Source: Giardia intestinalis (Eukaryota). Taken from it: a DNA stretch of 64,000 nt. Positions 1-64,000 of the stretch are shown here, piece by piece. The stretch lies in assembly GCA_000002435.2 (NCBI GenBank), contig CM018793.1; one strand, given 5' to 3'. The position numbers were made by a program, and so were the translations under genes. Below the pieces are notes generated by a model. The model made no database searches, was not told where the DNA came from, and saw nothing but the letters and a program-made list of their open reading frames with translations. Numbering within the stretch: the stretch's first letter is position 1; every line of letters starts with the position of its first letter.

Positions 1-3000
1 CATACCATCATTGCGCACAAGATCTGCTTCCTTGTCGATCAATAGCTTCACTGCACGCATATTTCCCTGCTGTGCTGCAAACATAAGGGCTGACCAACCG
101 TCCCTGTTCTGTTTTCCGCTTTGAATTAGGTAGGCTTTGATGTCGGCCTCATTTCCAAGTGCTACCGCTTGCATTAACCGTGTATTGCCGTACCAGTCGA
201 CCAGGTCTGTCAGAATAACTTGTTGACCAATCGTATTAGGAATGGAGGTGCGAGGACTGGAGACAGGGGTAATTACATCGGGAAGATATCCAACAGAGCC
301 CATAATTCCCTGCAATCGCTCTTCTTGTTCGTTATAGGCTTGTGATTTGGCTAAATATGCTTTTTTATATCGCTTTACCTCACCCCGCAAGTCTTCGACT
401 TCTTGCACTAAAGCATCAGATAGACTTACATCTGAACCTAGGTGGTGAAGGTCAGTCAAGGTCAAGCCATTGCTAGGTAAAACAGGATTAGTCTTATCTG
501 GTTCAGCAAATTGTTTGGCCTTTAGCTCAGCTATAGCGGACGATAAAGCAGAATTTTCAGCCTGAAGCCTCAAACGCGCATCCTCTGACTCACGTAACTG
601 TATGGCTTTTCGAAGGTATCCTGATTTGTACTTAAATACTCTGTCCTTTAACTCTTTTTCCGATAACGGGTTGATGTTCGACCTAGCATAATCAGCTTTT
701 GTAAGACGCAATAGAGCATTATCTTTGCGAAGATCCTCTAGTTCTCGTTGCAGTTCGGCAAGTGTGGGCTCGTGAGCCCTATCATGCAGGGATGACGAAT
801 GTGTAGCAAGGAATAAGTCATCGACAGGTTTAGATTCATCGGAGACCTTCTGTGCCAGGACGTCCCCGGTGGGCTGGGAGAGCAGGGCCTCCTGGAGGCG
901 CTTGATCTCGCGGTCCTTCTCGGCCAGGAGCGCGTCGTAGTCGGTGGTGGTCTGGGCCAGGCGCGGGCTCGCGGCTCCGCTAGCGACGGCGTCCTCGAGG
1001 CGCTTGCTGAGGCCTTCGTTCTCCTTGACCTTTTCTGCCAGTCGGCCAAGGGCGCTTTGGATTGCAGCCCGGTCTGCCTGCTCGTTGGCGCGCAGCTGCT
1101 GCCGGAGATCGTCCAGCGCCTGCTGGTGCCGGGCTTCGTCGGCTGCGCGAGCCTCTTCCGCGGCCCGGAGAAGGGCAGGATAGTCAATGGCGGGCTCGGC
1201 GGCTGCGGCCTGGAGGCGGGCAAGCTCTTCGTCACGGGCTTGGAGGGCCTCTTCAAGGGCCTGGATTCGGGCTGCTGCCCCGGGCTCTTCGGATTCGAGA
1301 GATCTCGGGTCCTGGGCGGCGAGCCTCTCCTGAAGCCTGGAGATCTCGGCGTTCTTCCGTTCGGCATCTGTCCTTGCTTCCGCAGCGGCATCTTCTAGAG
1401 CCCGGATGCGAGCCGTAAGTCCATCAATGGTAACTGGCAATTCGCCCTCGGCGCTTGCAGATTCCACACCCTGGACGATATTGCCCATGAGTTGTGTAAC
1501 CAGGCTGCCGTTGTCCTGAACCTTGTCGGCGAGCTGGTTGATAGCTGTTTGCAGACCATCTGCAGGAGACCGCGTTGCAGAAAGTGCGTCTCTGAGTTGG
1601 GCAATCTCGTCGTCCTTCTGTGCCAGGACGTCCCCGGTGGGCTGGGAGAGCAGGGCCTCCTGGAGGCGCTTGATCTCGCGGTCCTTCTCGGCCAGGAGCG
1701 CGTCGTAGTCGGTGGTGGTCTGGGCCAGGCGCGGGCTCGCGGCTCCGCTAGCGACGGCGTCCTCGAGGCGCTTGCTGAGGCCTTCGTTCTCCTTGACCTT
1801 TTCTGCCAGTCGGCCAAGGGCGCTTTGGATTGCAGCCCGGTCTGCCTGCTCGTTGGCGCGCAGCTGCTGCCGGAGATCGTCCAGCGCCTGCTGGTGCCGG
1901 GCTTCGTCGGCTGCGCGAGCCTCTTCCGCGGCCCGGAGAAGGGCAGGATAGTCAATGGCGGGCTCGGCGGCTGCGGCCTGGAGGCGGGCAAGCTCTTCGT
2001 CACGGGCTTGGAGGGCCTCTTCAAGGGCCTGGATTCGGGCTGCTGCCCCGGGCTCTTCGGATTCGAGAGATCTCGGGTCCTGGGCGGCGAGCCTCTCCTG
2101 AAGCCTGGAGATCTCGGCGTTCTTCCGTTCGGCATCTGTCCTTGCTTCCGCAGCGGCATCTTCTAGAGCCCGGATGCGAGCCGTAAGTCCATCAATGGTA
2201 ACTGGCAATTCGCCCTCGGCGCTTGCAGATTCCACACCCTGGACGATATTGCCCATGAGTTGTGTAACCAGGCTGCCGTTGTCCTGAACCTTGTCGGCGA
2301 GCTGGTTGATAGCTGTTTGCAGACCATCTGCAGGAGACCGCGTTGCAGAAAGTGCGTCTCTGAGTTGGGCAATCTCGTCGTCCTTCTGTGCCAGGACGTC
2401 CCCGGTGGGCTGGGAGAGCAGGGCCTCCTGGAGGCGCTTGATCTCGCGGTCCTTCTCGGCCAGGAGCGCGTCGTAGTCGGTGGTGGTCTGGGCCAGGCGC
2501 GGGCTCGCGGCTCCGCTAGCGACGGCGTCCTCGAGGCGCTTGCTGAGGCCTTCGTTCTCCTTGACCTTTTCTGCCAGTCGGCCAAGGGCGCTTTGGATTG
2601 CAGCCCGGTCTGCCTGCTCGTTGGCGCGCAGCTGCTGCCGGAGATCGTCCAGCGCCTGCTGGTGCCGGGCTTCGTCGGCTGCGCGAGCCTCTTCCGCGGC
2701 CCGGAGAAGGGCAGGATAGTCAATGGCGGGCTCGGCGGCTGCGGCCTGGAGGCGGGCAAGCTCTTCGTCACGGGCTTGGAGGGCCTCTTCAAGGGCCTGG
2801 ATTCGGGCTGCTGCCCCGGGCTCTTCGGATTCGAGAGATCTCGGGTCCTGGGCGGCGAGCCTCTCCTGAAGCCTGGAGATCTCGGCGTTCTTCCGTTCGG
2901 CATCTGTCCTTGCTTCCGCAGCGGCATCTTCTAGAGCCCGGATGCGAGCCGTAAGTCCATCAATGGTAACTGGCAATTCGCCCTCGGCGCTTGCAGATTC

Positions 3001-6000
3001 CACACCCTGGACGATATTGCCCATGAGTTGTGTAACCAGGCTGCCGTTGTCCTGAACCTTGTCGGCGAGCTGGTTGATAGCTGTTTGCAGACCATCTGCA
3101 GGAGACCGCGTTGCAGAAAGTGCGTCTCTGAGTTGGGCAATCTCGTCGTCCTTCTGTGCCAGGACGTCCCCGGTGGGCTGGGAGAGCAGGGCCTCCTGGA
3201 GGCGCTTGATCTCGCGGTCCTTCTCGGCCAGGAGCGCGTCGTAGTCGGTGGTGGTCTGGGCCAGGCGCGGGCTCGCGGCTCCGCTAGCGACGGCGTCCTC
3301 GAGGCGCTTGCTGAGGCCTTCGTTCTCCTTGACCTTTTCTGCCAGTCGGCCAAGGGCGCTTTGGATTGCAGCCCGGTCTGCCTGCTCGTTGGCGCGCAGC
3401 TGCTGCCGGAGATCGTCCAGCGCCTGCTGGTGCCGGGCTTCGTCGGCTGCGCGAGCCTCTTCCGCGGCCCGGAGAAGGGCAGGATAGTCAATGGCGGGCT
3501 CGGCGGCTGCGGCCTGGAGGCGGGCAAGCTCTTCGTCACGGGCTTGGAGGGCCTCTTCAAGGGCCTGGATTCGGGCTGCTGCCCCGGGCTCTTCGGATTC
3601 GAGAGATCTCGGGTCCTGGGCGGCGAGCCTCTCCTGAAGCCTGGAGATCTCGGCGTTCTTCCGTTCGGCATCTGTCCTTGCTTCCGCAGCGGCATCTTCT
3701 AGAGCCCGGATGCGAGCCGTAAGTCCATCAATGGTAACTGGCAATTCGCCCTCGGCGCTTGCAGATTCCACACCCTGGACGATATTGCCCATGAGTTGTG
3801 TAACCAGGCTGCCGTTGTCCTGAACCTTGTCGGCGAGCTGGTTGATAGCTGTTTGCAGACCATCTGCAGGAGACCGCGTTGCAGAAAGTGCGTCTCTGAG
3901 TTGGGCAATCTCGTCGTCCTTCTGTGCCAGGACGTCCCCGGTGGGCTGGGAGAGCAGGGCCTCCTGGAGGCGCTTGATCTCGCGGTCCTTCTCGGCCAGG
4001 AGCGCGTCGTAGTCGGTGGTGGTCTGGGCCAGGCGCGGGCTCGCGGCTCCGCTAGCGACGGCGTCCTCGAGGCGCTTGCTGAGGCCTTCGTTCTCCTTGA
4101 CCTTTTCTGCCAGTCGGCCAAGGGCGCTTTGGATTGCAGCCCGGTCTGCCTGCTCGTTGGCGCGCAGCTGCTGCCGGAGATCGTCCAGCGCCTGCTGGTG
4201 CCGGGCTTCGTCGGCTGCGCGAGCCTCTTCCGCGGCCCGGAGAAGGGCAGGATAGTCAATGGCGGGCTCGGCGGCTGCGGCCTGGAGGCGGGCAAGCTCT
4301 TCGTCACGGGCTTGGAGGGCCTCTTCAAGGGCCTGGATTCGGGCTGCTGCCCCGGGCTCTTCGGATTCGAGAGATCTCGGGTCCTGGGCGGCGAGCCTCT
4401 CCTGAAGCCTGGAGATCTCGGCGTTCTTCCGTTCGGCATCTGTCCTTGCTTCCGCAGCGGCATCTTCTAGAGCCCGGATGCGAGCCGTAAGTCCATCAAT
4501 GGTAACTGGCAATTCGCCCTCGGCGCTTGCAGATTCCACACCCTGGACGATATTGCCCATGAGTTGTGTAACCAGGCTGCCGTTGTCCTGAACCTTGTCG
4601 GCGAGCTGGTTGATAGCTGTTTGCAGACCATCTGCAGGAGACCGCGTTGCAGAAAGTGCGTCTCTGAGTTGGGCAATCTCGTCGTCCTTCTGTGCCAGGA
4701 CGTCCCCGGTGGGCTGGGAGAGCAGGGCCTCCTGGAGGCGCTTGATCTCGCGGTCCTTCTCGGCCAGGAGCGCGTCGTAGTCGGTGGTGGTCTGGGCCAG
4801 GCGCGGGCTCGCGGCTCCGCTAGCGACGGCGTCCTCGAGGCGCTTGCTGAGGCCTTCGTTCTCCTTGACCTTTTCTGCCAGTCGGCCAAGGGCGCTTTGG
4901 ATTGCAGCCCGGTCTGCCTGCTCGTTGGCGCGCAGCTGCTGCCGGAGATCGTCCAGCGCCTGCTGGTGCCGGGCTTCGTCGGCTGCGCGAGCCTCTTCCG
5001 CGGCCCGGAGAAGGGCAGGATAGTCAATGGCGGGCTCGGCGGCTGCGGCCTGGAGGCGGGCAAGCTCTTCGTCACGGGCTTGGAGGGCCTCTTCAAGGGC
5101 CTGGATTCGGGCTGCTGCCCCGGGCTCTTCGGATTCGAGAGATCTCGGGTCCTGGGCGGCGAGCCTCTCCTGAAGCCTGGAGATCTCGGCGTTCTTCCGT
5201 TCGGCATCTGTCCTTGCTTCCGCAGCGGCATCTTCTAGAGCCCGGATGCGAGCCGTAAGTCCATCAATGGTAACTGGCAATTCGCCCTCGGCGCTTGCAG
5301 ATTCCACACCCTGGACGATATTGCCCATGAGTTGTGTAACCAGGCTGCCGTTGTCCTGAACCTTGTCGGCGAGCTGGTTGATAGCTGTTTGCAGACCATC
5401 TGCAGGAGACCGCGTTGCAGAAAGTGCGTCTCTGAGTTGGGCAATCTCGTCGTCCTTCTGTGCCAGGACGTCCCCGGTGGGCTGGGAGAGCAGGGCCTCC
5501 TGGAGGCGCTTGATCTCGCGGTCCTTCTCGGCCAGGAGCGCGTCGTAGTCGGTGGTGGTCTGGGCCAGGCGCGGGCTCGCGGCTCCGCTAGCGACGGCGT
5601 CCTCGAGGCGCTTGCTGAGGCCTTCGTTCTCCTTGACCTTTTCTGCCAGTCGGCCAAGGGCGCTTTGGATTGCAGCCCGGTCTGCCTGCTCGTTGGCGCG
5701 CAGCTGCTGCCGGAGATCGTCCAGCGCCTGCTGGTGCCGGGCTTCGTCGGCTGCGCGAGCCTCTTCCGCGGCCCGGAGAAGGGCAGGATAGTCAATGGCG
5801 GGCTCGGCGGCTGCGGCCTGGAGGCGGGCAAGCTCTTCGTCACGGGCTTGGAGGGCCTCTTCAAGGGCCTGGATTCGGGCTGCTGCCCCGGGCTCTTCGG
5901 ATTCGAGAGATCTCGGGTCCTGGGCGGCGAGCCTCTCCTGAAGCCTGGAGATCTCGGCGTTCTTCCGTTCGGCATCTGTCCTTGCTTCCGCAGCGGCATC

Positions 6001-9000
6001 TTCTAGAGCCCGGATGCGAGCCGTAAGTCCATCAATGGTAACTGGCAATTCGCCCTCGGCGCTTGCAGATTCCACACCCTGGACGATATTGCCCATGAGT
6101 TGTGTAACCAGGCTGCCGTTGTCCTGAACCTTGTCGGCGAGCTGGTTGATAGCTGTTTGCAGACCATCTGCAGGAGACCGCGTTGCAGAAAGTGCGTCTC
6201 TGAGTTGGGCAATCTCGTCGTCCTTCTGTGCCAGGACGTCCCCGGTGGGCTGGGAGAGCAGGGCCTCCTGGAGGCGCTTGATCTCGCGGTCCTTCTCGGC
6301 CAGGAGCGCGTCGTAGTCGGTGGTGGTCTGGGCCAGGCGCGGGCTCGCGGCTCCGCTAGCGACGGCGTCCTCGAGGCGCTTGCTGAGGCCTTCGTTCTCC
6401 TTGACCTTTTCTGCCAGTCGGCCAAGGGCGCTTTGGATTGCAGCCCGGTCTGCCTGCTCGTTGGCGCGCAGCTGCTGCCGGAGATCGTCCAGCGCCTGCT
6501 GGTGCCGGGCTTCGTCGGCTGCGCGAGCCTCTTCCGCGGCCCGGAGAAGGGCAGGATAGTCAATGGCGGGCTCGGCGGCTGCGGCCTGGAGGCGGGCAAG
6601 CTCTTCGTCACGGGCTTGGAGGGCCTCTTCAAGGGCCTGGATTCGGGCTGCTGCCCCGGGCTCTTCGGATTCGAGAGATCTCGGGTCCTGGGCGGCGAGC
6701 CTCTCCTGAAGCCTGGAGATCTCGGCGTTCTTCCGTTCGGCATCTGTCCTTGCTTCCGCAGCGGCATCTTCTAGAGCCCGGATGCGAGCCGTAAGTCCAT
6801 CAATGGTAACTGGCAATTCGCCCTCGGCGCTTGCAGATTCCACACCCTGGACGATATTGCCCATGAGTTGTGTAACCAGGCTGCCGTTGTCCTGAACCTT
6901 GTCGGCGAGCTGGTTGATAGCTGTTTGCAGACCATCTGCAGGAGACCGCGTTGCAGAAAGTGCGTCTCTGAGTTGGGCAATCTCGTCGTCCTTCTGTGCC
7001 AGGACGTCCCCGGTGGGCTGGGAGAGCAGGGCCTCCTGGAGGCGCTTGATCTCGCGGTCCTTCTCGGCCAGGAGCGCGTCGTAGTCGGTGGTGGTCTGGG
7101 CCAGGCGCGGGCTCGCGGCTCCGCTAGCGACGGCGTCCTCGAGGCGCTTGCTGAGGCCTTCGTTCTCCTTGACCTTTTCTGCCAGTCGGCCAAGGGCGCT
7201 TTGGATTGCAGCCCGGTCTGCCTGCTCGTTGGCGCGCAGCTGCTGCCGGAGATCGTCCAGCGCCTGCTGGTGCCGGGCTTCGTCGGCTGCGCGAGCCTCT
7301 TCCGCGGCCCGGAGAAGGGCAGGATAGTCAATGGCGGGCTCGGCGGCTGCGGCCTGGAGGCGGGCAAGCTCTTCGTCACGGGCTTGGAGGGCCTCTTCAA
7401 GGGCCTGGATTCGGGCTGCTGCCCCGGGCTCTTCGGATTCGAGAGATCTCGGGTCCTGGGCGGCGAGCCTCTCCTGAAGCCTGGAGATCTCGGCGTTCTT
7501 CCGTTCGGCATCTGTCCTTGCTTCCGCAGCGGCATCTTCTAGAGCCCGGATGCGAGCCGTAAGTCCATCAATGGTAACTGGCAATTCGCCCTCGGCGCTT
7601 GCAGATTCCACACCCTGGACGATATTGCCCATGAGTTGTGTAACCAGGCTGCCGTTGTCCTGAACCTTGTCGGCGAGCTGGTTGATAGCTGTTTGCAGAC
7701 CATCTGCAGGAGACCGCGTTGCAGAAAGTGCGTCTCTGAGTTGGGCAATCTCGTCGTCCTTCTGTGCCAGGACGTCCCCGGTGGGCTGGGAGAGCAGGGC
7801 CTCCTGGAGGCGCTTGATCTCGCGGTCCTTCTCGGCCAGGAGCGCGTCGTAGTCGGTGGTGGTCTGGGCCAGGCGCGGGCTCGCGGCTCCGCTAGCGACG
7901 GCGTCCTCGAGGCGCTTGCTGAGGCCTTCGTTCTCCTTGACCTTTTCTGCCAGTCGGCCAAGGGCGCTTTGGATTGCAGCCCGGTCTGCCTGCTCGTTGG
8001 CGCGCAGCTGCTGCCGGAGATCGTCCAGCGCCTGCTGGTGCCGGGCTTCGTCGGCTGCGCGAGCCTCTTCCGCGGCCCGGAGAAGGGCAGGATAGTCAAT
8101 GGCGGGCTCGGCGGCTGCGGCCTGGAGGCGGGCAAGCTCTTCGTCACGGGCTTGGAGGGCCTCTTCAAGGGCCTGGATTCGGGCTGCTGCCCCGGGCTCT
8201 TCGGATTCGAGAGATCTCGGGTCCTGGGCGGCGAGCCTCTCCTGAAGCCTGGAGATCTCATCGTCCTTTCGCGCTAATACGTCACTGATGGGTTGAGAGA
8301 GAAGCAAATCATTCAAGTTCATTTTGGAGGATTGAATATCATATGCAGGAGTAGGAGCCATTCCCAACATAACTTCATCTAGTAAGTTGTGGTTTGGCGT
8401 ATAAGGAATTGAGGAGGATATATTGATACACAGGTTTCTCAACCGATCGATTTCTTTATCGCGCTCTTTGAGAAGCTTATGAAATTGGGCCCTTATTTCA
8501 TTGACATCATCTGAAGAAAAGTCAGTATCAGGCATAGAAAGAGGAGCTAGAGACACACCGTATGTTGAGATAAGAAGCTCCCTAAAGCAGTTCATTCCAT
8601 CCCTAATATCGATTGGATACTCGGTATTCTTAAAAGAGTGGTAATCGGCGAACGTCTGATAAATGTTCAACAGGTCGTCACGCAAATCTTCTTTATGATC
8701 ACCAGAAGTAAGTGCTGTATCGACTTTATCAGAATAATCCATCAGCAGTTTTCGACAAACCAGCGGGGCAAGAGTAGGCTGCACACATGTCCCATACACC
8801 GGTACGGATGTTCGACTAAGAAATTGCAATTCAACCTCATCCTGGTTTGTGAGGGTGAAGTCTGTTATGCGCTTTGTTCCACATCTATTTGTCGATGTCA
8901 CGAACTGCTCAAGTATCTGCTTAGCATATGCAAGGTATTCTCTGATATCAGTGTCGGCATTGGAAGCTGCATCACCTAATAAGCGTTGACAGCAGAAGAT

Positions 9001-9828
9001 AGCCCATGTATAATTTTCTTCTACGAGATTCTGCGCTCTGTAACGCGTACAGGCAAGAGAGGCTATATTGATGTAGAGCAAATCTGATCGTATGTCGGCA
9101 AGATCAAGAATAGATTCGCTTATAGCGAAAAGGCCTTTACAAACAAGACTATCTGGCTGCGAACGATGTACAGCAACCTTTTTATAAAGCTTCGAAGCCT
9201 GCTGCCTGTACCTGGTCACCGAGTCATGTTCTTCGGTTAATTCTGGGCTAGTTGAGATAAGGTCCATGGCGAGTGCCCTGCTAAAGTGTTCTAGAGCCTG
9301 TAATACGTCACGGTTTAAGAGGGTTCCATCTAAAGTGGAAAACGTGCTATCGACTTGCTGCAATGTTTCAGAAATCATGTTTGCCGCTTGCAAAATATAT
9401 CCTACTGAATGGTGAATAGCTTTGGCATTGGAGGCAGCGAGTGTGTAACACGCAGACACGGTGTTATATAACAGTGCTACAATATCCAGTAAAACACTAT
9501 TTGCAATTATGGTGAGTGAAGATCCAGTGGACCATATCAGCATGGCCTGTTCAGAGGGCGCTTTAATTTCGGGGCTCTCCCAGGGAAGCATGAACAAGAG
9601 ATCCTTGGCAAGAAGATAGCATTCATAGACAGTATCCATATGAATAGACATGTCAAAGCTGGCTAATATCTTCCGCTTTTCCTTCAACCTTCTAATTACA
9701 TTAGAGATGAGTTCCACAGCCCCTGAAGGGAATATTTGGACCGTAGCTTCTAGCACTGAATAAAAGGACCCATCGTCCTGGGGTTCTAATGGGGGAAGAG
9801 AAGGAATGACGGGCGGTGGCGCGTTCAT
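1..9828 (-). CDS. Giant coiled-coil protein, 3' partial (C-terminus beyond window start). It has a unique ~520-aa N-terminal head (9828->8260), then 9.65 identical 256-aa Ala/Glu/Leu/Arg-rich coiled-coil repeats, then a unique coiled coil (845->~250), then an ankyrin repeat ('GWSALMFAAQQGNMRAVKLLIDKEADLVRNDGM') at 1-130.
   Basis: My translation of the minus strand from ATG 9828..9826 (plus 'cat') found no stop through the head, the whole repeat array and the 3' unique part to position 1. The ORF track lists no long ORF here only because the stop lies off-window. An A/T-rich initiator 'aaaaatttaaaaaattcggagattgATG' precedes the start. The repeat frame reads '...LAQKDDEIAQLRDALSATRSP...DREIKRLQEALLSQPTGDV...'. 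Confidence 0.8.
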   Translation of the reverse strand, partial: MNAPPPVIPSLPPLEPQDDGSFYSVLEATVQIFPSGAVELISNVIRRLKEKRKILASFDMSIHMDTVYECYLLAKDLLFMLPWESPEIKAPSEQAMLIWSTGSSLTIIANSVLLDIVALLYNTVSACYTLAASNAKAIHHSVGYILQAANMISETLQQVDSTFSTLDGTLLNRDVLQALEHFSRALAMDLISTSPELTEEHDSVTRYRQQASKLYKKVAVHRSQPDSLVCKGLFAISESILDLADIRSDLLYINIASLACTRYRAQNLVEENYTWAIFCCQRLLGDAASNADTDIREYLAYAKQILEQFVTSTNRCGTKRITDFTLTNQDEVELQFLSRTSVPVYGTCVQPTLAPLVCRKLLMDYSDKVDTALTSGDHKEDLRDDLLNIYQTFADYHSFKNTEYPIDIRDGMNCFRELLISTYGVSLAPLSMPDTDFSSDDVNEIRAQFHKLLKERDKEIDRLRNLCINISSSIPYTPNHNLLDEVMLGMAPTPAYDIQSSKMNLNDLLLSQPISDVLARKDDEISRLQERLAAQDPRSLESEEPGAAARIQALEEALQARDEELARLQAAAAEPAIDYPALLRAAEEARAADEARHQQALDDLRQQLRANEQADRAAIQSALGRLAEKVKENEGLSKRLEDAVASGAASPRLAQTTTDYDALLAEKDREIKRLQEALLSQPTGDVLAQKDDEIAQLRDALSATRSPADGLQTAINQLADKVQDNGSLVTQLMGNIVQGVESASAEGELPVTIDGLTARIRALEDAAAEARTDAERKNAEISRLQERLAAQDPRSLESEEPGAAARIQALEEALQARDEELARLQAAAAEPAIDYPALLRAAEEARAADEARHQQALDDLRQQLRANEQADRAAIQSALGRLAEKVKENEGLSKRLEDAVASGAASPRLAQTTTDYDALLAEKDREIKRLQEALLSQPTGDVLAQKDDEIAQLRDALSATRSPADGLQTAINQLADKVQDNGSLVTQLMGNIVQGVESASAEGELPVTIDGLTARIRALEDAAAEARTDAERKNAEISRLQERLAAQDPRSLESEEPGAAARIQALEEALQARDEELARLQAAAAEPAIDYPALLRAAEEARAADEARHQQALDDLRQQLRANEQADRAAIQSALGRLAEKVKENEGLSKRLEDAVASGAASPRLAQTTTDYDALLAEKDREIKRLQEALLSQPTGDVLAQKDDEIAQLRDALSATRSPADGLQTAINQLADKVQDNGSLVTQLMGNIVQGVESASAEGELPVTIDGLTARIRALEDAAAEARTDAERKNAEISRLQERLAAQDPRSLESEEPGAAARIQALEEALQARDEELARLQAAAAEPAIDYPALLRAAEEARAADEARHQQALDDLRQQLRANEQADRAAIQSALGRLAEKVKENEGLSKRLEDAVASGAASPRLAQTTTDYDALLAEKDREIKRLQEALLSQPTGDVLAQKDDEIAQLRDALSATRSPADGLQTAINQLADKVQDNGSLVTQLMGNIVQGVESASAEGELPVTIDGLTARIRALEDAAAEARTDAERKNAEISRLQERLAAQDPRSLESEEPGAAARIQALEEALQARDEELARLQAAAAEPAIDYPALLRAAEEARAADEARHQQALDDLRQQLRANEQADRAAIQSALGRLAEKVKENEGLSKRLEDAVASGAASPRLAQTTTDYDALLAEKDREIKRLQEALLSQPTGDVLAQKDDEIAQLRDALSATRSPADGLQTAINQLADKVQDNGSLVTQLMGNIVQGVESASAEGELPVTIDGLTARIRALEDAAAEARTDAERKNAEISRLQERLAAQDPRSLESEEPGAAARIQALEEALQARDEELARLQAAAAEPAIDYPALLRAAEEARAADEARHQQALDDLRQQLRANEQADRAAIQSALGRLAEKVKENEGLSKRLEDAVASGAASPRLAQTTTDYDALLAEKDREIKRLQEALLSQPTGDVLAQKDDEIAQLRDALSATRSPADGLQTAINQLADKVQDNGSLVTQLMGNIVQGVESASAEGELPVTIDGLTARIRALEDAAAEARTDAERKNAEISRLQERLAAQDPRSLESEEPGAAARIQALEEALQARDEELARLQAAAAEPAIDYPALLRAAEEARAADEARHQQALDDLRQQLRANEQADRAAIQSALGRLAEKVKENEGLSKRLEDAVASGAASPRLAQTTTDYDALLAEKDREIKRLQEALLSQPTGDVLAQKDDEIAQLRDALSATRSPADGLQTAINQLADKVQDNGSLVTQLMGNIVQGVESASAEGELPVTIDGLTARIRALEDAAAEARTDAERKNAEISRLQERLAAQDPRSLESEEPGAAARIQALEEALQARDEELARLQAAAAEPAIDYPALLRAAEEARAADEARHQQALDDLRQQLRANEQADRAAIQSALGRLAEKVKENEGLSKRLEDAVASGAASPRLAQTTTDYDALLAEKDREIKRLQEALLSQPTGDVLAQKDDEIAQLRDALSATRSPADGLQTAINQLADKVQDNGSLVTQLMGNIVQGVESASAEGELPVTIDGLTARIRALEDAAAEARTDAERKNAEISRLQERLAAQDPRSLESEEPGAAARIQALEEALQARDEELARLQAAAAEPAIDYPALLRAAEEARAADEARHQQALDDLRQQLRANEQADRAAIQSALGRLAEKVKENEGLSKRLEDAVASGAASPRLAQTTTDYDALLAEKDREIKRLQEALLSQPTGDVLAQKDDEIAQLRDALSATRSPADGLQTAINQLADKVQDNGSLVTQLMGNIVQGVESASAEGELPVTIDGLTARIRALEDAAAEARTDAERKNAEISRLQERLAAQDPRSLESEEPGAAARIQALEEALQARDEELARLQAAAAEPAIDYPALLRAAEEARAADEARHQQALDDLRQQLRANEQADRAAIQSALGRLAEKVKENEGLSKRLEDAVASGAASPRLAQTTTDYDALLAEKDREIKRLQEALLSQPTGDVLAQKVSDESKPVDDLFLATHSSSLHDRAHEPTLAELQRELEDLRKDNALLRLTKADYARSNINPLSEKELKDRVFKYKSGYLRKAIQLRESEDARLRLQAENSALSSAIAELKAKQFAEPDKTNPVLPSNGLTLTDLHHLGSDVSLSDALVQEVEDLRGEVKRYKKAYLAKSQAYNEQEERLQGIMGSVGYLPDVITPVSSPRTSIPNTIGQQVILTDLVDWYGNTRLMQAVALGNEADIKAYLIQSGKQNRDGWSALMFAAQQGNMRAVKLLIDKEADLVRNDGM
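846..8259 (-). repeat. Intragenic tandem array with a 768-bp unit and 9.65 copies at 100% identity (copy boundaries e.g. 847/1615/2383/.../7759). The unit encodes a 256-aa coiled-coil repeat and is about 65% GC against about 45% GC flanks.
   Basis: Exact 768-nt periodicity is visible directly. The ORF track shows identical spurious peptides at offsets of exactly 768. Identity breaks at 845/846 (a vs t) and at 8260 (a vs g). Degenerate older copies of the motif flank the array, e.g. the head-side 'ISDVLARKDDEISRLQERLAAQDPRS'. Confidence 0.95.
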
Positions 9829-9883
9829 CAATCTCCGAATTTTTTAAATTTTTACCGAACAAATTCAAAAGACGTCACTAATG

Positions 9884-9890
9884 ATTTACT
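9884..9890 (-). terminator. Putative polyadenylation signal AGTAAAT (AGTRAAY), 22 nt downstream of the stop of CDS 9912..11279.
   Basis: Plus 'atttact' is AGTAAAT on the minus strand. It matches the diplomonad AGTRAAY consensus. Confidence 0.5.
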
Positions 9891-9911
9891 GAAAAGGCCA
9901 TAAGGCATCCC

Positions 9912-11279
9912 TTACGACGAGCTATATTGGAGAAAGATTGGTTGATATACTTTGAAATCCTGCTCTGTGTTTAAAACAACTCCATAGACGTTTTCGTGTC
10001 CTCCAGCAATTGTTGCAGATGAAGGGTCTGCGGTGCTGCTGGTAAAGCTAGTATAGAATGCAGGGTTGATGGAGTAAGACGCTCTAATTCCTGCGACTGC
10101 ATCCGGAGTATATGTAGGAACTGGCCAAGTGAATCTGTTGGCATGTCTCGCCACGTGCCGTAGTGCCCGCTCCTTGTCAGCAAACCGAGCGGTAGCTCCA
10201 GGCGCTGCAGCTCCATCATCTGAAGATTCCAGGTCATCTCCAACTAGAACACGGTGGGCTCTGGGATCTAATTGATCCATCGAATCCTCTGGAAGGTTGA
10301 GGTTCTGGAGCTCTGAGTTATTCTCGTCATTTCCCTCCGAAGAGGACTCCTCCACCTCGGTGGACTGGTCAAATCCGCATGTCTCACAATCATAGTCTAT
10401 TCCATCTTCGATTTCAAACGGACTACACGGACCCACTCGTGAGTAAACAGCATGGATACAGTGATGGCCAAAGAATGTACGCGATGGCATGAAAATGCTT
10501 GCAACTCCTCTCGTAAAACCCTTCTCTTCGTTGGGCTTTTCCTCGTTGTAATAGCGCTGTAGTTCCTTAATTCGCTGGTGAACATACCTGACACGTTCCT
10601 CATAGTACTTGACCATCTTGGCGTCGTTCTGTGCCGGGATGATCAGCTCGCCCTGCGTATTTGCGTTGATAAACTGCTGAAGCTGGAGACCAGCGCCAGG
10701 TGGATACGATGCAAGGACACGTAGGGTCTCTGGGGTCTCGAAAAACCCGAAGAAGACTCTCCTGACCTTGTTTGCAGTGACCACATCAACGTCATTATTT
10801 AGAAGGGTTTTCCGTAAAGTTATGTGTGGCTGCATGATGGCATTTGTTGGCTGGGATTTTCGCTTGTCTTCACAGTTTTGATAGAATGAAGCCAGACATG
10901 ACAGTTGGTTTTCCGGTGGGGTTTTAGCATGGAAGAGCCGCCTGAAAAAGGCTTCTATATCCTCCACGGTAGTATAGACAGCATGAGTCGGTAGAGGATA
11001 AGATAAATCTGTCTTAGCTAGAGGACGCTCAAAGGCAGAGACAGACGGCTTCAAGGGTTGTGTGCATGTCGGTGCCTGTGCACCAGTACTCTGCTTTGGT
11101 GCCTTTTTAACAAAGTCAAGGATATTCATATATTTGGACCTGCGTCCTGGGCCCTTTTTTCCATCTGGCGGCCCCGCTGATGGCACTGCAGAAGGTTCAG
11201 CTGCTACTTCACAAACTTCGTCCAAGGTTTCATCGTTAAATAAAGCGTCTGGAAGGCTCAGAGAAGGGAGCTGTGACAT
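9912..11279 (-). CDS. Hypothetical protein of ~455 aa with a Cys/His cluster (HHCIH..C..DYDCETCG, possibly a zinc ribbon) and an acidic Ser-rich segment.
   Basis: ORF track 9912..11309 starts at GTG. I re-anchored it on the first ATG (MSQLPSLSLPD.., plus 'cat' 11277-11279). AGTAAAT lies 22 nt downstream of the stop. Confidence 0.55.
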   Translation of the reverse strand: MSQLPSLSLPDALFNDETLDEVCEVAAEPSAVPSAGPPDGKKGPGRRSKYMNILDFVKKAPKQSTGAQAPTCTQPLKPSVSAFERPLAKTDLSYPLPTHAVYTTVEDIEAFFRRLFHAKTPPENQLSCLASFYQNCEDKRKSQPTNAIMQPHITLRKTLLNNDVDVVTANKVRRVFFGFFETPETLRVLASYPPGAGLQLQQFINANTQGELIIPAQNDAKMVKYYEERVRYVHQRIKELQRYYNEEKPNEEKGFTRGVASIFMPSRTFFGHHCIHAVYSRVGPCSPFEIEDGIDYDCETCGFDQSTEVEESSSEGNDENNSELQNLNLPEDSMDQLDPRAHRVLVGDDLESSDDGAAAPGATARFADKERALRHVARHANRFTWPVPTYTPDAVAGIRASYSINPAFYTSFTSSTADPSSATIAGGHENVYGVVLNTEQDFKVYQPIFLQYSSS

Positions 11280-11308
11280 GAGAAGATCCAAGGATTTTTT
11301 TACAACCA

Positions 11309-13918
11309 CTAGGCTATTGCGAGATTCACAGCGGTATCACTGAAAACAACGTCCTTAATGGCGTGTGCAGAGGTTGCAGAGATTACAATGCCTTTTTCCA
11401 TGAGAGAAATAGCCGAGTGGGTTGCTACCAGTGAACTAGAATCCATCAGTCGGATCCCTGTAACAGAGTCTCTCAGAAAGCTATCTTTCAAGTAGATGTC
11501 TGATTGGAATGCACCTATCCCCATGTGTCCCGCGCCAACTATGGTTGTCTGTCCATCTATGCAAATAGTTGTCCCTCGTACAATGCATGCTGAGCGTCTT
11601 TGACGTGAAATCATGGAGTGGGTGCAAAGAATTTCGGATCCAAGTGCAAACAATCCGTCATTGCAATTGCACAAAGCGACGTTACCAATTACAACTGCAG
11701 AGGTGTCTATGTGAAGCCCACGCCAAAAAGACTCCGTTGCCAGAAGCACATTAGAGATGGTGCCCATGCTCCTGGTCAGCGAAATTCCAATGGAATTGAC
11801 CCGTAGTACTTCCTCACGAAGCAGGCCCGGCGTAACTCCATCTACGTGTCTAAGGTGCTTGAGCATCATGTTCTTGCTTGAGCTCTCTTGCTTCTTGATG
11901 CACTTAAGCCGCTGGATTAAGATCCTAGCAATGGCGATGGGAAACGGAGAGGCCCTGTCCGACAGAACAAATGGAGCAATCTTCCCACGGAGGTGTCCAA
12001 ACTTTGAGTACTCCAACAAGTCACTGTCTATCATATCTTCAGCGTAGAGCTTTGCACTGACACAGTAGCAATCTCGAATGTCTGCATTACATTCATAGAG
12101 GGCTATACACGATGATTCTGGCTCTGAAAATACAATGCGAAGAAGGTGTAAGAAAGAGCCTACGCCTTGCACACCTGTCACGATGCTCCGTAGCTTTCCG
12201 GAAATCTTTTCATCTGTTTTCAGAGAGGATACAGTGATAGGATCTAAGTACGATGGATCCGGCGCCAAAAATAACTTTCGAGATATCTCGACCGTCGGAC
12301 TGATTATTGAACAATCTGCAATAATAATGGGATGATGATGGTCGCCATACGTTGCAATTCCTGTCAAGCAGAACTGGAAGCTACACTGAGAGATGGACTT
12401 AATCATGTTATCTGACAGATTGTCTTTTGATATTAATGACCCCCCGATCAGAAGCTCCTTAATACCATCGGGATTATTGTAGTAGCAATCCATAAACTCA
12501 TGGTGAAATGGAGATAGTGTATTGAATTTCAGCTCTGCGCCAAAGGTATCGGCAATGTATTCCTTTCCTGTCATGACCTTGTCATTAGAGCAGAAGTTCT
12601 CACCAAAAGAAGCAACCCCGCAGTGGCAAAGGAAGAACAATGACTTCTGCACCAGCACGGTGGAAAGGCCTCGACACACAACTGCTGCAGTGTGGGGAAG
12701 CTCAACGGAGCTTATAGCAGGAAATGCCATTCCGTGGCCCCTGAATATGCAACCATCGATTACCACATCTGTAGAGTGTTCTACAACTATTCCTGGGCCA
12801 GTGTTTGGTCCAAAGTGACAGTCTTTGAAGATTACAACTGCAGATCCAAAGACATGTACTTGGGCGTGAGATACTTTGAGAAATGTCCCATATTTGCCGG
12901 AAATGTGCTCCCGAATGCTCATTATGGTTGCAAGCTCCTGTTCCATAGCATGCTTGCTCGTTACTGTCGCCCTTTGAAGCTTTGTCCGAGCTCGAGATAC
13001 TACTCGGTCCCAAAATGACGCACTGGGAACCCGCTTAATGGGCCCAAAGGAACAATTAATAAAAGTAATGGCAATGTTATCCAGTTTTCTTTTGATTGAA
13101 CTGATAGTTGGTCTTCTAACAAACACTTGTCCACTGAAGTGAATGCTCTCAAACGTAGTGCTTGATGATATAATAAGAAGGGGCTGCTTGAACCAACTCC
13201 GCTTCTGATTGAGTATTTTGTAAAAGGACTCTATAGGCGGTATTCGCTCTTGGTAGACATTGGAGCGGGTGTCGTTTGCCTTGAAGGGGCCAAAAGCTCG
13301 GTTCTTCACAGCTAGTAGCTTGGGATCAAACTGTGTCGATCCACCTCCAACAGAAGAATTAATTCTCCAACGTGGCTTATCACATGGACCCAAAAGTGTG
13401 TCGCATGTTCGCGTTATTCGAAAGGCCCCCTTACACTGGCGATAGAAATCTATAGGTGTCTCTATTATCGCAAGCTTCCTGAAAAGGCTGATCTTTGCAG
13501 GAATCGAAAAGACAATCGGCGCCTGAATGTTGTTTCTAATGCGTATGTCCTTTTTCATGCGGTACATACTCATTGAGCTCAAGATTGTAGTAAACTTAGT
13601 TCGCTCATTTCCACATGTCTTGTCAGCCAGCGTGGATACAAGGCCTTTACGGAACTGCCACTCACACACGTCTGCTAGATACTGGTAGGTAAGAAGCTGT
13701 GTGTAGACAGATGTAGTGTTTCCTTTAATGACGTTAGTTGTGTCCTCTACTATTTGTTCAAGACGAGCATGCTCAATGGCTTTTGTGGCGTCTTCAAAGC
13801 CCGTTGCTTCGTTGACCTTCTTCAAATGTTTATTGACGTCGTGCACAATAGCTGCCATCCTCTCTGTTACATTACTCATCTGTGTAAGGAGCCCATAGAT
13901 GGGGTGCAAGACATTCAT
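11309..13918 (-). CDS. Parallel beta-helix (PbH1/pectin-lyase-like) repeat protein of ~869 aa.
   Basis: Repeated 'h-x-G/N-C-x-F/I...G' beta-helix rungs appear, e.g. 'VVIDGCIFRGHGMAF', 'IIIADCSIISPTVEI', 'TTICIDGQTTIVGAGHMGIG', 'ATHSAISLMEKGIVISATSAHAI'. The ORF track start is TTG, so I re-anchored on ATG MNVLHPIYG (plus 'cat' 13916-13918). The TAG stop at 11309-11311 abuts the alternative-start region of the next gene. Confidence 0.55.
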   Translation of the reverse strand: MNVLHPIYGLLTQMSNVTERMAAIVHDVNKHLKKVNEATGFEDATKAIEHARLEQIVEDTTNVIKGNTTSVYTQLLTYQYLADVCEWQFRKGLVSTLADKTCGNERTKFTTILSSMSMYRMKKDIRIRNNIQAPIVFSIPAKISLFRKLAIIETPIDFYRQCKGAFRITRTCDTLLGPCDKPRWRINSSVGGGSTQFDPKLLAVKNRAFGPFKANDTRSNVYQERIPPIESFYKILNQKRSWFKQPLLIISSSTTFESIHFSGQVFVRRPTISSIKRKLDNIAITFINCSFGPIKRVPSASFWDRVVSRARTKLQRATVTSKHAMEQELATIMSIREHISGKYGTFLKVSHAQVHVFGSAVVIFKDCHFGPNTGPGIVVEHSTDVVIDGCIFRGHGMAFPAISSVELPHTAAVVCRGLSTVLVQKSLFFLCHCGVASFGENFCSNDKVMTGKEYIADTFGAELKFNTLSPFHHEFMDCYYNNPDGIKELLIGGSLISKDNLSDNMIKSISQCSFQFCLTGIATYGDHHHPIIIADCSIISPTVEISRKLFLAPDPSYLDPITVSSLKTDEKISGKLRSIVTGVQGVGSFLHLLRIVFSEPESSCIALYECNADIRDCYCVSAKLYAEDMIDSDLLEYSKFGHLRGKIAPFVLSDRASPFPIAIARILIQRLKCIKKQESSSKNMMLKHLRHVDGVTPGLLREEVLRVNSIGISLTRSMGTISNVLLATESFWRGLHIDTSAVVIGNVALCNCNDGLFALGSEILCTHSMISRQRRSACIVRGTTICIDGQTTIVGAGHMGIGAFQSDIYLKDSFLRDSVTGIRLMDSSSLVATHSAISLMEKGIVISATSAHAIKDVVFSDTAVNLAIA

Positions 13919-13932
13919 GGAGCCGGTATAAA

Positions 13933-13939
13933 ATTTACT
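13933..13939 (-). terminator. Putative polyadenylation signal AGTAAAT, 22 nt downstream of the stop of CDS 13961..14650 and about 15 nt upstream of the ATG of the next gene.
   Basis: Plus 'atttact' at 13933-13939. Confidence 0.5.
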
Positions 13940-13960
13940 TGGGGGGCTGTTAGCTCTCAA

Positions 13961-14650
13961 CTAATTCCTTATGATTTTCAAATTGAGGCTATCGACCGCA
14001 GGGACCTGCTGGCGGATAACGTGGCTAATGCCCTCTATCATGAGGTAGGCTACCACCCTGGTGATGAATTCAGCAAATATCTCCTTGAAGCCGCCTCGAA
14101 GTGCCCCCCGTAGCCACTCCCTCTTTGACTTGGAGAATAAGAAGCTGGTAAGGAACCCAGCGATGCTTCCGGTAACAAATGCCTCTGGCGGAGTAAGACG
14201 TCGACCATATGAGAACAGAGTGTTCTTCAAGGCCAGCATTTTCAAAAACTCGACAGAAAACTGATACGTGAGAGACCTGACCAGCTCCACAGGGGAGAAA
14301 ATGTGAAATATAGACAGAGATGAAATCGCAGATGCTGCAGAGGTGCTAAGGACCTTCTTAATGTCCGCTTTTATGATGCGCTGCATACACGTGTCAGACT
14401 TATCTACGCTGTTAGAGCCAAAAACCATTGAGGTAAGCTCTGAGAGAAGAGCTCCGGGGCCTTCGTTATGCAGGACATCGTAAATTCTATGAACCACGCC
14501 AAAAAGACCTCCCATGGTAAGACAGTGGAAAGATATGCCGGACTCTATGTTCGCCGTATTGGTCTTGTCAATAAAATCGTTATATTGGGCAAAGACATCA
14601 TGCAGAATGTCCATGGCCACCCAATTTATTTGAAATTTAGTTGGATGCAT
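13961..14650 (-). CDS. Hypothetical small membrane protein of ~229 aa with multiple hydrophobic helices.
   Basis: ORF track 13961..14689 starts at GTG. I re-anchored on ATG MHPTKFQIN (plus 'cat' 14648-14650). Hydrophobic segments include 'GSIAGFLTSFLF' and 'AASAISSLSIFHIF'. AGTAAAT lies 22 nt after the stop. Confidence 0.5.
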   Translation of the reverse strand: MHPTKFQINWVAMDILHDVFAQYNDFIDKTNTANIESGISFHCLTMGGLFGVVHRIYDVLHNEGPGALLSELTSMVFGSNSVDKSDTCMQRIIKADIKKVLSTSAASAISSLSIFHIFSPVELVRSLTYQFSVEFLKMLALKNTLFSYGRRLTPPEAFVTGSIAGFLTSFLFSKSKREWLRGALRGGFKEIFAEFITRVVAYLMIEGISHVIRQQVPAVDSLNLKIIRN

Positions 14651-15057
14651 GACAACATCCAGAGCCGTAGGCGGTTCATAAGAACACACAGAGACACAAC
14701 AAATATAATTAGAGACACACCAGCTCTTATTAGAGATTCAATCAAATAGCGTGTCTGCTCTTTGTTCGATGGTGCGATTGGAAGTGAAACTTGACGATTC
14801 CACGCCCTAACAGTTGTTATTGCAACAAGAGAGCTAGAAAGAAGAGTGCTGGGAACATCTCTGGCTAAAACAGCAACTAAGAACATGACGCAGGGCAGAT
14901 AAGCCTCGTATCTGGCCATTCTATTCGCACGGGCTTTCGTGTCGAGAGACGAGTAGAATGCTTCTGCAAAGTATAACAGCACGATAGACTGGTAGAGGGA
15001 GAGAACCAACTGGCTCAGTGCCAGGAACATTTGGAGGCTATGAGTCAGGATGAACAT
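14626..15057 (-). CDS. Possible small (143 aa) multi-pass membrane protein. It overlaps the 3' end of CDS 13961..14650 by 25 nt and the 5' end of the divergent ankyrin gene by about 27 nt.
   Basis: The ORF has an ATG start (plus 'cat' 15055-15057) and is very hydrophobic ('FLALSQLVLSLYQSIVLLYF', 'LPCVMFLVAVLA', 'GVSLIIFVVSLCVL'). The overlaps make it uncertain. Confidence 0.25.
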   Translation of the reverse strand: MFILTHSLQMFLALSQLVLSLYQSIVLLYFAEAFYSSLDTKARANRMARYEAYLPCVMFLVAVLARDVPSTLLSSSLVAITTVRAWNRQVSLPIAPSNKEQTRYLIESLIRAGVSLIIFVVSLCVLMNRLRLWMLSCIQLNFK

Positions 15058-18000
15058 TTAAAAAAGATTATATCATCGCAAGGTTGGTTTGGTGCGATTA
15101 CGGCCGGGGACGCTGCAGAGGTGTCGCGTCTGTGTGCTCGCTTCCTTCGGGAGACAGACCGGACCGGCACCACTGGGCTCATGTATGCTGCAGCATCCGA
15201 TAACGAGGAGATTGTGCAGATGCTCGTTAAGGATGAGAACTCCATGCGCAATCATATCGGGGAGACAGCTCTGCTGATCGCTGCTGCCCAGAACTCGGCC
15301 AAAGTCATCCCTCTTCTGTTACCATATGAACATGAAATGGTACTACTTAATGGAGCTACTGCGTTGCATGTCGCTGTTCAACATGGGAGTATGGAATCAA
15401 TACCACAGTTGGTTGACTGCTACAGCTGTGCCCGTGATAGAAACGGGTTTACCGCAATGGAGTACTGCGCCTACAACAATCTTCTTCCCCAGCTATCTCT
15501 GTTGGTAAAACATGGGAGTTATACCATTGAAGACCTAAAACATGCTGCTTCGATTGCAGATTCCGCGGGACATAAGCTCTGTGCCGCGGCCTTGTGGAAA
15601 GCCTCAAATACATATCCTGGGACTTCACTAAGATTGTCTAATCTAAAATTAACCACTGCACACATAGATGTGCCACCCAATAGTGCACAAAGTATTGATT
15701 CGTTGTCAGGAAGCAGGTTTACTGCCACTTCTCACTCCCATCCCTTAACCCTTACTCAACTGGATGCCAAGCAGCTGCAAGCTGCCTTCCATGCACTGAG
15801 TGATGAAGCAGACACGAATGGGAGTCCAGAGGGAGAAGGAAACAACCTTGCTGCAAACCATCCAAATGTAGTGCTTGCCTCGAACAACGATCCTTGCGAA
15901 AATCAGGGGATTTGTATGCTTAACTCAATGGCTGAATGCAGTGCGAGCACCAGTCCGTCCATTTTCCAAGGAAGACAGGAGTCTGTGTTAGTTCCTGATG
16001 TACCGCAGGGAGGCAACGAGCTGGTATTAAGTCCGAGCTCTTTGGATTCTTCCTTACCCTTGCTGGCTTCTCAGTTGTCTGGTACAGATAGGAGCACGCA
16101 GAGGAGTGAAGTACGTATTCTAGTTGAGCATTTACGCTCCGCCTTAGAGCAAGCAAGGGGTGATCTTAAAGACAAGACGGTTACAATACTGCGCTTGGAA
16201 GAAGAGGTAAAGAAGTTGACAGAAAAGAACGTACAGAGATCCTCAGGTTTTCTCTCTGCAGCGGAAGCCTTATCTCTACGTGAAGAGGTAGCGTACTATA
16301 AGCATCTCTTGGTCAAGCGCGATGCCCACGAAAAAGAGCTAAAGCAAGAGATAGGTAGGCTGCAGAACGAAAGCACGGATGTCTTATCGTCATTACGCTG
16401 TAAGATCAAGCAGGACCAAGAACATGGCAAGGATCTTAGACTTGAGGAAAAAGGCCAATCATCCGCCCAAGTTGACTCGCCAGAGTCACTATCGGAATGT
16501 TCACACAATTTGTGTGCGTTGGCATACGCGGTGAAGCAGCTGTGGACCATGCTTGATGCGCAGGAGGCAAATCTACCGGTTCCAGATTTGGTTCCAGAAA
16601 CGGCGACTATTGCTGACATCCTTCTCAGCTTTAAATCCTTGGAAGTACAGCTTCAAAGATTGACTTGTGATGTCAGCTCAAGGCCTCGTACTGACCCCCC
16701 TTCGTCTGCAAAGACTATACTTGACGCCAATTTAGATACTTCAAACGAGCAGATTGAGCAACTTATAGAAGAGTTAGCAGATAGCAACGCCAGAAGACGC
16801 CAGCTTGAAGAGCAGCTTGCGGAGGCACAGGGTTCCATTGATCAATACAAACAATTGGCCGAGGCTGCTCGAAGCTGCCAAGCACAATCAGAGGCCAGGC
16901 TTTCCCAGTACTTTGAGGTTCACCGCAACGAATTGGCATTGATCACTAATGAAGTGAATAGTGCCAAAGAGACGATTGCTAGAATGATAGAGGGTCCCGT
17001 TGATAACGACGTCAGTGTAACCACCATCACAGATTCATTGTCTTCTGGGTCTGCAAAGTCTCTTACGTACTATGTGGAGCTCGTCTTCACGCTTATCAAT
17101 TGGTACAAAGGGGCAATGGAGAGCATAAAGCAGGAGCTAGAGCAGCTTCAAGCGGATAATGATGCACTTAGGCTGACAAATGCAGAGTTAAAACGGTTAA
17201 ATGATGTACTGGAACACCCCATTAGACTTAGCTCTAGCAACCCTGACACCGCTGCTATGGAAGCCAAAATCGTAGCTTTAGACGCCAAAAATACTGACCT
17301 CCACAATGAGCTCGTCGATTGCCGTAAGAAACTCTATGATCTACAGAAGGAGGTAGCAAATTACAAAGATAAACTCCTTACAGCTCACTCCAGCGAAGAA
17401 CTTGAAGCCGTCAAGCTTCGATCACATCTATCTATGTACGCTGATGCATACAAAACTCTCAAAGACAGCTCTCTTTCTATGGGCCAGGAGCTTGACATGC
17501 TTCGGTCTGAATTAGATCTGTATCGATCGCTTCACGGAGATATTAAGGAACGAACGGAATCACAACCAGTGGACACAGACGTAACTGCATCACGTGTCTA
17601 TCCTTCCACGTTGGAGACTTCAAATTTGACAGCACCGTCCGGGCCTCTTTCAACAACAGTTATCAGACAAAACGTCATGACGCCTTTAATGATTGCTGCC
17701 CAACAGGGATCTCTCCGAGAGTGTAAAAACAACATGCAGTATGTTCGCCAGCAACTTCCCAATGGAATGACTGCACTCATGTTTGCAGCGAGTGCTGGAA
17801 ACAAGGAGATTGTCGAGCTGTTGGCGCCACATGAGTGCTCCTTTATCAGACACGATAATATGTGTGCAGCAGAGGTTGCTCTGACATGCGGTCATTATGA
17901 CTGTGCAGAGCTTCTTCGGAGTGCAGAGGCCCTGCATACCAGCAAGCTTGGTGGCATGGCAGAAGGTATGTTGTCCAGTATTATTTCAGCTGCAATCTCA

Positions 18001-18327
18001 AATAGTCTATTTGCTGTCTGGTCTTTTTTGCCCAGTCAGAAGGGAATGAAAGATGACCAAGGTATGACAGCCCTAATGCATGCCGCGATGCGTGGGCACA
18101 GAGATGTCGTACGCCTATTGAGCAAATACGAGCTACGGCTTCAAGACAACCATGGTCGAACAGCCCTGATGTTCGCTGCAGAACACTTGCATTCTCGTGT
18201 GTTGGAGTTTCTTGTGTCTGAAGTGGATTTAAAGGACCATGATAACAAAAGTGCTATCGATTATCTTCCCTCGCGGACAAACGCAAATGGCCCCCTCTAT
18301 GATTACTTTCTGGAGACTTTAGGGTAA
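15031..18327 (+). CDS. Ankyrin-repeat + coiled-coil protein of the Giardia 'Protein 21.1' type, 1098 aa. It has N-terminal ankyrin repeats, a central ~600-aa coiled coil and C-terminal ankyrin repeats.
   Basis: It opens with the family N-terminus 'W-F-x-A-I-x-x-G-D' (SQGWFGAITAGDAAEV). Ankyrin motifs include 'TTGLMYAAASDNEEIVQMLV', 'MTALMHAAMRGHRDVVRLL' and 'GRTALMFAAEHLHSRV'. The start could be ATG 15031 (MEAMSQ) or ATG 15040 (MSQ). Confidence 0.8.
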   Translation: MEAMSQDEHLKKIISSQGWFGAITAGDAAEVSRLCARFLRETDRTGTTGLMYAAASDNEEIVQMLVKDENSMRNHIGETALLIAAAQNSAKVIPLLLPYEHEMVLLNGATALHVAVQHGSMESIPQLVDCYSCARDRNGFTAMEYCAYNNLLPQLSLLVKHGSYTIEDLKHAASIADSAGHKLCAAALWKASNTYPGTSLRLSNLKLTTAHIDVPPNSAQSIDSLSGSRFTATSHSHPLTLTQLDAKQLQAAFHALSDEADTNGSPEGEGNNLAANHPNVVLASNNDPCENQGICMLNSMAECSASTSPSIFQGRQESVLVPDVPQGGNELVLSPSSLDSSLPLLASQLSGTDRSTQRSEVRILVEHLRSALEQARGDLKDKTVTILRLEEEVKKLTEKNVQRSSGFLSAAEALSLREEVAYYKHLLVKRDAHEKELKQEIGRLQNESTDVLSSLRCKIKQDQEHGKDLRLEEKGQSSAQVDSPESLSECSHNLCALAYAVKQLWTMLDAQEANLPVPDLVPETATIADILLSFKSLEVQLQRLTCDVSSRPRTDPPSSAKTILDANLDTSNEQIEQLIEELADSNARRRQLEEQLAEAQGSIDQYKQLAEAARSCQAQSEARLSQYFEVHRNELALITNEVNSAKETIARMIEGPVDNDVSVTTITDSLSSGSAKSLTYYVELVFTLINWYKGAMESIKQELEQLQADNDALRLTNAELKRLNDVLEHPIRLSSSNPDTAAMEAKIVALDAKNTDLHNELVDCRKKLYDLQKEVANYKDKLLTAHSSEELEAVKLRSHLSMYADAYKTLKDSSLSMGQELDMLRSELDLYRSLHGDIKERTESQPVDTDVTASRVYPSTLETSNLTAPSGPLSTTVIRQNVMTPLMIAAQQGSLRECKNNMQYVRQQLPNGMTALMFAASAGNKEIVELLAPHECSFIRHDNMCAAEVALTCGHYDCAELLRSAEALHTSKLGGMAEGMLSSIISAAISNSLFAVWSFLPSQKGMKDDQGMTALMHAAMRGHRDVVRLLSKYELRLQDNHGRTALMFAAEHLHSRVLEFLVSEVDLKDHDNKSAIDYLPSRTNANGPLYDYFLETLG

Positions 18328-18360
18328 ATGCAACTAAAATTTCGAGACAATCATTTCTCC

Positions 18361-20508
18361 ATGACCCTGCACGATTGGTTTCGAGCAGCAGAGATTGGAG
18401 ACACAGACTATATCAAAGAGAATGTAACAAAATTTAAAGGAAGAACCACAGATGCTGGCTCAACAGCGCTTATGATAGCTACGCACAATCATCGGCCTCA
18501 GATCGTCGAGATTCTAGCCCCTTTAGAACAGGGAGTCCGTGATTCTGATGGGAAAACTGCCCTGAGTATCGCAGCAGCTTTAGATGACGAAGAATCATGC
18601 GCCATGCTACTTAGATGGGAAAAGAGCCTTGAATTGCCCGGTGGGAAAAATCCATTGATGGTGTGCATTGAGCACGGAGGCACAAACGCTCTTCCATTGT
18701 TACTAGAGGCCTACGGACAGGGGTGTGATGCACTGGGCTGCACTGCTTTAGAGTATGCTGTACTAAGCAAATCTTCAGAGACACTCCGCATAATCTTAGA
18801 GCATATAAAGCCCTCCATGTCGGAAGTGGCGAATACCGTAACAAAAGCCTCTTCTGATTTGGAGACAACTCTGTCCGAGTTGCAAGGTATAATAGCACGT
18901 TTAGCAGAGGAGAATAAGTTGGTCAATCAGCAATTGAAAGAGGCAGAGACAGAACTAGACGCAGCCAACCTTGAAGCCCATAACCTTCGCTGCAAGATTC
19001 GCTCAATGGAGGACTACACTGACGGTATTCACGATGTCCTTCGCCAGGTCACCCATATGGAGTCGATCGATGATATACTAACTTGTCTCATAGACCCTGC
19101 TTTCAACGCAGAGCTCCTCAGCTACCTGGAGAAGAGTAAGCTGACATCTACTACCAATGTATCAACAAGTCCGTTTACCAATATTTTGTCGTGCTCTCCT
19201 GCAGGGCTACGGAATAGCCAACCAGATCCCTCCCTCGTAGAAGAACTAGAAGGCCTGAAAGAGCAACTGGCTCACAAGGACAGAGAAATTTCATCTCTCA
19301 AAGAAAAGATTAGTTCTAACTATTTCGTCAACTGTTCTACCAACGAACATTCAGAACATAATTTATCTATGGTTGAGAACTACATGCAGCAGATATCTGA
19401 TCAAAAGGTTAAGTTAGAGAGGCAAGCAGAGGAGCTTCATGCATTGAGGCGCCTTGTTGGGTCAATGGCTGTGGAGAACATAGCCGGTTGTTCAGCAGAT
19501 GCCCTGCACACGGCAGAACAGCAAGTGTTTTTGAACTCAGCTAAAGAGAAGCGCCTCACTGCTCTCCAGCAGTCGAAGATGGTCTCAAAGGAGGATGAAT
19601 TACCTACCATTCCAGAGCAAGGCACACACATTGATCCTAGCCAATTCACCTACTCCTTTGATAAGGGTTCTATGTCTGATAGAGATATCGCGGATATGTA
19701 TCGGGTAATGAGGGACCTCCTGGGCGCAGACCCTTCCACGCAACCTTTAGAAGACAGTATATCTAATGTTCAGACACTACCTACGCTAAGGCTATTCACG
19801 GAAACGATGGACGACTCGATAGAAACGTATATGCCTGTAAAGCCCGACGACTTCAAGGCTGTATTCGAACAAGTGATGGAGAAATTCGTAAATATACAAA
19901 AGAGGAATGACATCTTAGCAGATTGCCATGATGCCAGTGGATCTAGCACGCCCAGACACAAAGCTATTCACACAGAGCGTTGGGAGTTTGGACACGGCTT
20001 TATAGATTCTATGGCCAATAAAGCCGAAGATGCCGCAGCGTTTGCAACAGAATCATTGGCCACAGCACGACCAGCAAAGAGTCCTAGTCCCCCTCAGCTC
20101 CTGTCATCTTGTGGCGAACGTCGTAATGAAGGTCCAGAAGAAACCTATCAGTGTACTAGCCTAGCCGAATCAGTGGTAAAAGAAGGGGGTAGTACTACAC
20201 TAGACACCGAAGCGATAGATAAAGCGGTCTGCTCTGAGCCAGGGTCGTTCTCGAGAGCTCCAGTTCGGATCATAAACGTCCAGCAGGAAGACGAAGAACT
20301 ACTGAGGTGCATGGTGGTACCCGATATACCATCGGTACCAGAGAAAACATCCAAAGACCGCGCTTTGGATTTGGAAAGAATATACGGTACGTTAAATGGA
20401 CAAGCCCGGACAAGCGCTCAGGCTCGTCAAGTAGAAACAACAATAGTGTCAGCTGTGTTTAGCTCCCGTGGGGTACAGGTTAGGACCAGCAAGGGAAGAA
20501 CTCTTTGA
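18361..20508 (+). CDS. Ankyrin-repeat + coiled-coil protein (21.1 type) of ~715 aa.
   Basis: The ORF opens at ATG 18328, immediately abutting the upstream TAA ('ggg TAA ATG caa'). The family N-terminal motif begins at the in-frame ATG 18361 ('MTLHDWFRAAEIGDTDYI'), so I chose that. Ankyrin repeats (GSTALMIATHNHRPQIVEIL; GKTALSIAAALDDE), a coiled coil and an acidic C-terminus follow. AGTGAAC lies 22 nt after the stop. Confidence 0.7.
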   Translation: MTLHDWFRAAEIGDTDYIKENVTKFKGRTTDAGSTALMIATHNHRPQIVEILAPLEQGVRDSDGKTALSIAAALDDEESCAMLLRWEKSLELPGGKNPLMVCIEHGGTNALPLLLEAYGQGCDALGCTALEYAVLSKSSETLRIILEHIKPSMSEVANTVTKASSDLETTLSELQGIIARLAEENKLVNQQLKEAETELDAANLEAHNLRCKIRSMEDYTDGIHDVLRQVTHMESIDDILTCLIDPAFNAELLSYLEKSKLTSTTNVSTSPFTNILSCSPAGLRNSQPDPSLVEELEGLKEQLAHKDREISSLKEKISSNYFVNCSTNEHSEHNLSMVENYMQQISDQKVKLERQAEELHALRRLVGSMAVENIAGCSADALHTAEQQVFLNSAKEKRLTALQQSKMVSKEDELPTIPEQGTHIDPSQFTYSFDKGSMSDRDIADMYRVMRDLLGADPSTQPLEDSISNVQTLPTLRLFTETMDDSIETYMPVKPDDFKAVFEQVMEKFVNIQKRNDILADCHDASGSSTPRHKAIHTERWEFGHGFIDSMANKAEDAAAFATESLATARPAKSPSPPQLLSSCGERRNEGPEETYQCTSLAESVVKEGGSTTLDTEAIDKAVCSEPGSFSRAPVRIINVQQEDEELLRCMVVPDIPSVPEKTSKDRALDLERIYGTLNGQARTSAQARQVETTIVSAVFSSRGVQVRTSKGRTL

Positions 20509-20529
20509 TTGCAAAGGTGTAGATGAAGG

Positions 20530-20536
20530 AGTGAAC
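20530..20536 (+). terminator. Putative polyadenylation signal AGTGAAC (AGTRAAY), 22 nt after the TGA of CDS 18361..20508.
   Basis: Seen directly at 20530-20536. Confidence 0.45.
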
Positions 20537-20674
20537 GGCAATAGAAATTCATGCATGGACTAAGGTTGCGGCGGCTTGGTGCAAGCTATTCCAGGGTTCG
20601 GGCGGTTAAGCACACATGGTCAAAAAAACAGGGCATTTTTGGCGCCGGCGCCTTTAAAGGGAATTCAAAAAAGG

Positions 20675-23452
20675 ATGAACTCGATCGGTGACAAGAAGTC
20701 GTGGTTTGACTGCATCACAAAGCGTCAGTACACAACGATCCGCACAGGGCTGCGCCTCTATGGAGGAGCAAGCAACGCAGTTGGAGAAACAGGTCTGATG
20801 AATGCCGCGCGCACAAACGACTGTGAACTTGCGAAGATCCTCTGCATCCAGGAAGCCGGGATCAAGAATAAAGACGGTCATACCGCGCTGATACTTGCAG
20901 CGTGCTATGATCACCACGAGATCTGCGATGTCATCGCTCCCTTCGAGAAGAAGTATGCGACTAATGAGGGAAAAAATGCCCTTATGTTTGCTGCGGAGTA
21001 CGGTTGCACCGAGTCTGTAAAGGTTCTCTGCGGGTATTTCGACCTGAAGGAGCGTGACAATGACGGGCTGAGCGCCCTCGACTACGCTATGAACAACACT
21101 CACCCGGCATGTGTGGAAGCCATCATGGAAGCCGGGAAGCTTACCGAAGAGGCTGCAAACAAGCAAATCGCCCAGTCCATTCGTAACTCGTTCTCTTCTC
21201 TCGAAGAGTTCTACAGGTTAGCGACTGAATACGCCGAGCTTCCTGATACTCGGTGCAAGTGCTGTGACCTCCCGTACAATCTTTGCTCAAATAAGGACAA
21301 CGTTGTCAACATAGTGCGCAAGTACCCTCCCTTTTTTGCTCAGAACCCTACGTCTGCGTCCGCCACTGTCACGACCAAGGTTGGTCAGGCACATGGGATT
21401 TCGCCCCTTGACCCCAACCAAGAGGAGCTACTGAATCAGCTCGGTCCTGTCCTGAAGGAGGCCCAGCTCAGAGCCTGGTATAGCGATATTTGCGAAGAAA
21501 TTTCGCGCTTACGTGAGGATCACGCGAAGATCACCATTGAGAACCGTGAACTGACCGATAACCTTGGCACGGAGACGGCGACCCACGACGCCCTGAAGCT
21601 GAAGTTCGATAAGCTTAAGCTTGACAACGACGAGACAACCCTCAAGTACGAGGATCTTATTTCTCGTCATAACGCTCTGATGCACGAGTGCAAGACGCTA
21701 CAAGAGGATGCCGAGAAGGCAAGGGAGCAGAGAGTTGCTGTGGAGGTCTTGCACCAGAAGATCTCGAACATGCTTTCCAGTACGGATGACGATATCAGTA
21801 AGACAATAGAGAATATGCTAAAGACTCATAACACAGAAATGCAGAAGCGCACAGAGGAGCTTGAGCTTATGAAGCATTCGGTAGATATCATGGCTGCAGA
21901 GCACGCAGTTGTCAAGAAGGAGATGGACAAGCTTACGGAGAGCAAGGTTCAGGCCGAGGCACAGGTCTCCATCATCCAGAATAAACTCCTGGCCAAGGAG
22001 GAAGAGAATCGCCACATGACTAACAGACTCGAGGCGACCACTGCCATGATCAACGAGCTCGAGGCAAAGAACAACGAGCTCGAGATAGAGACGTCCAAGC
22101 TTATGGACGAGGTGACGAAGTCCAGGCTGATGACGCAGCAGCTTATCGGGAAGATGAACGAGAAGGAGAAGCTCTTGGAGGACACACGCGATGAACTGGC
22201 ACACACGCTGGGTGAGCGCGAGGCGCTCTATCATCGCATCAACCTTATCACAGATGATAAGGAAGCTGCAGAGGCGCGGATCCAGCGCAAGGATGAGAGC
22301 ATAAGCCTTCTCCACGACGACAAGCGCAACCTGGAAGGTCAGGTGCTTTTCCTTACCGAGGAGCTAACAAAGTCGCAAATAGCAGCGAAGAACATGTCAT
22401 CCAAGATGCGCCTGGAGAATCCACTGGGTGGAAGTGGCGGGAACGGGCCTAAGCAACTCTACCCTGTCGACATCAACAAGGACGCCGGGTCTCCAAACAG
22501 CAATAGCAACGCCGTCGATGCGTTCATCAATAACATGAATAACATATCAACGGGGCCAAACAGCATGGCAGGGAGCCCTCAGCGCAAAGAGTCACAAATC
22601 AACGCCATCATCAGGAACATGATGCACCCCACGAATCAAGATCTCCACCAAGCAATACTCGATTCAGATAAGCCGGAGATAGCCAGCAACATCACGAACG
22701 CTATGATGTCCGCTAACGCACTTGCAAATTTTGACGTGACCGAGCGCACTGACTCGGTCAACAACAGTGCAGCACGATCGAGCAGTAACTCATCACGTTT
22801 CCTTAATTTACAGTTGATGTCCGGGTCTATGAGAATCAAGACCAGCCTCCACAACCGCGACAACAACATTGCCGTCACCGGTCAAGACAAGCGCAACAAC
22901 AGATTGACTGAGCTTATGGAGGCGGCCAGGGACAACGACTTTGTAAAGGCGTACCACCGCATTGACGTCCAGGGAGGCCTGCAGGATGACCATGGATATA
23001 CTGCTCTTATGTATGCTGCCAGTGAAGGAAACCTTGAGATGTGCCGCCTTCTTGTCGAGAAGGAGGCTGGAATGTGCAGCCACGATGGAACGACGGCTTT
23101 AATGAGGGCTGTGTCTGGAGGGCATGCAGATGTTACCGCCTTTCTCCTTGACAAGGAGGCTGGCATGCAGAGAAACGACGGGTGGACTGCGCTTATGGCT
23201 GCTGCATGCGATAATAGACCAGACATTGTCACGATTCTTGCGCACAACGAGTCTGCAATCGTTACTAACGAAAACTTTCCGGCAGGAGGAGGCGTGTCTG
23301 CGCTGATGCTTGCTGCGACAGGAGGGCACCAGGAGTGTGTCCAGCTTCTTCTCCCATATGAGGCTGCTCTGCAGCACTCGAGCGGACGCACCGCTGCAGA
23401 CTATGCTAACAGTGAAGATCTACGCGACATCATTTTGGAGTATACCGTTTGA
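20675..23452 (+). CDS. Ankyrin-repeat + coiled-coil protein (21.1 type) of ~925 aa. It has N-terminal ankyrin repeats, a ~450-aa coiled coil, an Asn/Ser-rich low-complexity stretch and C-terminal ankyrin repeats.
   Basis: ORF track 20576 starts at TTG. I re-anchored on ATG 20675 (MNSIGDKKSWFDCITKRQ), preceded by 'gaattcaaaaaaggATG'. Ankyrin motifs include 'GHTALILAACYDHHEI', 'GKNALMFAAEYGCTESV', 'GYTALMYAASEGNLEMCRLLV' and 'GWTALMAAACDNRPDIV'. AGTAAAT lies 14 nt after the stop. Confidence 0.8.
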   Translation: MNSIGDKKSWFDCITKRQYTTIRTGLRLYGGASNAVGETGLMNAARTNDCELAKILCIQEAGIKNKDGHTALILAACYDHHEICDVIAPFEKKYATNEGKNALMFAAEYGCTESVKVLCGYFDLKERDNDGLSALDYAMNNTHPACVEAIMEAGKLTEEAANKQIAQSIRNSFSSLEEFYRLATEYAELPDTRCKCCDLPYNLCSNKDNVVNIVRKYPPFFAQNPTSASATVTTKVGQAHGISPLDPNQEELLNQLGPVLKEAQLRAWYSDICEEISRLREDHAKITIENRELTDNLGTETATHDALKLKFDKLKLDNDETTLKYEDLISRHNALMHECKTLQEDAEKAREQRVAVEVLHQKISNMLSSTDDDISKTIENMLKTHNTEMQKRTEELELMKHSVDIMAAEHAVVKKEMDKLTESKVQAEAQVSIIQNKLLAKEEENRHMTNRLEATTAMINELEAKNNELEIETSKLMDEVTKSRLMTQQLIGKMNEKEKLLEDTRDELAHTLGEREALYHRINLITDDKEAAEARIQRKDESISLLHDDKRNLEGQVLFLTEELTKSQIAAKNMSSKMRLENPLGGSGGNGPKQLYPVDINKDAGSPNSNSNAVDAFINNMNNISTGPNSMAGSPQRKESQINAIIRNMMHPTNQDLHQAILDSDKPEIASNITNAMMSANALANFDVTERTDSVNNSAARSSSNSSRFLNLQLMSGSMRIKTSLHNRDNNIAVTGQDKRNNRLTELMEAARDNDFVKAYHRIDVQGGLQDDHGYTALMYAASEGNLEMCRLLVEKEAGMCSHDGTTALMRAVSGGHADVTAFLLDKEAGMQRNDGWTALMAAACDNRPDIVTILAHNESAIVTNENFPAGGGVSALMLAATGGHQECVQLLLPYEAALQHSSGRTAADYANSEDLRDIILEYTV

Positions 23453-23465
23453 TGTCTTCGTGCGC

Positions 23466-23472
23466 AGTAAAT
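23466..23472 (+). terminator. Putative polyadenylation signal AGTAAAT, 14 nt after the TGA at 23450-23452.
   Basis: Seen directly. Confidence 0.5.
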
Positions 23473-23496
23473 GTGGATGTCATTTTGGCTTTGTGT

Positions 23497-25842
23497 TCAT
23501 GTCGAGTTCCCGCTGGGACGGGAAGTTGCAGCGGAGAAGTCATAGGTGAACTCCAGCTCTGTCTGAGTCGTAAGAGCACTCTGGCCAGTAAGCTGTTTGG
23601 CAGCAGAAATTAAAGCAGCAAGACTAGTGAAGTCCACTTCCTCATCAGCATCTTCTATAGTATCCTTTTCCTCTGGTTGTCCAGACGAATGAGTTTGAAC
23701 AGGAAACGAAAGAGGTGGAGGGTGTGAACCTGGTAGTTGGGGCTGTAAGTCACTGGGAGAACGGAGAAGGTGACAAAGGGTAGTCTCAGCCAAAGCCTCT
23801 AAAGAACTAGAATCAATAAATTCGTCAAATGAACGAATGACAGGTTCAAACTTTTCATAGAAGGATGGAAATGATTCCAGGATAGACCTGTCGATCACCT
23901 CCTCCCACTGCATTGCAACCTGCGCCCTCATAAGTCTATAAATCTCTGCTTGCCGCGCGTCAGCGACCCGTTCTTTTCGAAGATCTAGTATCGCATGCCT
24001 CCATGCAAAGATAACTGTGCGCCCAATGACTTTCTGCCGAAGCCTCTTGCCTTGCACTTGTGCTTCAAGGTCAGCCTGATGCAAGCGCCATCGCATGGAC
24101 GCAAGGGACCTGCGAAACAGGCTTAGTGTAAAGAAGTGATCTGCTTGTAGGAAGCGTTGCCTCGATTGTTGCAGAAGAGGAATAAACCCTTCTAAAAATA
24201 CAACTTGCTTTGTAAATCTGTCCATAATGCGACCTATAGCATCATCCACCTTACTCAGGACTTCTATCCTTTTGCCTAGTTTCTCTCTGGCTTGCTGGAT
24301 CCAGATAGAAAAAACATAAGACAGCATTCTTTGTAAGGATGTGGTGTGCCACAAAGCAAGCTTAGTATGGAGTGCAACCAGGGACCGATATCCTATCCGC
24401 AAAAGAAGACCTGCGTGGCAAGACGTGGCTATTTCTAATTGCTCTTTTCGTACTTGTGCCTTTCGACGTGCTAGTTCCTCCTGCAAGACCCTCTTGGAGT
24501 GCTCAGCTTGCTCTTTTGCAAGCCTGTCTTCTTCGAGGCGCCGAAGACGTTCCTGTTTGCGGTCTGCAGCTCGTTTGCTATAATCTATATAAACTTGTGG
24601 TGCTTTACGAAGTAGCTTGCGCGTAGTAAACTGTTCAACTGCTTGATTCACGGGCGCAGCCACCTGGTTGCTTTCTGAAAAGGGCCTCAAGCTATCGGCA
24701 GACGATACTTGAGGCTCCTCTGTTGTTTCAAATCGGACCTTTTTCGAGGATGTGGTTAGATGTCCGAGAGTATCGTTGTGACTCTGATTCTGTTGGGTCT
24801 CTGGATTGGTAGATACAGATTCCTGCTTTTGTTCAAGCCCTTCTGTACACGATACTACTGGCGATGGTGATCGAGGAGATGCATCGTTAGTTTCGTTTTG
24901 AGATAAGCATAAAGATTTGCTGACTTCTATTCGCTGAATAAAGGATTGGATGCGTCTTTCTCTGCATGCCCGTTGTTCTTCTTGTCTCCGCCGCGTTTGT
25001 AGCCTTTGAGCCTCAACACGCATAGCTAGCAGTGTTTTTTTCATGAGCACAACAACATAGTTCGTCTCAGCCATTCGTATTTGAGATTTTATAGTCTCCA
25101 TCCGCAACCGTTGGCGTTCCTTTTCATATGTTTCTTTACGATGAAGGAAAGTTGACAGCCATGTATGGAACGTCAACCGCAACAAACATAATAGGTAATT
25201 CTTCTTAATAATGGCTTCATTACGGTTCAGTGCCTTTATATGTGCTTTCCAGCTAACAAGGATCTGTGTGGCTAGAACCACCTGCCTGCGACGGATCATC
25301 ATTGCAACGCACTTCTCAAGGGCCTCCATCCGATATCGCTCCTTTTGTTCCGCGATAACCTTGGCAGTCTTCTCACGCTCCTTTTCTACCAGGAGCCTGG
25401 CTTCTTCCTGAATACGTATCCGCTGCCTTTCAGCCAGCTCTTTCGCTCTCTGTGCAATCACTTCCTCTCGTATCTCCTCTTCAAGCCTGCGTGTCTTTGC
25501 TTGGGCTTCTGCATAAAGCTTAGATCGTTCTGCTCCGACAGCGCGCACATCTGGGAGGTCAGACTGGGAAATAATCCCCTTTAACCGCTCTCGGGGCGGA
25601 GTGCGAGGTTCTGATTTCCGTTGCCGGGGGCGATCCTTTGCCTTTTCGACCTTGGAAAAGATATCATCTATCTGTAAGTCCTGTGCGATTTGCTTTGCTT
25701 TGAGGCGAATTTCTGCATTGTCTTCCGAGAGGACTCTGTGAGGATCGGTTCCTGAAAGCTCATTAATGAAATTGAGGGCTGTGTCGATGGTTACACGTGT
25801 GTTTTTCGTTAGATCTGCGAGCACCTTATAAGCATTGTCCAT
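23497..25842 (-). CDS. Coiled-coil protein with IQ-like motifs, ~781 aa and Arg/Glu/Gln-rich.
   Basis: ORF track 23497..25899 starts at GTG. I re-anchored on ATG MDNAYKVLADL (plus 'cat' 25840-25842). It has long E/R/Q heptad regions ('RRLEEEIREEVIAQRAKELAERQRIRIQEEARL') and IQ-like 'IQRIEVSKS' / 'RRQVVLATQILVSWKAHIK' motifs. Confidence 0.6.
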   Translation of the reverse strand: MDNAYKVLADLTKNTRVTIDTALNFINELSGTDPHRVLSEDNAEIRLKAKQIAQDLQIDDIFSKVEKAKDRPRQRKSEPRTPPRERLKGIISQSDLPDVRAVGAERSKLYAEAQAKTRRLEEEIREEVIAQRAKELAERQRIRIQEEARLLVEKEREKTAKVIAEQKERYRMEALEKCVAMMIRRRQVVLATQILVSWKAHIKALNRNEAIIKKNYLLCLLRLTFHTWLSTFLHRKETYEKERQRLRMETIKSQIRMAETNYVVVLMKKTLLAMRVEAQRLQTRRRQEEQRACRERRIQSFIQRIEVSKSLCLSQNETNDASPRSPSPVVSCTEGLEQKQESVSTNPETQQNQSHNDTLGHLTTSSKKVRFETTEEPQVSSADSLRPFSESNQVAAPVNQAVEQFTTRKLLRKAPQVYIDYSKRAADRKQERLRRLEEDRLAKEQAEHSKRVLQEELARRKAQVRKEQLEIATSCHAGLLLRIGYRSLVALHTKLALWHTTSLQRMLSYVFSIWIQQAREKLGKRIEVLSKVDDAIGRIMDRFTKQVVFLEGFIPLLQQSRQRFLQADHFFTLSLFRRSLASMRWRLHQADLEAQVQGKRLRQKVIGRTVIFAWRHAILDLRKERVADARQAEIYRLMRAQVAMQWEEVIDRSILESFPSFYEKFEPVIRSFDEFIDSSSLEALAETTLCHLLRSPSDLQPQLPGSHPPPLSFPVQTHSSGQPEEKDTIEDADEEVDFTSLAALISAAKQLTGQSALTTQTELEFTYDFSAATSRPSGNST

Positions 25843-26036
25843 GTAAACTACTCGCTGATCGTAACAAATTTTTGGGGGATGGTTTGTCTCGTGTGACACT
25901 GATACAATCGACCAATCTGGTGTTTAATGTTGCTGGTAAGAGAATTGGTGAACTAGTAAAAGAATAAGTAACATAACAAGCTCTTAACTGAGACAGTCTT
26001 TGGGCTAGAGAGAATAAACAGGCCATTTCAAAAACC

Positions 26037-26594
26037 ATGCTTATCTGGGCACTGCTGACCCTTAGCCTGTCGCTTATGGTGAAAATAGGCCCTGGCGAAA
26101 CCCGCTGTTTTAGAGATCAGGTGAAGAAAGACGATCGCCTCTCCATCAACGTGCATGTCTCTGGGGGAAACCGTCTCTCCTTTACTCTCCGGGCCCCGAA
26201 CCAAGGGATCCTTAAGCAAGATGCGTTAGTAAAAAGTTGGAGTTATGCGCTTTCGAAGACAGAGGCAGGCCACTACGAATTCTGCGCCTCTTCTCCTAGC
26301 AATAACAAGCCTGCAAACATGACTCTCTTCTGGCTATCGCAGCCCAATGAGCCGACAGACACACCCTCTGGCATACCAGGGATCCTCAATCAGACGTCAG
26401 GGGTGGTAAAGCACCTGGTTGCAAACCAACGATTTACACAAACAGCCGAAAATTCTCACAAGCAGCTGATCAGTTCTCTCTCCGGCAGCCTCTCGTTTTG
26501 GATGGCGGCTAAGATTGTTGTCGTTGCCACGTGCATCGCGTACCAGATGGTCGTAACCAAAAAACACTTTTCCAAACGCAGGACCGCGGTTTAA
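26037..26594 (+). CDS. p24/emp24/gp25L (GOLD-domain) cargo receptor family protein, 185 aa.
   Basis: It has a signal peptide and GOLD hallmarks ('ETRCFRDQV', compare 'EECFFERV'; 'GHYEFCASS', compare 'GTYKFCFSN'). A coiled coil, a single C-terminal TM and a short basic tail follow ('...YQMVVTKKHFSKRRTAV', compare p24 'YLKRFFEVRRVV'). AGTAAAT lies 4 nt after the stop. Confidence 0.7.
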   Translation: MLIWALLTLSLSLMVKIGPGETRCFRDQVKKDDRLSINVHVSGGNRLSFTLRAPNQGILKQDALVKSWSYALSKTEAGHYEFCASSPSNNKPANMTLFWLSQPNEPTDTPSGIPGILNQTSGVVKHLVANQRFTQTAENSHKQLISSLSGSLSFWMAAKIVVVATCIAYQMVVTKKHFSKRRTAV

Positions 26595-26597
26595 ATA

Positions 26598-26604
26598 AGT
26601 AAAT
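26598..26604 (+). terminator. Putative polyadenylation signal AGTAAAT, 4 nt after the TAA of the p24 gene.
   Basis: Seen directly at 26598-26604. Confidence 0.5.
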
Positions 26605-26621
26605 CCGTGAATAGAGTGCCA

Positions 26622-27644
26622 ATGACTCAGGATTTGCTCCATGCAATACTTCAGGACAATGCGGTAGGAAGTAAAGACACGGAACTGGAAAATCTTAGGC
26701 ACCGCTGTGAAGCCCTGGAGGCAGCTGTGCTATCTCTCGCGCTTGGAATCTATGACGTGCAGGACTACATATCCTTATATGCCAAGTACCCTAAGCTGCG
26801 GCGAAAGCTAAGGAAGTGTGGACATAACATGCACGTCCCCTTGACAAAATACCATGTCGCCCAGTTCAAAAAGGGAGGCCCACCAATTCAAATAGATACG
26901 CAGTACCTAGTAGAGAGTGCTATCTCGCTGGAAAAGTCACACGTGCTAGATCTCTTCAAGCAGGGATACCATACTGTTGCGGGGTCAATCCACACAGAGT
27001 ATGAGGCGATTGTCCGCCGAAGCTTGTACTACAAGTTCCTCGAGCAAGCGACCAAGATTCTGCTGATGTTTCTTGGCATAATAATCTCTGCTTTTGGCCT
27101 TCTCGTTCATATAGTACGTAGACCAAAGAAAGCCATCAAATTCATCCTAAGGATTGACATATCCTTCACGGAGAAAGTTCACCGCATTGTCCACACATGG
27201 TTCCCGATGTTGGTAAACCCGGAGCGCTATTTGAGAGATGTACATAACGACCCCAACCATAGAGTGCTTGTTGAAATATCAAACACATTGGAGAGCAACT
27301 GGTGGAACGCTGATATGGGGTCTTACAGCGAAGGTGAACACTTTGACGACACTATAAGCGACATGATAAGCGAGGAAAGTGGGGCTCCGCAACCGTCAGC
27401 TGATGCCCCCGAGTCCCAGTCCATATGTGGAGCAAGTCCGATTGAGGGGACACTTCACTCTATCGTATCTCCAAGGATCGAACCCTTAGTTATTGACGTT
27501 CTCACTGACGTGCGTCCATCCCGGAATGACATTCCAGGTGAGCCACCTAGCAGCCTCACTACCCAGGAAGGAAGAAGCACATATGGACAGTGGGCAGTAA
27601 TTATAGTTGCAGTAATTTTGGCCATTGTGTATATCATGCTGTGA
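26622..27644 (+). CDS. Hypothetical protein of ~340 aa with a mid-protein hydrophobic segment and a C-terminal tail anchor.
   Basis: The ORF track start is GTG, so I re-anchored on ATG 26622 (MTQDLLHAILQ). It has an N-terminal coiled coil, a TM 'ILLMFLGIIISAFGLLVHIV' and a terminal 'WAVIIVAVILAIVYIML*'. Confidence 0.5.
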   Translation: MTQDLLHAILQDNAVGSKDTELENLRHRCEALEAAVLSLALGIYDVQDYISLYAKYPKLRRKLRKCGHNMHVPLTKYHVAQFKKGGPPIQIDTQYLVESAISLEKSHVLDLFKQGYHTVAGSIHTEYEAIVRRSLYYKFLEQATKILLMFLGIIISAFGLLVHIVRRPKKAIKFILRIDISFTEKVHRIVHTWFPMLVNPERYLRDVHNDPNHRVLVEISNTLESNWWNADMGSYSEGEHFDDTISDMISEESGAPQPSADAPESQSICGASPIEGTLHSIVSPRIEPLVIDVLTDVRPSRNDIPGEPPSSLTTQEGRSTYGQWAVIIVAVILAIVYIML

Positions 27645-27678
27645 GGGGCGTAACGTCTGTGCGTACGATACAGCCAAC

Positions 27679-30600
27679 CTACTCTGCCAAAAAAGCTAAC
27701 ATATAGGCCTCGTCTTCCCTATTTCTTGCTTGTTTCTCCGCTGATCGGAAGGTCATTTTGGCAAGTATGCGTAGCGCAGATTGGAAGCGGAATCCGTGAT
27801 TGGGTAGCTTGCATGTGTGCAGAAAGAATCGAAACAAGGATACAAAGAATAGGAACAGATTGCTCTCTTCCCACTGTAACGTTGTGTAGAAAATGCCCGT
27901 TGCTTGCTTGCGAAGAGAGTCTAAGTCTGTGGGCATACCTGCAGCTATAACAGAGTCTATTATGTAGTAACTATATTCAGGGAATATCCCGTTTGGCAGG
28001 CCAAATGCACAGTCCACTAACAGCTCTGCGACAGAGGCAGGATGTATGTACAGAGGGATGCGAGCCCAGTCACCCTTTGTGAGATGAATGTATAACTTAT
28101 TACTATCTTCAGCTGGCCCCAAAGAGACGAACAGGCTCCTTGTGCAATAGTATCTAAAGGACTGAAGCTCAGTTTTCAGTTTCTCTAGTAGTGGGTCTAA
28201 TACGCTTACCTCGCCTGACTGTGACATGTGTGCCCTTAAGCTCTCGATGCCAGTGATACAGAGGTGATAGAATAATAAGTAAAGCTTTTCTTTTTCTCTT
28301 TCATTGTCTATTGCAGAAAACTTCCGTGCTTGTGGTACAGGATCTGCTAAGCGATGTTGCTCAAGAAAAGAGCTAAGGGATTGGGTGGTAGGCCCAGTGT
28401 GTATGTGCGGGAAAACTGTCGCTATAAATCGAAGTGGAGTAGACGGGAGCTCCATATTGGTATCTTTGGCTTTCAAGGTGTCATACAGACCCAGCAAAAT
28501 GTCGTCTAACTGCTTAGTTTTAAAGGTGCAGTTCGAGGCCTGGAACGCTTGCACGGCACTGACATCCTGATTAGATGGAGATCCACTGGATAAAAATTCC
28601 TCAAAGTAATTAGCGATATTGATAAAATAACCAGGTACTAGAGCACTGCTTTTTTTAACGAGATCATGTAGAGGCTTAGAGAAAAGCGATTCTTTCAGTC
28701 CAAGGTATTCGATTTTGCAATTAATGGTTTCTGTAGCAATGACGTTGTTCCGTGATAATGTAGTTGCCCTTCCAGAGACAAAGCAGAGGCTAATCGTGAA
28801 CGATTGGAGGGATATCTTCTCGTCGATTATTTGCCTGAGAATAAAAGCTCGCTGACTTTCAAAGCTCTCGAGAGACAAGGTATCAGGTTTTTCAACGGTC
28901 TGCATCAAGTGGCGGATGTACGACGCCTGGACATTCGGTGGAGTATCCAAAAAGTAACGGAATCGGTGTAGCAACACAATCTCCCCTTGAGTCATGGCCT
29001 TGAGGGTAAAGCATGCCGGCCTCATATATATCCACGGTGGGGTAGTGATGGGGTCTAGCACAATATTCAATGAGGAAATGGGATGGTCATTTCGCAAAGG
29101 AAGAGGATGGGCTGTTTCCATTCCATATGAAACTCTTCCAAAGTCTAGTGTAGACTCAAGCAACGTGTAGCGTGGCTGCAGCTCCGTAGTAAAGATGGGG
29201 AGTCTACCAAGGATCTTAGCTTGTTCTGCCTTGAGTTTAGCGTCATCTAGAACTCGAACATTGATCGTGCTGAGGAGACAGACCGGATGATGATCACTGA
29301 ACTCAACTGCAGAAACAGACATGTACCCAATCGGATTGATGAGAGTGTCCTGAGAGAGCCCTCGGAATAAGATTCTGTCACAATATGCAGGAACCCTAGG
29401 TTTGCTTGCCTCAGGGTCAACTTCATAGTTTGGAATAGCGGTAGTATTACTGTTAGAAGGATGGCTTAACTGAGAACTTAGTGATGGAGCAGAGGAAACA
29501 GTGTCTACACATGCCTGGGGGTCCGGGGTAGTTCTTTCAGTAGCAGGCTCCGTAGAAACTACATTGAGGACATCAAAAAGATTGAGGGAACCACCAGGAA
29601 TGAGTTGCATGGGCTGACACGGAGCAGCTGGCGGCTGCTCCTGTTTTGGACCTTGCTTAGACTGAGCCAACTTCTTGGGCTTGCTTTTCCCCTTTCCTTT
29701 TTCCCCTATAAGTATTTTGTATGTAGGATTAAAGGAGATATCCATTTCTTTGAACCCATAAAGGTAGTTACATGGATCAAATGGATAGCTAAGATATTCT
29801 TCATAATAATTTGTATTTCCGGCCAGTGTTGGAGGGGTTACCTCAACATCATCGTCATCTGATTCTATGTCGGCGCCACTTACGGCCAAAGCGGCAACAG
29901 CAGCCGTTGCAGCGACATTCTGAACAAAAAACGTTGCGTCATCCTCTGCATCGACGTCGTCACCTACCCTCATGTTTTCATTAGCATACGTTGGAGTGTA
30001 CGAGCTACTGCTAAGCGCCCGTAACTGCATTGAGAGCTGATCAATTCGCAAAAATGTCCGTCGACCAACTTCACTGTCGGCCAAGAAGTGCTCTAGGATA
30101 AGGTGTGGCTTTGTTGAGAAGGTGTGCAAGCGATAGTTCAAGTCTCCTAAGAGGAATATCACGTCATGGCCCCTTAGAAGAGACGGAAACTTGGGGGTAA
30201 GGTTAGAATCGAAGTTACAATTGGCGAGACAATTAGTAAAGTTATAGTTTGGATTGACAATGGGATGATTTAGTTCATCCTCAATAATGTAGTCATCCAA
30301 GATTTCTACTCCGGGCTTGCTGTCTCGATGGTACAGTTCGAAAATAGTAGGCCCCCTCGGATCCTTGGGGGAGGTCGACATGCTAAGACGTGAAAGCACT
30401 TCGTAAATATCTCTGTTTCGTTTCTTAGGTCCATCAGGGGTTCTATTGGCTGACAGGTGAAGATTGCAGAAAAGAATTCTAGTGTCATAGAGCCTTATAG
30501 TTGCGGCAAGCCCACCTTTATTTCCACCTCGGTTCCACAAGCCCACACCGCATGCCTTAAATCCTTCCACGACGGCGCTTGCCGGTGGGCAGGTGATGCT

Positions 30601-31002
30601 TTTGTGCAGACCAATGACAAGTAAGAGGCCCATCATTTGTTTGTAGGACAATACATACTGGTCTCCAAGTACTGAAGCCACAGCATCAACCCAGGGCTGT
30701 GCACGACTGGTCTCGCCGACCATAAGGGCCTTTGCGGACATGTCGACTTCCTGAAAACCGATTGCATACACAAGAGGGCACGATGGCGCTGGAGCATCAG
30801 GAACTTGGTGCCTTGAAAAGTAGTGAAGCCATGGGCGCAGAAAAGACGAGTCCCCCGGAAACTTCCTGTTACCAACGTTAAAAGTCCCCGCAAATACCGG
30901 AAGTGGAAGATAGCTACTGAACTTTCCGAGCGAGAGCAGTAGCTGGCGGTTCACATAGGACGTCGGATCATAGAAGTGAGAGATATCAAACGACTCTCGC
31001 AT
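27679..31002 (-). CDS. Inositol polyphosphate 5-phosphatase (endonuclease/exonuclease/phosphatase fold), 1107 aa, with a long C-terminal extension (ASH-like and inactive RhoGAP-like regions, an OCRL/INPP5B-like layout).
   Basis: The ATG start is plus 'cat' 31000-31002. 5-phosphatase motifs appear in order: 'AIGFQEV', 'GNKGG', 'FCNLHLSA', 'DVIFLLGDLNYRL', 'PAYCDRILFRG'. About 550 aa follow the catalytic domain. Confidence 0.85.
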   Translation of the reverse strand: MRESFDISHFYDPTSYVNRQLLLSLGKFSSYLPLPVFAGTFNVGNRKFPGDSSFLRPWLHYFSRHQVPDAPAPSCPLVYAIGFQEVDMSAKALMVGETSRAQPWVDAVASVLGDQYVLSYKQMMGLLLVIGLHKSITCPPASAVVEGFKACGVGLWNRGGNKGGLAATIRLYDTRILFCNLHLSANRTPDGPKKRNRDIYEVLSRLSMSTSPKDPRGPTIFELYHRDSKPGVEILDDYIIEDELNHPIVNPNYNFTNCLANCNFDSNLTPKFPSLLRGHDVIFLLGDLNYRLHTFSTKPHLILEHFLADSEVGRRTFLRIDQLSMQLRALSSSSYTPTYANENMRVGDDVDAEDDATFFVQNVAATAAVAALAVSGADIESDDDDVEVTPPTLAGNTNYYEEYLSYPFDPCNYLYGFKEMDISFNPTYKILIGEKGKGKSKPKKLAQSKQGPKQEQPPAAPCQPMQLIPGGSLNLFDVLNVVSTEPATERTTPDPQACVDTVSSAPSLSSQLSHPSNSNTTAIPNYEVDPEASKPRVPAYCDRILFRGLSQDTLINPIGYMSVSAVEFSDHHPVCLLSTINVRVLDDAKLKAEQAKILGRLPIFTTELQPRYTLLESTLDFGRVSYGMETAHPLPLRNDHPISSLNIVLDPITTPPWIYMRPACFTLKAMTQGEIVLLHRFRYFLDTPPNVQASYIRHLMQTVEKPDTLSLESFESQRAFILRQIIDEKISLQSFTISLCFVSGRATTLSRNNVIATETINCKIEYLGLKESLFSKPLHDLVKKSSALVPGYFINIANYFEEFLSSGSPSNQDVSAVQAFQASNCTFKTKQLDDILLGLYDTLKAKDTNMELPSTPLRFIATVFPHIHTGPTTQSLSSFLEQHRLADPVPQARKFSAIDNEREKEKLYLLFYHLCITGIESLRAHMSQSGEVSVLDPLLEKLKTELQSFRYYCTRSLFVSLGPAEDSNKLYIHLTKGDWARIPLYIHPASVAELLVDCAFGLPNGIFPEYSYYIIDSVIAAGMPTDLDSLRKQATGIFYTTLQWEESNLFLFFVSLFRFFLHTCKLPNHGFRFQSALRILAKMTFRSAEKQARNREDEAYMLAFLAE

Positions 31003-31033
31003 CCCTTAATCTTTTATCTTGTTAAGCTCAAAA
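31003..31033. promoter_or_regulatory. A 31-nt A/T-rich bidirectional initiator region between the divergent 5-phosphatase and SR-alpha start codons.
   Basis: 'cccttaatcttttatcttgttaagctcaaaa' is flanked by ATGs on opposite strands. Confidence 0.45.
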
Positions 31034-32749
31034 ATGTTTGATCAATTGGCATTTGTCCACACTTCTGGGCTTGTTATTTGGCAGTCCACCAAGCAGCCAG
31101 ACACCTACCCGATTGATCACCTTATAACGCTGGTCTACGTTGAGAAGCGTGCTATTCCGTCTCCATATGTACTGGAGGGCTATGCCCTTCACTATCTCTA
31201 CATCAAGGAGCTCTCTATGTTTGCAATTGCAATTATTAAGCAAGGGCTAACTGTGTCTGGAGCAGAGGATATACTGCTTGCAATGACACACCTTTTCATC
31301 AAGGAGTATGAGGCCAGCATTCGTGTGCTTCCAGTAGAGTATGCAAAGGAGACGTATCAATCATTTGATGCCCAGTACGACGGAAATCTTAAGTCGCTTA
31401 TTTCAACTGGGAAAACTCTCCATGAACGGGGCTTGTCAGTACAACAGACTAACCAAGAATCTACAGCTAAAGACACCGCTCAATTGGATCCAGATAGTAT
31501 CGGAGACAAAGTGGTTGACTTATCTGCTGATGCTGCTTCTATTAATCTAGAAGACGTTAAAGCTAAGATTAAGCAAATGGCTTTTGAACGCCAGGAGAGT
31601 CTACGTGCCTCAAAGAGGCTGTCTGGCCTACCTGATAAGAAGAGTAATGAAACCACTCCTCAGGCTAAGAGGAACGATCGGCAAGTCGATGAATTCTTGC
31701 AGTACTCTAAAGTCGAAACTACAAAGTCTTCAGCCGCGAACATCATAGCAGAACCAGAGGTCTCGCAAGCTAGTAAGCCCTCTTCCATTTCTGATGCAAA
31801 GCACATCACGTTCACGCCTTCCAGAGAAGCCGTATTTGGATTGTTCAATAACAAAAAAGAACTGACAAGCAATGACGTCGAGAAGCTTCTTTCTTCATTG
31901 AGGCAAGCGCTTATTAATCAGAATGTTGCATCAGATGTTGCTGATGAGCTACTTAAGGGAGTGTCAGCCAGCCTAGAAGGAGAAAAGGTCGGGCTCTTTT
32001 CTAGAACCAAGTCCGTGGTCATCCAGGCACTCAAAGACAGCATTAGAAAGATAGTTCAGTTCGAGGACCGGTTTCTTATGAAAAGAATTTTAGCTTCGAA
32101 GGAGGAACGTGCAGCCGGACAACGGTCAAGGCCCTATGTAATATGCATGACTGGCGTGAACGGAGTTGGGAAAACGACATCGATAGCCAAGCTATTATAT
32201 ATTTTCAAGAACAACGGGCTTCGCTCGTTGGTCTGTGCTTGTGATAGCTTTCGTTCCGGAGCTGTCGAGCAGCTTCAGGAGCACTGTAATAGATTGGGAG
32301 CCACCCTCTATTCTCAAGGTTACGGTAAAAACGCAAGCGCTATAGCTAAGTATGGGATAAAGGAGGCGGAGTCTTTAAACTATGACATATGCTTAATAGA
32401 CACTACAGGAAGGCAGTACAACAACGGCCCACTAATGCAGGCTCTTGGCGCCCTGGTTCTAGAGAACGCACCAGATGTGGTACTCTTCGTTGGGGAGGCA
32501 CTCACCGGTAACGAGGGAGTAGAGCAACTAAAGCAATTTGATTGTGCACTTAAAAGCTACACAAATAGCCGTGGCATAGATGGAATCATTCTAACTAAGT
32601 TTGATACATGTGGAGACAAGGTTGGCGCGGCACTCAATCTCTGTTTCGTTTGCGATCTCCCTATACTCTATGTTGGTACAGGCCAGAGCTACCCAGACTT
32701 TGGCGTGCTGGATCCTTCACACATAGCAGACTTAATTGTGGGCAAGTAA
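31034..32749 (+). CDS. Signal recognition particle receptor alpha subunit (SR-alpha; SRX domain + NG GTPase domain), ~571 aa.
   Basis: The ORF track start is TTG, so I re-anchored on ATG 31034. The N-terminus 'MFDQLAFVHTSGLVIWQ' matches SR-alpha 'MLDFFTIFSKGGLVLW'. The NG domain has 'RPYVICMTGVNGVGKTTSIAKL', 'CDSFRSGAVEQLQEH', 'DTTGRQ', 'LTKFDT..DKVGAAL' and 'VGTGQSY'. AGTAAAC overlaps the stop. Confidence 0.9.
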   Translation: MFDQLAFVHTSGLVIWQSTKQPDTYPIDHLITLVYVEKRAIPSPYVLEGYALHYLYIKELSMFAIAIIKQGLTVSGAEDILLAMTHLFIKEYEASIRVLPVEYAKETYQSFDAQYDGNLKSLISTGKTLHERGLSVQQTNQESTAKDTAQLDPDSIGDKVVDLSADAASINLEDVKAKIKQMAFERQESLRASKRLSGLPDKKSNETTPQAKRNDRQVDEFLQYSKVETTKSSAANIIAEPEVSQASKPSSISDAKHITFTPSREAVFGLFNNKKELTSNDVEKLLSSLRQALINQNVASDVADELLKGVSASLEGEKVGLFSRTKSVVIQALKDSIRKIVQFEDRFLMKRILASKEERAAGQRSRPYVICMTGVNGVGKTTSIAKLLYIFKNNGLRSLVCACDSFRSGAVEQLQEHCNRLGATLYSQGYGKNASAIAKYGIKEAESLNYDICLIDTTGRQYNNGPLMQALGALVLENAPDVVLFVGEALTGNEGVEQLKQFDCALKSYTNSRGIDGIILTKFDTCGDKVGAALNLCFVCDLPILYVGTGQSYPDFGVLDPSHIADLIVGK

Positions 32750-32751
32750 AC
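32745..32751 (+). terminator. Putative polyadenylation signal AGTAAAC overlapping the TAA stop (32747-32749) of SR-alpha.
   Basis: 'ggcaAGTAAACact'. Confidence 0.5.
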
Positions 32752-32822
32752 ACTATCTTGTTTTATCCAAGGCGTTGTCGGGGCAGATAAAATATTCGTG
32801 TCACCACACGCGATTTTACTCC

Positions 32823-35800
32823 ATGCAGGTTTCCATTATAAGCCCTAAGGGGGCTATTTGCACTTTTTGCACGCGCCCTGACGTTGCCATTGTAGCCCTA
32901 GAGTTCGAATCTCGCTGCCGCTTAGGGTTGGAGGACACCCCTATTCTATTGCAGTACACGAGCAAATCCGCAACATTTACAAATGAACTGAGCACACTAG
33001 GTGAATGCTTAGCTAACCTAAACGTAGTTTCGGTCGATTCTCTCCAGTTCCACGTTCTTCCTTTGGATTTAGCATCAACCCCCAATCACTACACATCTGA
33101 ACCTGAGACCGTCTTTGACCTGCTAGAAAGCTGGCAATATCACAAATTGGACACTATTTTGCTTTCATTTACCATATTGCACTACCAATCACTTGTAGCA
33201 GAGGCTCTTGTCAGCAAAAAGAACAAGCTAATGATTACGGCACACACGCAGCCCGATATATCACCATCTCACCCATTTCTGACCAGTCCCTTAGCAAGGG
33301 ATCTAGCTACGAAAGTAACCTCTGCAATCCTTCGTGCAATCCCAACCCATAATCAAAATAAATCCGTTGACTTAGGGATCTTTCAGCAGGAGATTGCTGA
33401 CTGGATTGCCATGGACTTGCGAGCGCAGCTATCCTTTAGTGTGATTGAGCAACATGTATTGAATGCCAGCTCTTGCTCTTCTGCTCACAGTCTTCCTCCC
33501 AGACAAGAGCGATTGTTACCAGGAAAGGAAGGATCACTACCCGATTCCCAAGTATCTTCTCTCCACAAGCTTGGACCTTGTGGGGTTAAGAATAATTCAG
33601 GCATAGACCATACTCACATGAATCCATCCCATAACACTATCCTCATAGAAAACCTGCAAAGAAGAATAGACGAGAGCGGGGCGTGCGCTCATCTGGACTG
33701 GGAAGTCGTGACGGCAAGTCTAGACGGGGTTGAAAACCCATTAGGAGTATCACCTGCATCGCCTCTTGTCCCGCTAAACCCCATCAGTTATCCACACTTT
33801 ACTCTGGTTTTCAGCTTCCCGGAAGATACAACCGACCGTAGGCCTGCCATCTCTCGGAGCTGGTGTATCAGTGACGAACACCGAGCTTCTCTAGACAAAA
33901 CCACTGCTATTACTGTTGATGCCCAGCAATCTCTGTCCAGCAACTTAGAGAATACCATCACCATCTCGCCTCTTTTAACATGTGACGAAGCATGCTGCAT
34001 TGTGTATGAATACGCCTCTAGCCAGTATGGATCTCAAAGGTTGGACCTTGCACTCAGAGTAACACGACCGTACGATCTTGTAATAAAGCAAAGAGGAACC
34101 TCTGCATATCTAGTTGGGATGGATTACTTAATCAACTATGATAGCGTTAGAGTTTGTCTAAAGAAAGCAGAACCTCTCTATGTTACTTTAGCCAACCGAA
34201 AAGAATTTGAAAAAGCCATGTCCGACACCCTGCTTGGCCATACATTTGAAAATATTATTTTCAACTTCAATTTTAAGCTGTTTCTGCAGGATTGCAATCC
34301 CACTAAGAGTACTTTGATTCATGCCGGAACCAGCTCTGCTTCTGAACCATCCGTTGGGACACCACCACTTTTTGATGACCAAATACTGGGAACTTTCGGT
34401 TCCATTGTGCATAAGAAGGATGTTATGAACCTTGAGTTTCAGCCCTTACTTAGGTCTCCTGCCAAGTCAATCGCAAGTCGAGAGACCTGCAACAGCCCTG
34501 CCTCTAGTATAGATCTTATGCGCTCTTCAAATTGTACTAAGCAAGCAGATGATGCAGAAGCGGAGAGGTTAGAGTCTACTCCATTTGAATCGTTGACTCC
34601 AGTCATTCCGAAAATACATGCTGAATCAGCGGCTAAAGGCATTGGCCGAGCCAATAGTTTCTTAAAATCACCTACTCTTGCGCCACTCAGAACGAATAGC
34701 GAAGAGAATGCAAGCATCTGTGCTGAATCTTATTCGTGGGACCCAAAGTTGCAACCTCTACCTTTGCCACCAGGCAATCGGTTCTATGATGATTACGTTG
34801 AGTACTACTCATTCTTGTCGTCGTCTACCTTCGATTTGTTGATCCAAAAGCGCTGTGCTGAGTATGCCAAAGATCCACTATCCTTTTATACACGATACTG
34901 TGGATCTGTAAAGGGAGTCGTTCGCAGGTGCCCCCTAAGATTTGCACCCTTGACTCAATTAATGAAGCGAAAGATTGTGCCAGACAAGCAATCCATGAAT
35001 CAGTCACACTTTTTACCAAGCAAAAAGCATTCAACTGCCACTGTTCGTTCCCCTGAAGAGTTGACAATAGTGGATATACGTACTCTTGACGAGGAATTAT
35101 CGGTGCGACTACTTGACGTGTCGCTTCCTCTAAGTAGCTTTCCAAAAGAGAACATTTCTAAATTTAAATCCACCAAATGGGGAACCCGTCCGTACAATGT
35201 CATCGATTATGCAATGCATATTGATCCACGCTACACAGCTAGAGTAGAAGCAGACTGGCTCGCTGAGTTACTACGTATTCTGTGTTTTTCAGATCAAAAG
35301 CTTTCTACCACAGACTCCAGCGGACCAATGAATAGACTGTCAACTCCTGTGCACAGAGCTGAAAGAAGGGGATCAGATGCTCAATTCAATGGAATGATAC
35401 AGAATTTAAAATATATTTTGGCTGACATAGATCAACTTCTTGCTGATCTGGGGGCATCGCCAATATTCGAAGAAGCATTCTATTCAGTAGAACAGAGCAT
35501 ACTTTCTCACGATAATTCCTTGACCAAATCATTAGACTGCAAGAGCTCTGAAGAGTTCCAGCGTGGTCCTCAAAAGTTACCCGAGGATACTACTCCGCTC
35601 AAAGAGCGGGTCTCCCTAGATTTACACTTGGCAGATCTTACTGTCCCACCTCCGCCGATCACTGACACAGCTGACGAGATTTCTTTCAAGCGGCAATGCA
35701 AAAGGACAAGCGTGAAGGATACTTCTCAAGTGGACCCAGCAGAGTCCCTCCTTGTTTCTTCTAAAGCCTCACAGGACATTCTTAAGATCAATACAACATA

Positions 35801-38800
35801 CGTATTCACTACAGTGGCCCAAATCCACGTCGGAACAGAACCAATTTCAGATAAAGCTTTTGCTGGCTATGCGGCCCTTGAATTCAGTGAAGTTAAGAAA
35901 GCAGAGGTTGTTTGCAAGCTACACTATGACACAACTCTTAGTTTTAAGAACTTCCTCACCAAGTTCCTCCCTTTTGGTGCCCAAATAGTATTCACAGTAT
36001 ATGCCGTGAACAAGAAATCTCTCGGTCGTTTGATACAGGCCGCGAATGTCACTAATCAGCTTTTCTCGCAGTCATATATCAAACTTCTCAATGAAAAGCA
36101 ATCCTCTATTCTGCAATCATCCAACCAAAGTGTGTCTACGATGTTCATAGAAACATATGATGGGCTCCTAGCCGATAGTTCAACTCTGATACTAGGTAGT
36201 GTGAGCGTACCATTCTTTGATTCTTCTGGGGCTCTTTCACGGCGAGTGTATGAGGTGCCACTGTGGCCAGGAACAGACGCTAGCGATGTCCTTAGCATGC
36301 TTCTATTTCGCCCATACACACGGGGAGCTATGCGCATAAGCTTTGAGTTTCCGATAAAGTCGACCGAAAAAGTGATCAAGTCCTTAAAATTCTCGCCAAT
36401 GGTTATTAGCACGGATCCATATAAGCCACCTACAGAGGAAACCCTTGTGATGGCCTCCTCGAACGTTAGTATTCCATCTGGACAGAATTCTAGGTCATCA
36501 TCTAAGACTCGTTCAGCGTCAAACAAGCGTTCAACCAGTAGATCTTACTCAACGCGCGGAAGAGGTGCATCTAGGCGGCGAAATGCATGTAACACTATTG
36601 TTGATAAAGATGCCCCTGTCATTTTTAGCGAATTCAACCCCCTGTCATTAATTGGGGCCACCGCACATATGGAAGCAGAAGAGGTTAACAAGCCGTTTAA
36701 CACTTTTATCTCTTCACGGCCAAAGTCAAGTAAAAGTCGCACAAGACAAAGCATTTTCAAAGACAAGAAAGACGACAGGCGTGCCAAGCAGTCACCCTTT
36801 AGTAGGCGTACGCAGTCCAAGGTAAGAGTCAGTAACCGTAGTTCCTTTTCGTCACAGAAAGACGGAGATGATAGGTCTTCGTTTTCAGGGATCGCCTTAT
36901 CCTCATCATATACTAAGCACAATCCTGCCTCTCTACACAGAGACTCTGCATATGACGCTACCTACGACGTCCCCGAAGACGACGGTATCTCCAAGAACTA
37001 TGGCACTCGGCGTAGCAGTGCCTTCAGCTGTACCCAAGCTGTGTTCCAACGTAAACTTACTACAACGATTGAGTACAGCACAGACAACGAATTGTCAGAT
37101 ACATCCATGCTTCCCCCAACGCTAAAAGCTGTTGCCAGAAGGGTTTCCTCTAATAGCGATGACAATGCGTACAATGACAACCCAGAGGACCAGCACAATG
37201 AAATAGACGTAAGCCAAAAGCGAAATTACTACCTAAAGCTTCTCTGCATCCTGAAGTCGTATATCGAAACCAACAACCAAGATACCCACTGGGGAGATTA
37301 TACTTTTTCCGTCTGTACAAAGTTAGAGGCACTCTCTCCTTTTCTAACATACCCTTTGACATATCTGACAAAACTAGAATACCAGCATCTGTGGGAATAC
37401 AAAGACCTAGCCCTTTGCGATCCTGTTCTGCTATTTAGACTAAGCCAATCTATAAACTATAAAAATAAAGATTCTGTTCAAAGTTTCTATAACATTCTGT
37501 CCGCAAAGAAAATAGAAGACGTCACACTGGATACTGTCATGAACCTCTTGGCTAGCGCTCAAACAGATCCAATCATAAGAGGTTTTGCTGTTTCTGTTCT
37601 AAACACCTATTCTTCTTATGATCTCGAGCCTCACATCATGCAACTAGTCGAGCTATGCAAGTATGACATGGTCAATGCGGGCTTAGCATCTTTCCTCATA
37701 AGAATGGCCATTAAGGAGTTCCCAACATTCGGCTACCCTCTCTACTGGGCTTTTCGCTGTGAGATGCGGCTAAATCTTGTTTTTAGCAGTGCATACTCTC
37801 TATTCATGCTTAAAATCTTACTACATCTGCCAGAAAATCAACGAAGAAGCATTATTCTTACTGAATTACTACTTATTATATTACTTAAACTGGCCAAGTT
37901 CTCCTATCGGAAGAAGAAGGAATCCATCGATGCTAGTAAGGGCACACAACTTCGTGACGTGCCCAGCTTTATAGGACGCATAAACAACTTACTCACAAGA
38001 CTAAAGAACATATTAAAAGTGGATTGCTTTAAGCTGCCTCTATCTTACGACATAAAGTTGGCAACCTTCTGTGTGGTTGAGTGTGCTGTTCTTTCTAGCA
38101 AGAAGGCACCGCTACTCCTTTCCCTGAAAACAGCTGACGGCGCTTTCAACTACAAGTGTCTTTTTAAGACTCACGATGACCTGCGGCAGGACAGCCTTGT
38201 GCTCCGCACATTTTCATATATCCAAAACGTATGGTACAACAATAATATTAATCTGGCAATGAAGGTATATAGCTGCGTTGCAACAGGGCCATTCGAGGGT
38301 TTGATAGAGCTTGTTCCCGACTCTGAAACTCTGGGGTCCATAGAGCATACGTTTGGGGGTGCTAGGGGAGCATTTGCGAGGGGCCCTATCATGAAGTGGC
38401 TAGTGGATTCAATAAACCTCCACGACGAGGAATTTTTACGTGTACAGAAGAATGCACAACATAATAATAGTTTGACACAGGAGATGAGGTACAGCCTGCT
38501 ATTAGAGCCAGAGGATGACAATCGGGCGAGTGAGACTAGTGAGCTGACCATCTCTGATGTGGAGCAATCTGTCCTGAATAAGGGATACGACGACACCAAT
38601 CAGGGCCTATTCAATACCACAGCCAGCGTGCCTACGACTCTTAACACTAGAAGTCTCTACTCCAAATCTTCACGAGATAGCATATTTCAATCCGTCTCTC
38701 AGCTCTCCCTCATACAGAAGCATACAGCAACAAGGTACACCCAGATGATATCCAACTACCTTACGTCAATAGCAGCATACTGTGTGGCAACTTGCATTCT

Positions 38801-39290
38801 TGGTTTGGGCGACAGACACAATGACAATATAATGCTATGCCAGGACGGTACCTTTTTTCACATAGATTTTGGTCACTTTCTTGGTAATTTTAAAAAGAAG
38901 TTCAACTACGAAAGAGAGCGGGGACCATTCTTCTTCATTCCAGATATGGCTTTTGTGCTTAAGCACCATGACTACGTTAATGGCACAGAGTATGAGAAAT
39001 GTTTTGAAAAGATGTCAGCAGATGCCCTACTAGCAATCAGGCACCACAGCAGCGCTCTGATAAGCCTTTTTACGATCATGATACCCTCTGGTATCCCTCA
39101 GCTGACATCTCGGGAGGATGTGCAATGGATTGAAGACCATCTGTTCCTAGATATGAGTGAGTCCGAGGCGCACAGACACTTCATTCGGCTTATCCACGAG
39201 GCAGAACGATCTAAAAGATACTTGTACAACAACATGTTTCATATTTTGGCTCACTACAAGAAGCGGCGAGGAAGCGCCTCCTCCAACTAA
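32823..39290 (+). CDS. Phosphatidylinositol 3-kinase catalytic subunit, class-I-like, ~2155 aa, with a large low-complexity insertion.
   Basis: The C-terminal catalytic domain '[53 protein letters not shown]' matches class I 'GIGDRHNSNIM...[28 protein letters not shown]'. The ORF track start is a GTG inside the SR-alpha 3' end, so I re-anchored on the first ATG 32823 ([10 protein letters not shown]). A basic insert of roughly 140 aa, with Ser/Arg-rich stretches ([29 protein letters not shown] ... SKSRTRQS ... [18 protein letters not shown]), lies upstream of the kinase domain. Confidence 0.85.
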   Translation: [2155 protein letters not shown]

Positions 39291-39370
39291 CTATGACTGG
39301 GCGCGCTAATGGAGGTGGTCAGCAGTATAATTTTATTTAAATCCAATCTGAAGATTTTAAATTTGGAATT

Positions 39371-39892
39371 ATGGGTATTAACTTCAATGAGGTTCTCTCT
39401 GGACTGTACATTGGGAATGTGCGGTCTCGGAACTACGACAGCTCTCCTGAGAACTGCAAAACCTGTATTTCGGTAGGTGTATATGACATGGGGAAACCTA
39501 GATGGGCAAGTAATTATTATTTTTACAAACTGTTGGACAGGCAGGATGTGTCATACGAGGTCATGCACACCATCGTGTTCTCTGCTGCGGAAGTTATCGA
39601 CAAATGCGTTAGTCGAGGGGTACTCGTCCATTGTGGTGTCGGTGTTAGCCGGAGTGCGTTGGTTGTAATAGGATACCTTATGATTAAGAAGAACATGTCA
39701 TTTCCTGACGCATATGCACTGCTCCGGAGCAGGCGGTCGTGCATTAACCCGAACGATGGGTTTGTGGAATTTTTGAAAATTCTTGATGCACAACTGACTA
39801 ACGAACGCCGGACCTTCCTTACCTCTCAGCTTGCAAAAGCAGACGTCAATTACGAGGATCTCGATATACGTGACTCCACGAATGCAGTGTAA
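39371..39892 (+). CDS. Dual-specificity protein phosphatase (DUSP), 173 aa.
   Basis: It has an ATG start and the active-site 'VLVHCGVGVSRSALVVIGYLM' (HCxxGxxRS). Confidence 0.85.
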   Translation: MGINFNEVLSGLYIGNVRSRNYDSSPENCKTCISVGVYDMGKPRWASNYYFYKLLDRQDVSYEVMHTIVFSAAEVIDKCVSRGVLVHCGVGVSRSALVVIGYLMIKKNMSFPDAYALLRSRRSCINPNDGFVEFLKILDAQLTNERRTFLTSQLAKADVNYEDLDIRDSTNAV

Positions 39893-39912
39893 ATTGATCT
39901 TCAAACGAATAA

Positions 39913-40485
39913 ATGGATCACTCTGGCGGACTCCTTGATCTGCTCATAGGGTTTCTTGAGGGACGAGTGTCAAAGGAGGAGTATTGTCTCAGTTGCGCTG
40001 CCATCTGCACAAGCCTCCGGTCTGGTGCCTTCCTTTATTCAGGAAAAGAGTACTCCTCGTTCATCGCGGACATTCAGGAGTCCCGGTGCTTTGCTGCCTT
40101 GCAGGAACAATACAAGTATCTTGACGAGCGAATCCACTTTCTGTCTGAAGCATTTGCTAAGGCCTATCCTCCTGAGGCTTGCGAGTTGATCAGAGAGAAC
40201 TACTACGCTCTAAATAATGAGCTCCAGGACACAGAAAATAAGTTTAAAGACCATAGAAGCGACATGACCACACTAAACTCCCTTAAAGAGGAAGTGAAAA
40301 AGAGTATAAAGGACTTTGAAGATACTGCCAACAAACTCTCTAAAGCACTCTTTCATTCCTTCAATGCTGACACGGGGAACTGGCGTACAAAGGAATGGAA
40401 CCAAAAACGATATTCGGCCCGGTTGCCTGCGACTGGTGGAAGACGTAAGAAATTCAGTAGGGAAGGAGGCGCTCCTGTGGAGTAG
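39913..40485 (+). CDS. Hypothetical small coiled-coil protein, 190 aa.
   Basis: It has an ATG start 21 nt after the DUSP stop and no recognisable domain. Confidence 0.45.
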   Translation: MDHSGGLLDLLIGFLEGRVSKEEYCLSCAAICTSLRSGAFLYSGKEYSSFIADIQESRCFAALQEQYKYLDERIHFLSEAFAKAYPPEACELIRENYYALNNELQDTENKFKDHRSDMTTLNSLKEEVKKSIKDFEDTANKLSKALFHSFNADTGNWRTKEWNQKRYSARLPATGGRRKKFSREGGAPVE

Positions 40486-40494
40486 CCTATTCGT

Positions 40495-43400
40495 TCACTG
40501 CTTTTGCACCATTCCTACTGTGCTGAGGACATCAAACACGTCGCTCATCTTAGTGGTAGGTGTCCGCTGCACATGCACTCCCACTTGTTTGCTGAGCTTT
40601 CCAGAGCCATGCGCCGACCTGTCCCCCAGAGCGTTAGCTGGAAAGGCAGAGTATGCAGACCTTGGCCTATATTGATCAGATGCAGAAGCAGCGTGGGCTC
40701 TCCGGCTTCCTCCTGCACCTTTGGTTGCGTACCCCCTGAAGCCATCCACGGACCCTTCACGTCCATTGATGCTATTGTTAGTATTCTGAGCATTGTCATC
40801 CCCCATAATACCTGCACCATAAACTTGGGCGCTCTGGATTCGCCTCTTACTGGCTGTCTCGTTAACATTTGGTCTAGCTGATTTCGAGGCTTGGGTGCGA
40901 ACGACACTATTTGGTTCGTGTATGCTCTGCCTGCGGGACCCCGGTGCAAGGCTTGGAGTCTGAGACGTAGATGGGCGACGCCCAGGGATGTTCAGTCTGG
41001 CGAGAACCTCCCCATTTGTCTGGTTACTCTCTGCAATTGTTTGGCGGCCTTTGGCTACATAATCTATGGGCTTTTGCTTTTGTGGCAAGATGCACTGTCT
41101 ATATTCAAAAGGTGTTTTGGCAGAGGCCGTGCTCTTGGCCGAGGACATCCTTGACGTGGGGCCTCCTCCACTCAGCCTCCGCGGAGCATCAGCGCTGGCG
41201 TGACCGTATGTATCGTACTCTAAGCCAATACCACCAGCTGGATAATCTTCGTGCTTGGATAGATTTCCAAATAGATATCTGTTTAGATTCTTATCTGCTT
41301 TGTCACCCCCAAATGTAGCATTTGCACTGTTACTCATCCTTGTTGTGCGTCCAGAAGTGTTGACGGAGTTGCTTCCACTCATCGCGGTCTGAGGTCTAAT
41401 GACGGGAGGCGTCACGGCAAAGATTCCCATGTTCTCTGATACTAGTGTAGGCTGTGCCACTACTGGAGCATCTGTTAAGAGAGAAAGCGCTCGTAAAATC
41501 CGCTCTGTGGTCCGCTTACGTTCCTGTAAGATAAGCTCCCGCTTTCTCAAATAGCGGATGCGTAGCTCCTCTGCTCGTTGGAGGATACGAGTAAATACTC
41601 CCTCCATGTTGGGATTGGTGTACGCACCGCCCCGAGCACCAGGTTTGAACGGTGGATAGTGGGGAATCTTGAATGGCTTGTGGGGGAACGGTTGATACTT
41701 GGTACCAGTAAAGCCATCATGATCATCCACTGGAGGTGGTCTACCAAAGCCAATCACGTCCTTTGTAGAACCAGAGGGCCTGCCAGACATAGTGGGTAGC
41801 ATTTCTTTACTACTGGGTGGTCGTGAAAGCTCCTTCTCACTAAGGTAAGTTCCAGGCGCTAGTGGCTCCATCCCACGTTTGGTCGGGACTGCTGCCGGAG
41901 AGTTATTGAATAGAAAAGCGGGAGGGCCGGCATTAATCATCATTTCTTTTGCTATTTCCGATAAGGGTATCCGAAGGCCACAACGTGGGCAAAGAATAAA
42001 CCTCTCTCCATTTTCATTTACGACAAAATGGATTTCAGCGTGTTCATGGTCAGTGGAATCTTTCATTGCCGTATCTATCGAAGTTCGTTGTCTAAACTCA
42101 TTGTTTGTAGCATTTTTGTCATCATCATAACCTGGCAGCTTGCCGAGTTCATCGTTTGTCTCAGCAGAATTAACTGTAGGGCGAATGATTACAACGCTGT
42201 TCCTCCTGTCAGTCTCTTCTTGAGCATCAGATGAGCGAATTCCTCTCCATTCAACAGACCGGCCTCCACAAAGCCCACCGCCTTCAGAGCTGTAGTATTG
42301 TCCTGGCATGTAGGCACCGGAGACTGGTGTATGTCTACTACTGCCTTGACTTGTATGAGGATCACTGAGCTCGTTTCTGATGGCAAGACAATCGCCACAC
42401 TCATACCTATGTGACGCTTGCATTAGGATGGGTACCTTGTCACTTGTGAAGTAAACATTATCGCAGGCTGTCGTACAAATCTGGGTGTTCACACCTACAT
42501 CCACGAACCGACGCCCTGAGCCGGAGCTTAGGCTCTTCTCTGTATCATAAGGAGCAACTGCTTGAATAGTATGCAAGGTAGACCCAGGTCCAGAAGGTTG
42601 CACGTCGCTTAGAGCATCTCCACCACGAGTCGAGGCTGCATCGGCATGATGGAATTCTTTGGACTTGTTCAGATATGAATTATCGATCCTCTCACTCATC
42701 AATTGAGGATCTGAGAGCACTATTGAATTGATAACTGTGAGCTGCGGGATTCCTTGTTCATCTGTAAAGAACTGGTCGGCAAATTCACGGTCTGGCATGG
42801 TTGCATAGTTGCCATAAGCGTTTCTGTAACCATCATGTGTTCGTTGATCTGCGGGGGGCTCTAAATCTGCATCTGTCAAATCTTGGCTGCCAGTAGTCTT
42901 AACGGATTTGCCATAGCCCTTCTTCTGTGTCCGACCTCCCTTTCGAGAAGAGCCAGCAGAGTCTAGTAAGCGGGAGTCTTGGTCCTCCTCCTTGATTCTG
43001 CTTGTGATAAGCTCCGTGTCTGCTCCGAGCGGTCTTAACGCACGCAGCTCCCCTAAATCATCATGGGGCCCGCTTGTAATCTTGGTTTGCGCATCGTACA
43101 TCCCAGTGAGGTCGTGACGTTTTCGCTTAGTCCCATAGTCTTCTTTGACCATAGAGTTGTCCGTCGAGACAGAAAGCTGACTAAGACCGAAGTCTCCTCC
43201 AAAGTTTGTAACAAGCTTAGAGTTTGCATATGCCTTACTCCATGCCAGAAGCTGCTTGAGTGATTTATTTAGATGCTTGTTTGCTAACTTTCCCATCCGT
43301 TGTTGATTGATCATCTTCTCAACAGTCTTGTACAGGTAGTTTGTTGGGATCGTTGCTCTTCCAGACCTATCGGACATGCTTTTGTCAATATCGTGGAGCG

Positions 43401-45066
43401 ACTCGCTAAGGTCTTCGACGCCGCTGACACCCACCCTAATCGTAGGCTCTGTACGTAGCGTAGATTCGTCGCTAACTTCCGTTGAGAAATGACTGGTGTC
43501 TGCTTTCTGGTACTTCTTACTGTCGCTATAATCTGCAGGATTGAAGTCCTTAGTAATGAGCATCTTCGTTAAGGCGCCGTTACGATCATCAAATAGACGA
43601 TTAAATATCAAATCCACGCACTTGAGAGTATTCTTGAACTCTTTCTCTGCATCCTCGACAGCTCCACTGAGGTCTGAGATGACGCTGTTGGAGTTGTATT
43701 CAGCGTAAATGTTATCCACCTCCTCGTCATGCTGCTGCTGCAGAGCCTTTATCGCGTCTTCCATCTCTGAGCGAACCTCCTTACATTGCTTCTCTAGACG
43801 CTCATTACGTTGCTCTTGCTCCTGTAGCTTTGCCATAAGATCTGCAATCTGGCCATCTGTATTCTTCGCTAGCATCTCTGCAAGAGTCCGCTCAGCTTCC
43901 TTAACTTTCTCCATAAGATCGGCCTTTTGTGCATCAAGATCTTTTACGTTTTGCTTGCGTAGCTGATCTAACTCCTCCTTGTGCTCACGTTTCAGTTGGT
44001 TCATCATCCCTTTCAGATAGTCTTCTCTCTCCAGGGAGTCTCTCAGCTCTGCAGATAGCTTAGTTATATCTCTGTCACGTGCGGCAAGTTCGCCTTCAAA
44101 CATACCAGAAGCAGATCTTGCCGCCTCAGTTAAGCTAGCTACTTGTGAATTTAAATACTCTATCTGATCATCGTAGTATGCCTTCTGCTTATCGACGTCC
44201 TCCTCGCAACGTGTGCGGAGAGCATCCGCTTCTGCTTCTGCCTGCTCTAAACGAGACTTCAATGCGTCTATTTCTGTGGCAAGCCGTGCAGTCTGGGTCT
44301 CTGCAGACTGCAGCTCTGCGCGGTGCTTTCCATCTATTCGCTTCTTCTCCTCATTGAATCTATCTGTAACGTCCTTCACAGCATGATCAATGTCTGCCTG
44401 TGTAAAGCCGCCGCCTGCTGATCCGGGCAGCATAACTGCGGTGGCATCCATCCCTGACCCAGGAGCAAAGTCAGGCTTGTAAAGACCTCCTATCCGGACC
44501 TTCTTTTGGAAAAGTTGCTCTCTCAGCATATTAATTTCCTTGGTGAGAGAGTCTCGAATTTCGTCTTTTTGGAGGCTTAGGTCTTTCGCAGTCACCTTAA
44601 GCGCGTCTAACTCCCGCTGCAAAGCAAGAATTTCTATATCCTGGCCAGATGTCCCTGCCATTTGCGTTGTAAAGCTATCAAAAATAAGAGCTTCGCGCGA
44701 GCCAATAAGCTGCCGGATGGTGGGTTCGATTATTGACGTTATCTTACATTGAAGGCTGGACATAACATCAGAGAAGTCTGCTACAAATATGGGATAGACA
44801 GACTTTGGACTTACGTGGTCTGTTCGCGCATCACATCCAAGCGAGGGTTCAAACATGACATAAAAGGGGTGCGAATTGACTATGTTCTTGATATCCAGCT
44901 CTGCGTCTCTAAACCAACGTTCTACCTCAGTGAGCAAGGTATCTACTGCCGTTCCCACAAAGTCCTCCATATCAGGTGGCTTATCTAATGCGGCACAATG
45001 TAGATCAAATGCATCAAAGTCTTGCGCAACCTGCGTTTGGTGACGCGAGACTGCGAAGCGCTCCAT
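40495..45066 (-). CDS. Large hypothetical protein of ~1523 aa. It has an N-terminal ~480-aa coiled coil, a central region with Cys/His clusters and a Ser/Thr/Gly/Arg-rich low-complexity C-terminus.
   Basis: ORF track 40495..45117 starts at GTG. I re-anchored on ATG MERFAVSRHQ (plus 'cat' 45064-45066), preceded by 'aaatttaaaaacagaaATG'. Possible zinc-binding segments are 'CTTACDNVYF..HRYECGDC' and 'HEHAEIHF..FILCPRCG'. Confidence 0.65.
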   Translation of the reverse strand: MERFAVSRHQTQVAQDFDAFDLHCAALDKPPDMEDFVGTAVDTLLTEVERWFRDAELDIKNIVNSHPFYVMFEPSLGCDARTDHVSPKSVYPIFVADFSDVMSSLQCKITSIIEPTIRQLIGSREALIFDSFTTQMAGTSGQDIEILALQRELDALKVTAKDLSLQKDEIRDSLTKEINMLREQLFQKKVRIGGLYKPDFAPGSGMDATAVMLPGSAGGGFTQADIDHAVKDVTDRFNEEKKRIDGKHRAELQSAETQTARLATEIDALKSRLEQAEAEADALRTRCEEDVDKQKAYYDDQIEYLNSQVASLTEAARSASGMFEGELAARDRDITKLSAELRDSLEREDYLKGMMNQLKREHKEELDQLRKQNVKDLDAQKADLMEKVKEAERTLAEMLAKNTDGQIADLMAKLQEQEQRNERLEKQCKEVRSEMEDAIKALQQQHDEEVDNIYAEYNSNSVISDLSGAVEDAEKEFKNTLKCVDLIFNRLFDDRNGALTKMLITKDFNPADYSDSKKYQKADTSHFSTEVSDESTLRTEPTIRVGVSGVEDLSESLHDIDKSMSDRSGRATIPTNYLYKTVEKMINQQRMGKLANKHLNKSLKQLLAWSKAYANSKLVTNFGGDFGLSQLSVSTDNSMVKEDYGTKRKRHDLTGMYDAQTKITSGPHDDLGELRALRPLGADTELITSRIKEEDQDSRLLDSAGSSRKGGRTQKKGYGKSVKTTGSQDLTDADLEPPADQRTHDGYRNAYGNYATMPDREFADQFFTDEQGIPQLTVINSIVLSDPQLMSERIDNSYLNKSKEFHHADAASTRGGDALSDVQPSGPGSTLHTIQAVAPYDTEKSLSSGSGRRFVDVGVNTQICTTACDNVYFTSDKVPILMQASHRYECGDCLAIRNELSDPHTSQGSSRHTPVSGAYMPGQYYSSEGGGLCGGRSVEWRGIRSSDAQEETDRRNSVVIIRPTVNSAETNDELGKLPGYDDDKNATNNEFRQRTSIDTAMKDSTDHEHAEIHFVVNENGERFILCPRCGLRIPLSEIAKEMMINAGPPAFLFNNSPAAVPTKRGMEPLAPGTYLSEKELSRPPSSKEMLPTMSGRPSGSTKDVIGFGRPPPVDDHDGFTGTKYQPFPHKPFKIPHYPPFKPGARGGAYTNPNMEGVFTRILQRAEELRIRYLRKRELILQERKRTTERILRALSLLTDAPVVAQPTLVSENMGIFAVTPPVIRPQTAMSGSNSVNTSGRTTRMSNSANATFGGDKADKNLNRYLFGNLSKHEDYPAGGIGLEYDTYGHASADAPRRLSGGGPTSRMSSAKSTASAKTPFEYRQCILPQKQKPIDYVAKGRQTIAESNQTNGEVLARLNIPGRRPSTSQTPSLAPGSRRQSIHEPNSVVRTQASKSARPNVNETASKRRIQSAQVYGAGIMGDDNAQNTNNSINGREGSVDGFRGYATKGAGGSRRAHAASASDQYRPRSAYSAFPANALGDRSAHGSGKLSKQVGVHVQRTPTTKMSDVFDVLSTVGMVQKQ

Positions 45067-45138
45067 TTCTGTTTTTAAATTTTCTGCGTGGAATAGGAGC
45101 CATCTTCCGAAGCTCACCCACTAGTTGTCAACAAAACA

Positions 45139-45145
45139 ATTTACT
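45139..45145 (-). terminator. Putative polyadenylation signal AGTAAAT overlapping the TAG stop of the RNase H2A gene (minus strand reads TAGTAAAT).
   Basis: Plus 'atttact' at 45139-45145; the stop codon is at 45144-45146. Confidence 0.5.
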
Positions 45146-45875
45146 AAGCATCGGTAGCTATCCCCAATGATTCTAAAGTAGGCATATCTGCACCATTCTC
45201 CAGTGGGGTGTCTGCGATGAACACACACTTAACACACTTGCTTGCTGTGTCATAGATCCTTTTTATAGTCTCCCAAGAATGTCGAATGTGTGTTGGAAAG
45301 CCATAAATGCCATGGCAAGTCTTGTCAAGGTACTTCTTCGTCTTGGGATCTGATGGATATCCGCTGCCCCACTGGGGCTTGATATTTCTGTCTCTAATAA
45401 CCTTAGCCACGATACTGGCTGCACCAGTGATAGGGTACTTCGCGTCTGCCTTTGCGCAAATTGTCAGAGCTATACTGGGCATCAATTCGCGTATGTATGC
45501 TGCATATTGCGATTCTGGGCCGACCAAGTCTATATAAACGTGCTCTATCTCATGAGATATGAAAAGTTGGTAAAGGAGGGAGCGGGCGGCCTCAAATGAG
45601 AGTAGGTTAAGTGAAGTCTTGTGGGGAGCCAGCATTGCGCGGCTAATCTGGTCTGCTGATACTATTGCAGTGTTGCATCCAAAATCCTCTTTCGGCAAAT
45701 CCTGCAATCTGTTGTAAATGTGCTCACGCGTATTTGCTGAGAGTGCCTTGGAGTCAGTTACTCCCAGCTTTTCTAAAATCCCTGTCTGATAGACCTCAGC
45801 TGGCATCCAGGCAATTCCATATACTAGTGGTCCGCACACAGGTCCACGACCAGCCTCATCGATCCCTACTATCAT
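45144..45875 (-). CDS. Ribonuclease H2 subunit A (RNase HII family), 243 aa.
   Basis: It has an ATG start, and 'MIVGIDEAGRGPVCGPLVYGIAW' matches the RNase HII catalytic DEAGRG motif. AGTAAAT overlaps the TAG stop. Confidence 0.9.
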   Translation of the reverse strand: MIVGIDEAGRGPVCGPLVYGIAWMPAEVYQTGILEKLGVTDSKALSANTREHIYNRLQDLPKEDFGCNTAIVSADQISRAMLAPHKTSLNLLSFEAARSLLYQLFISHEIEHVYIDLVGPESQYAAYIRELMPSIALTICAKADAKYPITGAASIVAKVIRDRNIKPQWGSGYPSDPKTKKYLDKTCHGIYGFPTHIRHSWETIKRIYDTASKCVKCVFIADTPLENGADMPTLESLGIATDA

Positions 45876-45909
45876 TAATTTTTCGGATACGTGGTCCCTA
45901 AAACTTCAG

Positions 45910-48900
45910 TCAATCGAAGAGGAACTCTAAGAACTCTATAATTTCTACATGTCCCATTTTGTTTGCTATTTGACCTATTGTCTGACCAGCATTATCTACG
46001 ATATCGAATTCCTCGACAAGTAGTTTAACGCATTCTATGTGACCTGCCAGGACAGCGTGGATAGCCGCTGTCTGACCAAGGAGGTCCTGCTTGGTAAACT
46101 CATAATCGTGTAGAGCTTTGACAAGCTCAACATGGCCATGCTTGGCCGCGAAGATCAGAGCAGTATATCCATCGTCGTTTTGTCGCCGTATGAGAGAGGT
46201 TTCCATCTTCAGGATCTCACTGCAGATCTTCAAGATGCCATAGCGGGCAGTCATCATAAGTGCAGTGTCCTTTTTCCATGTAACCAAGTGTGTCTCTAGC
46301 GGGACAAGTAACAAGGCGCTGTTAACATTTCCGCTTTTGATAGCATACATGAGAGCGGAGAATCCATAATTATCTTGTTTTGTACACTCAACCGCCAGCA
46401 GTGCTCTGACAGCGTCAAAATTACCGTTTGCAGCGGCAAAGATCAATGCTGTCTGTCCTAGTTTGTTATGCATACCTTGCTCTATGGGGCACAGGACCTC
46501 CAGTATTTTCATCATCTGCCTGATTGTAGAACGTTCGTAAAGTACATAAGTGCTCTTTGGATACGATGCCTCTGCACCATGCTTCCCTTGAAGGATGCTG
46601 GTAGCATGGTGCAGAGCTGCTTGTATGGGCTCAATTTTGATACTGACTCTATGAGCAGTCAAAATAAGATGCATTAGGGCCGTATTTCCCTGGTTGTCTT
46701 GCATGCTCCCCTCCAAAGACGCCAGGACGCTAGCTACTGAATAATGAAGATGACTTACAGCGTACATGAGTGCTGTTTGCCCACGAATGTCTTTCATCCG
46801 GGCCTCCCATTTTGCGATGGTGAGGAGTAACTCTACATGTGTTGTCCAGGCAAGTGTACAAAGTTCATCCAATTCCTCCGGGTGACGTTTAATAAAACAT
46901 GAGGATATTCGCATAATCTTATCGCGCAGCATGATGCGGATATCTGTGTCTGCCTCATACTTATAGTAATCGGTCTCATCTAGGTAGTCACTGCTTGATT
47001 CATCGTCAAACTGAACCAAATTGTTGGGAACTCCGGTTCTTGTACTGATTACTTTCCCACTAGCACTGCATATTTGCGGACTTCTAGCAGACAATATAGT
47101 ATCTAGCGGCGCTGCTTCATAACCGGCAAAGGCCCTTAGAGCAGTACCTTGAACTATCTCCATACTTTCATCCTTTGGGTCTTTCTCAGAGTCCAATGAT
47201 GGGCTGTCACAAGTGGACACCTGATCGTTTTTAATGCTCAGCTTGGTGCCTTCGCTCTGACTTTTGCTTGTCCTGTTCATGGCAAACCGGCGCCTGGTCT
47301 GCTGCTTAAGCGCACGGATGCTCTGCTCTATGCTTTCCTCGTCACTGTCTAAAATATTCATCGGAAAGCTTACATTCACGCTTGCATAGGACCCTGTAAG
47401 TTCATGCTCAACCATGGTCACACTATACTCATGTGCACTGCTGTCTTCTACTCGTTGATCTTCAGCACTTGGGAGCACACCATCCTCTATCAATCCAAGC
47501 TTTTTTTGAAAGATTGTATTAACAGACTGCTGTGAGAGATTTGGATTGAGAAGATCAAAAAAAGTTTCTCGACCAAGACGCCTGAATAGCATTATATTTC
47601 GTTTAAGAGCACGTATTCGCTCTGCAAGGCCAACACCATGCTTGACTGCTAGCATAAGAAGCGTCTGTCCCTCGTTATTCTGCAACCCCGCCTCCTTTGG
47701 AAGAAGTCGGTCGATAGCACACAGGAATTGCCTCCAAGTTCTATCACGAATAAAATCATACAGGCTTTCCACGTCACTCCCATCCTCAATTTGCTTTAAG
47801 CGATGGCAGAGCTCCGTGTACATGACCTCCAAGGCCAGCATCGCAGCACTTGTCCCATCGTGGTCTTGCCGGCCACATTCATGCTCATGAAGCAGCTCCA
47901 TTACTAGGAAGTTCTTCTTTAGAATTGCTATCATATAGGCTGTTCGGCCGGGCTTAAACGTGGAGTCTAACTCTTGATCATTGGATATATCCCTGTTGGA
48001 CAAGAGATCAATGTTGGCCATCGATAGAGGTATCTTACTGCCACTCAAAGAAACGTCAACTATGCCATGTTTCCGAAGGTAGTGGGAGGTGATAACTTGT
48101 GCATGCTTGGGTCGTAGATGGTGGTGTACTACCGCTGCTGTTTCTTCGATGCTTCTTATTACCATTCCAACCTCTTTCTGAATGAGTACTTTCGTTATTT
48201 CGGGCATCTCATAGTAAATGCTTAACATGAGAGCCGAGATATTGTTGCGGGAGAAGATGCCTTGCTCATCGTTAACCAGTCTGGTAGCTATTCGATGCAT
48301 TTGATATCTGATACTGAGCATCAATGCAGTCCATCCTTCTGAATTCTGATACCGCTTCTCCGACTTGACCAGAAGCCGGGCGATCTTGAAATGCCCCTCC
48401 CTAACGGCAATCATTAGTGCTGTTTCTCCCTCGCAATTCTGAAGGCAGTGTTCTCTGTTGGCGAGCAGCTTTGCACACTCATAATACCCTAGCTCTGCAG
48501 CCATCATCAACGCACTATAGCCGCTGTTCATTTGCGCCTTTACTTCCATTTCTAACACGTAGTGCATGCACTTGTAGTTATTTCTCCTCACCAAGTACAT
48601 CAGTGCCGTTTCCCCCAAAGTAGTCCGACAGCATGTCTCTCTTTTACTAAGGAGTTTAATCATATCCTCGTTGTTATTGATGCATGCTAATATTAGTGCG
48701 GTTAAGCCCCGTGAGTTCTGCCTTCTGGCCTCTACCTCCAGCAACGTCTTTGCAGAATTTACTGATCCGTGAATTGTGATAAGCATCAGAGCAGTCATAT
48801 CTTCTTGCTTTGACAAAAGGGAACTTTCGTGCTCCATGAGGATGCGGATCAGCTTTATGTTCCCTTGCACTCCCGCTAACATTAGGGCAGTGTAGCCGTC

Positions 48901-49005
48901 AGCGTTGTACCACCCTCTACACCTATGCAACAGCCGGATTACCGTACCAGTGTCTCCTGCCAGAACTGCGCCAAACCACTCATTTGCTACTTGAGCCGAT
49001 CTCAT
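45910..49005 (-). CDS. Ankyrin-repeat protein (21.1 type) of ~1031 aa, with ankyrin repeats at both ends and a long central region.
   Basis: The first ATG is plus 'cat' 49003-49005 (the track's M at 49008 is GTG). The N-terminus is 'ANEWFGAVLAGDTGTVIRLL'. Ankyrin motifs include 'GYTALMLAGVQGNIKLIRIL', 'GLTALILACINNNEDMIKLL', 'GETALMIAVREGHFKIARLLV', 'GYTALIFAAKHGHVELVKAL' and 'GQTAAIHAVLAGHIECVKLLV'. Confidence 0.8.
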   Translation of the reverse strand: MRSAQVANEWFGAVLAGDTGTVIRLLHRCRGWYNADGYTALMLAGVQGNIKLIRILMEHESSLLSKQEDMTALMLITIHGSVNSAKTLLEVEARRQNSRGLTALILACINNNEDMIKLLSKRETCCRTTLGETALMYLVRRNNYKCMHYVLEMEVKAQMNSGYSALMMAAELGYYECAKLLANREHCLQNCEGETALMIAVREGHFKIARLLVKSEKRYQNSEGWTALMLSIRYQMHRIATRLVNDEQGIFSRNNISALMLSIYYEMPEITKVLIQKEVGMVIRSIEETAAVVHHHLRPKHAQVITSHYLRKHGIVDVSLSGSKIPLSMANIDLLSNRDISNDQELDSTFKPGRTAYMIAILKKNFLVMELLHEHECGRQDHDGTSAAMLALEVMYTELCHRLKQIEDGSDVESLYDFIRDRTWRQFLCAIDRLLPKEAGLQNNEGQTLLMLAVKHGVGLAERIRALKRNIMLFRRLGRETFFDLLNPNLSQQSVNTIFQKKLGLIEDGVLPSAEDQRVEDSSAHEYSVTMVEHELTGSYASVNVSFPMNILDSDEESIEQSIRALKQQTRRRFAMNRTSKSQSEGTKLSIKNDQVSTCDSPSLDSEKDPKDESMEIVQGTALRAFAGYEAAPLDTILSARSPQICSASGKVISTRTGVPNNLVQFDDESSSDYLDETDYYKYEADTDIRIMLRDKIMRISSCFIKRHPEELDELCTLAWTTHVELLLTIAKWEARMKDIRGQTALMYAVSHLHYSVASVLASLEGSMQDNQGNTALMHLILTAHRVSIKIEPIQAALHHATSILQGKHGAEASYPKSTYVLYERSTIRQMMKILEVLCPIEQGMHNKLGQTALIFAAANGNFDAVRALLAVECTKQDNYGFSALMYAIKSGNVNSALLLVPLETHLVTWKKDTALMMTARYGILKICSEILKMETSLIRRQNDDGYTALIFAAKHGHVELVKALHDYEFTKQDLLGQTAAIHAVLAGHIECVKLLVEEFDIVDNAGQTIGQIANKMGHVEIIEFLEFLFD

Positions 49006-49033
49006 CACGTCCTCCTAAAGGTGCAATTTTTTA

Positions 49034-50539
49034 TCAGTGTCTCCCCAATGACATGGTAACGTCACGCTGAAGAGAAATGGTACGCCCCTGTTTGAGCACA
49101 ACCGTGTTGCTGGCTCTCAGAGCCAGAGAAGCCAAAAACAGAGAGGCTGCCATTCGTCTCGATGATCCGGCTAATTCTGAAATCGAAAGGGGTGCCGAGG
49201 ACTGCCTTAGCATGGACAGCAATGTCAGCCCACTTTCGGGTATACTATCATGTTTATGTGAGTGGCTATCACCCTGTGCTGAAGCTTTTTCATTGAGTGG
49301 CGAGGCTTCACTATAGTCCGGCTCTGGGGGCTCCTCACACCCCACGGGAGTAGTGACCATGCAGTCCTCCTCTGGAAGATCTTCTTGTCTGAAACATTTC
49401 CAATTCTCCGAGACAATGGTCGCTAAGTCATGATACTCTGGCTCAGACCAATTGAAAGTGATATCTGGTTTATTGACTACCTCTTGAATTGGATGCCTAT
49501 CTCTAAAGTCTATGAAGATGGAGGCTACTACTTGATCTGGTGGCCTATACGCATACTTCTGCATAGTACTGTGATGCATACGTGCCTGCTTATCGAAAAG
49601 GAATGATGGGGGTCTGGTTCTCTTTGCAGCGACTGTGGCAGTGCTGCTCTTCTTCGCTGGATTCTTTATCTCTCTAACGGTGACGGTAACATCTGGAAGC
49701 TTGTCAGAGGTATTGGCCAAGAAAAGGCTCGTCAACTTCTGCGAGGCCTCCAGAAATGCGCTGCCAGACACATCAAACGCGTGTTTGGACAGCAAAGAAC
49801 TATGCATGGCATGCCCAGTGACAACCTGGCTTGTATCGAGGTCATTGAGCCCAATTTCAGAGGTGGCACGTACAAGCTCCCCCTCGACCGCACGGACTTG
49901 CATGTCGGCGTCTGAATTATTTGCCAAAGAAATAGAGCCCATCATACTATCATGGAAAGGATCTTGTGATTCTGGATTGGTGAGGGAGAAGGGAACATTT
50001 GTTGCTTTAGAGAATGACAGTAGATCGCTTTCAGTATCTTCTTTCAGTAGATTGGCCCATACACCCCCTGGTAACTGGTGTACAAAATCGAGATTTCTTG
50101 GATATTCTTGGTCTTCGAGGCTGTCCTCTTTAGATTGAGTGCCAAATATGGAAGAGATCAGCGCATTATGCCGAGTAGTCTTATTAGCTACAATGGTAGA
50201 GAAATGTAATGAGAGACCTAGGGCTCGTGGGCCTGCACTCTTGGCCACTGCTGAAGAAGCCTTCCGAGTGGATTTGGCCAAGGACAAAAGCTGGTGCATC
50301 TTACGCGCAACGCTAAGCACAGTGGATGATTTGTATGTTTGTATCAAAACGACACCAGAGAGAATAATGGAAAAATCCTGCAGAGTGCTATAATTTGCTT
50401 TTAAAAGCACTTCTATGAGTGTCGCTAATCGGACGCTTCTAAGAGAAGCGCTTGCAATGTGGCCAGTAAACCCCGATGTCCATACAGTCAGCACTGCGGG
50501 GTTGTCCTGCGCAGACTCCTGCGGCTCGGCCACTGTCAT
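49034..50539 (-). CDS. Hypothetical protein of 501 aa, a candidate divergent Rad21/Rec8-like kleisin.
   Basis: The ATG start is plus 'cat' 50537-50539. The N-terminal segment 'DFSIILSGVVLIQTYKSSTVLSVARKMHQLL' resembles the kleisin N-terminal helix '[30 protein letters not shown]'. The C-terminus 'SSRRMAASLFLASLALRASNTVVLKQ' resembles the kleisin winged-helix 'SRKQAARTFYYLLVL....I.LEQ'. This rests on recalled motifs, not a search. Confidence 0.5.
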   Translation of the reverse strand: MTVAEPQESAQDNPAVLTVWTSGFTGHIASASLRSVRLATLIEVLLKANYSTLQDFSIILSGVVLIQTYKSSTVLSVARKMHQLLSLAKSTRKASSAVAKSAGPRALGLSLHFSTIVANKTTRHNALISSIFGTQSKEDSLEDQEYPRNLDFVHQLPGGVWANLLKEDTESDLLSFSKATNVPFSLTNPESQDPFHDSMMGSISLANNSDADMQVRAVEGELVRATSEIGLNDLDTSQVVTGHAMHSSLLSKHAFDVSGSAFLEASQKLTSLFLANTSDKLPDVTVTVREIKNPAKKSSTATVAAKRTRPPSFLFDKQARMHHSTMQKYAYRPPDQVVASIFIDFRDRHPIQEVVNKPDITFNWSEPEYHDLATIVSENWKCFRQEDLPEEDCMVTTPVGCEEPPEPDYSEASPLNEKASAQGDSHSHKHDSIPESGLTLLSMLRQSSAPLSISELAGSSRRMAASLFLASLALRASNTVVLKQGRTISLQRDVTMSLGRH

Positions 50540-50554
50540 ATTAAAAATTTAACG
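50540..50554. promoter_or_regulatory. A 15-nt A/T-rich bidirectional initiator ('attaaaaatttaacg') between divergent ATGs (kleisin-like on the minus strand, NEK-like pseudokinase on the plus strand).
   Basis: ATGs lie at 50539..50537 (-) and 50555..50557 (+). Confidence 0.45.
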
Positions 50555-51463
50555 ATGCTTAAGCTTCCTGAGTACAGGCATGGGAAAGAGGTTGTGTTGT
50601 CAGCATCAGAGTTTTCCGTTACTTACCGAGCCATCAGACTGAAAGACCTGGCCGATGTTGCTGTGAAAGTAACGGATACCGTGAAGCTGGCGGAATCTGG
50701 GCGTTCAGACTACCGTCACGAGTCTCGAGTACTTCAGAATGCAGTGCATCCGCATATACTGCGCGCTGTGTATGGATACTATGATGAGGAGACCAAGAAG
50801 TTCCTGTTAGAAACAGAGTACTGCCGCGGTGGATCTCTTTGGGGACTAATGGCCTGGATGCGGAAGAGTGATATGCGTTTTTCTGAGCAAGAGGTCTGGG
50901 AACTGTTTGCTCAATTGGTGAGTGCATTGCACTACCTGCATAAGACCAACGAGCACATTGGGATAACTGCGCATTTGAATCTTCGCCCTGACAACGTTCT
51001 TCTTACTCAAGACGGTATTTTGAAACTTTGTGGCTTTGGATATAGCGCTACTAGGGAGCCCAACAAGCTATTTACGCTGCGCAATCCTGGAACCGCCTAT
51101 CATGCCCCCGAGGTTGTAGCATTTACCAACTCTCAAGGTAGTAGTGAGGGGTACACGGAAGCAGCTGATATCTGGAGCCTTGGCTGCATGATTTATGAAC
51201 TCTGCACGTTTAGGCGCATAGAGAATGAGCCTGTATCGTCCTTCAACCCATTACCGGAGAACCTTGAAACACCAGGGTATGCGGATGACCTTCTCATCCT
51301 TATAAAGGCGTGTCTTGCTCCCAACCCCAGGGAGCGAATCACAGCAGAGCTTCTTATGGCCAGTCCCCCAATTCAAGCCGCATACGCTAGAATTAACGAT
51401 ATCTTGAAAGCAGGAAGAAAGTGGTCTGGGCTGATCATAGAGATGCAGCGTGAACTGCGTTAG
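50555..51463 (+). CDS. NEK-like Ser/Thr protein kinase fold, predicted catalytically dead (pseudokinase), ~302 aa.
   Basis: The ORF track start is GTG, so I re-anchored on ATG 50555 (MLKLPEYRHG). Kinase subdomains are present ('AVKV' VAIK-Lys, 'YHAPE', 'DIWSLGC'), but there is no GxGxxG loop, HRD is replaced by HLN ('HLNLRPDNVLL') and DFG by GFG ('LCGFGYS'). Confidence 0.8.
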   Translation: MLKLPEYRHGKEVVLSASEFSVTYRAIRLKDLADVAVKVTDTVKLAESGRSDYRHESRVLQNAVHPHILRAVYGYYDEETKKFLLETEYCRGGSLWGLMAWMRKSDMRFSEQEVWELFAQLVSALHYLHKTNEHIGITAHLNLRPDNVLLTQDGILKLCGFGYSATREPNKLFTLRNPGTAYHAPEVVAFTNSQGSSEGYTEAADIWSLGCMIYELCTFRRIENEPVSSFNPLPENLETPGYADDLLILIKACLAPNPRERITAELLMASPPIQAAYARINDILKAGRKWSGLIIEMQRELR

Positions 51464-51539
51464 AGCACTCAATCATAAATTCATACTGTGCCTGTTCGCT
51501 GTGTTTGTTCATAAGGTAAAGGGCCCCAAAATAAAAATC

Positions 51540-51734
51540 ATGGAGGAGTGGCTATTGACTCTAATTGTGACGTTATCCATTGTTTCGTCGTCGCTTGTTA
51601 GCGCTACAATCTACTATACGGTTCGGTGTATTCGTGCGAAGAGGACTAAGCGCTCACACTCATCATCGCGTTCGCACTCCTCACAGCCGGAGTCTGATAA
51701 GAATGCCAGCGAGAGATCAGACAATATAGACTAA
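51540..51734 (+). CDS. Possible small single-pass membrane protein of 64 aa with a hydrophobic N-terminus and a basic Ser-rich tail.
   Basis: The ATG is preceded by 'ccaaaataaaaatcATG'. The sequence is 'MEEWLLTLIVTLSIVSSSLVSATIYYTVRCIRAKRTKRSHSSSRSHSS...'. It is short, so uncertain. Confidence 0.3.
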   Translation: MEEWLLTLIVTLSIVSSSLVSATIYYTVRCIRAKRTKRSHSSSRSHSSQPESDKNASERSDNID

Positions 51735-51850
51735 TTTCCTCGTGGAGTAGTCATCGCATCACTGGGTTCGATCTCTACTTCCAGGAATAAATTCTTCATC
51801 AGTTTGCGGGTTTTTAGAAAAGAGCTAAAAAACATTGCTGCAGCAGCCGG

Positions 51851-54800
51851 ATGTCGCGTGGTGGAAGCCAGCTTGAAGGTTGGTTTTCGTGGGCGATTAA
51901 AGGCGACTATGAGAAAATAAAGGAGAACTCATATATCTATGCTCGGAAGACCACAGATCATGACATGACTGCCCTGATGTACGCGGCTGTCTATGGGCAC
52001 GTAGAGATAGTGAGGCTTCTTTCAACGTTAGAGCAAGGCATACGGAACAGTTACGGCTTTACTGCCTTAATGCTCTCTGTTCTACGCGATGATGTTGAAC
52101 CTTTTCAGATGACACCAGATGACATGAGCGAGAACACCCTTGCTTCAATAAATCGGCGGTATGACTATACAACTCGGAAAAGCCATCGACGGGAAATTAT
52201 GATGGAGCTAGTTGATGGCGAGCTGTCTATCCGAGACCCCAGAGGGCGTACTGCGCTAATGCTTGCCGTTGAACATGGAAACCGCGATGCAGTAGAGTTT
52301 CTTCTGAACAAGGGTGGCGAGATGACGACAGATTGTGGGTGGAATCCGCTTATGCATTCAATTATACGGCAAAACATGCACGAATTTAACAAACACTACG
52401 ACAGATACAGCAGAAAGCGGAATATGTCGCGGCAAACCCCCCTCATGCAGGCTGCTATGATGGGGAATATCTCTATGGTGGAGAAGCTAATAGACACTAG
52501 CACAAGAAAGCAGGACATCCGGGGCTTGACTGCACTAATGTATGCATCCAAGGTTAACGAGGTGGAAGTGCTTAATTTACTGAAGGAGAAGGAAAACAAG
52601 ATGACAGACAAGGCGGGGATGACTGCTCTCATGTATGCTGCGGCGCGGGGGTTTTCAGAAGCAGTGGCAGCGCTTAAAGACCTTGAACATGGTCAGAAGG
52701 ACTTGTATGGTTGGTCCTCGCTTATATATTCTTGTCTCTCCAATAATCTCCAGTCTGCAATGCTTTTGCGATCGGCAGAGTCTCACATAGTGGACAAGTC
52801 CGGCACCACCGCCCTTATGTACGCAGCTGTACTTAATAGGATTGATATTATACATATTCTCATGAACGATCTTATCCTAAAGACAGATGAAGATGGCACG
52901 ACCGCCCTTATGCATGCGGCTGTCTTCAACAGAACGGACGCGGTCCGGATATTGGCCAACTACGAGACCAAGCTCACAGATTCTAACGGTCTTACTGCGC
53001 TTCATCACGCAGTGACTCACAACCATATAGAAGTAGTCAAGCTATTGATTCCAAGTGAATATTCCATGCGGGATTCGTGTGGAAGGACGGCCTTGTACCG
53101 TGCGATTGAGCTGGGGTACCTGGGCCTTGTGCAAGTGCTTGGGCCAATGGAGAAGGATGGTCCCCTTCCCACTGGTTGGACGCGGTTGATGGTCTGCACT
53201 ATTGCAAACAAAGTTGACTGCTTTTCACAGTACATTCATGAAGCTAAGTCGTTCATTCCTACTGGGGAAACCGCACTGATACTAGCCGTCCAATACTCAA
53301 CACTTGTGACTATTCAGGCACTCTTGCAATATGAGGCAACCTTATCGAATAGCCGGACAGGTCGGACTTCACTCATGTATGCAGCCTCCCAGGGCCGTGA
53401 GGATGTGGTACCACTGCTTTTGCTCAGTGAGAAAATGATGCAGGACAAGGAGGGTTTAACGGCGACAATGATTGCTGTCATCTCTGGTAACACTTCTGTC
53501 TTGAAGGCATTACTGACCGTTCCTTTTAGCACTGGGCAGAGTCCTGCACCCTTTGAGGTAGGCATGAAAGACATATACGGTCAAACCGCTCTTATGAAAG
53601 CAGCAGTATTAGGAAATCGAGAAGCAGTGGAGATGCTGTTGCCATTTGAGTCAGGCCTACAAGACTGGAATGAAAGGTGTGCAATAATGTACGCGCAGAA
53701 TAGAGGACACGTTGATCTTGTCTCTATGTTACTTCCTTTCGAGGGGAAAATAAGGGATAAACTAGGAAACACATACCAATCATATAAGTTAGGCGAAGGT
53801 CTGGATTTTAAAGTACCTATGAGCGATCTAATAGTTAGCGGAGACCATACGTCGTCTGCGGCCTCAAGGGGCATTCGACTAGACTCCATACAAGAAGAGT
53901 CTGTCGATGTTTATAGAACTGCTCACACAGATGAGAACACCCATCTGACCTCACTTTCTGTGCGGCGAAACGACGTCGTGGAAGACGAGCACCAGTCAAT
54001 TATACGAATAGGGTTTAGCATGGATGGGAGCTCACGCGTTATTGAGGTGCCTAGGAGCATTGGAGATAGGTCTGGTACTGACCATCCCAACGCCAAGCGT
54101 GGGATTTTGTTAGACAGCACGATTGATGATTCTGATCAGCACTCTCTCGGGACTCCACGAATCATTCATGAGCAGAATTCAAGTAGGCTTACAGCGAGAA
54201 TTTCTTCCTTATTGGCTGCCTCTCCACATGTCGAGGACATCGACGCCCCTCTTCAGATACTTTCGAAGCAAACCATCAATAAGTTAGGTAAAGCCAGTGA
54301 AAGGCATGAGCTACCTGATTTAGAAGCCTACACAATTGAGCCAAACGCATCTCTCACAGACCCTACTACCTCTCAGAGTTTAGGCACTAGCGATTTTAGT
54401 TCTAAAAAGATGTTTCGGCCTAATTCAAATTCAACTAGAGAGCCCATCAAGGACACTAATTCGGCCATTTCGTATTTGTCGCAGCTGGTTCCAATGGTTC
54501 CAATTACTGAACACTCTCCTCCCAATGATCCTCCTGTCCCAAAGCCTGAGCGTTTGCTACCCACTGCAGAGTTTTCCAACTCTGTATCATCGGTTCCCAT
54601 TGTCGACGCTCCGACCAATATACCTTATGCACTTATTAGAGAAAACAACGTAATATATAGAATCCCTGTTCATAGTGGAGTGCAGCAGGCCACCGGAGCG
54701 TATCCTCCCTACACCTTCATGGAGAATATTACTCAGCCTTATCAACAAAACTTACCCTATCAAGCATTACCGTCGTTACCACAAATGCAATCACTATCAT

Positions 54801-55135
54801 CTCTGCAAACAAAGTATGAATTCCCACCGTTTCCTACAATTCCAGACGTTGCTTATCCATGTATAAACTACTCTGCCCCATTGCAATCTGCACACCCGGG
54901 TCCACAGCGAGTCAATCAGCAACCCAAGCCTCTCATGTTCTCCTCTATTCAGCCACTATCAACGCCCTCTGAGAAGGAATGTTGCACTCCTGAGTCCCGG
55001 GTTACGGTGCTTGCAAAGCCATGCAAACACATCTTTTCTCTACCCTGTGAAAAGATCGATAGTAACAATCTAAACTTAACTTGTCCTATTTGTCACAATG
55101 CAGTAACATGTATAATTCCCGAAAATAAGAATTAG
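51851..55135 (+). CDS. Ankyrin-repeat protein (21.1 type), 1094 aa, with about 20 ankyrin repeats, a Pro/Gln-rich linker and a C-terminal Cys/His cluster (a degenerate RING-like zinc finger).
   Basis: It has an ATG start and the N-terminus 'LEGWFSWAIKGDYEKI'. Ankyrin motifs include 'MTALMYAAVYGHVEIVRLL', 'GRTALMLAVEHGNRDAVEFLL', 'GTTALMYAAVLNRIDIIHIL' and 'GTTALMHAAVFNRTDAVRIL'. The C-terminus is '...ECCTPESRVTVLAKPCKHIFSLPCEKIDSNNLNLTCPICHNAV'. Confidence 0.8.
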   Translation: MSRGGSQLEGWFSWAIKGDYEKIKENSYIYARKTTDHDMTALMYAAVYGHVEIVRLLSTLEQGIRNSYGFTALMLSVLRDDVEPFQMTPDDMSENTLASINRRYDYTTRKSHRREIMMELVDGELSIRDPRGRTALMLAVEHGNRDAVEFLLNKGGEMTTDCGWNPLMHSIIRQNMHEFNKHYDRYSRKRNMSRQTPLMQAAMMGNISMVEKLIDTSTRKQDIRGLTALMYASKVNEVEVLNLLKEKENKMTDKAGMTALMYAAARGFSEAVAALKDLEHGQKDLYGWSSLIYSCLSNNLQSAMLLRSAESHIVDKSGTTALMYAAVLNRIDIIHILMNDLILKTDEDGTTALMHAAVFNRTDAVRILANYETKLTDSNGLTALHHAVTHNHIEVVKLLIPSEYSMRDSCGRTALYRAIELGYLGLVQVLGPMEKDGPLPTGWTRLMVCTIANKVDCFSQYIHEAKSFIPTGETALILAVQYSTLVTIQALLQYEATLSNSRTGRTSLMYAASQGREDVVPLLLLSEKMMQDKEGLTATMIAVISGNTSVLKALLTVPFSTGQSPAPFEVGMKDIYGQTALMKAAVLGNREAVEMLLPFESGLQDWNERCAIMYAQNRGHVDLVSMLLPFEGKIRDKLGNTYQSYKLGEGLDFKVPMSDLIVSGDHTSSAASRGIRLDSIQEESVDVYRTAHTDENTHLTSLSVRRNDVVEDEHQSIIRIGFSMDGSSRVIEVPRSIGDRSGTDHPNAKRGILLDSTIDDSDQHSLGTPRIIHEQNSSRLTARISSLLAASPHVEDIDAPLQILSKQTINKLGKASERHELPDLEAYTIEPNASLTDPTTSQSLGTSDFSSKKMFRPNSNSTREPIKDTNSAISYLSQLVPMVPITEHSPPNDPPVPKPERLLPTAEFSNSVSSVPIVDAPTNIPYALIRENNVIYRIPVHSGVQQATGAYPPYTFMENITQPYQQNLPYQALPSLPQMQSLSSLQTKYEFPPFPTIPDVAYPCINYSAPLQSAHPGPQRVNQQPKPLMFSSIQPLSTPSEKECCTPESRVTVLAKPCKHIFSLPCEKIDSNNLNLTCPICHNAVTCIIPENKN

Positions 55136-55191
55136 TCTTTTCGGTGTAAACTTATAGATATAAGTTTGGACTCCTCTAGATATTAAAACCT

Positions 55192-57051
55192 ATGCTCCAA
55201 GTAATCAGTCGCACAGCTCTTTCGGATGCTTCACCAGAAGGCAAAGTACTTTCCACTACACCAATAGGCAACTGTACTGTGTCACAACTTGCGCTAAATG
55301 CGGAATCTTTGTCCTCACTAAAATACCTGCTCCTTTCCCTTGTCCAAGGTTCGTCCCCAGATAAGATAAAGCATTTCGAAGAACAGCTTCAAGCTATGAT
55401 GGAGGACGTGCACCTAGTTCCATACATAAGTATGTTCATTAGTGATGGGGCTTTACCAGTGTTTCGTAAAGCTTTCAACTTTACGTTATATCCAATGTTT
55501 CATATTGAACTCTGTCACAAGACGCTGGAGAATGCCTGGACAGGCATTGAGAATGAATACTCTCTTAGGTTGGGACCACTTGAGCCACTTCTGTCATTCC
55601 GAACTCGCAGCACCTATCTCTCAAGTGGAGTCTCTTCAACCCTGGGTAAGATACATCTGGCTGGATACATTTTCCTCAGCAAGCATGCACTTTTAGCCCC
55701 GTTATACTTTGCTTCTACGGTTTCTCTTGAACTCTTTGCAAATAAGCCAGGCACCAACGTCACCAGACCAATCATTGCTTATAGAATACCAGTATCGGAC
55801 TTCATCGCACAGACAGAGAGAACACATACTATTCCAGTCGACTCGACGGTGGAAGTTAGAATTACATACTGTGGACAGCATGCTCCGGGCCACCTTTGCA
55901 ACCTTTCACGCTCTTCCTTGACTCTCCCAACTTCTCCAGTCGCCAACGCGTTGCCAATTCTGGGCCACAGGGGCTGTGGAAGCAATAAGATTCACTTTGG
56001 ACAAAAAGCACCAATACTGGAGAATACGCCCTTGTCCATACTGACAGCTCGCCAAATGGGTTGCGTAGGAAGCGAGTTGGATATCATTCTAACTAAAGAT
56101 ATGGTCCCTGTGATTAATCATGACTTTGAGTTGAATGTTATCGCCGACACAATTCTACAGTCTAAAATCAGTCTCCCTATACCATGTATGTTGTACCATG
56201 AGATTGCTAATCTAGAAAATCCCAGAGGAATAAAGGCAGTCGGTCATGAGCGTAATCTTTTCTCTTCGAAGCATCTTTCTGGGCGCTCAACTTCTGCTCC
56301 ACTTATGCGTTATCACACTAAGTGTACAGAGATTCTAATAGATCACGAACCTAAGGAAGCTTTCCACAATGCATTGACAGAAGAAGTGTTAAAACAGAAT
56401 CCTGACTGTGGTGAAGAGCACAGGGTTTCATACCCGGTCATAACGGAGCAGAAGCGTCTGTATACGCTTGCTGAAATACTAGAACAGTGCACGGATATGA
56501 TACTGAACATTGAGCTCAAGTACCCCTCCAGGTTTTCGCCTTACAGTACACTCTATCCGTCAAGACTGGCTCTAGTGAAAGTAGTCCTGGATACTCTCAA
56601 TAACAAAGCTCAGATGAATAGTTCAAAAGCACCGAGAGTATTCATATCATCATTTGATTCTATTATCTGTATCTTAGTGAAGCTCTTAGCACCATCTATC
56701 CCTGTCTTCTTGTTATTCTTGGGAGACAATGAAACGGTAGCTCCTTATATGGATGTAGACCTAACTGTTCCTAGTCAATTATTCTCAGAAGATGCTATAT
56801 CTGTTGTCAGCTCCATAAATCTAACTGGAGTGGTTCTCTGGAAAGATATACTAAGCGTTCAAACAGGACCCATGTGTCTGTACGAGTATGCACACCACCA
56901 TGGGCTCACTATCTTAACATATGGGACTGCAGTGGGTGAAGCTATACAGGATCAACAAGACAAGGGGGTCTCTGCCTTAATATGTGACCTTTGCCATTAT
57001 CAGGGGCTCACCGTCTCTGAATCTTTAAATGTGGAGCGCAGAACTTACTAA
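55192..57051 (+). CDS. Glycerophosphodiester phosphodiesterase (GDPD) domain protein, 619 aa, with a ~270-aa N-terminal region of unknown function.
   Basis: It has an ATG start. The GDPD motif is 'LPILGHRGCGSN....ENTPLSILTARQMGCVGSELDIILTKDMVPVINHDFEL' (HR..ENT..E.D..TKD..HD). Confidence 0.85.
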   Translation: MLQVISRTALSDASPEGKVLSTTPIGNCTVSQLALNAESLSSLKYLLLSLVQGSSPDKIKHFEEQLQAMMEDVHLVPYISMFISDGALPVFRKAFNFTLYPMFHIELCHKTLENAWTGIENEYSLRLGPLEPLLSFRTRSTYLSSGVSSTLGKIHLAGYIFLSKHALLAPLYFASTVSLELFANKPGTNVTRPIIAYRIPVSDFIAQTERTHTIPVDSTVEVRITYCGQHAPGHLCNLSRSSLTLPTSPVANALPILGHRGCGSNKIHFGQKAPILENTPLSILTARQMGCVGSELDIILTKDMVPVINHDFELNVIADTILQSKISLPIPCMLYHEIANLENPRGIKAVGHERNLFSSKHLSGRSTSAPLMRYHTKCTEILIDHEPKEAFHNALTEEVLKQNPDCGEEHRVSYPVITEQKRLYTLAEILEQCTDMILNIELKYPSRFSPYSTLYPSRLALVKVVLDTLNNKAQMNSSKAPRVFISSFDSIICILVKLLAPSIPVFLLFLGDNETVAPYMDVDLTVPSQLFSEDAISVVSSINLTGVVLWKDILSVQTGPMCLYEYAHHHGLTILTYGTAVGEAIQDQQDKGVSALICDLCHYQGLTVSESLNVERRTY

Positions 57052-57312
57052 CTTATCAACATATTGATCACTAGGTAATGTAGACAGACAATAATCACCT
57101 ATGGCTTGTCGGCTTTATGATCGCTATCAAAGTATAAAACTCAGGGGTGTGACAATTGTAGAGTGACAATTGTAGAGATTGATTGATAGATATATCAAAA
57201 ACCTTTTCAAAATAAACTACTATAATCAGGGTCTTTTATATTCATGCCAATTAACCTTCAATTAGATTGAGCGAATTCATAAGTGATGAAAAGCCACCAA
57301 ACAGAGGGCCGA

Positions 57313-57936
57313 CTAATATAAGTCTAAAACGGATTCACAAGGAATGTCGCCAAGATTGATATGTGCCCAACTAACATCAACCAATCCATCCTTGAATAGA
57401 GACACGTTGTAGATAGCATTAAGAGTCGACAGTCGTTGTCCACACAGTGCCTCCAGAGCAAACTCTGCGTAGATTCTGTGCTTGAAATGAACTACAAGGG
57501 TGGTAACAAGACTATACTCAGTAACGGGGCCAATATGCTTGCAGATAGCCAACATTCCTTGCTGGTTTGCAGGCTTTTCAAAGACTATGGAGCTATTCCT
57601 CCCTAAAAATGAAGCTGGTCCCAATGCAGAGCGTTGCCGGCCAAATATATCGACGCTATGGGGCAGTTCTTCATCTTGGACTGCTGGAAGTCTGTGAAGC
57701 CGACGACAAGTTGCCCCTCTTGAGCATCTGCCTCGGGCATAGTCTAGGCACACTGGTGGTACTGTGGCTTTTGTTGTGGAGCTATCCTTAAACGGATTCA
57801 GGCAGGTTTCGCGCTCTACACCCCTAGTTGGCCTTCCACTAATGCTATCATAAAACAGGTTGTACACCCCCGCACCCGTTGCACTCTCTGCGCCTATCTT
57901 GCTTTGTTGATTTGTGGGACAACAACTCTTTGCCAT
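57313..57936 (-). CDS. CCCH zinc-finger + RRM/UHM-like RNA-binding protein (U2AF small-subunit-like) of ~207 aa.
   Basis: The ORF track start is TTG, so I re-anchored on ATG MAKSCCPTNQ (plus 'cat' 57934-57936). The zinc finger 'CLDYARGRCSRGATCRRLH' (C-x7-C-x5-C-x3-H) resembles U2AF35 ZnF1 '[20 protein letters not shown]'. An RRM-like segment '...VTTLVVHFKHRIYAEFALEAL..' follows. Confidence 0.55.
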   Translation of the reverse strand: MAKSCCPTNQQSKIGAESATGAGVYNLFYDSISGRPTRGVERETCLNPFKDSSTTKATVPPVCLDYARGRCSRGATCRRLHRLPAVQDEELPHSVDIFGRQRSALGPASFLGRNSSIVFEKPANQQGMLAICKHIGPVTEYSLVTTLVVHFKHRIYAEFALEALCGQRLSTLNAIYNVSLFKDGLVDVSWAHINLGDIPCESVLDLY

Positions 57937-58002
57937 TTCTCCCAGAGTGCTTTTCAAAAATTAAGAGGAAGAAGAGGAAGTTGTGCATTTTAGATCTTGC
58001 AT

Positions 58003-58893
58003 ATGACAACTAAGAAAGCTAAAGTAGAGCCTAAGCTGCTAACACATGAACATTTTGATCCTCTACACTTGGCGTACAGCGGGACTACCTTGAGCCAAAT
58101 TCAGAAAGACATTGCCTCTCTCCTCCAACACCGTCTATGTCCCGAGAAATCTCTTCTAGACGATGCACTTCTGTCATACTTCACCGAATTTGCCTATACA
58201 TGCAAGCTTAACTCAATTCCATATCACAAGTTCTACTATGCTCACCGGCTTTCTCGCCTCTTGCTACACATCATCAGCACTGGGGAATATAATATAGATG
58301 AGCTCAGAGCTGCACTGTTGTCAAAGTTAAACAATCTCCAGAGTCCACTTGTCGGTCTGACCTATGACTTGAGTGACATAACCAATACAGAGTATGAGAA
58401 CGCCTCTGACCCCTTAATATTTGACGATAACCACGATCCTGTCATATATAGGGACCATCTGATGGCTGTGGAGTGCTATAATACACTCACTGGCATTAAT
58501 AAGCAATCTCCAGAACCTACAGGACAGGTCAAGCCAGGAGCCAAATCAAAAGCTCCTCCAATAGAAGCAAAGCGATATGCATTTACTCTAAGCCCGCAAG
58601 AGGCAGACTTGCTTGCACAACTGTACAGCCCGCTGCTACAGTGCCATATGTTATGGAGACAGTGCTTTGTGCATCAGAAAGTGTTTATAAGAGGGACTGA
58701 GCACGTGCCTGTTCCGAATAATCCGCAGATACTGTCACTTCCTCCTTTGGCCGGTGCATATCCGTACAGAAAGCTCTCACCTCTTGATGCAAAGATAGTG
58801 AGTGTGGCTCGTCCAAAAGCGGCAGAGCTGTATCGAGACATGAAGAAGTTCATAGAATCTAAAGCGATTGCATCAACTGAAGGATCTCAGTGA
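58003..58893 (+). CDS. Hypothetical protein of ~296 aa.
   Basis: The ORF track start is TTG, so I re-anchored on ATG 58003 (MTTKKAKVEP). AGTGAAT overlaps the TGA stop. No domain is recognised. Confidence 0.5.
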   Translation: MTTKKAKVEPKLLTHEHFDPLHLAYSGTTLSQIQKDIASLLQHRLCPEKSLLDDALLSYFTEFAYTCKLNSIPYHKFYYAHRLSRLLLHIISTGEYNIDELRAALLSKLNNLQSPLVGLTYDLSDITNTEYENASDPLIFDDNHDPVIYRDHLMAVECYNTLTGINKQSPEPTGQVKPGAKSKAPPIEAKRYAFTLSPQEADLLAQLYSPLLQCHMLWRQCFVHQKVFIRGTEHVPVPNNPQILSLPPLAGAYPYRKLSPLDAKIVSVARPKAAELYRDMKKFIESKAIASTEGSQ

Positions 58894-58895
58894 AT
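58889..58895 (+). terminator. Putative polyadenylation signal AGTGAAT overlapping the TGA stop (58891-58893).
   Basis: 'ctcAGTGAATggg'. Confidence 0.45.
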
Positions 58896-58982
58896 GGGTC
58901 CCCTTGTCATTGAGTTTAGATTAGTGGACTAAGTGGACTGGCAGATTGACAGATTGGCAAACCCAGTTCTCAGTTCTCAGAG

Positions 58983-60374
58983 TCATGTGGCATATGCATC
59001 AGCTCCATAGCAATCAGCTACATTGATAAGTACGGTGCCCCTTGTTTCCACGTGACAGAGCTGGCAAAACTCTCCAACAAGACGCCTCTCCTTGTTTTGA
59101 AACGTATAGTGACAACAGGGCAGCCTCAAAATGCATTGGAATCCAGTAGGGCAATAGTTAGGGAGGTTACGCATCACTGAGATCTTGATTGATCGCTCCA
59201 CTCCGTTGCGCAGCTCACTGATGCGTGCCTTCTTTGCGGCCAGGTCGTTGTGAAGTATTTGCCGAGTAGAGTCATAAATTCGTATTAGTTCTATTATGTT
59301 TTCACGATCAATATATGTTGAAATATTAGAGCTACTACCGAGGGCCGAGGGCCTAACAGACCTTGCTGTCAGGGCACCTTTGGTGTCAGATAAATTAGAA
59401 AGGGCAAGCCTGTCCTTTGGGAGATTCCGTGCACTTTTTGACTCGACTGCATGCTGAACTACTTGGGAGTTACCCATTGTCTCAAAAGAGCTGTTAGAGA
59501 TATCAAGCTTTGGTACAACCGCTTTCTTCGCCTGAGCTGAAGAGTGATAGCTATGAGATACTGATGTAGATTTCCTGGGGGTACTTACTGGACTACTAAG
59601 GACAGTGATCATCCTGTTAATCCCTCCGGAAACACTTGTCATATTATTTAGTTGCTTATCAAACCTGGCACTATAGTTTAGGGCATGCCGCTCTTCGCTA
59701 TAAGATAGAGGCGCATACATCTTCTTCTCCCGTCTTTCTGACCGTAGCTGATGCGTCTTGAGAATAAGAGGTTCGGCCTCCTCGCCATTGACACGAGTCT
59801 TCAAGGGTAGTAACAATTTGATATACTGCTTGATGCTGCACTTCTTATCATGAATGTCTCGCGGCGTGATTGGGTGTGCTCGTTCAACGGTGTTGCCAGA
59901 TTTCTCTATGACAGGCTCATCTCCCTGTGGGGTGTTACCTCTTACAGTCGTGGTACTGAAAGATAAATTGGAAGCCAGAATAGAAGGGAGCGAAAGATCA
60001 CGCAAACGGTTGGGCGTATCCTGACGTTGGTCTTTGAAAATAGTAGGATGATCAATGCTTGGCTGATAGCCTGTCAGAGACTGGTTACTCTTTGGAGACG
60101 ATGCTTCTTTATTACATAAATCCGGAGCAATGCCTATAACTTCTTTAGCTCCACGAACAGATGATGAACACTGTTCTCGACTGAATGATTTGATCGATTG
60201 TAGGGTCGTAGTTGCCAGTTCAGAAGACTTAGCAGGCGAATTCCCCATCTTTGCAATCTCAGTAACCTCGCCTAACGTTCCTTTCTGCATGGGTAAGAGC
60301 AACAAAAGCGCCAAATAAATCCTGCCTCCTTTGCCGTAAAATTTATATCCCATGGAACTGGATTTCGGTACCAT
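58983..60374 (-). CDS. Hypothetical Ser-rich protein of 463 aa with a C-terminal Cys/His cluster (CPTGFQC..PCCH..FCQLCH).
   Basis: The ATG is plus 'cat' 60372-60374. An alternative internal start 'MGNSPAK' has an N-myristoylation-like context. Its 5' end overlaps the divergent RSPH9-like gene. Confidence 0.5.
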   Translation of the reverse strand: MVPKSSSMGYKFYGKGGRIYLALLLLLPMQKGTLGEVTEIAKMGNSPAKSSELATTTLQSIKSFSREQCSSSVRGAKEVIGIAPDLCNKEASSPKSNQSLTGYQPSIDHPTIFKDQRQDTPNRLRDLSLPSILASNLSFSTTTVRGNTPQGDEPVIEKSGNTVERAHPITPRDIHDKKCSIKQYIKLLLPLKTRVNGEEAEPLILKTHQLRSERREKKMYAPLSYSEERHALNYSARFDKQLNNMTSVSGGINRMITVLSSPVSTPRKSTSVSHSYHSSAQAKKAVVPKLDISNSSFETMGNSQVVQHAVESKSARNLPKDRLALSNLSDTKGALTARSVRPSALGSSSNISTYIDRENIIELIRIYDSTRQILHNDLAAKKARISELRNGVERSIKISVMRNLPNYCPTGFQCILRLPCCHYTFQNKERRLVGEFCQLCHVETRGTVLINVADCYGADAYAT

Positions 60375-61245
60375 TGCACCGCGCCTGCGTACTATGGGCC
60401 TTCATATAACCATCCAGGAACAGAATATGATAGATGCCGCATTTCCCTGGTTGCTTCACGAATTTTCTCTGGAGCACGTGCAATATTTTGGGAAGATACA
60501 CACCTTGCTTCCAGATCCATATTTAATTGTTAGAGGGTTCAGGGAGGCCGTGGCAATTCCGGTTTTCTTGGTTTCCATAAATGGAGTTGATTGGATAGAG
60601 CTCCCTCTTGTTGATGAAAAGGTCTTGGAAGCCCTTGATGCCATAGGCTACGGGCTCACGTGCCAAAGACCTTTTACAGGAAAGTTAATGGAGCTGCTTC
60701 CTAGACCGGAGGAAGAAGAGGAGGAAGAAGAACAAGAGGAGCAGGAAGAGCAGGAGGAACAGGGGGAGGACCAAGGTGAAGAAGGAGAAGAGACTACTCC
60801 AATCAAAAAGGAACCAAAGCCAAAGAAAGAAAAGCCTATTAAGCCTACCGAGGCACATAGACTCAGTGTCTGCATAAATGAAATCCAGGCTCACTTACAG
60901 TTGATCATACCAGCAGCATACTCTAAGAGAGGATCTCAGCCTGCCCGCAATGCAACATTTCGGGGCCTCACAGCGGCAAGCAGCAAGAGCATTGCTATTA
61001 AAAGTGAGTATCTGGCCTTCCTGGAATCGGGCTACAGGGGGACAATAGAGGATTGCCCAACAATTGCAGACTATCCGAACAGCTTCATCTACCCGAGTAC
61101 ATTCGATCCAATAACAAACTGCCTCATAGTTTCAAGCCGTTTTTGGCCTGGATGCATTTACTATGTCTTCGCGCGTACACTTATCTGGGGATCGGCATAT
61201 GAAGGGACAGGATTGATGAATTGCAACGTACACTTAGAAATGTAG
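60352..61245 (+). CDS. Radial spoke head protein 9 (RSPH9)-like flagellar protein, 297 aa, with an internal poly-Glu/Gln acidic tract.
   Basis: It has an ATG start. 'LEHVQYFGKIHTLLPDPYLIVRG' resembles RSPH9 'YDRVLFWGRILGLVADYYIAQG'. The C-terminus 'FWPGCIYYVFARTLIWGSAYEGTGLMNCNVHLEM' resembles RSPH9 'LWPGLTFYHAPRTKNYGYVYVGTGEKNMDLPFML'. Confidence 0.6.
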   Translation: MELDFGTIAPRLRTMGLHITIQEQNMIDAAFPWLLHEFSLEHVQYFGKIHTLLPDPYLIVRGFREAVAIPVFLVSINGVDWIELPLVDEKVLEALDAIGYGLTCQRPFTGKLMELLPRPEEEEEEEEQEEQEEQEEQGEDQGEEGEETTPIKKEPKPKKEKPIKPTEAHRLSVCINEIQAHLQLIIPAAYSKRGSQPARNATFRGLTAASSKSIAIKSEYLAFLESGYRGTIEDCPTIADYPNSFIYPSTFDPITNCLIVSSRFWPGCIYYVFARTLIWGSAYEGTGLMNCNVHLEM

Positions 61246-61439
61246 GTATGTAAATTGCATTACTATTTGCATTAGTATCACTCTCGTGAACAACTGAATA
61301 GCTTACTTGTGTCTATGGCTTTCGGGCAGCACAAACTCCTTCTGTTAAGAATCTGTGTTAATCAAGTGATGTGTGGGACAGCTCTTTACTTCCTAAGATT
61401 GCACTATTAAATCTGTACTATTCCAAATTCAAAAAGCCC

Positions 61440-62171
61440 ATGGCGCGTTTAATTTTCATTGGTCTAGAAGCCACTGGGAAAACAGCTGCTTTTCATAATA
61501 TTACTGGCCAGAGAAACTATATGACGACACGTGAGACAGTCGGGATTAATACCTCCACATTTAGTGTTAGAGGCACAGGCTGTAGGTCGCAGGACATCTC
61601 CATAACACTAGTGGATTTGGGCGGCAGTGAAAAGATTCGCGACCTTTGGTCTAGTCAGTTCTTCGACACGTCTGGTGCACTCTATTTCATCCGGGACCCA
61701 GATACCCTCGATCTGGCTGTGCAGCTACTACTCAATATTCTCACCACAACCAGCTTTCCACTCCACATACTCATCAATAATCAAGAGGCAAGTACTGCTT
61801 CGAGGCTGGAAGCAGTGATTAAGGAACTTCTCGACGAGCATTCACCATCACGACCGTTGCTGTGCTGCTCTATCTGTGATATATCTGTAAGATACCGCAA
61901 AAATAAGACCCTCATAAGTATCATGAAAAGCTTAGGTCTCGCTGCTCATACCTACTATGTGGCAAATCGCGAAGAGATCATATTGCAGCAGAGAGATGCC
62001 CTTATGACATCCTTTCATCTTAACCTTTCTACAGAAGAGCGGAAACAAAAACTATTGGAACTCAGACAGCAACACAATTCAATGGATCCCCAGGAACAGG
62101 ATGCAGCAGAGACCCAGGAAGCGAAGGAAATTCAGATTCTAACACCAACTATGTTTACAACGTCTGTGTAA
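61440..62171 (+). CDS. ARF-like (ARL) small GTPase, atypical, ~243 aa.
   Basis: The ORF track start is GTG, so I re-anchored on ATG 61440, preceded by 'ccaaattcaaaaagcccATG'. The P-loop 'GLEATGKT' and switch II 'VDLGGSEKIRDLWSSQF' (Arf 'WDVGGQDKIRPLWRHYF') are present. G4 is degenerate ('LINNQE' instead of NKxD), and there is a C-terminal coiled-coil extension. Confidence 0.65.
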   Translation: MARLIFIGLEATGKTAAFHNITGQRNYMTTRETVGINTSTFSVRGTGCRSQDISITLVDLGGSEKIRDLWSSQFFDTSGALYFIRDPDTLDLAVQLLLNILTTTSFPLHILINNQEASTASRLEAVIKELLDEHSPSRPLLCCSICDISVRYRKNKTLISIMKSLGLAAHTYYVANREEIILQQRDALMTSFHLNLSTEERKQKLLELRQQHNSMDPQEQDAAETQEAKEIQILTPTMFTTSV

Positions 62172-62264
62172 GACAATCTACGATCTTATCTTAAGTGAGG
62201 AGCAGATAGTAAAGAAAACTGTCAGATTGTTAAAAGAAAGGCAGACCACAGGCAAAGCATCTAC

Positions 62265-63971
62265 TCACTCCCAATTGTTTTGCAAGATGTCTTCGACGAA
62301 CATGGGGAGATATATGCTCCACCTGTCTGGAAGAGTATCCGGTACTCCGTGTCGTGGGACCCCGGGGTGCTGAGAGAAGTTGAACAGGGGGAGGAGGCCA
62401 TCTCTACCGCGTGTTGGACCGACGACCACATCAAATGCCAATTGGGCCGCAAGCTTTGCGTCTGTTGCCTTGGAATCTGTGCATCCGAAAATGGATGGTG
62501 ACCTCCCACAAAGTAACGGGTCTCTTAGGTCGTAGCGCGAAGCGATGGATTGGCCGGGATCCTTGTTGGATGCATCATCATTCAGATAGTCATTATATCG
62601 CATAAGAAGCTTGAAGTCTTCAAAGTTGTCCACCTTCGGGAGTTCTCTAGTGAAGATTTTATATCTGGACGACTCATTAAAACTCCAGTAAGGGTCGTTC
62701 TTCGCCGCATATCCAGAGATAACAAACAGCTCCTCGTCCATGGGCGTGTTGATTGAAAAGAAGTAGCCATCATTCAGGAGCATCTCTGTGACATCATAGG
62801 CTTTTATGTGCCCTGGAACAACCTCGTTAACATACAGCAGTGGCTTCCCATAATGGAGAATATAGTCCTTTTTCTCCTCTATTGTCATGTTCACTGTTGC
62901 CTCAGATAGAAGATCGAATAATCCGTAGTCGAGGCTGACCCACATGTTGTTGTACGTGTAAGAGTTCTCATTATTGAACACTTCTGACCACTGGTCTGCT
63001 GAAAATGCCATCATATTCGCTATCTGACTTCTCATCCATGTCAACACTACCGATCCATCCGTGCGTAGAAACTCATCATATAGGGTTGTGTTGAATGTGT
63101 GATAGGTCGTTTCCAACACAGCTACATTAGATTTTCTTCCTGTCGCAGATGTGACGGACTGGATATAGAAGTCGTCTATGGACGAGAAGTAACCAGGCAT
63201 CGACGAAAAGCTTACTTTCTGGTGCTGAGATTCTCCAAGGTCCCAGTGGAAGTGGTAATGCTTCATAGCCCTGTTAAACCCGGATCCGAAACTCGTCCAT
63301 GTGTCATGAGAGAAGAAGACATCCGACAGGTCAGGAGACATGCGGACAGCGGCAGAACAATGGTGGTGCTGTCCAAGTTCAATGCGCTCTCGCCGACGCT
63401 GGAGCATCTTTTCGCGGCGTGTAGGTTCGACAATAAGGACTGCCTCCAAGTCCTCCCAGTCTCCCACAGAATTATACATGAAGAACTCCTCTATAGTGTA
63501 AGGACGAATCTTCTCTTCGTTTGCGTATCTCGTGTATCCGTGAGTAAGACCCTGAAGCCAGTTGCAGGCGGTCAGATTGACTGCGTGCCAAAAGACGCTA
63601 GTGTTAACGTTGACCTGCTCCTTGATATATGCAAGGTTTTTCTGTGTGTAAGTATAAAACTCCACGGGGAATTCGCCATCGAAGCTATCCTCGAGCACGT
63701 TATTCATGAGATGGTATATGTGAGGCCCCATGGTGTACCCTTCGAGATATCCGGCCGCATATGCTTGCTCATAGTCAGGGATGTCGGGATTAGTCTTGAT
63801 CACCGCATACGTGTAGCCGAACTCAAACTTCCGGTCCTGGAGCTTAATAGAAGCTGCCCCCTCTGGATCAACGCCAGGAAGAATTCTGTTGTCTCGCGTA
63901 ATGGAATAGTATTCGACGTGGGAGACAGAAAGGGTCAAAGACAGAAGGAGAAGAACGGCAAGCGCCTGCAT
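62265..63971 (-). CDS. Phospholipase B-like protein (PLBD/LAMA family, Ntn-hydrolase), 568 aa, secreted.
   Basis: The ATG is plus 'cat' 63969-63971. It has a signal peptide 'MQALAVLLLLSLTLSVS' and the conserved 'HHHCSAAVRM' (Cys nucleophile context) and 'FSHDTWTSF' motifs. Confidence 0.85.
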   Translation of the reverse strand: MQALAVLLLLSLTLSVSHVEYYSITRDNRILPGVDPEGAASIKLQDRKFEFGYTYAVIKTNPDIPDYEQAYAAGYLEGYTMGPHIYHLMNNVLEDSFDGEFPVEFYTYTQKNLAYIKEQVNVNTSVFWHAVNLTACNWLQGLTHGYTRYANEEKIRPYTIEEFFMYNSVGDWEDLEAVLIVEPTRREKMLQRRRERIELGQHHHCSAAVRMSPDLSDVFFSHDTWTSFGSGFNRAMKHYHFHWDLGESQHQKVSFSSMPGYFSSIDDFYIQSVTSATGRKSNVAVLETTYHTFNTTLYDEFLRTDGSVVLTWMRSQIANMMAFSADQWSEVFNNENSYTYNNMWVSLDYGLFDLLSEATVNMTIEEKKDYILHYGKPLLYVNEVVPGHIKAYDVTEMLLNDGYFFSINTPMDEELFVISGYAAKNDPYWSFNESSRYKIFTRELPKVDNFEDFKLLMRYNDYLNDDASNKDPGQSIASRYDLRDPLLCGRSPSIFGCTDSKATDAKLAAQLAFDVVVGPTRGRDGLLPLFNFSQHPGVPRHGVPDTLPDRWSIYLPMFVEDILQNNWE

Positions 63972-64000
63972 TTTGTTTTGCCAAATTAACGGAATTCAAT

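What the first reader, a model, noticed from the sequence alone, without database searches (positions are those of the whole stretch)
846..8259. Perfect 9.65-copy, 768-bp in-frame tandem array inside a giant coiled-coil/ankyrin gene
About 7.4 kb of a single CDS consists of 768-bp units with no mismatch between copies, each encoding a 256-aa Ala/Glu/Arg/Leu-rich coiled-coil module. Degenerate relatives of the same motif flank the array. The 'ISDVLARKDDEISRLQ' motif in the head resembles the 'GDVLAQKDDEIAQLR' motif in the unit, so older diverged copies surround a core that was amplified or homogenised very recently by unequal crossing-over or gene conversion. Arrays like this are hypervariable between isolates, can act as length-variable spacers in cytoskeletal stalks, and are the places where short-read assemblies collapse or mis-count copies.
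Basis: seen in the sequence. Interest (0 to 1): 0.8.

Follow-up and report, generated by a model that had tools for sequence, protein, structure and literature searches.

The report
Identical repeat array in Giardia gene
A Giardia gene for a very long rod-like protein contains 9.65 letter-perfect copies of a 768-base module, and related Giardia species carry their own perfect arrays in the same gene, which makes it a clear but conceptually familiar case of repeats kept identical by recombination.

Summary
Window 846-8259 is a mismatch-free array of period 768, 9.65 copies, in frame.

It lies on the minus strand in Giardia intestinalis WB gene GL50803_93294. The ATG is at 9828, and 28 codons run off the left end of the window.

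The 2007 assembly gave 1,256 aa with 1.65 units. The PacBio reference implies 3,304 aa. Short-read assemblies of other isolates carry 0.65 or 1.65 units, so collapse is real.

The G. muris ortholog has its own perfect array of 11.36 x 681 bp. Its unit is homologous to the WB unit but strongly diverged. An assemblage-B-like unit survives as a 767-bp contig mislabelled Streptomyces. The array is therefore ancient and continually homogenised (concerted evolution), not a one-off amplification or an artefact.

Only one 19-aa relic flanks the array, on the N-terminal side. Copy-number variation between isolates could not be tested.

The protein has four parts:
- a Giardia-specific helical head that is probably BRO1-like
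- about 2,470 aa of heptad-patterned helices
- a short unique coiled coil
- two to three ankyrin repeats

Its most likely role is a long structural tether, which is inferred rather than shown.

Two oddities remain: high GC3 in the array and depressed synonymous divergence in part of the unit.

Moderate interest; a new member of a known kind.

The parts
1..9828 (-). CDS of Giardia intestinalis WB GL50803_93294. ATG at 9828-9826. It runs off the left end of the window, with 28 C-terminal codons missing. The reconstructed protein is 3,304 aa, 359 kDa, pI 4.7.
   Evidence: Open frame. Organism and gene identity come from exact-sequence look-ups of neighbouring proteins and of the head. The old 1,256-aa model P0029 is head + 1.65 units + tail. 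Length and mass.
8419..9828 (-). N-terminal head, about aa 1-470: an all-helical domain with one beta-hairpin, specific to Giardia and probably a divergent BRO1-like domain.
8260..8316 (-). Degenerate relic of the end of a repeat unit (LNDLLLSQPISDVLARKDD), immediately upstream of the array.
   Evidence: Local alignment to unit residues 150-169 gives z=6.7, 0 of 300 shuffles. DNA identity is 32 of 44, and the differences are mostly AT-ending synonymous codons in the relic against GC-ending ones in the array.
846..8259 (-). Perfect tandem array: 9 full 768-bp units (1348-8259) plus a 502-bp partial unit (846-1347). It encodes 2,471 aa. GC is 64 % against about 46 % in the flanks, and GC3 is 0.70 against 0.40-0.43 in the head and tail.
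7492..8259 (-). First full unit (reference copy, 256 aa). It forms five long helices broken at Pro/Gly and carries four copies of the motif [KR][DN]xE[IL]xxL[QR]xx[LA].
   Evidence: AF2 single-sequence model: about 90 % helix, pLDDT 65. Heptad a/d hydrophobic contrast: z=6.0 against shuffles. Motif scan. Only sub-threshold Pfam coiled-coil hits.
846..1347 (-). Terminal partial unit ('A part', the first 167 codons of the unit). The array ends at ...LLSQPTGDVLAQK, the same motif as the relic upstream of the array.
199..845 (-). Non-repetitive C-terminal helical region with two conserved KYKxxYLxK motifs (604-636 and 343-375).
   Evidence: Collinear BLASTP matches to the G. muris tail, E=9e-12 and 2e-14. 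Coordinates. No significant similarity to the unit.
1..198 (-). Ankyrin repeats, starting at DWYGNTRLM and cut by the window end. WB has two to three repeats and G. muris has more.
   Evidence: Pfam Ank_2 E=2.2e-9, Ank E=4.8e-7, both above their cut-offs. Full C-terminus in P0029. G. muris tail.

Best explanation
The array is a genuine, ancient intragenic tandem repeat kept letter-perfect by concerted evolution. Unequal exchange and gene conversion between misaligned units, on sister chromatids or among the four genome copies, keep replacing variants, so units stay identical within a genome while the consensus drifts between lineages.

It sits in GL50803_93294, a Giardia-specific gene that is transcribed and translated. 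The reconstructed product is 3,304 aa and has four parts:
- an N-terminal helical head of about 470 aa, probably BRO1-like
- 2,471 aa of repeated alpha-helical modules with a heptad pattern, broken at Pro/Gly
- about 215 aa of unique coiled coil
- two to three C-terminal ankyrin repeats

The most likely role of the array is to supply length, as a long flexible rod or tether that holds the head and the ankyrin end far apart. That would be up to about 370 nm if fully extended. Under this reading selection acts on helical character, reading frame and overall length rather than on the exact sequence.

Shown: the array, its frame, the homology and divergence of units across lineages, collapse in short-read assemblies, and expression.
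Inferred: the recombination mechanism, the selection on length, and the tether function.
For: Array and frame:
- Perfect period 768 over 7,414 nt, and a single open frame.

Identity and collapse:
- The window is G. intestinalis WB, new PacBio reference.
- The old model GL50803_93294 is the same protein with 1.65 units.
- An AII SPAdes contig has 1.65 units. P15 and DH have 0.65. DH has a chimeric ARK|NAEISRLQ junction that requires an internal unit boundary.
- The WB PacBio reads have N50 12.7 kb, 10 % are over 20 kb, and depth is about 290x, so many reads span the 7.4-kb array. The assembly was checked against optical maps.

Concerted evolution:
- The G. muris ortholog TNJ27745.1 has a homologous head (28 % identity) and a homologous tail.
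- It carries a perfect DNA array of 11.36 x 681 bp.
- The two units are homologous and collinear (local score 152 against 76.6 +/- 10.3 in shuffles, z=7.3, 0 of 1000) but share only short motifs.
- A 767-bp contig, L006, is exactly one circularly permuted unit at 81.9 % nt identity with no gaps. That shows the same 768-bp period in a third, assemblage-B-like lineage.

Length:
- The arrays encode 2,471 aa (WB) and 2,580 aa (G. muris) despite different unit sizes.

Structure:
- About 90 % helix in the AF2 model.
- Heptad contrast z=6.0 for WB and 4.2 for G. muris.

Constraint:
- dN/dS is 0.05-0.09 across the gene, including the repeat.

Expression:
- Poly(A) RNA-seq split reads in at least two isolates made the gene an intron candidate, which PCR then rejected (PMC3610916).
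- Spectral counts in two of three GlActin pull-down replicates (PMC8552679 supplement 3).
Against: - Copy number and perfect identity in WB rest on one long-read assembly. No raw reads or second long-read assembly could be examined.
- The WB and G. muris assemblies come from the same laboratory, platform and pipeline (RS II, HGAP, Quiver). The similar array sizes of about 7.5 kb could therefore partly reflect a technical ceiling rather than selection on length.
- Two species are too few to show length conservation.
- No localisation or phenotype exists for this protein. It is absent from the 608-protein localisation atlas and from the disc-associated protein supplements.
- The MS evidence comes from a long, unspecific interactor list.
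- Heptad periodicity is significant but interrupted, and the Fourier peak is at 3.6 rather than 3.5 residues. The modules could fold back into helical bundles rather than form one extended coiled coil.
Confidence: 0.78

Rival explanations
1. Assembly or polishing artefact. The true locus has one or two units (as in the 2007 assembly), or it has units that differ, and the long-read assembler or consensus caller inflated or homogenised the array.
For: Every non-PacBio assembly seen has 0.65-1.65 units. Only one long-read assembly of this species was available. The WB and G. muris assemblies share one pipeline. Reads that lie wholly inside an array cannot be placed uniquely, which can blur rare variants.
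Against: A perfect 768-bp repeat must collapse with Sanger, 454 or Illumina reads, so the short versions are the expected artefact. The DH model carries a chimeric junction that needs an internal B-to-A boundary. PacBio read N50 of 12.7 kb at about 290x spans 7.4 kb, and optical maps showed no misassembly. An independent species has the same architecture. A third lineage yields a contig of exactly one period, the signature of a collapsed multi-copy array. Earlier Giardia work already warned that repeat numbers were condensed by assembly (PMC2996952).
Confidence: 0.07
2. A one-off, very recent amplification private to the WB laboratory line, with no maintenance and no functional meaning for the length.
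For: Zero mismatches over 7.4 kb imply a very recent common ancestor of all units. Copy number in other G. intestinalis isolates is unknown. Allelic copy-number variation is documented for the Giardia vspA6 and vspC5 repeats.
Against: G. muris has an equally long, equally perfect array of a homologous but diverged unit. An AII isolate and DH have at least 1.65 units, with the same unit sequence. A B-like lineage gives a unit-length contig. Purifying selection acts on the unit, with dN/dS 0.05.
Confidence: 0.08
3. A contingency or antigen-like locus. Copy number is the selected variable, for immune evasion or phase variation, as in VSP tandem repeats.
For: Thirty WB vsp genes carry tandem repeats of 105-516 bp with 2 to more than 20 copies and allelic variation (PMC2996952).
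Against: The N-terminus (MNAPPPVIPSLPPLEPQDD...) is not hydrophobic. There are no CXXC motifs. The protein is acidic and helical with ankyrin and BRO1-like modules, which are typical of cytoplasmic proteins. The array is conserved in the mouse parasite G. muris. Signal peptide and topology were not formally predicted.
Confidence: 0.04
4. The GC-rich unit was acquired from a high-GC bacterium. The only database hit to the unit is labelled Streptomyces.
For: The array has 64 % GC in a 46 % GC genome. The only hit in 5.8 billion proteins is 'hypothetical protein, partial [Streptomyces sp. SS]'.
Against: That record is an isolated 767-bp contig equal to one repeat period, and it aligns without gaps to the Giardia unit. 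No other hit appeared in a collection that draws on NCBI and UniRef, although Streptomyces genomes are, from my own knowledge, very densely sampled. Its divergence from WB in the B part (dS 1.6) matches that of an assemblage-B-like head fragment (dS 1.7). The unit is homologous to the G. muris unit and to a relic in the AT-richer head. Contamination is the simple reading.
Confidence: 0.02

Closest known systems
Giardia ankyrin-repeat / coiled-coil proteins (Protein 21.1, ARP-3 class; head-stalk proteins GASP-180 and GHSP-115)
   Same: A Giardia-lineage protein that pairs ankyrin repeats with a long coiled-coil region. The G. muris ortholog is annotated 'Ankyrin repeat protein 3'. The window is full of ankyrin-repeat genes. 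Head-stalk proteins are cytoskeletal; GASP-180 is at the anterior axonemes (PMC13315228).
   Different: Here the ankyrin repeats are few and C-terminal, and the N-terminus is a different, BRO1-like helical domain. From my own knowledge of Elmendorf et al. 2005, head-stalk proteins have the ankyrin head at the N-terminus. No sequence comparison with GASP-180 was possible. No head-stalk protein is known to me to carry a perfect kilobase-scale array.
Tandem repeats in Giardia vsp genes (vspA6/CRP170: about 22 x 195 bp; vspC5: about 25 x 105 bp; vsp122: 3 x 516 bp)
   Same: In-frame, near-identical tandem units in the same genome. [quoted passage not shown]
   Different: Those are cysteine-rich surface antigens. 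Their largest unit is 516 bp with 3 copies. The present unit is 768 bp with 9.65 copies, in a cytoplasmic-type protein, and the array is conserved across Giardia species.
BRO1-domain proteins (ALIX/Vps31, HD-PTP, BROX) and the three Giardia VPS31 paralogs
   Same: A BRO1-like N-terminal fold followed by a long helical or coiled-coil region, as in ALIX (Bro1 + V domain). The Giardia VPS31A-C paralogs are 95-142 kDa, and one is annotated 'spindle pole protein' (PMC8394649 supplement). Fold searches put Bro1 domains on top.
   Different: The Pfam score is below its cut-off. G. muris has no hit. A PDB sequence search finds no Bro1. hhalign to ALIX aligns only 33 columns, 101-133 against 105-137. 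GL50803_93294 is not among the listed GiVPS31 genes. The helical region is about ten times longer than a V domain.
Homogenised long repeat modules in structural proteins elsewhere (spider aciniform and tubuliform spidroins with about 200-aa units; trypanosome MARPs); from my own knowledge, not checked here
   Same: Units of hundreds of residues that are almost identical within a gene yet diverged between species. This is explained by concerted evolution, with selection on bulk physical properties.
   Different: These are unrelated proteins and organisms, secreted fibres or microtubule binders. Here the lineage is an asexual or rarely sexual tetraploid protist, and the units are literally identical.

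Membership tests
Intragenic tandem repeat under concerted evolution | Units are more alike within a genome than between orthologous arrays of different lineages | tested here: met
   Identity is 100 % within WB and 100 % within G. muris. WB against the B-like unit is 81.9 % nt. WB against G. muris units shows only motif-level similarity.
Intragenic tandem repeat under concerted evolution | Arrays in different lineages are homologous (same gene, homologous unit), not independent inventions | tested here: met
   Head and tail are orthologous. Unit-to-unit alignment gives z=7.3, 0 of 1000 shuffles, with collinear motif order.
Intragenic tandem repeat under concerted evolution | Copy number varies between individuals, alleles or isolates | not testable with these tools
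   Only collapsed short-read versions of other isolates were reachable.
Coiled-coil protein | Long alpha-helices with heptad (a/d) hydrophobic periodicity | tested here: met
   AF2 gives helices of 28-67 residues. Best-register a/d contrast is z=6.0 for WB and 4.2 for G. muris, and 44 % of 28-residue windows exceed the 95th percentile of shuffles. The helices are interrupted by 8 Pro and 11 Gly per unit.
Coiled-coil protein | Oligomerisation into a supercoiled rod | not testable with these tools
   A monomer model cannot show this (pTM 0.34).
Ankyrin-repeat protein (Giardia ARP-3 / Protein 21.1 class) | Pfam ankyrin repeats above the gathering score, plus a non-zinc-finger additional region | tested here: met
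   Ank_2 scores 38.2 bits (cut-off 27.3) and Ank 30.2 (cut-off 21.1). The class definition is in PMC7000408. The G. muris ortholog is named ARP-3.
Giardia head-stalk proteins (GASP-180 / GHSP-115) | N-terminal ankyrin 'head' followed by a C-terminal coiled-coil 'stalk' (definition recalled from Elmendorf et al. 2005) | tested here: not met
   The domain order is reversed, with the ankyrin repeats at the extreme C-terminus. Sequence homology to GASP-180 was not tested.
BRO1 domain (Pfam PF03097; ALIX/Vps31 family) | Score above the Pfam gathering threshold | tested here: not met
   18.2 bits against 35.1 for WB. P15 gives E=0.015 and G. muris has no hit.
BRO1 domain (Pfam PF03097; ALIX/Vps31 family) | Bro1 fold (beta-hairpin plus TPR-like helical solenoid, about 350 residues) | tested here: inconclusive
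   [not shown]
BRO1 domain (Pfam PF03097; ALIX/Vps31 family) | Binding of ESCRT-III (CHMP4/Snf7-type) C-terminal helices | not testable with these tools
   This needs pull-down or structure work. GL50803_93294 is absent from the ESCRT interactome supplements searched.

The most novel reading that the evidence does not exclude
The gene encodes a length-conserved, sequence-free molecular ruler. A BRO1-like, possibly ESCRT-III- or membrane-binding head and an ankyrin end are held about 0.35-0.4 um apart by roughly 2,500 residues of helical repeats. The unit sequence and unit size turn over freely (256 aa x 9.65 in G. intestinalis, 227 aa x 11.36 in G. muris), while the total length stays constant under stabilising selection. 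It would set a dimension of a Giardia-specific structure. The local excess of GC3 and the depressed dS would then reflect GC-biased gene conversion driven by constant intra-array recombination, in an organism whose sexual recombination is still debated.
Probability: 0.15. Interest if true: 0.75.

Novelty: new member of a known kind. Interest (0 to 1): 0.5.

Why it matters
Practical consequences:
- The widely used gene model GL50803_93294 (1,256 aa) under-represents the protein by about 2,000 residues.
- The models from P15 and DH are also collapsed, and the DH model has a chimeric junction. This affects proteomic quantification, primer and tag design, orthology tables and read-mapping. The locus has already produced a false intron candidate.
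- A public 'Streptomyces' record is in fact one unit of this Giardia repeat.

Biological interest:
- The locus is an unusually clean natural experiment in concerted evolution. Kilobase-scale arrays are letter-perfect in two species and have diverged almost beyond recognition between them.
- This occurs in a tetraploid, binucleate protist in which mitotic recombination and gene conversion are thought to erase heterozygosity.
- If the conserved total length is real, it points to a long tether that has not been localised, possibly a fourth, highly divergent BRO1-family protein in a parasite with a reduced ESCRT system.

Tried and rejected
Searches that gave little or nothing:
- TRF found nothing because of its 500-nt period limit.
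- Word-indexed homolog searches with the head, alone or as a profile, returned only fragments. The exhaustive HMMER scan was needed to find the orthologs.
- A PDB sequence search with the head profile found no Bro1.
- afdb50 was unavailable.

Attempts to find independent copy counts, all of which failed:
- I mis-pasted a 10.65-copy protein into the last cluster look-up, so the negative result says nothing about 9.65 copies.
- The neighbouring gene's exact product is not on record.
- Logan contigs from two runs end at codon 466, before the array.

Literature and supplement searches for 93294:
- Negative in the localisation atlas, the ESCRT interactomes, the nanopore structural-variant tables and the disc-associated protein lists.
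- The long-read comparative papers do not discuss the locus.

Ideas rejected:
- An overlapping antisense or alternate-frame gene as the cause of low dS. The frames are nearly open in WB and in the B-like unit but are full of stops in G. muris, so they are a by-product of GC-ending codons.
- Codon selection for expression as the cause of high GC3. The head and tail of the same gene have GC3 of 0.40-0.43.
- Bacterial origin of the unit (see rivals).
- Degenerate units in the tail.

Full report
OBSERVATION. The window sequence satisfies w[i]=w[i+768] without exception from 846 to 7491. The perfect array is therefore 846-8259: 7,414 nt, 9.654 copies, no mismatch. The repeat finder shows ten in-register copies spaced exactly 768 nt apart. 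Tandem Repeats Finder reported nothing because its longest period is 500. Of the six frames, only one on the minus strand is open across the array, with 3,281 codons open from 9843 to the left end of the window. The first ATG is at 9828. The 254-aa and 224-aa ORFs that the bacterial-code ORF list shows once per unit lie in other frames and are by-products. The array has 64 % GC against about 46 % for the rest of the window. No other long direct repeat exists in the remaining 55 kb.

ORGANISM AND GENE. Pfam scans of neighbouring ORFs show an intron-poor eukaryote rich in ankyrin-repeat genes, with an SRP receptor, PI3/PI4-kinase, RNase HII, phospholipase B and others. Exact-sequence look-ups place four of these proteins in Giardia intestinalis WB, on a 4.02-Mb contig of the new reference. 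The head of the repeat gene belongs to the cluster of XP_001709253.1, 'hypothetical protein GL50803_93294', 1,256 aa. That old model is head (523 aa) + 1.65 units + tail (310 aa) and is otherwise identical to the window. Adding the eight extra units gives 3,304 aa, 359 kDa, pI 4.7. The window lacks the last 28 codons.

IS THE ARRAY REAL? I could not reach raw reads, so this is argued indirectly.
- A perfect 768-bp repeat cannot be resolved by Sanger, 454 or Illumina reads, and the collapsed forms are exactly what is seen. The 2007 WB assembly has 1.65 units. An Illumina/SPAdes contig of an AII-type isolate has 1.65 units. P15 and DH have 0.65 units.
- The DH model reads ...SDVLARK|NAEISRLQ... 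It fuses the head junction with an internal unit boundary, which can arise only if internal boundaries exist in that isolate.
- The WB reference was built from PacBio RS II reads with N50 12.7 kb, 10 % over 20 kb and 3.6 Gb of data. It was polished with Quiver and checked against optical maps (PMC7000408). A 7.4-kb array is well within spanning range.
- The G. muris ortholog has the same construction (see the next section).
- A third lineage yields a contig whose length equals one period (see the next section).
- One caveat remains. The two long-read assemblies come from one laboratory and one pipeline, so the exact counts and the absolute identity still deserve a read-level check.

COMPARATIVE EVIDENCE. 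An exhaustive HMMER scan of 1.84 billion representative proteins with the 523-aa head found only Giardia proteins. They are GLP15_4739 (P15, 91 % identity) and TNJ27745.1 of G. muris (3,881 aa, head 28 % identical, E=1.5e-48). Head and tail align collinearly between the species. They share EENYTWAIFCC, two KYKxxY[LI]xK motifs and DWYGNTRLM at the start of the ankyrin repeats.

The G. muris gene contains 11.36 copies of a 681-bp (227-aa) unit with no mismatch at the DNA level, at L002:4693-12430. The WB and G. muris units share only short motifs by BLAST, 47 % over 30 aa. A local alignment is nevertheless far above composition-matched shuffles (152 against 76.6 +/- 10.3, z=7.3, 0 of 1000) and keeps the motif order. 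The units are therefore homologous.

The only database hit to the WB unit is a 255-aa 'hypothetical protein, partial [Streptomyces sp. SS]' on a 767-bp contig. That contig aligns without gaps to one circularly permuted WB unit at 81.9 % nt identity. Its divergence in the B part (dS 1.6) equals that of an assemblage-B-like head fragment from a metagenome (dS 1.7). I read it as Giardia contamination. A contig of exactly one period is what a collapsed multi-copy array yields.

Units are thus identical within genomes, 18 % diverged between assemblages, and almost unrecognisable between species. This is the pattern of concerted evolution, and it shows that the array predates the split of the two Giardia species.

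FLANKS. The last 19 residues of the head (LNDLLLSQPISDVLARKDD) match unit residues 150-169 (z=6.7). At the DNA level 32 of 44 bases agree, and the relic uses AT-ending synonymous codons where the array uses GC-ending ones. The array also ends at ...LLSQPTGDVLAQK, so the same motif brackets it. The head junction KDD|EISRLQ looks like a hybrid of the two internal motifs KDDEIAQLR and KNAEISRLQ. The rest of the head and both halves of the tail show no significant similarity to the unit (z 0.2, 0.9, 2.4). The 12-residue motif [KR][DN]xE[IL]xxL[QR]xx[LA] occurs four times per WB unit and twice per G. muris unit. A similar stretch, KERDKEIDRLRNL, lies in the head.

THE PROTEIN.
- Unit. It has 21 % Ala, 12.5 % Leu, 11 % Glu and 9 % Arg, with 8 Pro and 11 Gly. 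An AF2 model is about 90 % helix, with helices of 28-67 residues broken at Pro/Gly (pLDDT 65). The hydrophobic a/d contrast in the best heptad register is well above shuffles (z=6.0 for WB, 4.2 for G. muris). The Fourier peak is nearer 3.6 than 3.5 residues. 'Segmented, coiled-coil-prone helical rod' is the fair description. A fold-back bundle is not excluded.
- Tail. It carries Pfam-significant ankyrin repeats.

EXPRESSION. Franzen et al. listed GL50803_93294 among intron candidates supported by at least 5 split poly(A) RNA-seq reads in at least 2 isolates, and PCR rejected 13 of the 14 candidates (PMC3610916). So the gene is transcribed. I infer that the split reads were a repeat artefact. 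Steele-Ogus et al. record spectral counts for it in two of three GlActin pull-down replicates, within a list of hundreds of proteins (PMC8552679). So it is translated, but an actin association is not established. No localisation was found.

MECHANISM. What is shown is the pattern. What is inferred is its cause: repeated unequal exchange and gene conversion between misaligned units, plus whatever homogenises the four genome copies of WB. The whole gene is under purifying selection, with dN/dS 0.05-0.09 for WB against P15. The arrays encode 2,471 aa and 2,580 aa in the two species although the unit sizes differ. This suggests selection on total length, up to about 370-380 nm if extended, but it does not prove it. 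I therefore favour a long tether or spacer linking a BRO1-like head to an ankyrin end. This functional reading is the weakest step.

UNEXPLAINED. GC3 is 0.70 in the WB unit against 0.40-0.43 in the head and tail of the same gene, and 0.42-0.63 in neighbouring genes. Synonymous divergence is depressed in the first 167 codons of the unit.
- WB against P15: dS 0.21, compared with 0.54 in the head and 0.57 in the tail (Fisher p=7e-6).
- WB against the B-like unit: dS 0.47 in that part but 1.61 in the rest of the unit, compared with 1.74 in the head.
- AI against AII isolates: 0 differences in 1,270 nt of repeat against 18 in 2,414 nt of flank (p=7e-4).

Expression-linked codon selection cannot explain a contrast within one gene. 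An overlapping ORF is not conserved. GC-biased gene conversion inside the array is my working hypothesis, but the G. muris array shows no GC3 excess.

COMPARISON AND VERDICT. The closest known things are Giardia's ankyrin / coiled-coil proteins (ARP-3, head-stalk proteins), the tandem repeats of Giardia vsp genes, BRO1 + coiled-coil proteins such as ALIX/Vps31, and homogenised long modules in other structural proteins. The phenomenon is of a known kind, and the sequence is already public. In the literature I could search, however, the array, its collapse in older models, its conservation in G. muris and the BRO1-like head are not described. Novelty: new member of a known kind. Interest: 0.5.

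Noticed in passing
L006:1-767 (NCBI GCA_000302615.1, AKXV01000073.1, labelled Streptomyces sp. SS): This 767-bp 'Streptomyces' contig is one circularly permuted unit of the Giardia repeat (81.9 % nt identity, no gaps, GC3 0.75). It is almost certainly Giardia contamination, assemblage-B-like, in a bacterial assembly. Its length equals the repeat period, as expected from a collapsed multi-copy array.
   Followed up: partly
[not shown]
   Followed up: partly
window 846-8259, especially the first 501 nt of each unit (for example 7759-8259): GC3 is 0.67-0.80 and synonymous divergence is 2.5- to 4-fold lower than in the head, the tail and the last third of the unit, in three independent comparisons (AI/AII, A/E, A/B-like). 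GC-biased gene conversion is a candidate cause, but the G. muris array shows no GC3 excess.
   Followed up: partly
window 738-8277, both strands: Bacterial-code ORF calling lists a 254-aa ORF (minus strand, another frame) and a 224-aa ORF (plus strand) once per unit. These frames are nearly stop-free in WB and in the B-like unit but not in G. muris. They are by-products of GC-ending codons, not genes.
   Followed up: yes
P0050 (DHA2_152437) and P0048 (GLP15_4739); L003:3001-6003: The public gene models of the DH and P15 orthologs contain only 0.65 unit. The DH model has a chimeric junction (ARK|NAEISRLQ) that mixes the head junction with an internal unit boundary. Both are probably collapsed.
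   Followed up: partly
L004:10001-11401 and L005:44-1441 (Logan contigs of SRR10662873 and SRR10368400): Contigs from two independent runs both stop at codon 466 of the gene, about 170 nt before the perfect array begins. The reason was not determined; it could be a shared k-mer, an allelic difference or coverage.
   Followed up: no
PMC3610916 Figure S8; gene GL50803_93294: The gene was one of 14 RNA-seq cis-intron candidates, 13 of which PCR rejected. The split reads probably arose from the mis-assembled repeat. This is my inference and is not stated in the paper.
   Followed up: partly
L002:3001-14646 (G. muris CM016927.1): The G. muris ortholog ('Ankyrin repeat protein 3', 3,881 aa) carries 11.36 perfect copies of a 681-bp unit. 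Its tail is longer, with more ankyrin repeats than in WB. The upstream neighbours differ from WB, while the downstream neighbours are ankyrin-repeat genes in both species.
   Followed up: partly

Follow-up and report, generated by a model that had tools for sequence, protein, structure and literature searches.

The question raised by this locus is why the middle of one reading frame should be far richer in G+C than its two ends, with the transitions falling at the edges of a tandem repeat. The window analyzed is a stretch of 64,000 nt from Giardia intestinalis WB (contig CM018793.1 of assembly GCA_000002435.2), and its proteins match WB database entries identically. On its minus strand, a single open frame runs from an ATG at 9828-9826 to window position 1 without a stop, and encodes more than 3276 aa. 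In order of translation it consists of a 523-aa head, 9.65 identical 768 bp units (846-8259) and a coiled-coil/ankyrin tail, and each unit is divided below into two segments, P1 and P2 (Table 1). This giant ORF is a putative cytoskeleton-type gene.

Table 1. Features of the giant ORF and their positions in the window.
Feature	Position	Strand	Properties
Head, N-terminal 523 codons, non-repeated	8260..9828	-	43.5% GC, GC3 0.43, Fop 0.365
Tandem array, 9.65 x 768 bp (256 codons)	846..8259	-	100% identity among copies, 64.9% GC
P1 of first unit (unit nt 1-501)	7759..8259	-	68.9% GC, GC3 0.78, Fop 0.76
P2 of first unit (unit nt 502-768), nine copies, every 768 bp	7492..7758	-	56.6% GC, GC3 0.53, Fop 0.47
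Run of 40 successive G/C-ending codons (unit codons 125-164), first unit	7768..7887	-	Two-state GC3 segmentation, circular unit
Final 19 head codons, LNDLLLSQPISDVLARKDD, homologous to unit residues 151-169, LQEALLSQPTGDVLAQKDD	8260..8316	-	68% identity, z 7.4
Tail, non-repeated: coiled-coil stretch and first ankyrin repeats	1..845	-	45.0% GC, GC3 0.40, Fop 0.34 (0.336)

The array has a period of 768 bp and contains nine full copies and a 502 bp partial copy, all 100% identical. P1 recurs every 768 bp, its final copy being the 502 identical bases at 846-1347, and a 59-mer quoted in the original prediction occurs ten times at the same spacing. Both the copy number and the perfect identity come from a single long-read assembly, in which polishing can homogenize copies; the contigs of over 20 short-read assemblies break off 30 nt inside the array, which is separate support for the sequence being repeated. 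P2 is weakly similar to part of P1 (z 3.6), and the 40-codon run of G/C-ending codons stops just short of the array junction with P2 or the tail. The motif at the end of the head uses A/T-ending codons, unlike its counterpart in the unit: of the 12 identical residues, six have an A/T-ending codon in the head where the unit has a G/C-ending one, and one shows the reverse.

The repeat is rich in Ala, Glu, Arg, Gln, Leu and Asp, and its structure model is almost all helix (pLDDT 58), while that of the head is unusable (pLDDT 44). A BRO1 match in the WB head (18.2 bits, E 0.0012) lies below the Pfam gathering score of 35.1 bits, as does one of 14.2 bits in the orthologous head of isolate P15, and there is no match to BRO1 in the head of the G. 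muris ortholog. The tail gives an Ank_2 match (E 2e-9) and the ORF continues past the start of the window; in the P15 ortholog the stop lies 28 residues beyond the point where the ORF is cut here. The WB protein has an N-terminal domain followed by about 2470 helical-repeat residues, a coiled coil and ankyrin repeats.

In 300-nt windows, GC content rises from 0.40–0.48 outside the array to 0.57–0.70 between about 8250 and 850, and each 768-nt window within the array exceeds the mean of the other 54 kb by 7.7 SD (maximum in those 54 kb 0.536). Maximum-likelihood change points were placed at 8252 (support 8233-8276) and 839 (support 834-863), compared with repeat edges at 8259 and 846. By codon position the array has GC1 0.78, GC2 0.46 and GC3 0.70, and the 27 other ORFs in the window have 46.9% GC and GC3 0.48. 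These values bear out the original prediction of a GC-rich island limited to the repeat array, as well as its statement that the head and tail (43.5% and 45.0%) resemble the rest of the window, and the sliding-window GC and GC3 profiles it proposed as a check are clearly uneven across the gene, not uniform. Its figure of about 65% G+C for the unit holds for the array mean (64.9%), but the earlier description missed a trough at P2 in every unit: 501 bp at 68.9% GC are followed by 267 bp at 56.6%. In P2 the GC3 (0.53) is near background and the GC excess lies nearly all at codon position 1, and inside the unit it takes only about 20 codons for GC3 to go from 1.0 down to 0.3.

About half of the GC excess is accounted for by the amino-acid composition of the repeat, which is 21% Ala, 11% Glu, 9% Arg and 8% Gln. 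With the background codon usage of the window these residues would give 55.3% GC, compared with 64.6% observed and a background of 46.9%. This compositional layer is old, because the array of G. muris has an equally high GC1. The other half is supplied by codon choice restricted to P1, a pattern seen directly in the codons and for which we infer a cause below. At fourfold sites, P1 has frequencies of 0.57 for C and 0.20 for G, against 0.23 and 0.19 in the background (C/(C+G), binomial p 0.0006), and the synonymous shift is to C-ending codons except for Gln and Lys, where it is to G-ending ones. The preferred codons of highly expressed Giardia genes form a G/C-ending optimal set (PMC8393687), and both the optimal codons and the high-expression codon table used here were taken from that source. 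P1 fits the high-expression over the low-expression table by +0.55 bits per codon (log-likelihood), and is more C-biased than even the high-expression set (p 0.02), mainly through GCC versus GCG. Under translational selection the bias should extend over the transcript as a whole and scale with expression, but within this one ORF Fop is 0.76 in P1 against 0.47 in P2, 0.365 in the head and 0.336 in the tail (background 0.42). Optimal codons are no more frequent at conserved residues (Fop 0.65) than at variable ones (0.71, p 0.49), and therefore selection for accuracy shows no sign. Between WB and P15 the fourfold divergence of P1 is 0.108, compared with 0.277 in the head and 0.304 in the tail (2.7-fold slower; Fisher p 0.0003). 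The strong GC3 codon preference offered earlier as one explanation is therefore a good description of P1, given its Fop against flanks of 0.34–0.37 and its lower synonymous divergence, but it leaves about half of the excess to be explained, and this share, due to amino-acid composition, had been overlooked.

The same island is found in other lineages. The WB unit differs from that of P15 (assemblage E) at 27 of 501 sites (5%), and by 18% from that of a third lineage, represented by contig L009. The P15 ortholog, a hypothetical protein (GLP15_4739), is 91% identical to WB in the head and 98% identical in P1, and has the same two junctions; its P1 (67.7% GC, GC3 0.74) has a head of 42.2% GC on one side and a tail of 44.3% on the other. 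It differs in consisting of head, P1 and tail only, that is, 0.65 unit without P2, and is 1000 aa as deposited; the array may really have contracted, or its repeats may have collapsed when older, shorter reads were assembled. The third lineage has 66.9% GC, with GC3 of 0.81 in P1 and 0.62 in P2, and in this comparison P2 changes faster than P1. Across the three G. intestinalis lineages, which are 5–18% diverged, GC3 in P1 thus spans 0.74–0.81.

The G. muris ortholog is annotated 'Ankyrin repeat protein 3' (TNJ27745.1; locus L007 10001-21646; 3881 aa; E 3e-49), and its head is 29–37% identical to that of WB, varying by alignment. It shares the layout of a head, a long array of identical helical units, and a coiled coil with ankyrin repeats. 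The array consists of 11.36 identical 681 bp units, and although the unit is only about 27% identical to the 768 bp unit of WB, the two arrays are homologous and in the same position in the gene (pairwise E 9e-9). Their total lengths are nearly equal despite the unlike units (7738 bp or 2579 aa in G. muris, 7414 bp or 2471 aa in WB), and homogenized copies (concerted evolution) are found in both WB (9.65 copies) and G. muris (11.36). The G. muris array has 59.9% GC and its flanks 53.7%, a difference that lies at GC1 only (0.78, as in WB); it differs from WB in having a GC3 of 0.595 against flanks of 0.54–0.63, hence no excess, and no enrichment of C at fourfold sites. The GC island of the central repeat domain is real and has been inherited vertically; it is not an artefact.

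What keeps P1 rich in C-ending codons can be approached through several explanations. GC-biased gene conversion, the first suggestion of the original prediction, would act through conversion and unequal exchange among the units and the four genome copies, with mismatch repair biased to G:C raising the GC of the array; heteroduplex DNA would arise far more often there than in the single-copy flanks, and a hotspot in P1 would be needed. Copies perfectly homogenized within species and divergent between lineages, boundaries exactly on the repeat edges, lowered synonymous divergence in P1 and the A/T-rich head-end motif outside the array are all consistent with this. So is the direction of the polarized P1 substitutions, which are 11 GC-to-AT and one AT-to-GC in the P15 lineage (0.65 copy in the assembly) against seven and four in the WB array (parsimony with one outgroup and small numbers), but the two lineages do not differ significantly in it (Fisher p 0.15). 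If repair were biased symmetrically on the two strands, both C and G should be lifted at fourfold sites, whereas only C is gained (G 0.20 vs 0.19), and enrichment is expected over the whole converted tract, yet P2 is equally homogenized and has a GC3 of 0.53. The fall of GC3 inside the unit is too sharp for conversion tracts, the equally perfect array of G. muris has no GC3 excess, and in the literature searched Giardia and GC-biased gene conversion occur together in only two papers, in neither case in the title or abstract. In its simple, uniform form this process is disfavored because of the shift to C only, the P2 trough and the lack of a GC3 excess in G. muris, and with the required hotspot it is still a rather unlikely explanation. 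Less likely again is that composition and history suffice, i.e., that the repeat is an Ala/Arg/Glu/Gln-rich helix and the codons of P1 are an inherited state, slowly decaying under no present force. Amino acids alone give about half of the excess in WB, all of it in G. muris and nearly all of it in P2, and the polarized substitutions lean to A/T in both lineages (18 GC-to-AT against five AT-to-GC in total). A GC3 near 0.8 in P1 is likewise not exotic, since GC3s spans 26–99% across Giardia genes (PMC8393687). On the other hand, the GC3 of P1 has been held within a narrow range in three lineages, changes from the WB window to L009 are close to balanced (72 AT-to-GC, 55 GC-to-AT), neutral decay does not predict the slower fourfold change of P1, and G. 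muris gives no indication of an ancestral high-GC3 state for the segment.

Two further explanations are a foreign or ectopic origin and a hidden second function. If the unit had come from a GC-rich donor, whether a bacterium or another Giardia locus, and retained the donor composition, sharp boundaries such as those seen would be expected, and the top database match to the unit does carry the label Streptomyces sp. SS. This match, however, is a 767 bp contig with one circularly permuted unit, no indels and a Giardia-like GC3 of 0.75, and Streptomyces GC3 is above 0.9, for which reasons it is a collapsed Giardia repeat contaminating the assembly. Searches of bacteria and archaea, with one genome for each species, and of JGI metagenome contigs gave no relatives of the unit, and an exhaustive HMMER search returned only Giardia-type relatives and no paralogous donor. 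Given also the homologous array at the same place in the G. muris ortholog, and the motifs that P1 has in common with the head end and P2, a foreign or ectopic origin is effectively refuted and is highly improbable; the different origin of the module that had been proposed found no support in these searches of other loci and genomes, their one bacterial match being the contaminant contig. It is just as hard to credit a hidden second function in DNA or RNA that keeps the sequence GC-rich, whether through a gene that overlaps in a different frame or on the opposite strand or through a G-quadruplex or other structure-forming element. ORFs in alternative frames nearly span the unit (one on the minus strand covers 254 of its 256 codons, one on the plus strand 224 codons), but synonymous-codon permutation showed that these frames contain the numbers of stops that this protein and codon usage predict: p was 0.26 for the frame of the 254-codon ORF, and the lowest nominal value was 0.025 (+2 frame), uncorrected for five frames. 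The product of the alternative frame is a low-complexity Pro/Arg/Ser sequence, and no G-quadruplex motifs were found on either strand.

The explanation that best fits the evidence, although held tentatively and at somewhat less than even odds, is a maintained fixation bias toward preferred codons in a homogenized array, on top of the amino-acid composition. The bias would act on synonymous sites, with the codon state of P1 at or near equilibrium in three lineages, and it would most likely take the form of weak selection that favors preferred codons or disfavors A/T-rich motifs. This selection would be effective only inside the array, where each site is present in about ten copies homogenized by unequal exchange and conversion, so that repetition would raise the selective effect about tenfold, while drift would take the sequence just outside to the local baseline, which is A/T-rich. 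The island would then end where the repeat ends because selection works only within it and the flanks drift; consistent with this, the change points lie on the repeat edges and the head-end copy of the motif is in A/T-ending codons. Against this explanation, Fop is lowest in the window in the head and tail, pointing to weak expression of the gene, at which translational selection should have next to no effect. P2 has a Fop of 0.47 and a GC3 of 0.53 at the same copy number, and therefore no array-wide force is sufficient; its lower GC3 lies outside what multiplied selection explains. Also against it are the G. muris array, which lacks the codon-level shift, the C bias of P1 beyond that of the high-expression set, the lack of optimal-codon enrichment at conserved residues, and the P15 assembly, which with 0.65 unit (perhaps collapsed) still has a high GC in P1.

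A bolder and less probable proposal treats the array as a natural experiment: tenfold repetition together with homogenization would amplify an otherwise ineffective force on silent sites. If so, codon usage within one ORF would rest at two equilibria separated by base-pair-sharp borders, and this in a protist that is polyploid and has little or no sex. In the sharper version, a recombination-initiating element in P1 would both homogenize the array and set its own composition, and both array junctions would lie at P1 edges because of it.

Among known systems, rDNA and histone arrays are precedents for GC enrichment by biased gene conversion, and resemble the present array in having tandem copies that are kept identical and are much GC-richer than their surroundings. 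The Giardia shift differs from these in affecting C only, in occupying two thirds of the unit and in being absent from the array of the sister species. In architecture only, with no homology claimed, the protein can be likened to p197 of Trypanosoma brucei, described in passages of PMC9546609 as a very large protein with about 26 near-identical helical repeats of 175 aa between N- and C-terminal binding domains. The Giardia protein likewise has central, near-identical, long helical repeats between distinct ends (helix model pLDDT 58). According to the same passages, the p197 repeats act as a spacer, their length setting a distance within the cell, and they also collapse in assemblies; a comparable role in Giardia is only hinted at by the conserved array length (2471 vs 2579 aa). 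The p197 passages (PMC9546609) note no compositional island, unlike the case of the Giardia array. The closest likeness in codon usage is to the expression-linked bias of Giardia genes (PMC8393687), as the codons of P1 are its optimal codons and a Fop of 0.76 is within the high-expression range; there, however, the bias is a property of whole genes, whereas here it switches on and off inside one ORF.

The giant minus-strand ORF of the window contains a compositional island that is real, sharply bounded and conserved. Its frame is open from an ATG at 9828 to position 1, where it runs off the window edge, a stretch of 3276 codons with no stops. The original prediction had described a repeat of about 65% G+C within a gene whose head and tail, like the rest of the window, lie at about 42–48%, and the measured values agree with this (see the table). 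The proposed coincidence of the compositional and repeat borders is likewise borne out, with likelihood change points at 8252 (support 8233–8276) and 839 (support 834–863) against repeat edges at 8259 and 846, and GC3 is far from uniform over the gene. Array GC is 7.7 SD above that of 768-nt windows of the remaining 54 kb, with GC1 at 0.78 and GC2 at 0.46. The island is internally uneven, as each unit consists of a GC-rich first part (P1) and a less GC-rich second part (P2); P1 contains 40 G/C-ending codons in a row, and GC3 drops within the unit from 1.0 to 0.3 over about 20 codons. CpG observed/expected differs slightly between P1 (0.88) and the flanks (0.80–0.82), and a search for G-quadruplex motifs found none. 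Elsewhere in the window, an ankyrin-repeat ORF has higher GC3 and Fop than its neighbors (about 0.47 and 0.41, respectively), which is ordinary gene-to-gene GC3 variation in the region. No description of the island of this gene was found in the literature searched.

Coordinates and composition of the giant ORF, its parts and related sequences (window positions unless a contig is named; Fop, codon index scored with published Giardia optimal codons)
Feature	Position	Strand	Extent or content	GC (%)	GC3	Fop
Head	9828-8260	minus	523 codons	43.5	0.43	0.365
Array	8259-846	minus	9.65 units of 768 bp	64.9	0.70	
P1	unit nt 1-501	minus	first 501 bp per unit	68.9	0.78	0.76
P2	unit nt 502-768	minus	last 267 bp per unit	56.6	0.53	0.47
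Tail	845-1	minus	coiled-coil sequence and first ankyrin repeats	45.0	0.40	0.336
27 other window ORFs (background)				46.9	0.48	0.42
Unit with internal similarity	7492-8259	minus	one unit			
Ankyrin-repeat ORF	20576-23452	plus			0.63	0.60
P15 ortholog GLP15_4739	L001 8325-11327		1000 aa			
G. muris array	L007 11693-19430		11.36 units of 681 bp		0.595	
Metagenome relative	L008 82-504		unit residues 150-256	70.7	0.91	

The array comprises nine full units and a terminal 502-bp partial unit, with every base identical between copies. Both the copy number and the perfect identity come from one long-read assembly, and assembly polishing may erase differences between copies. Independent confirmation of the repetition comes from short-read data: in over 20 assemblies built from WB-type read sets, a 61.5-kb contig stops 533 codons into the gene, 30 nt inside the array, the behavior expected at a repeat branch point. 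In the Logan contigs L010–L012, the last gene has a product of 533 aa (523 + 10) and ends exactly 30 nt into the array in many read sets; this contig end provides a simple marker of the branch point in isolates. Tandem Repeats Finder did not detect the array because its longest period is 500, and the array was delimited instead by a repeat search and a script. Neither the window nor the flanking sequence retrieved for P15 and G. muris contains a further long tandem array that could serve as a control. ORFs of 254 and 224 aa across each unit were rejected as alternative frames of GC-rich sequence, their lengths being those expected under synonymous-codon permutation. The other ORFs of the window are intron-free eukaryotic genes, including those for SRP receptor alpha, a PI3/PI4-kinase and many ankyrin proteins, and the encoded phospholipase B (KAE8305179.1 / XP_001709220.1) and glycerophosphocholine phosphodiesterase are identical to entries of Giardia intestinalis WB, from which the window derives.

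The anatomy of the island is ordinary and has two parts, amino-acid composition and codon preference; these are known phenomena in a fresh example, and not a new kind of element. Encoded with the ordinary codon usage of the window, the unit protein would give 55.3% GC, compared to 64.6% observed and 46.9% in the background, and therefore about half of the excess is due to amino-acid composition. Alanine makes up 21% of the unit protein, and Gly, Ala, Arg and Pro together 37% (23% in the background). In G. muris, array GC exceeds that of the flanks by 6 points, all of it at codon position 1 (0.78), while GC3 is 0.63 in the head and 0.54 in the tail of that gene; P2 of WB follows the same pattern, and this half of the excess is ancient. 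The remaining half lies in the choice among synonymous codons of P1. Here, at fourfold sites, C rises from a background of 0.23 to 0.57, G is unchanged at 0.19–0.20, and A and T each fall to 0.11 (C/(C+G) against the background ratio, p = 0.0006). The enriched codons (GCC, CTC, GAC, ATC, ACC, AGC, CGC, CAG and AAG) all belong to the 26 optimal codons published for Giardia (PMC8393687). A small natural control for codon choice is found at the end of the head, where the last 19 codons are homologous to unit residues 151–169 (z = 7.4); six of the 12 identical residues have A/T-ending codons in the head but G/C-ending codons in the unit; for one residue it is the other way round. The strong GC3 codon selection originally proposed is upheld in part, as a description of codon preference: P1 does use optimal codons, but this concerns only about half of the excess, and Fop is low in the head and tail. 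A weak internal similarity was also seen within the unit, between residues 79–127 (part of P1) and 168–219 (the start of P2), with the stretches DDLRQQLR...AIQSALGRLAEKVKENEGL and DDEIAQLR...QTAINQLADKVQDNGSL (z = 3.6, p ~0.005). It suggests an older sub-duplication, the halves of which are now unlike in GC3.

Word-indexed protein searches returned one match each, and an exhaustive HMMER search found four relatives. The P15 (assemblage E) ortholog consists of head, P1 and tail, with P2 absent and both junctions the same as in WB; its P1 has 67.7% GC and a GC3 of 0.74, and the adjoining head and tail have 42.2% and 44.3% GC, respectively. With 0.65 of a unit, the array has either collapsed during assembly, which is the more probable, or truly contracted in P15; if it collapsed, the deposited P15 protein is likely to be about 2300 aa too short. 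The exhaustive search identified G. muris 'ankyrin repeat protein 3' as a 3881-aa ortholog, with identical units in the same position as in WB but of weak homology to them (27% identity, E = 9e-9). The best word-indexed match to the unit was a 255-aa 'hypothetical protein, partial' of Streptomyces sp. SS (RefSeq WP_164875159.1), which derives from a 767-bp contig (L009, AKXV01000073.1) of assembly GCA_000302615.1. This contig (GC 66.9%, GC3 0.75) is one whole unit, circularly permuted, without indels and 82% identical to WB. It is therefore almost certainly eukaryotic contamination of the Streptomyces assembly, derived from a different Giardia lineage whose repeat was collapsed into a single unit. 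P2 is present in both WB and L009, and the full unit including P2 is older than the split between them. These results flag two database faults: a protein assigned to Streptomyces that is in fact a Giardia repeat, and a P15 ortholog that is probably collapsed. Scans covering one genome for each bacterial or archaeal species, and JGI metagenome contigs, gave no relatives of the unit. Given the homologs in P15, G. muris and L009 and the lack of prokaryote relatives in these scans, the module is vertically inherited, and the different origin suggested in the original prediction is rejected. A 668-bp metagenome contig (L008, ENA ERZ27277194 k141_155295) carries a 50%-identical relative of part of the unit, with both C (0.46) and G (0.42) high at fourfold sites and flanks of 42–51% GC; this contig may be chimeric.

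P1 has a GC3 of 0.74–0.81 in all three lineages compared, changes from WB to L009 are near balance (72 AT-to-GC, 55 GC-to-AT), and WB-P15 fourfold divergence is 0.108 in P1 against 0.277 in the head and 0.304 in the tail (p = 0.0003). The combination of stable GC3, near-balanced changes and slow divergence points to the continued action of a fixation bias on silent sites, with a recent event or passive decay fitting less well. Polarised with L009 as sole outgroup, P1 changes number 7 GC-to-AT and 4 AT-to-GC in the WB lineage, and 11 and 1 in the P15 lineage, a contrast in direction that is not significant (p = 0.15).

To our knowledge, neither codon selection nor conversion bias has been measured directly in Giardia. 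The GC-biased gene conversion first proposed, if acting uniformly across the array, agrees with the homogenisation of the copies and with island edges that match the repeat edges, but the silent-site shift involves C only, P2 is equally homogenised yet unshifted, with a steep GC3 drop inside the unit, and in G. muris the array shows no excess of GC3; these observations count against it. A conversion bias limited to a hotspot is a serious rival. The head and tail have very low Fop values, which contradict translational selection acting on the whole gene, and testing optimal codons against conserved residues for an accuracy effect gave a negative result. With modest confidence, the favored reading is weak selection promoting preferred codons or, alternatively, acting against A/T-rich motifs. 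It agrees with which codons are enriched, with how slowly silent sites change and with the sharpness of the outer edges. Such selection would be effective only where each site exists about ten times and is homogenised, and outside the array the sequence would relax to the A/T-rich local baseline. This reading leaves P2 unexplained. The gene offers a clean within-gene contrast between codon selection and conversion bias, as the transcript is the same and copy number alone differs.

[quoted passage not shown] The repeat is predicted, by a structure model of low confidence, to be almost wholly long helices, and the near-constancy may reflect selection on spacer length in this predicted helical region; it also suggests a length-setting structural role for the conserved protein. 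For the head, a BRO1 match is sub-threshold in WB and P15 and absent in G. muris, no relative was found among solved structures, and the AlphaFold model (pLDDT 44) is unusable. In Trypanosoma brucei, the near-identical helical repeats of p197 are reported to form a length-setting spacer (PMC9546609). With its predicted helical repeats, the Giardia protein resembles p197 in architecture, by way of analogy and with no claim of membership.

Follow-up and report, generated by a model that had tools for sequence, protein, structure and literature searches.

Two genes of Giardia intestinalis WB, GL50803_6485 and GL50803_14223, lie head to head in the 64-kb stretch of DNA analysed here (the window). 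Both of their ATGs, at 50539 on the minus strand and 50555 on the plus strand, are followed by long open reading frames, and only 15 nucleotides separate them (Table 1). This gap between divergent start codons was claimed in the original prediction, and the coordinates, the reference proteins and the orthologous loci all agree with it. On WB scaffold CH991768 the spacer occupies 770158-770172, a window position x being equivalent to 820712 - x.

Table 1. Coordinates of the features at the 15-nucleotide spacer and at two other divergent gene pairs of the window
Feature	Position	Strand	Details
GL50803_6485, hypothetical protein, 501 aa	49034..50539	-	exact match to KAE8305170.1
Start codon of GL50803_6485 (CAT)	50537-50539	-	agrees with reference annotation
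Spacer, 15 nt	50540-50554		ATTAAAAATTTAACG, given also as attaaaaatttaacg; read directly from the sequence
Start codon of GL50803_14223 (ATG)	50555-50557	+	agrees with reference annotation
GL50803_14223, NEK-family pseudokinase, 302 aa	50555..51463	+	exact match to KAE8305171.1
Core TTAAAAATT	50541..50549	.	invariant in 5/5 lineages; contains both predicted start sites
Predicted kinase initiator ATATTAAAAAT	50538..50548	+	PWM 15.0 bits, rank 4/111,390
Predicted GL50803_6485 initiator TTTTTAATATG	50537..50547	-	PWM 7.4 bits, rank 69/111,390
Spacer, 31 nt, inositol 5-phosphatase 4 (ATG 31002, -) / SRP receptor alpha (ATG 31034, +)	31003..31033		reference proteins match exactly
Corrected spacer, 61 nt, GL50803_17279 (ATG 60290, -) / radial-spoke-like gene (ATG 60352, +)	60291..60351		

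At orthologous loci in four of the five Giardia lineages, the spacer is 15 (A), 14 (E), 14 (B) and 13 (Y) nucleotides long. These indels of 1 to 2 nucleotides do not keep a reading frame across the spacer, which shows that it is non-coding. The GL50803_6485 start codon is kept in the same four lineages. In lineage X the ATG beside the A/T patch is lost and an ATG eight codons further in is used instead, indicating that tight coupling is not essential in that lineage. All five other divergent spacers in the 64-kb window are longer, yet by the standards of the genus Giardia a gap of 15 nucleotides is unexceptional; intergenic regions have a median size of 81 bp in WB versus 37 bp in G. muris, and 9.5% of G. 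muris genes overlap (PMC7641422).

The GL50803_14223 protein matches Pkinase with E=7e-38. Its catalytic motifs carry HLNLRPDN in place of HRDLKPxN (HRD to HLN) and CGFG in place of DFG, and these are invariant in five lineages. The designation as a pseudokinase is well founded, since the kinase fold is present but both the catalytic Asp of HRD and the DFG Asp that binds Mg are missing. Conservation includes the N-terminus (MLKLPEYRHG), and no in-frame ATG lies upstream of the start in lineages A, E, X and Y. Further in, no ATG occurs in frame before codon 99, and a protein starting there would lose the N-lobe, including VAVK. A 333-aa model of the assemblage B kinase was rejected, as the 14-nucleotide spacer places an upstream ATG in frame. 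Prokaryote-style gene calls in Logan loci, with GTG starts and truncated or extended open reading frames, were also rejected. For WB trophozoites, Table S1 of PMC3610916 gives an expression value of 88.7 FPKM for GL50803_14223.

The GL50803_6485 gene codes for a hypothetical protein for which no literature mention was found. A stop codon is located 1-4 codons upstream of its ATG in all lineages, and no alternative ATG occurs before codon 82. Residues 13-80 are strongly conserved and residues 2-12 are poorly conserved, with indels; a start at codon 82 would drop the most conserved block. The label 'kleisin-like' given to this protein is at best tentative, as its only basis is a pair of sub-threshold matches. 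One is to Pfam Rad21_Rec8 (PF04824) at residues 455-485 (E=0.026, 14.3 bits, below the cut-off of 22.7), and the other, by hhalign, is to human RAD21 at the same C-terminal place (E=0.16, with an approximate RAD21 sequence). There is no N-terminal match to the Rad21_Rec8_N domain, and a PDB profile search returned no match. Among 1.84 billion representatives, phmmer found homologues only within the G. intestinalis complex (another Giardia lineage). The gene is not among the rows of Table S1 listed down to about 38.5 FPKM (PMC3610916), and thus it is either expressed below about 38.5 FPKM or outside the four-way orthologue list.

An invariant core and initiator matches on both strands

A search of both strands of the 64-kb window finds the core TTAAAAATT a single time, versus 0.46 expected occurrences. 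Four-fold degenerate sites are invariant across the five lineages in 19% of cases overall and in 26% for A/T sites, and lineage A has a pairwise identity of about 0.49 with lineages B, X and Y. With four-fold sites as a neutral proxy, the five-lineage invariance of the core has P of approximately 3e-7 to 6e-6. The element is under purifying selection.

At the kinase N-terminus the protein is conserved and the DNA is not, indicating that these codons are coding: within codons 1-20, 8% of the amino acid-invariant degenerate codons are identical across all five lineages. Synonymous identity over the first 40 kinase codons is 8-14% versus 18% gene-wide. The corresponding values for GL50803_6485 are 33% for codons 1-20 (n=6) and 25% for codons 21-40 (n=16), versus 19% gene-wide. 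Promoter elements embedded in the first codons of the neighbours were rejected as lacking support from synonymous-site conservation, in a test that uses 12-16 amino acid-invariant degenerate codons per 20-codon bin (6 for GL50803_6485 codons 1-20) and has little power against extra promoter elements within flanking coding sequence. A separate, weak synonymous conservation signal was seen in GL50803_6485 codons 41-60 (p=0.01, uncorrected).

Genome-wide TSS-seq in Giardia found an AT-rich initiator (Inr), which extends from -5 to +5 relative to the start site, as the sole consensus within 150 nucleotides (PMC3792122). We built an initiator PWM from the variants in Table 3 of that study and scored 111,390 window positions. 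Nine of the top 60 matches fall within 60 nucleotides upstream of a gene start on the same strand, versus about 0.9 expected in the window, and the count becomes 11 of 60 after two further genes are added (binomial P=2e-8, computed on 10 of 60). Matches to the PWM are thus about 10-fold enriched ahead of the gene starts of the window, and the published consensus predicts where genes begin in this region.

Two scored sites, of ranks 4 and 69 (Table 1), overlap the spacer. The plus-strand site ATATTAAAAAT has one mismatch to the listed variant AAATTAAAAAT, and its predicted start site at 50543 would give the kinase mRNA a 12-nucleotide leader. The minus-strand site TTTTTAATATG has one mismatch to the listed variant TTTTTAAAATG, which has the same 3-nucleotide-leader geometry, and its predicted start site at 50542 would give GL50803_6485 a 3-nucleotide leader. 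The minus-strand match is only moderate. These two 11-mers overlap over 10 of 11 base pairs. Their PWM ranks support the earlier suggestion of an A/T initiator common to both genes. Near-leaderless mRNAs had also been anticipated, and both predicted leaders are within the range of 1-14 nucleotides reported for Giardia, where translation proceeds without scanning (PMC3610916).

For about 135 bp to the left and right of the spacer, the sequence contains no A/T run of at least 7 bases. The nearest other such run is at 50399-50406, and none occurs rightward before 51300. The DNA 25-35 bp from each predicted start site is GC-rich, and no second AT-rich element was found 20-35 bp upstream of the predicted start site of either gene. 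AT patches were observed at 50389-50406. A scan for bacterial sigma-70 promoters and terminators, which is irrelevant to a eukaryote, yielded nothing meaningful.

The spacer as a putative promoter for two genes

An AT-rich Giardia initiator, AATTAAAAA, was reportedly described by Holberton and Marshall, and AT-rich initiator core promoters are said to have been characterized by Yee et al. (GDH) and by Elmendorf et al. (alpha2-tubulin). The ran/phd head-to-head region of Sun and Tai is reportedly 153 bp long. By comparison, the spacer described here is about 10 times shorter and holds one AT patch, whereas ran/phd has two exchangeable patches, and the start sites at our locus are predicted.

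Bidirectionality is an inherent property of Giardia promoters, and two sense mRNAs arise from head-to-head pairs (PMC1885649). Cases have been seen in which transcription between adjacent genes initiates in both directions from one and the same nucleotide (PMC3792122). The present locus resembles these bidirectional promoters (PMC1885649; Tolba 2013 Fig. 6A,B) in that head-to-head genes have a common AT-rich region, the 'upstream' transcript would be a productive mRNA and not a sterile antisense RNA, and transcription in the two directions is predicted to begin at one nucleotide or at two adjacent ones. Like Giardia Inr promoters, its element is composed only of A/T, is located within 15 nucleotides of an ATG, and is near consensus on both strands. 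Characterized Giardia promoters extend over 50-60 bp and include two AT-rich elements (PMC1885649, PMC12209930). In the classical dissected examples, one AT element is TATA-like and lies some 30 bp upstream, whereas the 15-nucleotide locus has none on either side. The original prediction presented the spacer as an open puzzle. It is better described as a clean example of promoter behaviour that 5'RACE, reporter assays and TSS-seq have already documented in Giardia (PMC1885649, PMC3792122).

It is likely that the spacer is a single A/T-only patch in which TTAAAAATT holds two almost completely overlapping Inr elements, one per strand. RNA polymerase II would initiate at the T/A junction of either strand, and because the start sites are on adjacent base pairs, the two mRNAs would leave back to back. 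Leaders of about 12 nucleotides on the pseudokinase mRNA and about 3 nucleotides on the GL50803_6485 mRNA would allow translation to begin with no scanning step, the usual mode in Giardia. Neither gene has a second TATA-like AT element, and therefore sequence-specific core elements outside the patch are unlikely; the patch might suffice for both genes. The stronger plus-strand match may favour the kinase. Overlapping antisense transcription, which had been expected at this locus, is not predicted by such an arrangement. Its best start sites are adjacent and point apart, and thus transcript overlap would be from 0 to about 10 nucleotides at most.

A more far-reaching proposal is that the two conserved genes have no cis-acting promoter other than TTAAAAATT, a nearly symmetric sequence of 9 bp, with opposite initiation on adjacent base pairs. 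We advance this tentatively and lean somewhat against it. If true, the element would rank among the smallest bidirectional Pol II promoters in nature, and would be a substrate for studying how a pre-initiation complex without TFIIB, a factor missing from Giardia (PMC12209930), picks its direction.

Alternatively, the 15 nucleotides might be necessary but not sufficient, with promoters that reach 30-60 bp into the coding sequence of the neighbour, such that 15 nucleotides driving two genes would be an illusion of annotation. The classical Giardia promoter is indeed about 60 bp long with its TATA-like element about 30 bp upstream (PMC1885649, PMC12209930), and extra AT-richness strengthens Giardia promoters (PMC1885649). 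However, the flanks lack other long A/T runs, TSS-seq finds the Inr alone as a consensus (PMC3792122), and synonymous-site conservation over codons 1-40 is not above the gene-wide level in the kinase and is slightly, not clearly, above it in GL50803_6485, all of which make this explanation unlikely. It is rather doubtful that the spacer instead carries two independent unidirectional initiators that overlap in space and are separately mutable, rather than one bidirectional element. Such a model accords with Tolba et al., who view much apparent bidirectionality as adjacent unidirectional initiation and contend that consensus symmetry does not predict bidirectional use (PMC3792122), and with the 31-nucleotide pair (Table 1), where a distance of 15 bp separates the best initiator-like sites of the two strands, at approximately 31015 (-) and 31030 (+). 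Against it stands the same-nucleotide initiation noted above, and with 10 of 11 base pairs in common the distinction between one and two initiators is largely semantic.

A misannotated start codon, with one gene beginning at a downstream ATG and a much longer intergenic region, is very improbable. An error of this type did happen at the third pair (60374 versus 60290, see below), and the poorly conserved residues 2-12 of GL50803_6485 would fit with it. However, use of the next ATGs (kinase codon 99, GL50803_6485 codon 82) would remove conserved N-terminal parts, the N-terminal residues of the kinase are conserved while synonymous change is free, and the reference and P15 annotations concur.

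The spacer would be well suited to a question left open by Teodorovic et al., namely the bidirectional firing of a single Inr that has no TATA-like partner (PMC1885649). The locus has modest value as a natural minimal case, in which one 9-bp A/T element is kept between two conserved genes in five deeply diverged lineages.

Other divergent pairs in the window

Two more gene pairs had been put forward as showing the same pattern. The spacer between the genes for inositol 5-phosphatase 4 and SRP receptor alpha (SR-alpha) is 31 nucleotides long as claimed, in agreement with the sequence and both reference proteins, and both gene labels hold. The SR-alpha N-terminus, MFDQLAFVHTSGLVIWQ, is conserved out to G. 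muris. The orthologous spacer is 30 nucleotides in P15 and 27 nucleotides in another lineage, and G. muris SR-alpha has a 10-nucleotide spacer.

The pair assigned to ATGs 60352 and 60374 was based on a wrong start codon, and these two ATGs would produce open reading frames that overlap by 23 nucleotides. The minus-strand gene starts at M29 (60290) in 4/4 orthologues and in the current WB reference, and in-frame ATGs upstream of this position are present in assemblage A only. The conserved start leaves the true spacer of 61 nucleotides. For annotation and for Giardia biology the outcome is routine, with both start codons at the 15-nucleotide spacer confirmed and a third corrected (60290, not 60374).

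Orthologous loci just beyond the window have head-to-head spacers of 24-35 nucleotides. We also noted a 768-nucleotide array that was missed by Tandem Repeats Finder, which has a period limit of 500.

The 15-nt junction and its start codons

Exact-sequence look-up of the six proteins at the three divergent gene pairs matched five of them to reference entries for Giardia intestinalis WB (ATCC 50803, 4.02-Mb chromosome). The predicted labels of 5-phosphatase and SRP receptor alpha (SR-alpha) are both correct, as is that of pseudokinase for the NEK kinase GL50803_14223. This protein has a kinase fold (E=7e-38) with HLNLRPDN for HRDLKPxN and GFG for DFG, invariant across lineages. For its minus-strand neighbour GL50803_6485 (6485), the label 'kleisin-like' is based on two sub-threshold matches at residues 450-489, both to the C-terminal winged helix of Rad21. 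Because the N-terminal match is absent, a PDB profile search gave no match, and homologues outside the species complex were not found, a possible kleisin identity is treated as a lead only.

The kinase and SR-alpha (GL50803_14856) are listed at CH991768:769249-770157 and 787963-789678, with 88.7 and 129.8 FPKM, respectively (Table S1, Franzen et al. 2013, PMC3610916), and therefore the window lies on scaffold CH991768 as 820712 - x. The kinase transcript is thus detected, and 6485 is not among the Table S1 rows listed, the lowest of which is at ~38.5 FPKM.

Window positions of genes and sequence features at the divergent pairs
Feature	Position	Strand	Remark
Hypothetical protein GL50803_006485, 501 aa	49034-50539	-	exact reference match
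'Kinase, NEK', 302 aa	50555-51463	+	exact reference match
Inositol 5-phosphatase 4	27679-31002	-	exact reference match
SRP receptor	31034-32749	+	exact reference match
GL50803_0017279, 435 aa		-	third pair; exact reference match
CAT (6485 start)	50537-50539	-	read directly
15-nt spacer	50540-50554		read directly
ATG (kinase start)	50555-50557	+	read directly
A/T-only run, 15 nt	50538-50552
Invariant run TTAAAAATT	50541-50549
Initiator match ATATTAAAAAT	predicted start 50543	+	15.0 bits
Initiator match TTTTTAATATG	predicted start 50542	-	7.4 bits
Third-pair spacer, 61 nt	60291-60351

The divergent ATGs of 6485 and the kinase are indeed separated by only 15 nt (...ccactgtCAT attaaaaatttaacg ATGcttaag...). 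We compared the orthologous locus in four other Giardia lineages, namely assemblages E (isolate P15, NCBI annotation) and B, and lineages X and Y, which were recovered from SRA assemblies. Identity at four-fold degenerate sites is 72% for assemblage A (WB) versus E and 48-50% for A versus B, X or Y, and therefore these comparisons are deep. The junction reads CAT-A-TTAAAAATT-TAACG-ATG in A, CAT-TTAAAAATT-TAACG-ATG in E, CAT-TTAAAAATT-TAGCA-ATG in B, CAT-TTAAAAATT-CGAT-ATG in Y and TGT-A-TTAAAAATT-TGAC-ATG in X. Spacer lengths are 15 (A), 14 (E), 14 (B) and 13 nt (Y), and thus indels of 1-2 nt abolish the reading frame across the spacer on both strands.

Together with the following three observations, these indels make it very unlikely that either gene of this pair truly starts at a downstream ATG. 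No in-frame ATG is found upstream of the kinase in A, E, X or Y, and a stop codon lies 1-4 codons upstream of 6485 in all lineages. The next downstream ATGs are at kinase codon 99 and 6485 codon 82, and either start would remove conserved domain sequence. Moreover, the protein encoded by kinase codons 1-20 is conserved, yet of the amino acid-invariant degenerate codons in this stretch only 8% are the same across the five lineages. Since the protein is kept while degenerate codons vary, this segment bears the signature of translated sequence.

The tight abutment of the two start codons is not obligatory, because the 6485 start has moved in lineage X. Its CAT beside the shared A/T patch is changed to TGT, and the start lies 8 codons inward (orthologous loci L004, 2961-3003, and L016, 19362-19400). 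If transcription in this lineage begins at the same initiator, the 6485 leader would measure about 27-29 nt. In assemblage B (BAH15c1, locus L013), a 333-aa kinase model overlaps its neighbour by 64 nt (18573-19574 vs 19511-21016). This model is probably an annotation artefact, arising because the 14-nt spacer brings an upstream ATG into frame. The same record uses CTG/TTG starts for some genes.

A predicted A/T initiator on both strands

TSS-seq has revealed an AT-rich consensus that runs from -5 to +5 around a central start A; its commonest 11-mers are listed by Tolba et al. (PMC3792122). We made a weight matrix from these 11-mers and scored 111,390 window positions. The spacer matches rank 4 (plus strand) and 69 (minus strand), bearing out the proposed A/T initiator in both directions, and each 11-mer is one mismatch from a listed consensus variant. 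The minus-strand site shows the common geometry of a 3-nt leader then ATG. The matrix is informative in the window because its top matches are enriched upstream of gene starts: 9 of the top 60 lie within 60 nt upstream of a same-strand start in the first gene list, versus about 0.9 expected. Two more precede genes missing from that list, a giant ORF (9828) and the 64-aa GL50803_27878 (51540). With 10 of 60 matches before gene starts, a binomial test gives P = 2e-8.

The predicted start sites occupy adjacent base pairs and diverge, with leaders of 12 nt for the kinase and 3 nt for 6485. Overlapping antisense RNA, which the original prediction expected, is therefore not predicted at this locus.

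Sequence comparison indicates that the spacer is under selection. The run TTAAAAATT is invariant in five lineages and ties for the third-longest such run in a 2.5-kb alignment with 49% invariant columns. Relative to four-fold sites (five-way invariant 19%; A/T sites 26%), nine invariant positions in a row have P about 3e-7 to 6e-6.

Synonymous conservation is also raised at about 50360-50420 (6485 codons 41-60), where 7 of 15 amino acid-invariant codons are identical in five lineages vs 32 of 192 elsewhere (Fisher p=0.01, uncorrected). This segment includes the invariant runs TATAATTTGC (50389) and GGAAAAATC (50369), and may mark a cryptic promoter within the gene or some other overlapping signal.

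A proposed single-element bidirectional promoter

The 15-nt spacer is a real, conserved and functionally constrained feature. We propose that the polymerase machinery would open DNA at the A/T patch. Giardia has a highly divergent TBP and no TFIIB (PMC12209930). Teodorovic et al. (PMC1885649) propose that this absence allows complexes to assemble either way round on degenerate AT-rich elements. For head-to-head genes, the 'upstream' transcript would be the neighbour's mRNA (after PMC1885649). Translation from short capped leaders proceeds without scanning (PMC3610916). We infer where transcription starts, that the patch is sufficient, and how the two directions compare in strength.

Unlike the classical Giardia promoter of ~60 bp, whose initiator is preceded at ~30 bp by a TATA-like AT patch (PMC1885649), this locus has one AT patch. 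No second AT-rich element lies nearby: the DNA 25-35 bp from either predicted start is GC-rich, and one has to go about 135 bp to reach the closest other run of at least 7 A/T bases (50399-50406). In a test of low power, conservation at synonymous sites of codons 1-40 does not clearly exceed the gene average for either gene. A single element fits the TSS-seq conclusion that no consensus besides the initiator exists within 150 nt (PMC3792122).

The six divergent spacers in the window measure 389, 194, 31, 15, 66 and 61 nt, and two more of 24-35 nt occur in orthologous loci just past its right edge. Intergenic regions have a median length of 81 bp in WB and 37 bp in G. muris, in which 9.5% of genes overlap (PMC7641422), and Tolba et al. 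(PMC3792122) count 928 bidirectional pairs of start regions with significant expression within +/-5 nt. Thus, the locus falls within a well-known distribution, at its short end. Because the spacer exemplifies the Giardia initiator and bidirectional promoter already documented, it is of a known kind and its novelty is low. With its single element, it would offer a natural test case for a question left explicitly open by Teodorovic et al. (PMC1885649).

In G. muris, the gene head to head with SR-alpha (MFVQFCIVHVSGLVLWQ...) is a different one, encoding 233 aa, and lies only 10 nt away (L019 5988-6003, CM016926.1). The spacer is TTTTTTGGCC, without an A-run.

Other gene pairs and neighbouring initiator sites

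The original reading was mostly right, the exceptions being the antisense RNA, the kleisin label and the third pair. The second pair has the 31-nt spacer described (CCCTTAATCTTTTATCTTGTTAAGCTCAAAA). For the third, ATG 60374(-) and ATG 60352(+) would give a 23-nt ORF overlap. The minus-strand gene starts at Met29 in all four orthologues and the current WB reference, and in-frame ATGs upstream of it occur only in assemblage A; the table gives the true spacer. A CCATGG palindrome at 60351-60356 carries ATG on both strands (60352 plus, 60353 minus). The minus-strand ATG 60353 is in frame with GL50803_17279 but is missing from other lineages, and the conserved start lies elsewhere.

The giant ORF (1-9828, minus strand) encodes at least 3281 aa and continues past the window's left end. 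It has about ten tandem 768-nt (256-aa) units at 738-8261, with GC of 0.64 vs about 0.46 elsewhere, and ankyrin repeats at the far end. The initiator match AATTTAAAAAA (start 9845), 17 nt upstream of its ATG, is the second-best in the window. At 18325-18361, Protein 21.1 would abut Ankyrin repeat protein 1 (15040-18327) with 0 nt in between if it began at its first ATG (18328). The reference start of Protein 21.1 is 11 codons later (715 aa), right after the A/T run TAAAATTT at 18335-18342, which fits the initiator logic.

GL50803_27878 (51540-51734) is annotated in P15 and also found in other lineages, and its product is predicted to contain a single hydrophobic helix. It starts 7 nt downstream of the strong match AAAATAAAAAT (start 51533, 13.3 bits). 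Three of the eight best matches, at 38892(+), 35408(+) and 15060(+), have no annotated ATG after them. The first two lie within the PI3K-like gene (32823-39290), on its sense strand, and the third is 20 nt inside the 15040 ORF. All three are candidate cryptic AT-patch promoters of the kind known from Giardia.

Follow-up and report, generated by a model that had tools for sequence, protein, structure and literature searches.

Background

To our knowledge, all known SMC complexes require a kleisin for ring closure, and separase requires a substrate. Published inventories and cell-biology papers report that Giardia has kept Smc1, Smc3, and separase, while Rad21, Rec8, Scc3, and Pds5, as well as securin and the APC/C, are absent (PMC2488364, PMC4985590, PMC4161512). 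In the same literature, knockdown of Smc1/3 leads to missegregation, and an “alternative cohesin complex lacking Rad21/Scc1” has been named as a possible cause of the constitutive aneuploidy of Giardia (PMC2488364, PMC4985590, PMC4161512). One annotated “putative cohesin”, GL50803_137745, was considered as a competing kleisin and rejected, being an SMC3-like protein.

Here, we analysed GL50803_006485, a gene in a 64,000-nucleotide stretch of Giardia intestinalis DNA (contig CM018793.1; hereafter the window) that a sequence-only reading had proposed to encode a divergent kleisin, in a diplomonad whose cohesin system is otherwise reduced. The protein is indeed from Giardia, and the system is reduced as the above inventories describe. 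The open reading frame (ORF) claimed in that reading is likewise real: a complete CDS at 49034–50539 on the minus strand, with an ATG start and 501 amino acids plus stop, whose product exactly matches XP_037902226.1 / UniProt D3KGB5 (“hypothetical protein”, Giardia intestinalis WB) and has no precomputed Pfam domain on record. Both peptides quoted at the time are present, ILSGVVLIQTYKSSTVLSVARKMHQLL at aa 59–85 and SRRMAASLFLASLALRASNTVVLKQ at aa 460–484. Judging from sequence, we lean modestly toward GL50803_006485 being a highly divergent alpha-type (Rad21/Scc1-like) kleisin, supplying the third subunit so far missing from the Smc1–Smc3 ring of Giardia; it also speaks for this reading that Giardia keeps Smc1, Smc3, and separase while no Rad21/Scc1 is on record.

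Results and discussion

A C-terminal winged-helix-like domain resembles that of Rad21

The C-terminal winged-helix-like domain (aa 434–491; 49067–49240, minus strand), which we propose as an SMC1-head-binding module, gave matches in Pfam, HMM, hhalign, and PDB searches. It comprises helix 1 (TLLSMLRQ), helix 2 (SISELA), and helix 3 (SRRMAASLFLASLALRAS), as read from the DSSP of a low-confidence AlphaFold2 model, followed by predicted strands (TVVLKQ and TISLQ); a C-terminal winged helix with a hydrophobic FLxxLxL-type helix 3 and a beta wing, a trait of the kleisin superfamily, is present. The sole Pfam match of the full-length protein was Rad21_Rec8 (PF04824; E=0.026, below threshold), spanning aa 455–485 against profile positions 11–41 of 55. 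Four of the five orthologues matched this family, always at the extreme C-terminus (best E=0.0013), and it was the top match for the isolated C-terminal fragments of four out of five (E=1.8e-4, 3.9e-3, 9.2e-3, and 9.9e-3), while the C-terminal fragment of the assemblage B orthologue gave no PF04824 match in Pfam. Scores in the orthologues ranged from 14.3 to 21.1 bits and were all sub-threshold against the gathering cut-off of 22.7.

Our own alpha-kleisin C-domain HMM, built from four validated baits and four database sequences (no diverse set of real C domains was retrievable), scored the five orthologues at 18.3, 20.7, 10.2, 15.6, and 16.4 bits; none of 5000 composition-matched shuffles reached the real score, the shuffle maximum being 9.2 bits. 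With the same HMM, the GL50803_006485 ORF scored highest among 459 segments of the window in a six-frame control. Profile–profile comparison by hhalign gave P=5.8e-5 with a probability of 65.6% and a score of 28.5, against 9.2 ± 1.8 for column shuffles. In the reverse direction, a Giardia C-terminal profile searched against 177,635 PDB sequences placed S. pombe Rad21 first (aa 580–618 of 628), and cohesin Rad21 was the sole kleisin among the matches. The two positions F468 and L472, invariant in the five orthologues, align with F528 and L532 of Scc1, mutation of which stops the interaction of Mcd1/Scc1 with cohesin (PMC9426526). At the level of sequence, then, the likeness of the C-terminus to kleisins is greater than expected by chance, with a homology that is sub-threshold but reproducible, as the sequence-only reading had anticipated when it likened this end to the SMC-binding end of kleisins.

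The N-terminal helical block is conserved and not recognisably Rad21_Rec8_N

The N-terminal block (aa 13–92; 50264–50503, minus strand), delimited by conservation and low-confidence AlphaFold2 models and proposed as an SMC3-neck-binding domain, is the best-conserved part of the protein, at 88% mean pairwise identity, with helices at about aa 14–32, 36–47, 53–68, and 72–90 in two low-confidence models. This end too had been said to fit an SMC-binding end of kleisins, a claim that did not hold up statistically, as its resemblance to Rad21_Rec8_N does not exceed chance. Rad21_Rec8_N (PF04825) is one half of what defines the alpha-kleisin family and, in its members, forms a helical bundle together with the Smc3 neck; in Pfam, neither the whole Giardia protein nor any of five N-terminal fragments taken alone matched it at E≤10. 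Five alpha-kleisin baits, each validated by Pfam (E from 1e-18 to 1e-43), served to collect a diverse set of 120 real Rad21_N sequences. Against an HMM from 123 real Rad21_N sequences, the Giardia block scored about −1 bit, the same as the average shuffle, and hhalign gave P=0.41–0.62 and a score of 11.4 against 12.1 ± 2.5 for shuffles, with 57% of column shuffles equalling or beating it. No kleisin was among the matches of a PDB profile search with the block; a resemblance of its “WTSGFTGH” to the TSGSTG motif of an adenylate-forming enzyme in that search (E=1.8) was judged to be chance. An in-register alignment to yeast Scc1 aa 42–120 was marginal (4.2 bits; 1.9% of shuffles score as high, without correction). 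Of the bait-invariant Rad21_Rec8_N columns, L68 and G77 are kept, while S71, R80, Y82, and D92 are lost, and W25 finds a counterpart in Giardia W20 only after a 10-residue shift. Profile searches for the two kleisin domains thus split, with a sub-threshold PF04824 match in the right place and with reciprocal support at the C-terminus, and no match at the N-terminus.

Kleisin homology weighed against an unrelated function

These results bear on a reading in which GL50803_006485 is specific to Giardia and does something unrelated, with a C-terminal likeness that is due to chance, convergence, or a generic winged-helix fold; we regard this reading as doubtful, yet substantial enough to be weighed with care. 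It draws on the N-terminus without a Rad21 signal, on PF04824 scores that all lie under the Pfam threshold, on a segment in a non-coding frame of the window that reached 11.9 bits with our small C-domain HMM, and on a PadR-like winged-helix transcription factor among the weak PDB matches of the C-terminal profile (E=0.72). It also draws on the isolation of the protein: an exhaustive HMMER profile search with the Giardia alignment across 1.84 billion representatives found no relative beyond Giardia duodenalis lineages and no bridging sequence. Full-length searches against PDB sequences yielded only weak FtsX noise by phmmer with the single sequence and nothing with the profile. AlphaFold2 gave no confident fold, with a pLDDT of 30 for the full-length protein (five-sequence alignment) and 44 for the N-terminal block alone.

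Against an unrelated function stands the per-family P for PF04824, approximately E/24736 and roughly 1e-6 or lower, which is usable because the Rad21_Rec8 family was named in advance. The orthologues are only 53–64% identical across the C-terminal region, yet the match recurs; it lies at the extreme C-terminus with both critical Scc1 positions conserved, and Rad21 ranked first in the reverse PDB search. Further, helix 3 is hydrophobic in kleisins, while it is polar or basic in DNA-reading winged helices, and helix 3 of the Giardia domain, from its sequence, is hydrophobic like the former and not polar or basic like the latter. We regard the kleisin identity of GL50803_006485 as a well-motivated hypothesis, and the protein as a credible and plausible, if unproven, candidate.

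Alpha-kleisins are the closest class

Among Pfam-validated baits, the Giardia C profile scored four alpha-kleisins at 16.1 (SpRad21), 13.3 (AtSYN4), 8.9 (HsREC8), and 7.9 bits (HsRAD21), and the non-alpha kleisin BsScpA at 8.2 bits (profile 9–65 to ScpA 181–238, covering helices 1–3 and the wing); the matches in these five proteins each fall on the protein's own C-terminal winged-helix domain. CAP-H2, CAP-H, and NSE4A gave −0.7, −1.1, and −1.2 bits, respectively, and a helix-3 likeness seen by eye between CAP-H2 MLASLQLANDYTVEITQ and FLASLALRASNTVVLKQ was rejected on that score. No match to Cnd2, CNDH2_N/C, Nse4_C, or SMC_ScpA was found by Pfam at E≤10 in the full protein or in fragments. The PF04824 match alone leaves the kleisin class unfixed, because B. 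subtilis ScpA, a bona fide non-alpha kleisin, itself matches PF04824 at 16.6 bits, a level similar to that of the Giardia protein.

This cross-match, together with that of ScpA to the Giardia C profile, lends some weight to GL50803_006485 serving condensin I or II, or Smc5/6, in place of cohesin, as does a helix-3 signature (FLAxLxL...V.l.Q) that is common to the whole kleisin superfamily. The N-terminus is not Rad21-like, and the Smc2/4 and Smc5/6 of Giardia (PMC2488364) also need kleisins. We nevertheless judge such an assignment quite improbable given the Pfam results for the other families, the scores near or below zero for CAP-H2, CAP-H, and NSE4A against those of the four alpha-kleisins, and a PDB match list in which cohesin Rad21 is the only kleisin. 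In addition, PMC7016506 states, with reference to Tumova et al. 2015, that Giardia possesses both condensin complexes, which suggests that the condensin kleisins are assigned elsewhere.

Gene conservation, expression, and genomic setting

Syntenic orthologues of GL50803_006485 occur as intact ORFs of 501–508 aa in five Giardia lineages, with identity down to 56%, and regional identity in the five-orthologue alignment is strongly non-uniform along the protein. In a published RNA-seq time course, mRNA stood at log2CPM of ~6.0–6.8 in trophozoites and encysting cells and 5.7–5.9 in cysts (PMC8700996 Table S1), so that proliferating stages express the gene and cysts show its lowest level. That GL50803_006485 is no functional protein-coding gene but a spurious ORF or pseudogene, as the merely hypothetical annotation and lack of a precomputed Pfam domain might suggest, is effectively refuted by the ORF kept intact and in synteny across five lineages, by its non-uniform conservation, and by its steady mRNA.

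Immediately upstream of the ATG lies an AT-rich stretch, TTAAATTTTTAAT (50540–50552, minus strand), shared with a divergently oriented kinase gene (Pfam Pkinase, E=1e-37) whose likely ATG (MLKLPEY) is 15 nt away; going by Giardia promoters in general, this stretch is a putative initiator. Neighbouring genes (ankyrin proteins, the kinase, SRP receptor, PI-kinase, GDPD, and phospholipase B) offered no functional clue, an Rfam scan of the whole window returned no RNA families, and a literature search with the gene ID found no main-text mention and no localisation or interaction data.

An acidic linker carries a candidate separase site

Between the conserved ends lies an acidic, poorly conserved linker (aa 136–433; 49241–50134, minus strand), defined by regional composition and conservation. 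With a net charge of −21, a composition rich in S/D/E/P, and pairwise identity of 40–63% against 68–88% for the ends (68% for aa 434–491), it agrees with the low-complexity middle described from the sequence; AlphaFold2, at low confidence, predicted no helices across most of its length. A motif scan of the alignment found a single [DE]xxR motif kept in all five orthologues, E219-G-E/D-L/V-V-R224 (EGELVR, aa 219–224; 49868–49885, minus strand), a candidate site for separase cleavage after R224. Compared with the published separase motif, [D/E/S]-hydrophobic-ExxR from P6 to P1 (PMC12609080), positions P6, P4, and P1 fit while the glycine at P5 does not, and ExxR motifs are commonplace (PMC12609080).

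Also within the linker, the alignment revealed a conserved linear motif, KRTRPPSFLFDKQARMHHSTMQKYAYRP (aa 306–333; 49541–49624, minus strand; 87% identity). Its candidacy as the SA/Scc3-binding region of RAD21 was dropped, as hhalign against the middle of vertebrate RAD21 gave no match. More broadly, when the Giardia alignment and vertebrate RAD21 were compared by hhalign, both at full length, the C-terminal match was the only one, and no HAWK-binding motifs (Scc3/SA, Pds5, or Scc2) were detected with these vertebrate RAD21 templates, a low-sensitivity comparison.

A possible minimal cohesin

By alignment, the protein combines a kleisin-like domain order with conservation of the Scc1 positions involved in cohesin interaction. 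By inference, we add a function for the N-terminus, binding to SMC proteins, cleavage by separase, and a place in cohesin as against another SMC complex. In the mechanism that we propose, the C-terminal winged helix (aa ~434–491) would dock its hydrophobic helix 3 (F468, L472, and L474) onto the Smc1 ATPase head, the N-terminal helical block (aa ~13–92) would bind the Smc3 neck, and the acidic linker of ~300 residues would close the cohesin ring; at anaphase, separase would cut this linker, most likely after R224 in EGE(L/V)VR.

A more specific and speculative version, which we consider unlikely, is that the kleisin closing Giardia cohesin is only half canonical: the ancestral head-binding C-terminal winged helix was kept, the neck-binding N-domain was replaced or remodelled beyond recognition, and HAWK-binding motifs are lacking. 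If this version were true, then, given that Scc3, Pds5, securin, and the APC/C are reported to be missing, Giardia would possess a natural minimal cohesin of Smc1, Smc3, and kleisin, whose ring separase would open at a single site (R224) and whose N-terminal gate would have a different geometry.

Should the alpha-type kleisin reading be confirmed, the listing of Rad21 as missing from Giardia would have to be corrected, and separase would gain a substrate in a cell cycle that runs without the APC/C. The protein would also be an extreme data point for the range of divergence among the N-terminal domains of kleisins. A concrete candidate gene makes the missing-Rad21 question in Giardia open to direct experiments.

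Comparison with known kleisins

CAP-H (PF05786), CAP-H2 (PF06278/PF16858), and Nse4 (PF08743) share with the Giardia protein the arrangement of an N-terminal helical domain, a linker, and a C-terminal winged helix, but differ from it in that their families give no Pfam matches and the Giardia C profile scores them at about zero or below. ScpA (PF02616) is half the length of the Giardia protein and has no long acidic linker. The alpha-kleisins (Rad21/Scc1/Mcd1 and Rec8; PF04825 and PF04824) differ in an N-terminal block that in Giardia is not recognisably Rad21_Rec8_N, in a C domain that in Giardia falls under the Pfam threshold, and in the Scc3/Pds5-type motif, none of which was detected in the Giardia protein. 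Like the Giardia protein, they belong to a length class of ~500–630 aa, have both extreme ends conserved and separated by an acidic, variable linker, show the C-terminal signature R..A...F...L.L.........Q with the F528/L532 equivalents kept, and have a conserved ExxR in the linker; in every test, they were the best-scoring kleisin class for the Giardia protein.

A kleisin-like C-terminal domain

The ORF at 49034..50539 on the minus strand is intact, starts with ATG, and encodes a 501-aa protein identical in sequence to GL50803_006485 (XP_037902226.1; UniProt D3KGB5), which is annotated as 'hypothetical protein' in Giardia intestinalis WB. A sequence-only reading had proposed that both ends of this protein resemble the SMC-binding ends of Rad21/Rec8-type kleisins, and profile searches supported this at the C-terminus, with sub-threshold matches, but not at the N-terminus, where scores stayed at shuffle level. 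The sole whole-protein Pfam match was PF04824, the Rad21_Rec8 C-terminal winged helix (E=0.026; 14.3 bits vs a curated cut-off of 22.7), spanning aa 455-485 and profile positions 11-41 of 55, and 4/5 orthologues matched this family (best E=0.0013). When 77-aa C-terminal fragments were tested in isolation, PF04824 was the top family for four of the five (E=1.8e-4 at 21.1 bits, 3.9e-3, 9.2e-3, and 9.9e-3), and the fragment from assemblage B had no match. Because the family had been named beforehand, the relevant per-family P can be approximated by E/24736, some 1e-6 or less.

Our own C-domain profile combined four Pfam-validated alpha-kleisin reference sequences with four sequences from databases; it gave the five Giardia C-termini 18.3, 20.7, 10.2, 15.6, and 16.4 bits, while 0/5000 composition-matched shuffles exceeded 9.2 bits. 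Six-frame scanning ranked the candidate ORF best of 459 window segments (15.2 bits). This small HMM is somewhat permissive, since it gave 11.9 bits to a segment in a non-coding frame. Profile-profile alignment of the Giardia C-terminus with the alpha-kleisin C profile (hhalign) gave P=5.8e-5, a probability of 65.6%, and a score of 28.5, vs 9.2±1.8 (maximum 17.8) for 200 column shuffles. In the reverse search, a profile limited to the Giardia C-terminal block placed S. pombe cohesin Rad21 first among 177,635 PDB sequences, at a weak E of 0.31, matching aa 580-618 of 628, its C-terminal winged helix. Giardia A464, F468, L472, L474, and Q484, invariant in 5/5 sequences, align with Scc1 A524, F528, L532, L534, and Q544, which are invariant columns across the reference alignment. 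In a low-confidence AlphaFold2 model, residues 435-446, 453-457, and 461-475 are helical and the segments after them are not, the layout expected of a winged helix.

N-terminal block and linker

Conservation was strongly non-uniform across the five-sequence orthologue alignment, with mean pairwise identities of 88% in the N-terminal block (aa 13-92), 63% and 40% in the two parts of the linker (aa 136-305 and 334-433), and 68% in the C-terminal block (aa 434-491). The N-terminal block was modeled, again at low confidence, with helices at about 14-32, 36-47, 53-68, and 72-90. Its kleisin likeness did not survive profile comparison: Pfam returned no N-terminal family at E<=10 for the whole protein or five isolated N-terminal fragments, and an HMM built from 123 real, diverse Rad21_Rec8_N sequences scored the Giardia N-termini at about -1 bit, the level of shuffles. 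The best local hhalign match was the N-terminal motif named in the earlier proposal, ILSGVVLIQTYKSS, at P=0.41-0.62, with 57% of column shuffles scoring equally or better; the PDB matches of the N-terminal profile included no kleisin, and the candidate ORF was not in the window's top matches to the Rad21_N profile. The sole positive hint was that Giardia aa 27-104 aligned in register, and almost without gaps, to aa 42-120 of yeast Scc1 (HIA..., Y.TL, G.V); the N-domain alone scored 4.2 bits, a value reached by 1.9% of shuffles, uncorrected for nine targets. The N-terminal resemblance is thus not established. Separately, the invariant LTVWTSGFTGHIA (aa 13-27; window 50459-50503) weakly resembled the TSGSTGxPKG of adenylate-forming enzymes, probably by chance (PDB 7vhv_D, E=1.8).

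Within the variable linker, which carries a net charge of -21 over aa 136-433, lies a short motif, KRTRPPSFLFDKQARMHHSTMQKYAYRP (aa 306-333; window 49541-49624; PPSFLFDKQARMHHxTMxKYxYxP), with 87% identity, near that of the N-terminal block. This motif is possibly a docking site for a partner. Full-length hhalign against vertebrate RAD21 matched nothing except the C-terminus, detecting neither a counterpart of the motif nor any Scc3/Pds5-type motif. A [DE]xxR was kept in 5/5 orthologues at one site only, E219-G-E/D-L/V-V-R224, where P6, P4, and P1 fit the published separase motif, [D/E/S]-hydrophobic-ExxR (PMC12609080), and P5 is Gly; the site is consistent with separase cleavage, and its weight is weak because such motifs are common. 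An unrelated Giardia-specific protein whose C-terminus is kleisin-like by chance or convergence is a possible reading, of appreciable if lesser probability.

Kleisin class

Pfam-validated reference kleisins scored with the Giardia C-terminal profile ranked as SpRad21 (16.1 bits), AtSYN4 (13.3), HsREC8 (8.9), prokaryotic BsScpA (8.2), HsRAD21 (7.9), and ScScc1 (1.2), followed by CAP-H2 (beta, -0.7), CAP-H (gamma, -1.1), and NSE4A (delta, -1.2), all the named eukaryotic sequences before CAP-H2 being alpha. The five best aligned at their own C-terminal winged helix, and ScScc1 aligned weakly and off it, at aa 97-111. Alpha is the best-supported class, though not exclusively. In Pfam, the Giardia protein matched none of the condensin, Nse4, or ScpA families, and a kleisin belonging to a different SMC complex is improbable.

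Gene, expression, and genomic surroundings

Among 5.8 billion clustered proteins, GL50803_006485 had only four further homologues, all from Giardia and all unannotated or 'hypothetical', with identities of 82% (assemblage E, P15), 68% (GS-B), 59%, and 56%. The two most divergent came from Logan assemblies of sequencing runs (P0004 and P0005; source runs ERR3333378/79/81 and SRR17450160), and kinase/gene/ankyrin synteny was preserved around both. Exhaustive profile searching found no relatives beyond this Giardia duodenalis-type cluster, and at E<=0.001 neither G. muris nor any other diplomonad contributed a protein of its own, indicating that the gene is evolving unusually fast or is lineage-restricted. 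In a published RNA-seq time course (PMC8700996 Table S1), its log2CPM in cysts, 5.7-5.9, lay below the ~6.0-6.8 of trophozoites and encysting cells. With homologues confined to Giardia and transcription published, this is a real, expressed, fast-evolving, genus-restricted gene, and a non-functional ORF is very unlikely.

The AT-rich TTAAATTTTTAAT lies immediately 5' of its ATG. At 50540-50557, this ATG and the likely start codon of a protein kinase gene on the plus strand (MLKLPEY...), transcribed in the opposite direction, are only 15 nt apart and have one AT-rich stretch in common (cgTTAAATTTTTAAT), which resembles a minimal bidirectional promoter; the GTG at 50459, from which the kinase ORF is listed, probably lies upstream of the true start. 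An ankyrin-repeat gene adjoins on the downstream side. Other genes in the window are ordinary (SRP receptor alpha, PI3/PI4-kinase, GDPD, phospholipase B, and ankyrin-repeat proteins), and Pfam at E<=1e-5 assigned no family to two more long minus-strand ORFs (40495-45117, 1540 aa; 58983-60374, 463 aa).

The window opens with an array (1-8306, minus strand) of tandem 768-bp units, at least 8 of them perfectly identical (100%; 1395-7538), bordered by one 96% and one 79% copy, and accounting for the high GC content (57-65%) of the first 8 kb. The array lies within a single giant minus-strand ORF of at least 3000 codons, running off the window start, that encodes 256-aa coiled-coil-like repeats and then ankyrin repeats; the listed 254-aa ORFs, in a different minus-strand frame with R/P/S-rich translation, are probably artefacts. 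With a longest period of 500, Tandem Repeats Finder did not pick up the array.

Relation to known cohesin systems

Giardia was reported to have Smc1-6 and to lack Rad21, Rec8, Pds5, and Scc3 (Malik et al. 2008, PMC2488364), and Smc1, Smc3, and separase were later found, Smc1/3 knockdown causing chromosome missegregation (Vicente and Cande 2014, PMC4161512). A Giardia kleisin is therefore expected but unassigned, which raises the prior for a protein of the right architecture with a kleisin-like C-terminal domain. The paper texts searched did not mention GL50803_6485, and the 'putative cohesin' of PMC8700996, GL50803_137745, is an SMC3-like protein. On balance, we lean towards GL50803_006485 being a highly divergent alpha-type kleisin, predicted to bind the Smc1 head through its C-terminal winged helix. 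Binding to Smc3 would fall to the N-terminal helical block, with a sequence diverged past recognition, and separase is predicted to cleave at R224. ScpA from B. subtilis, a true kleisin but of a different class, itself matches PF04824 at 16.6 bits, so a match at the Giardia level shows affinity to the kleisin superfamily, not class.
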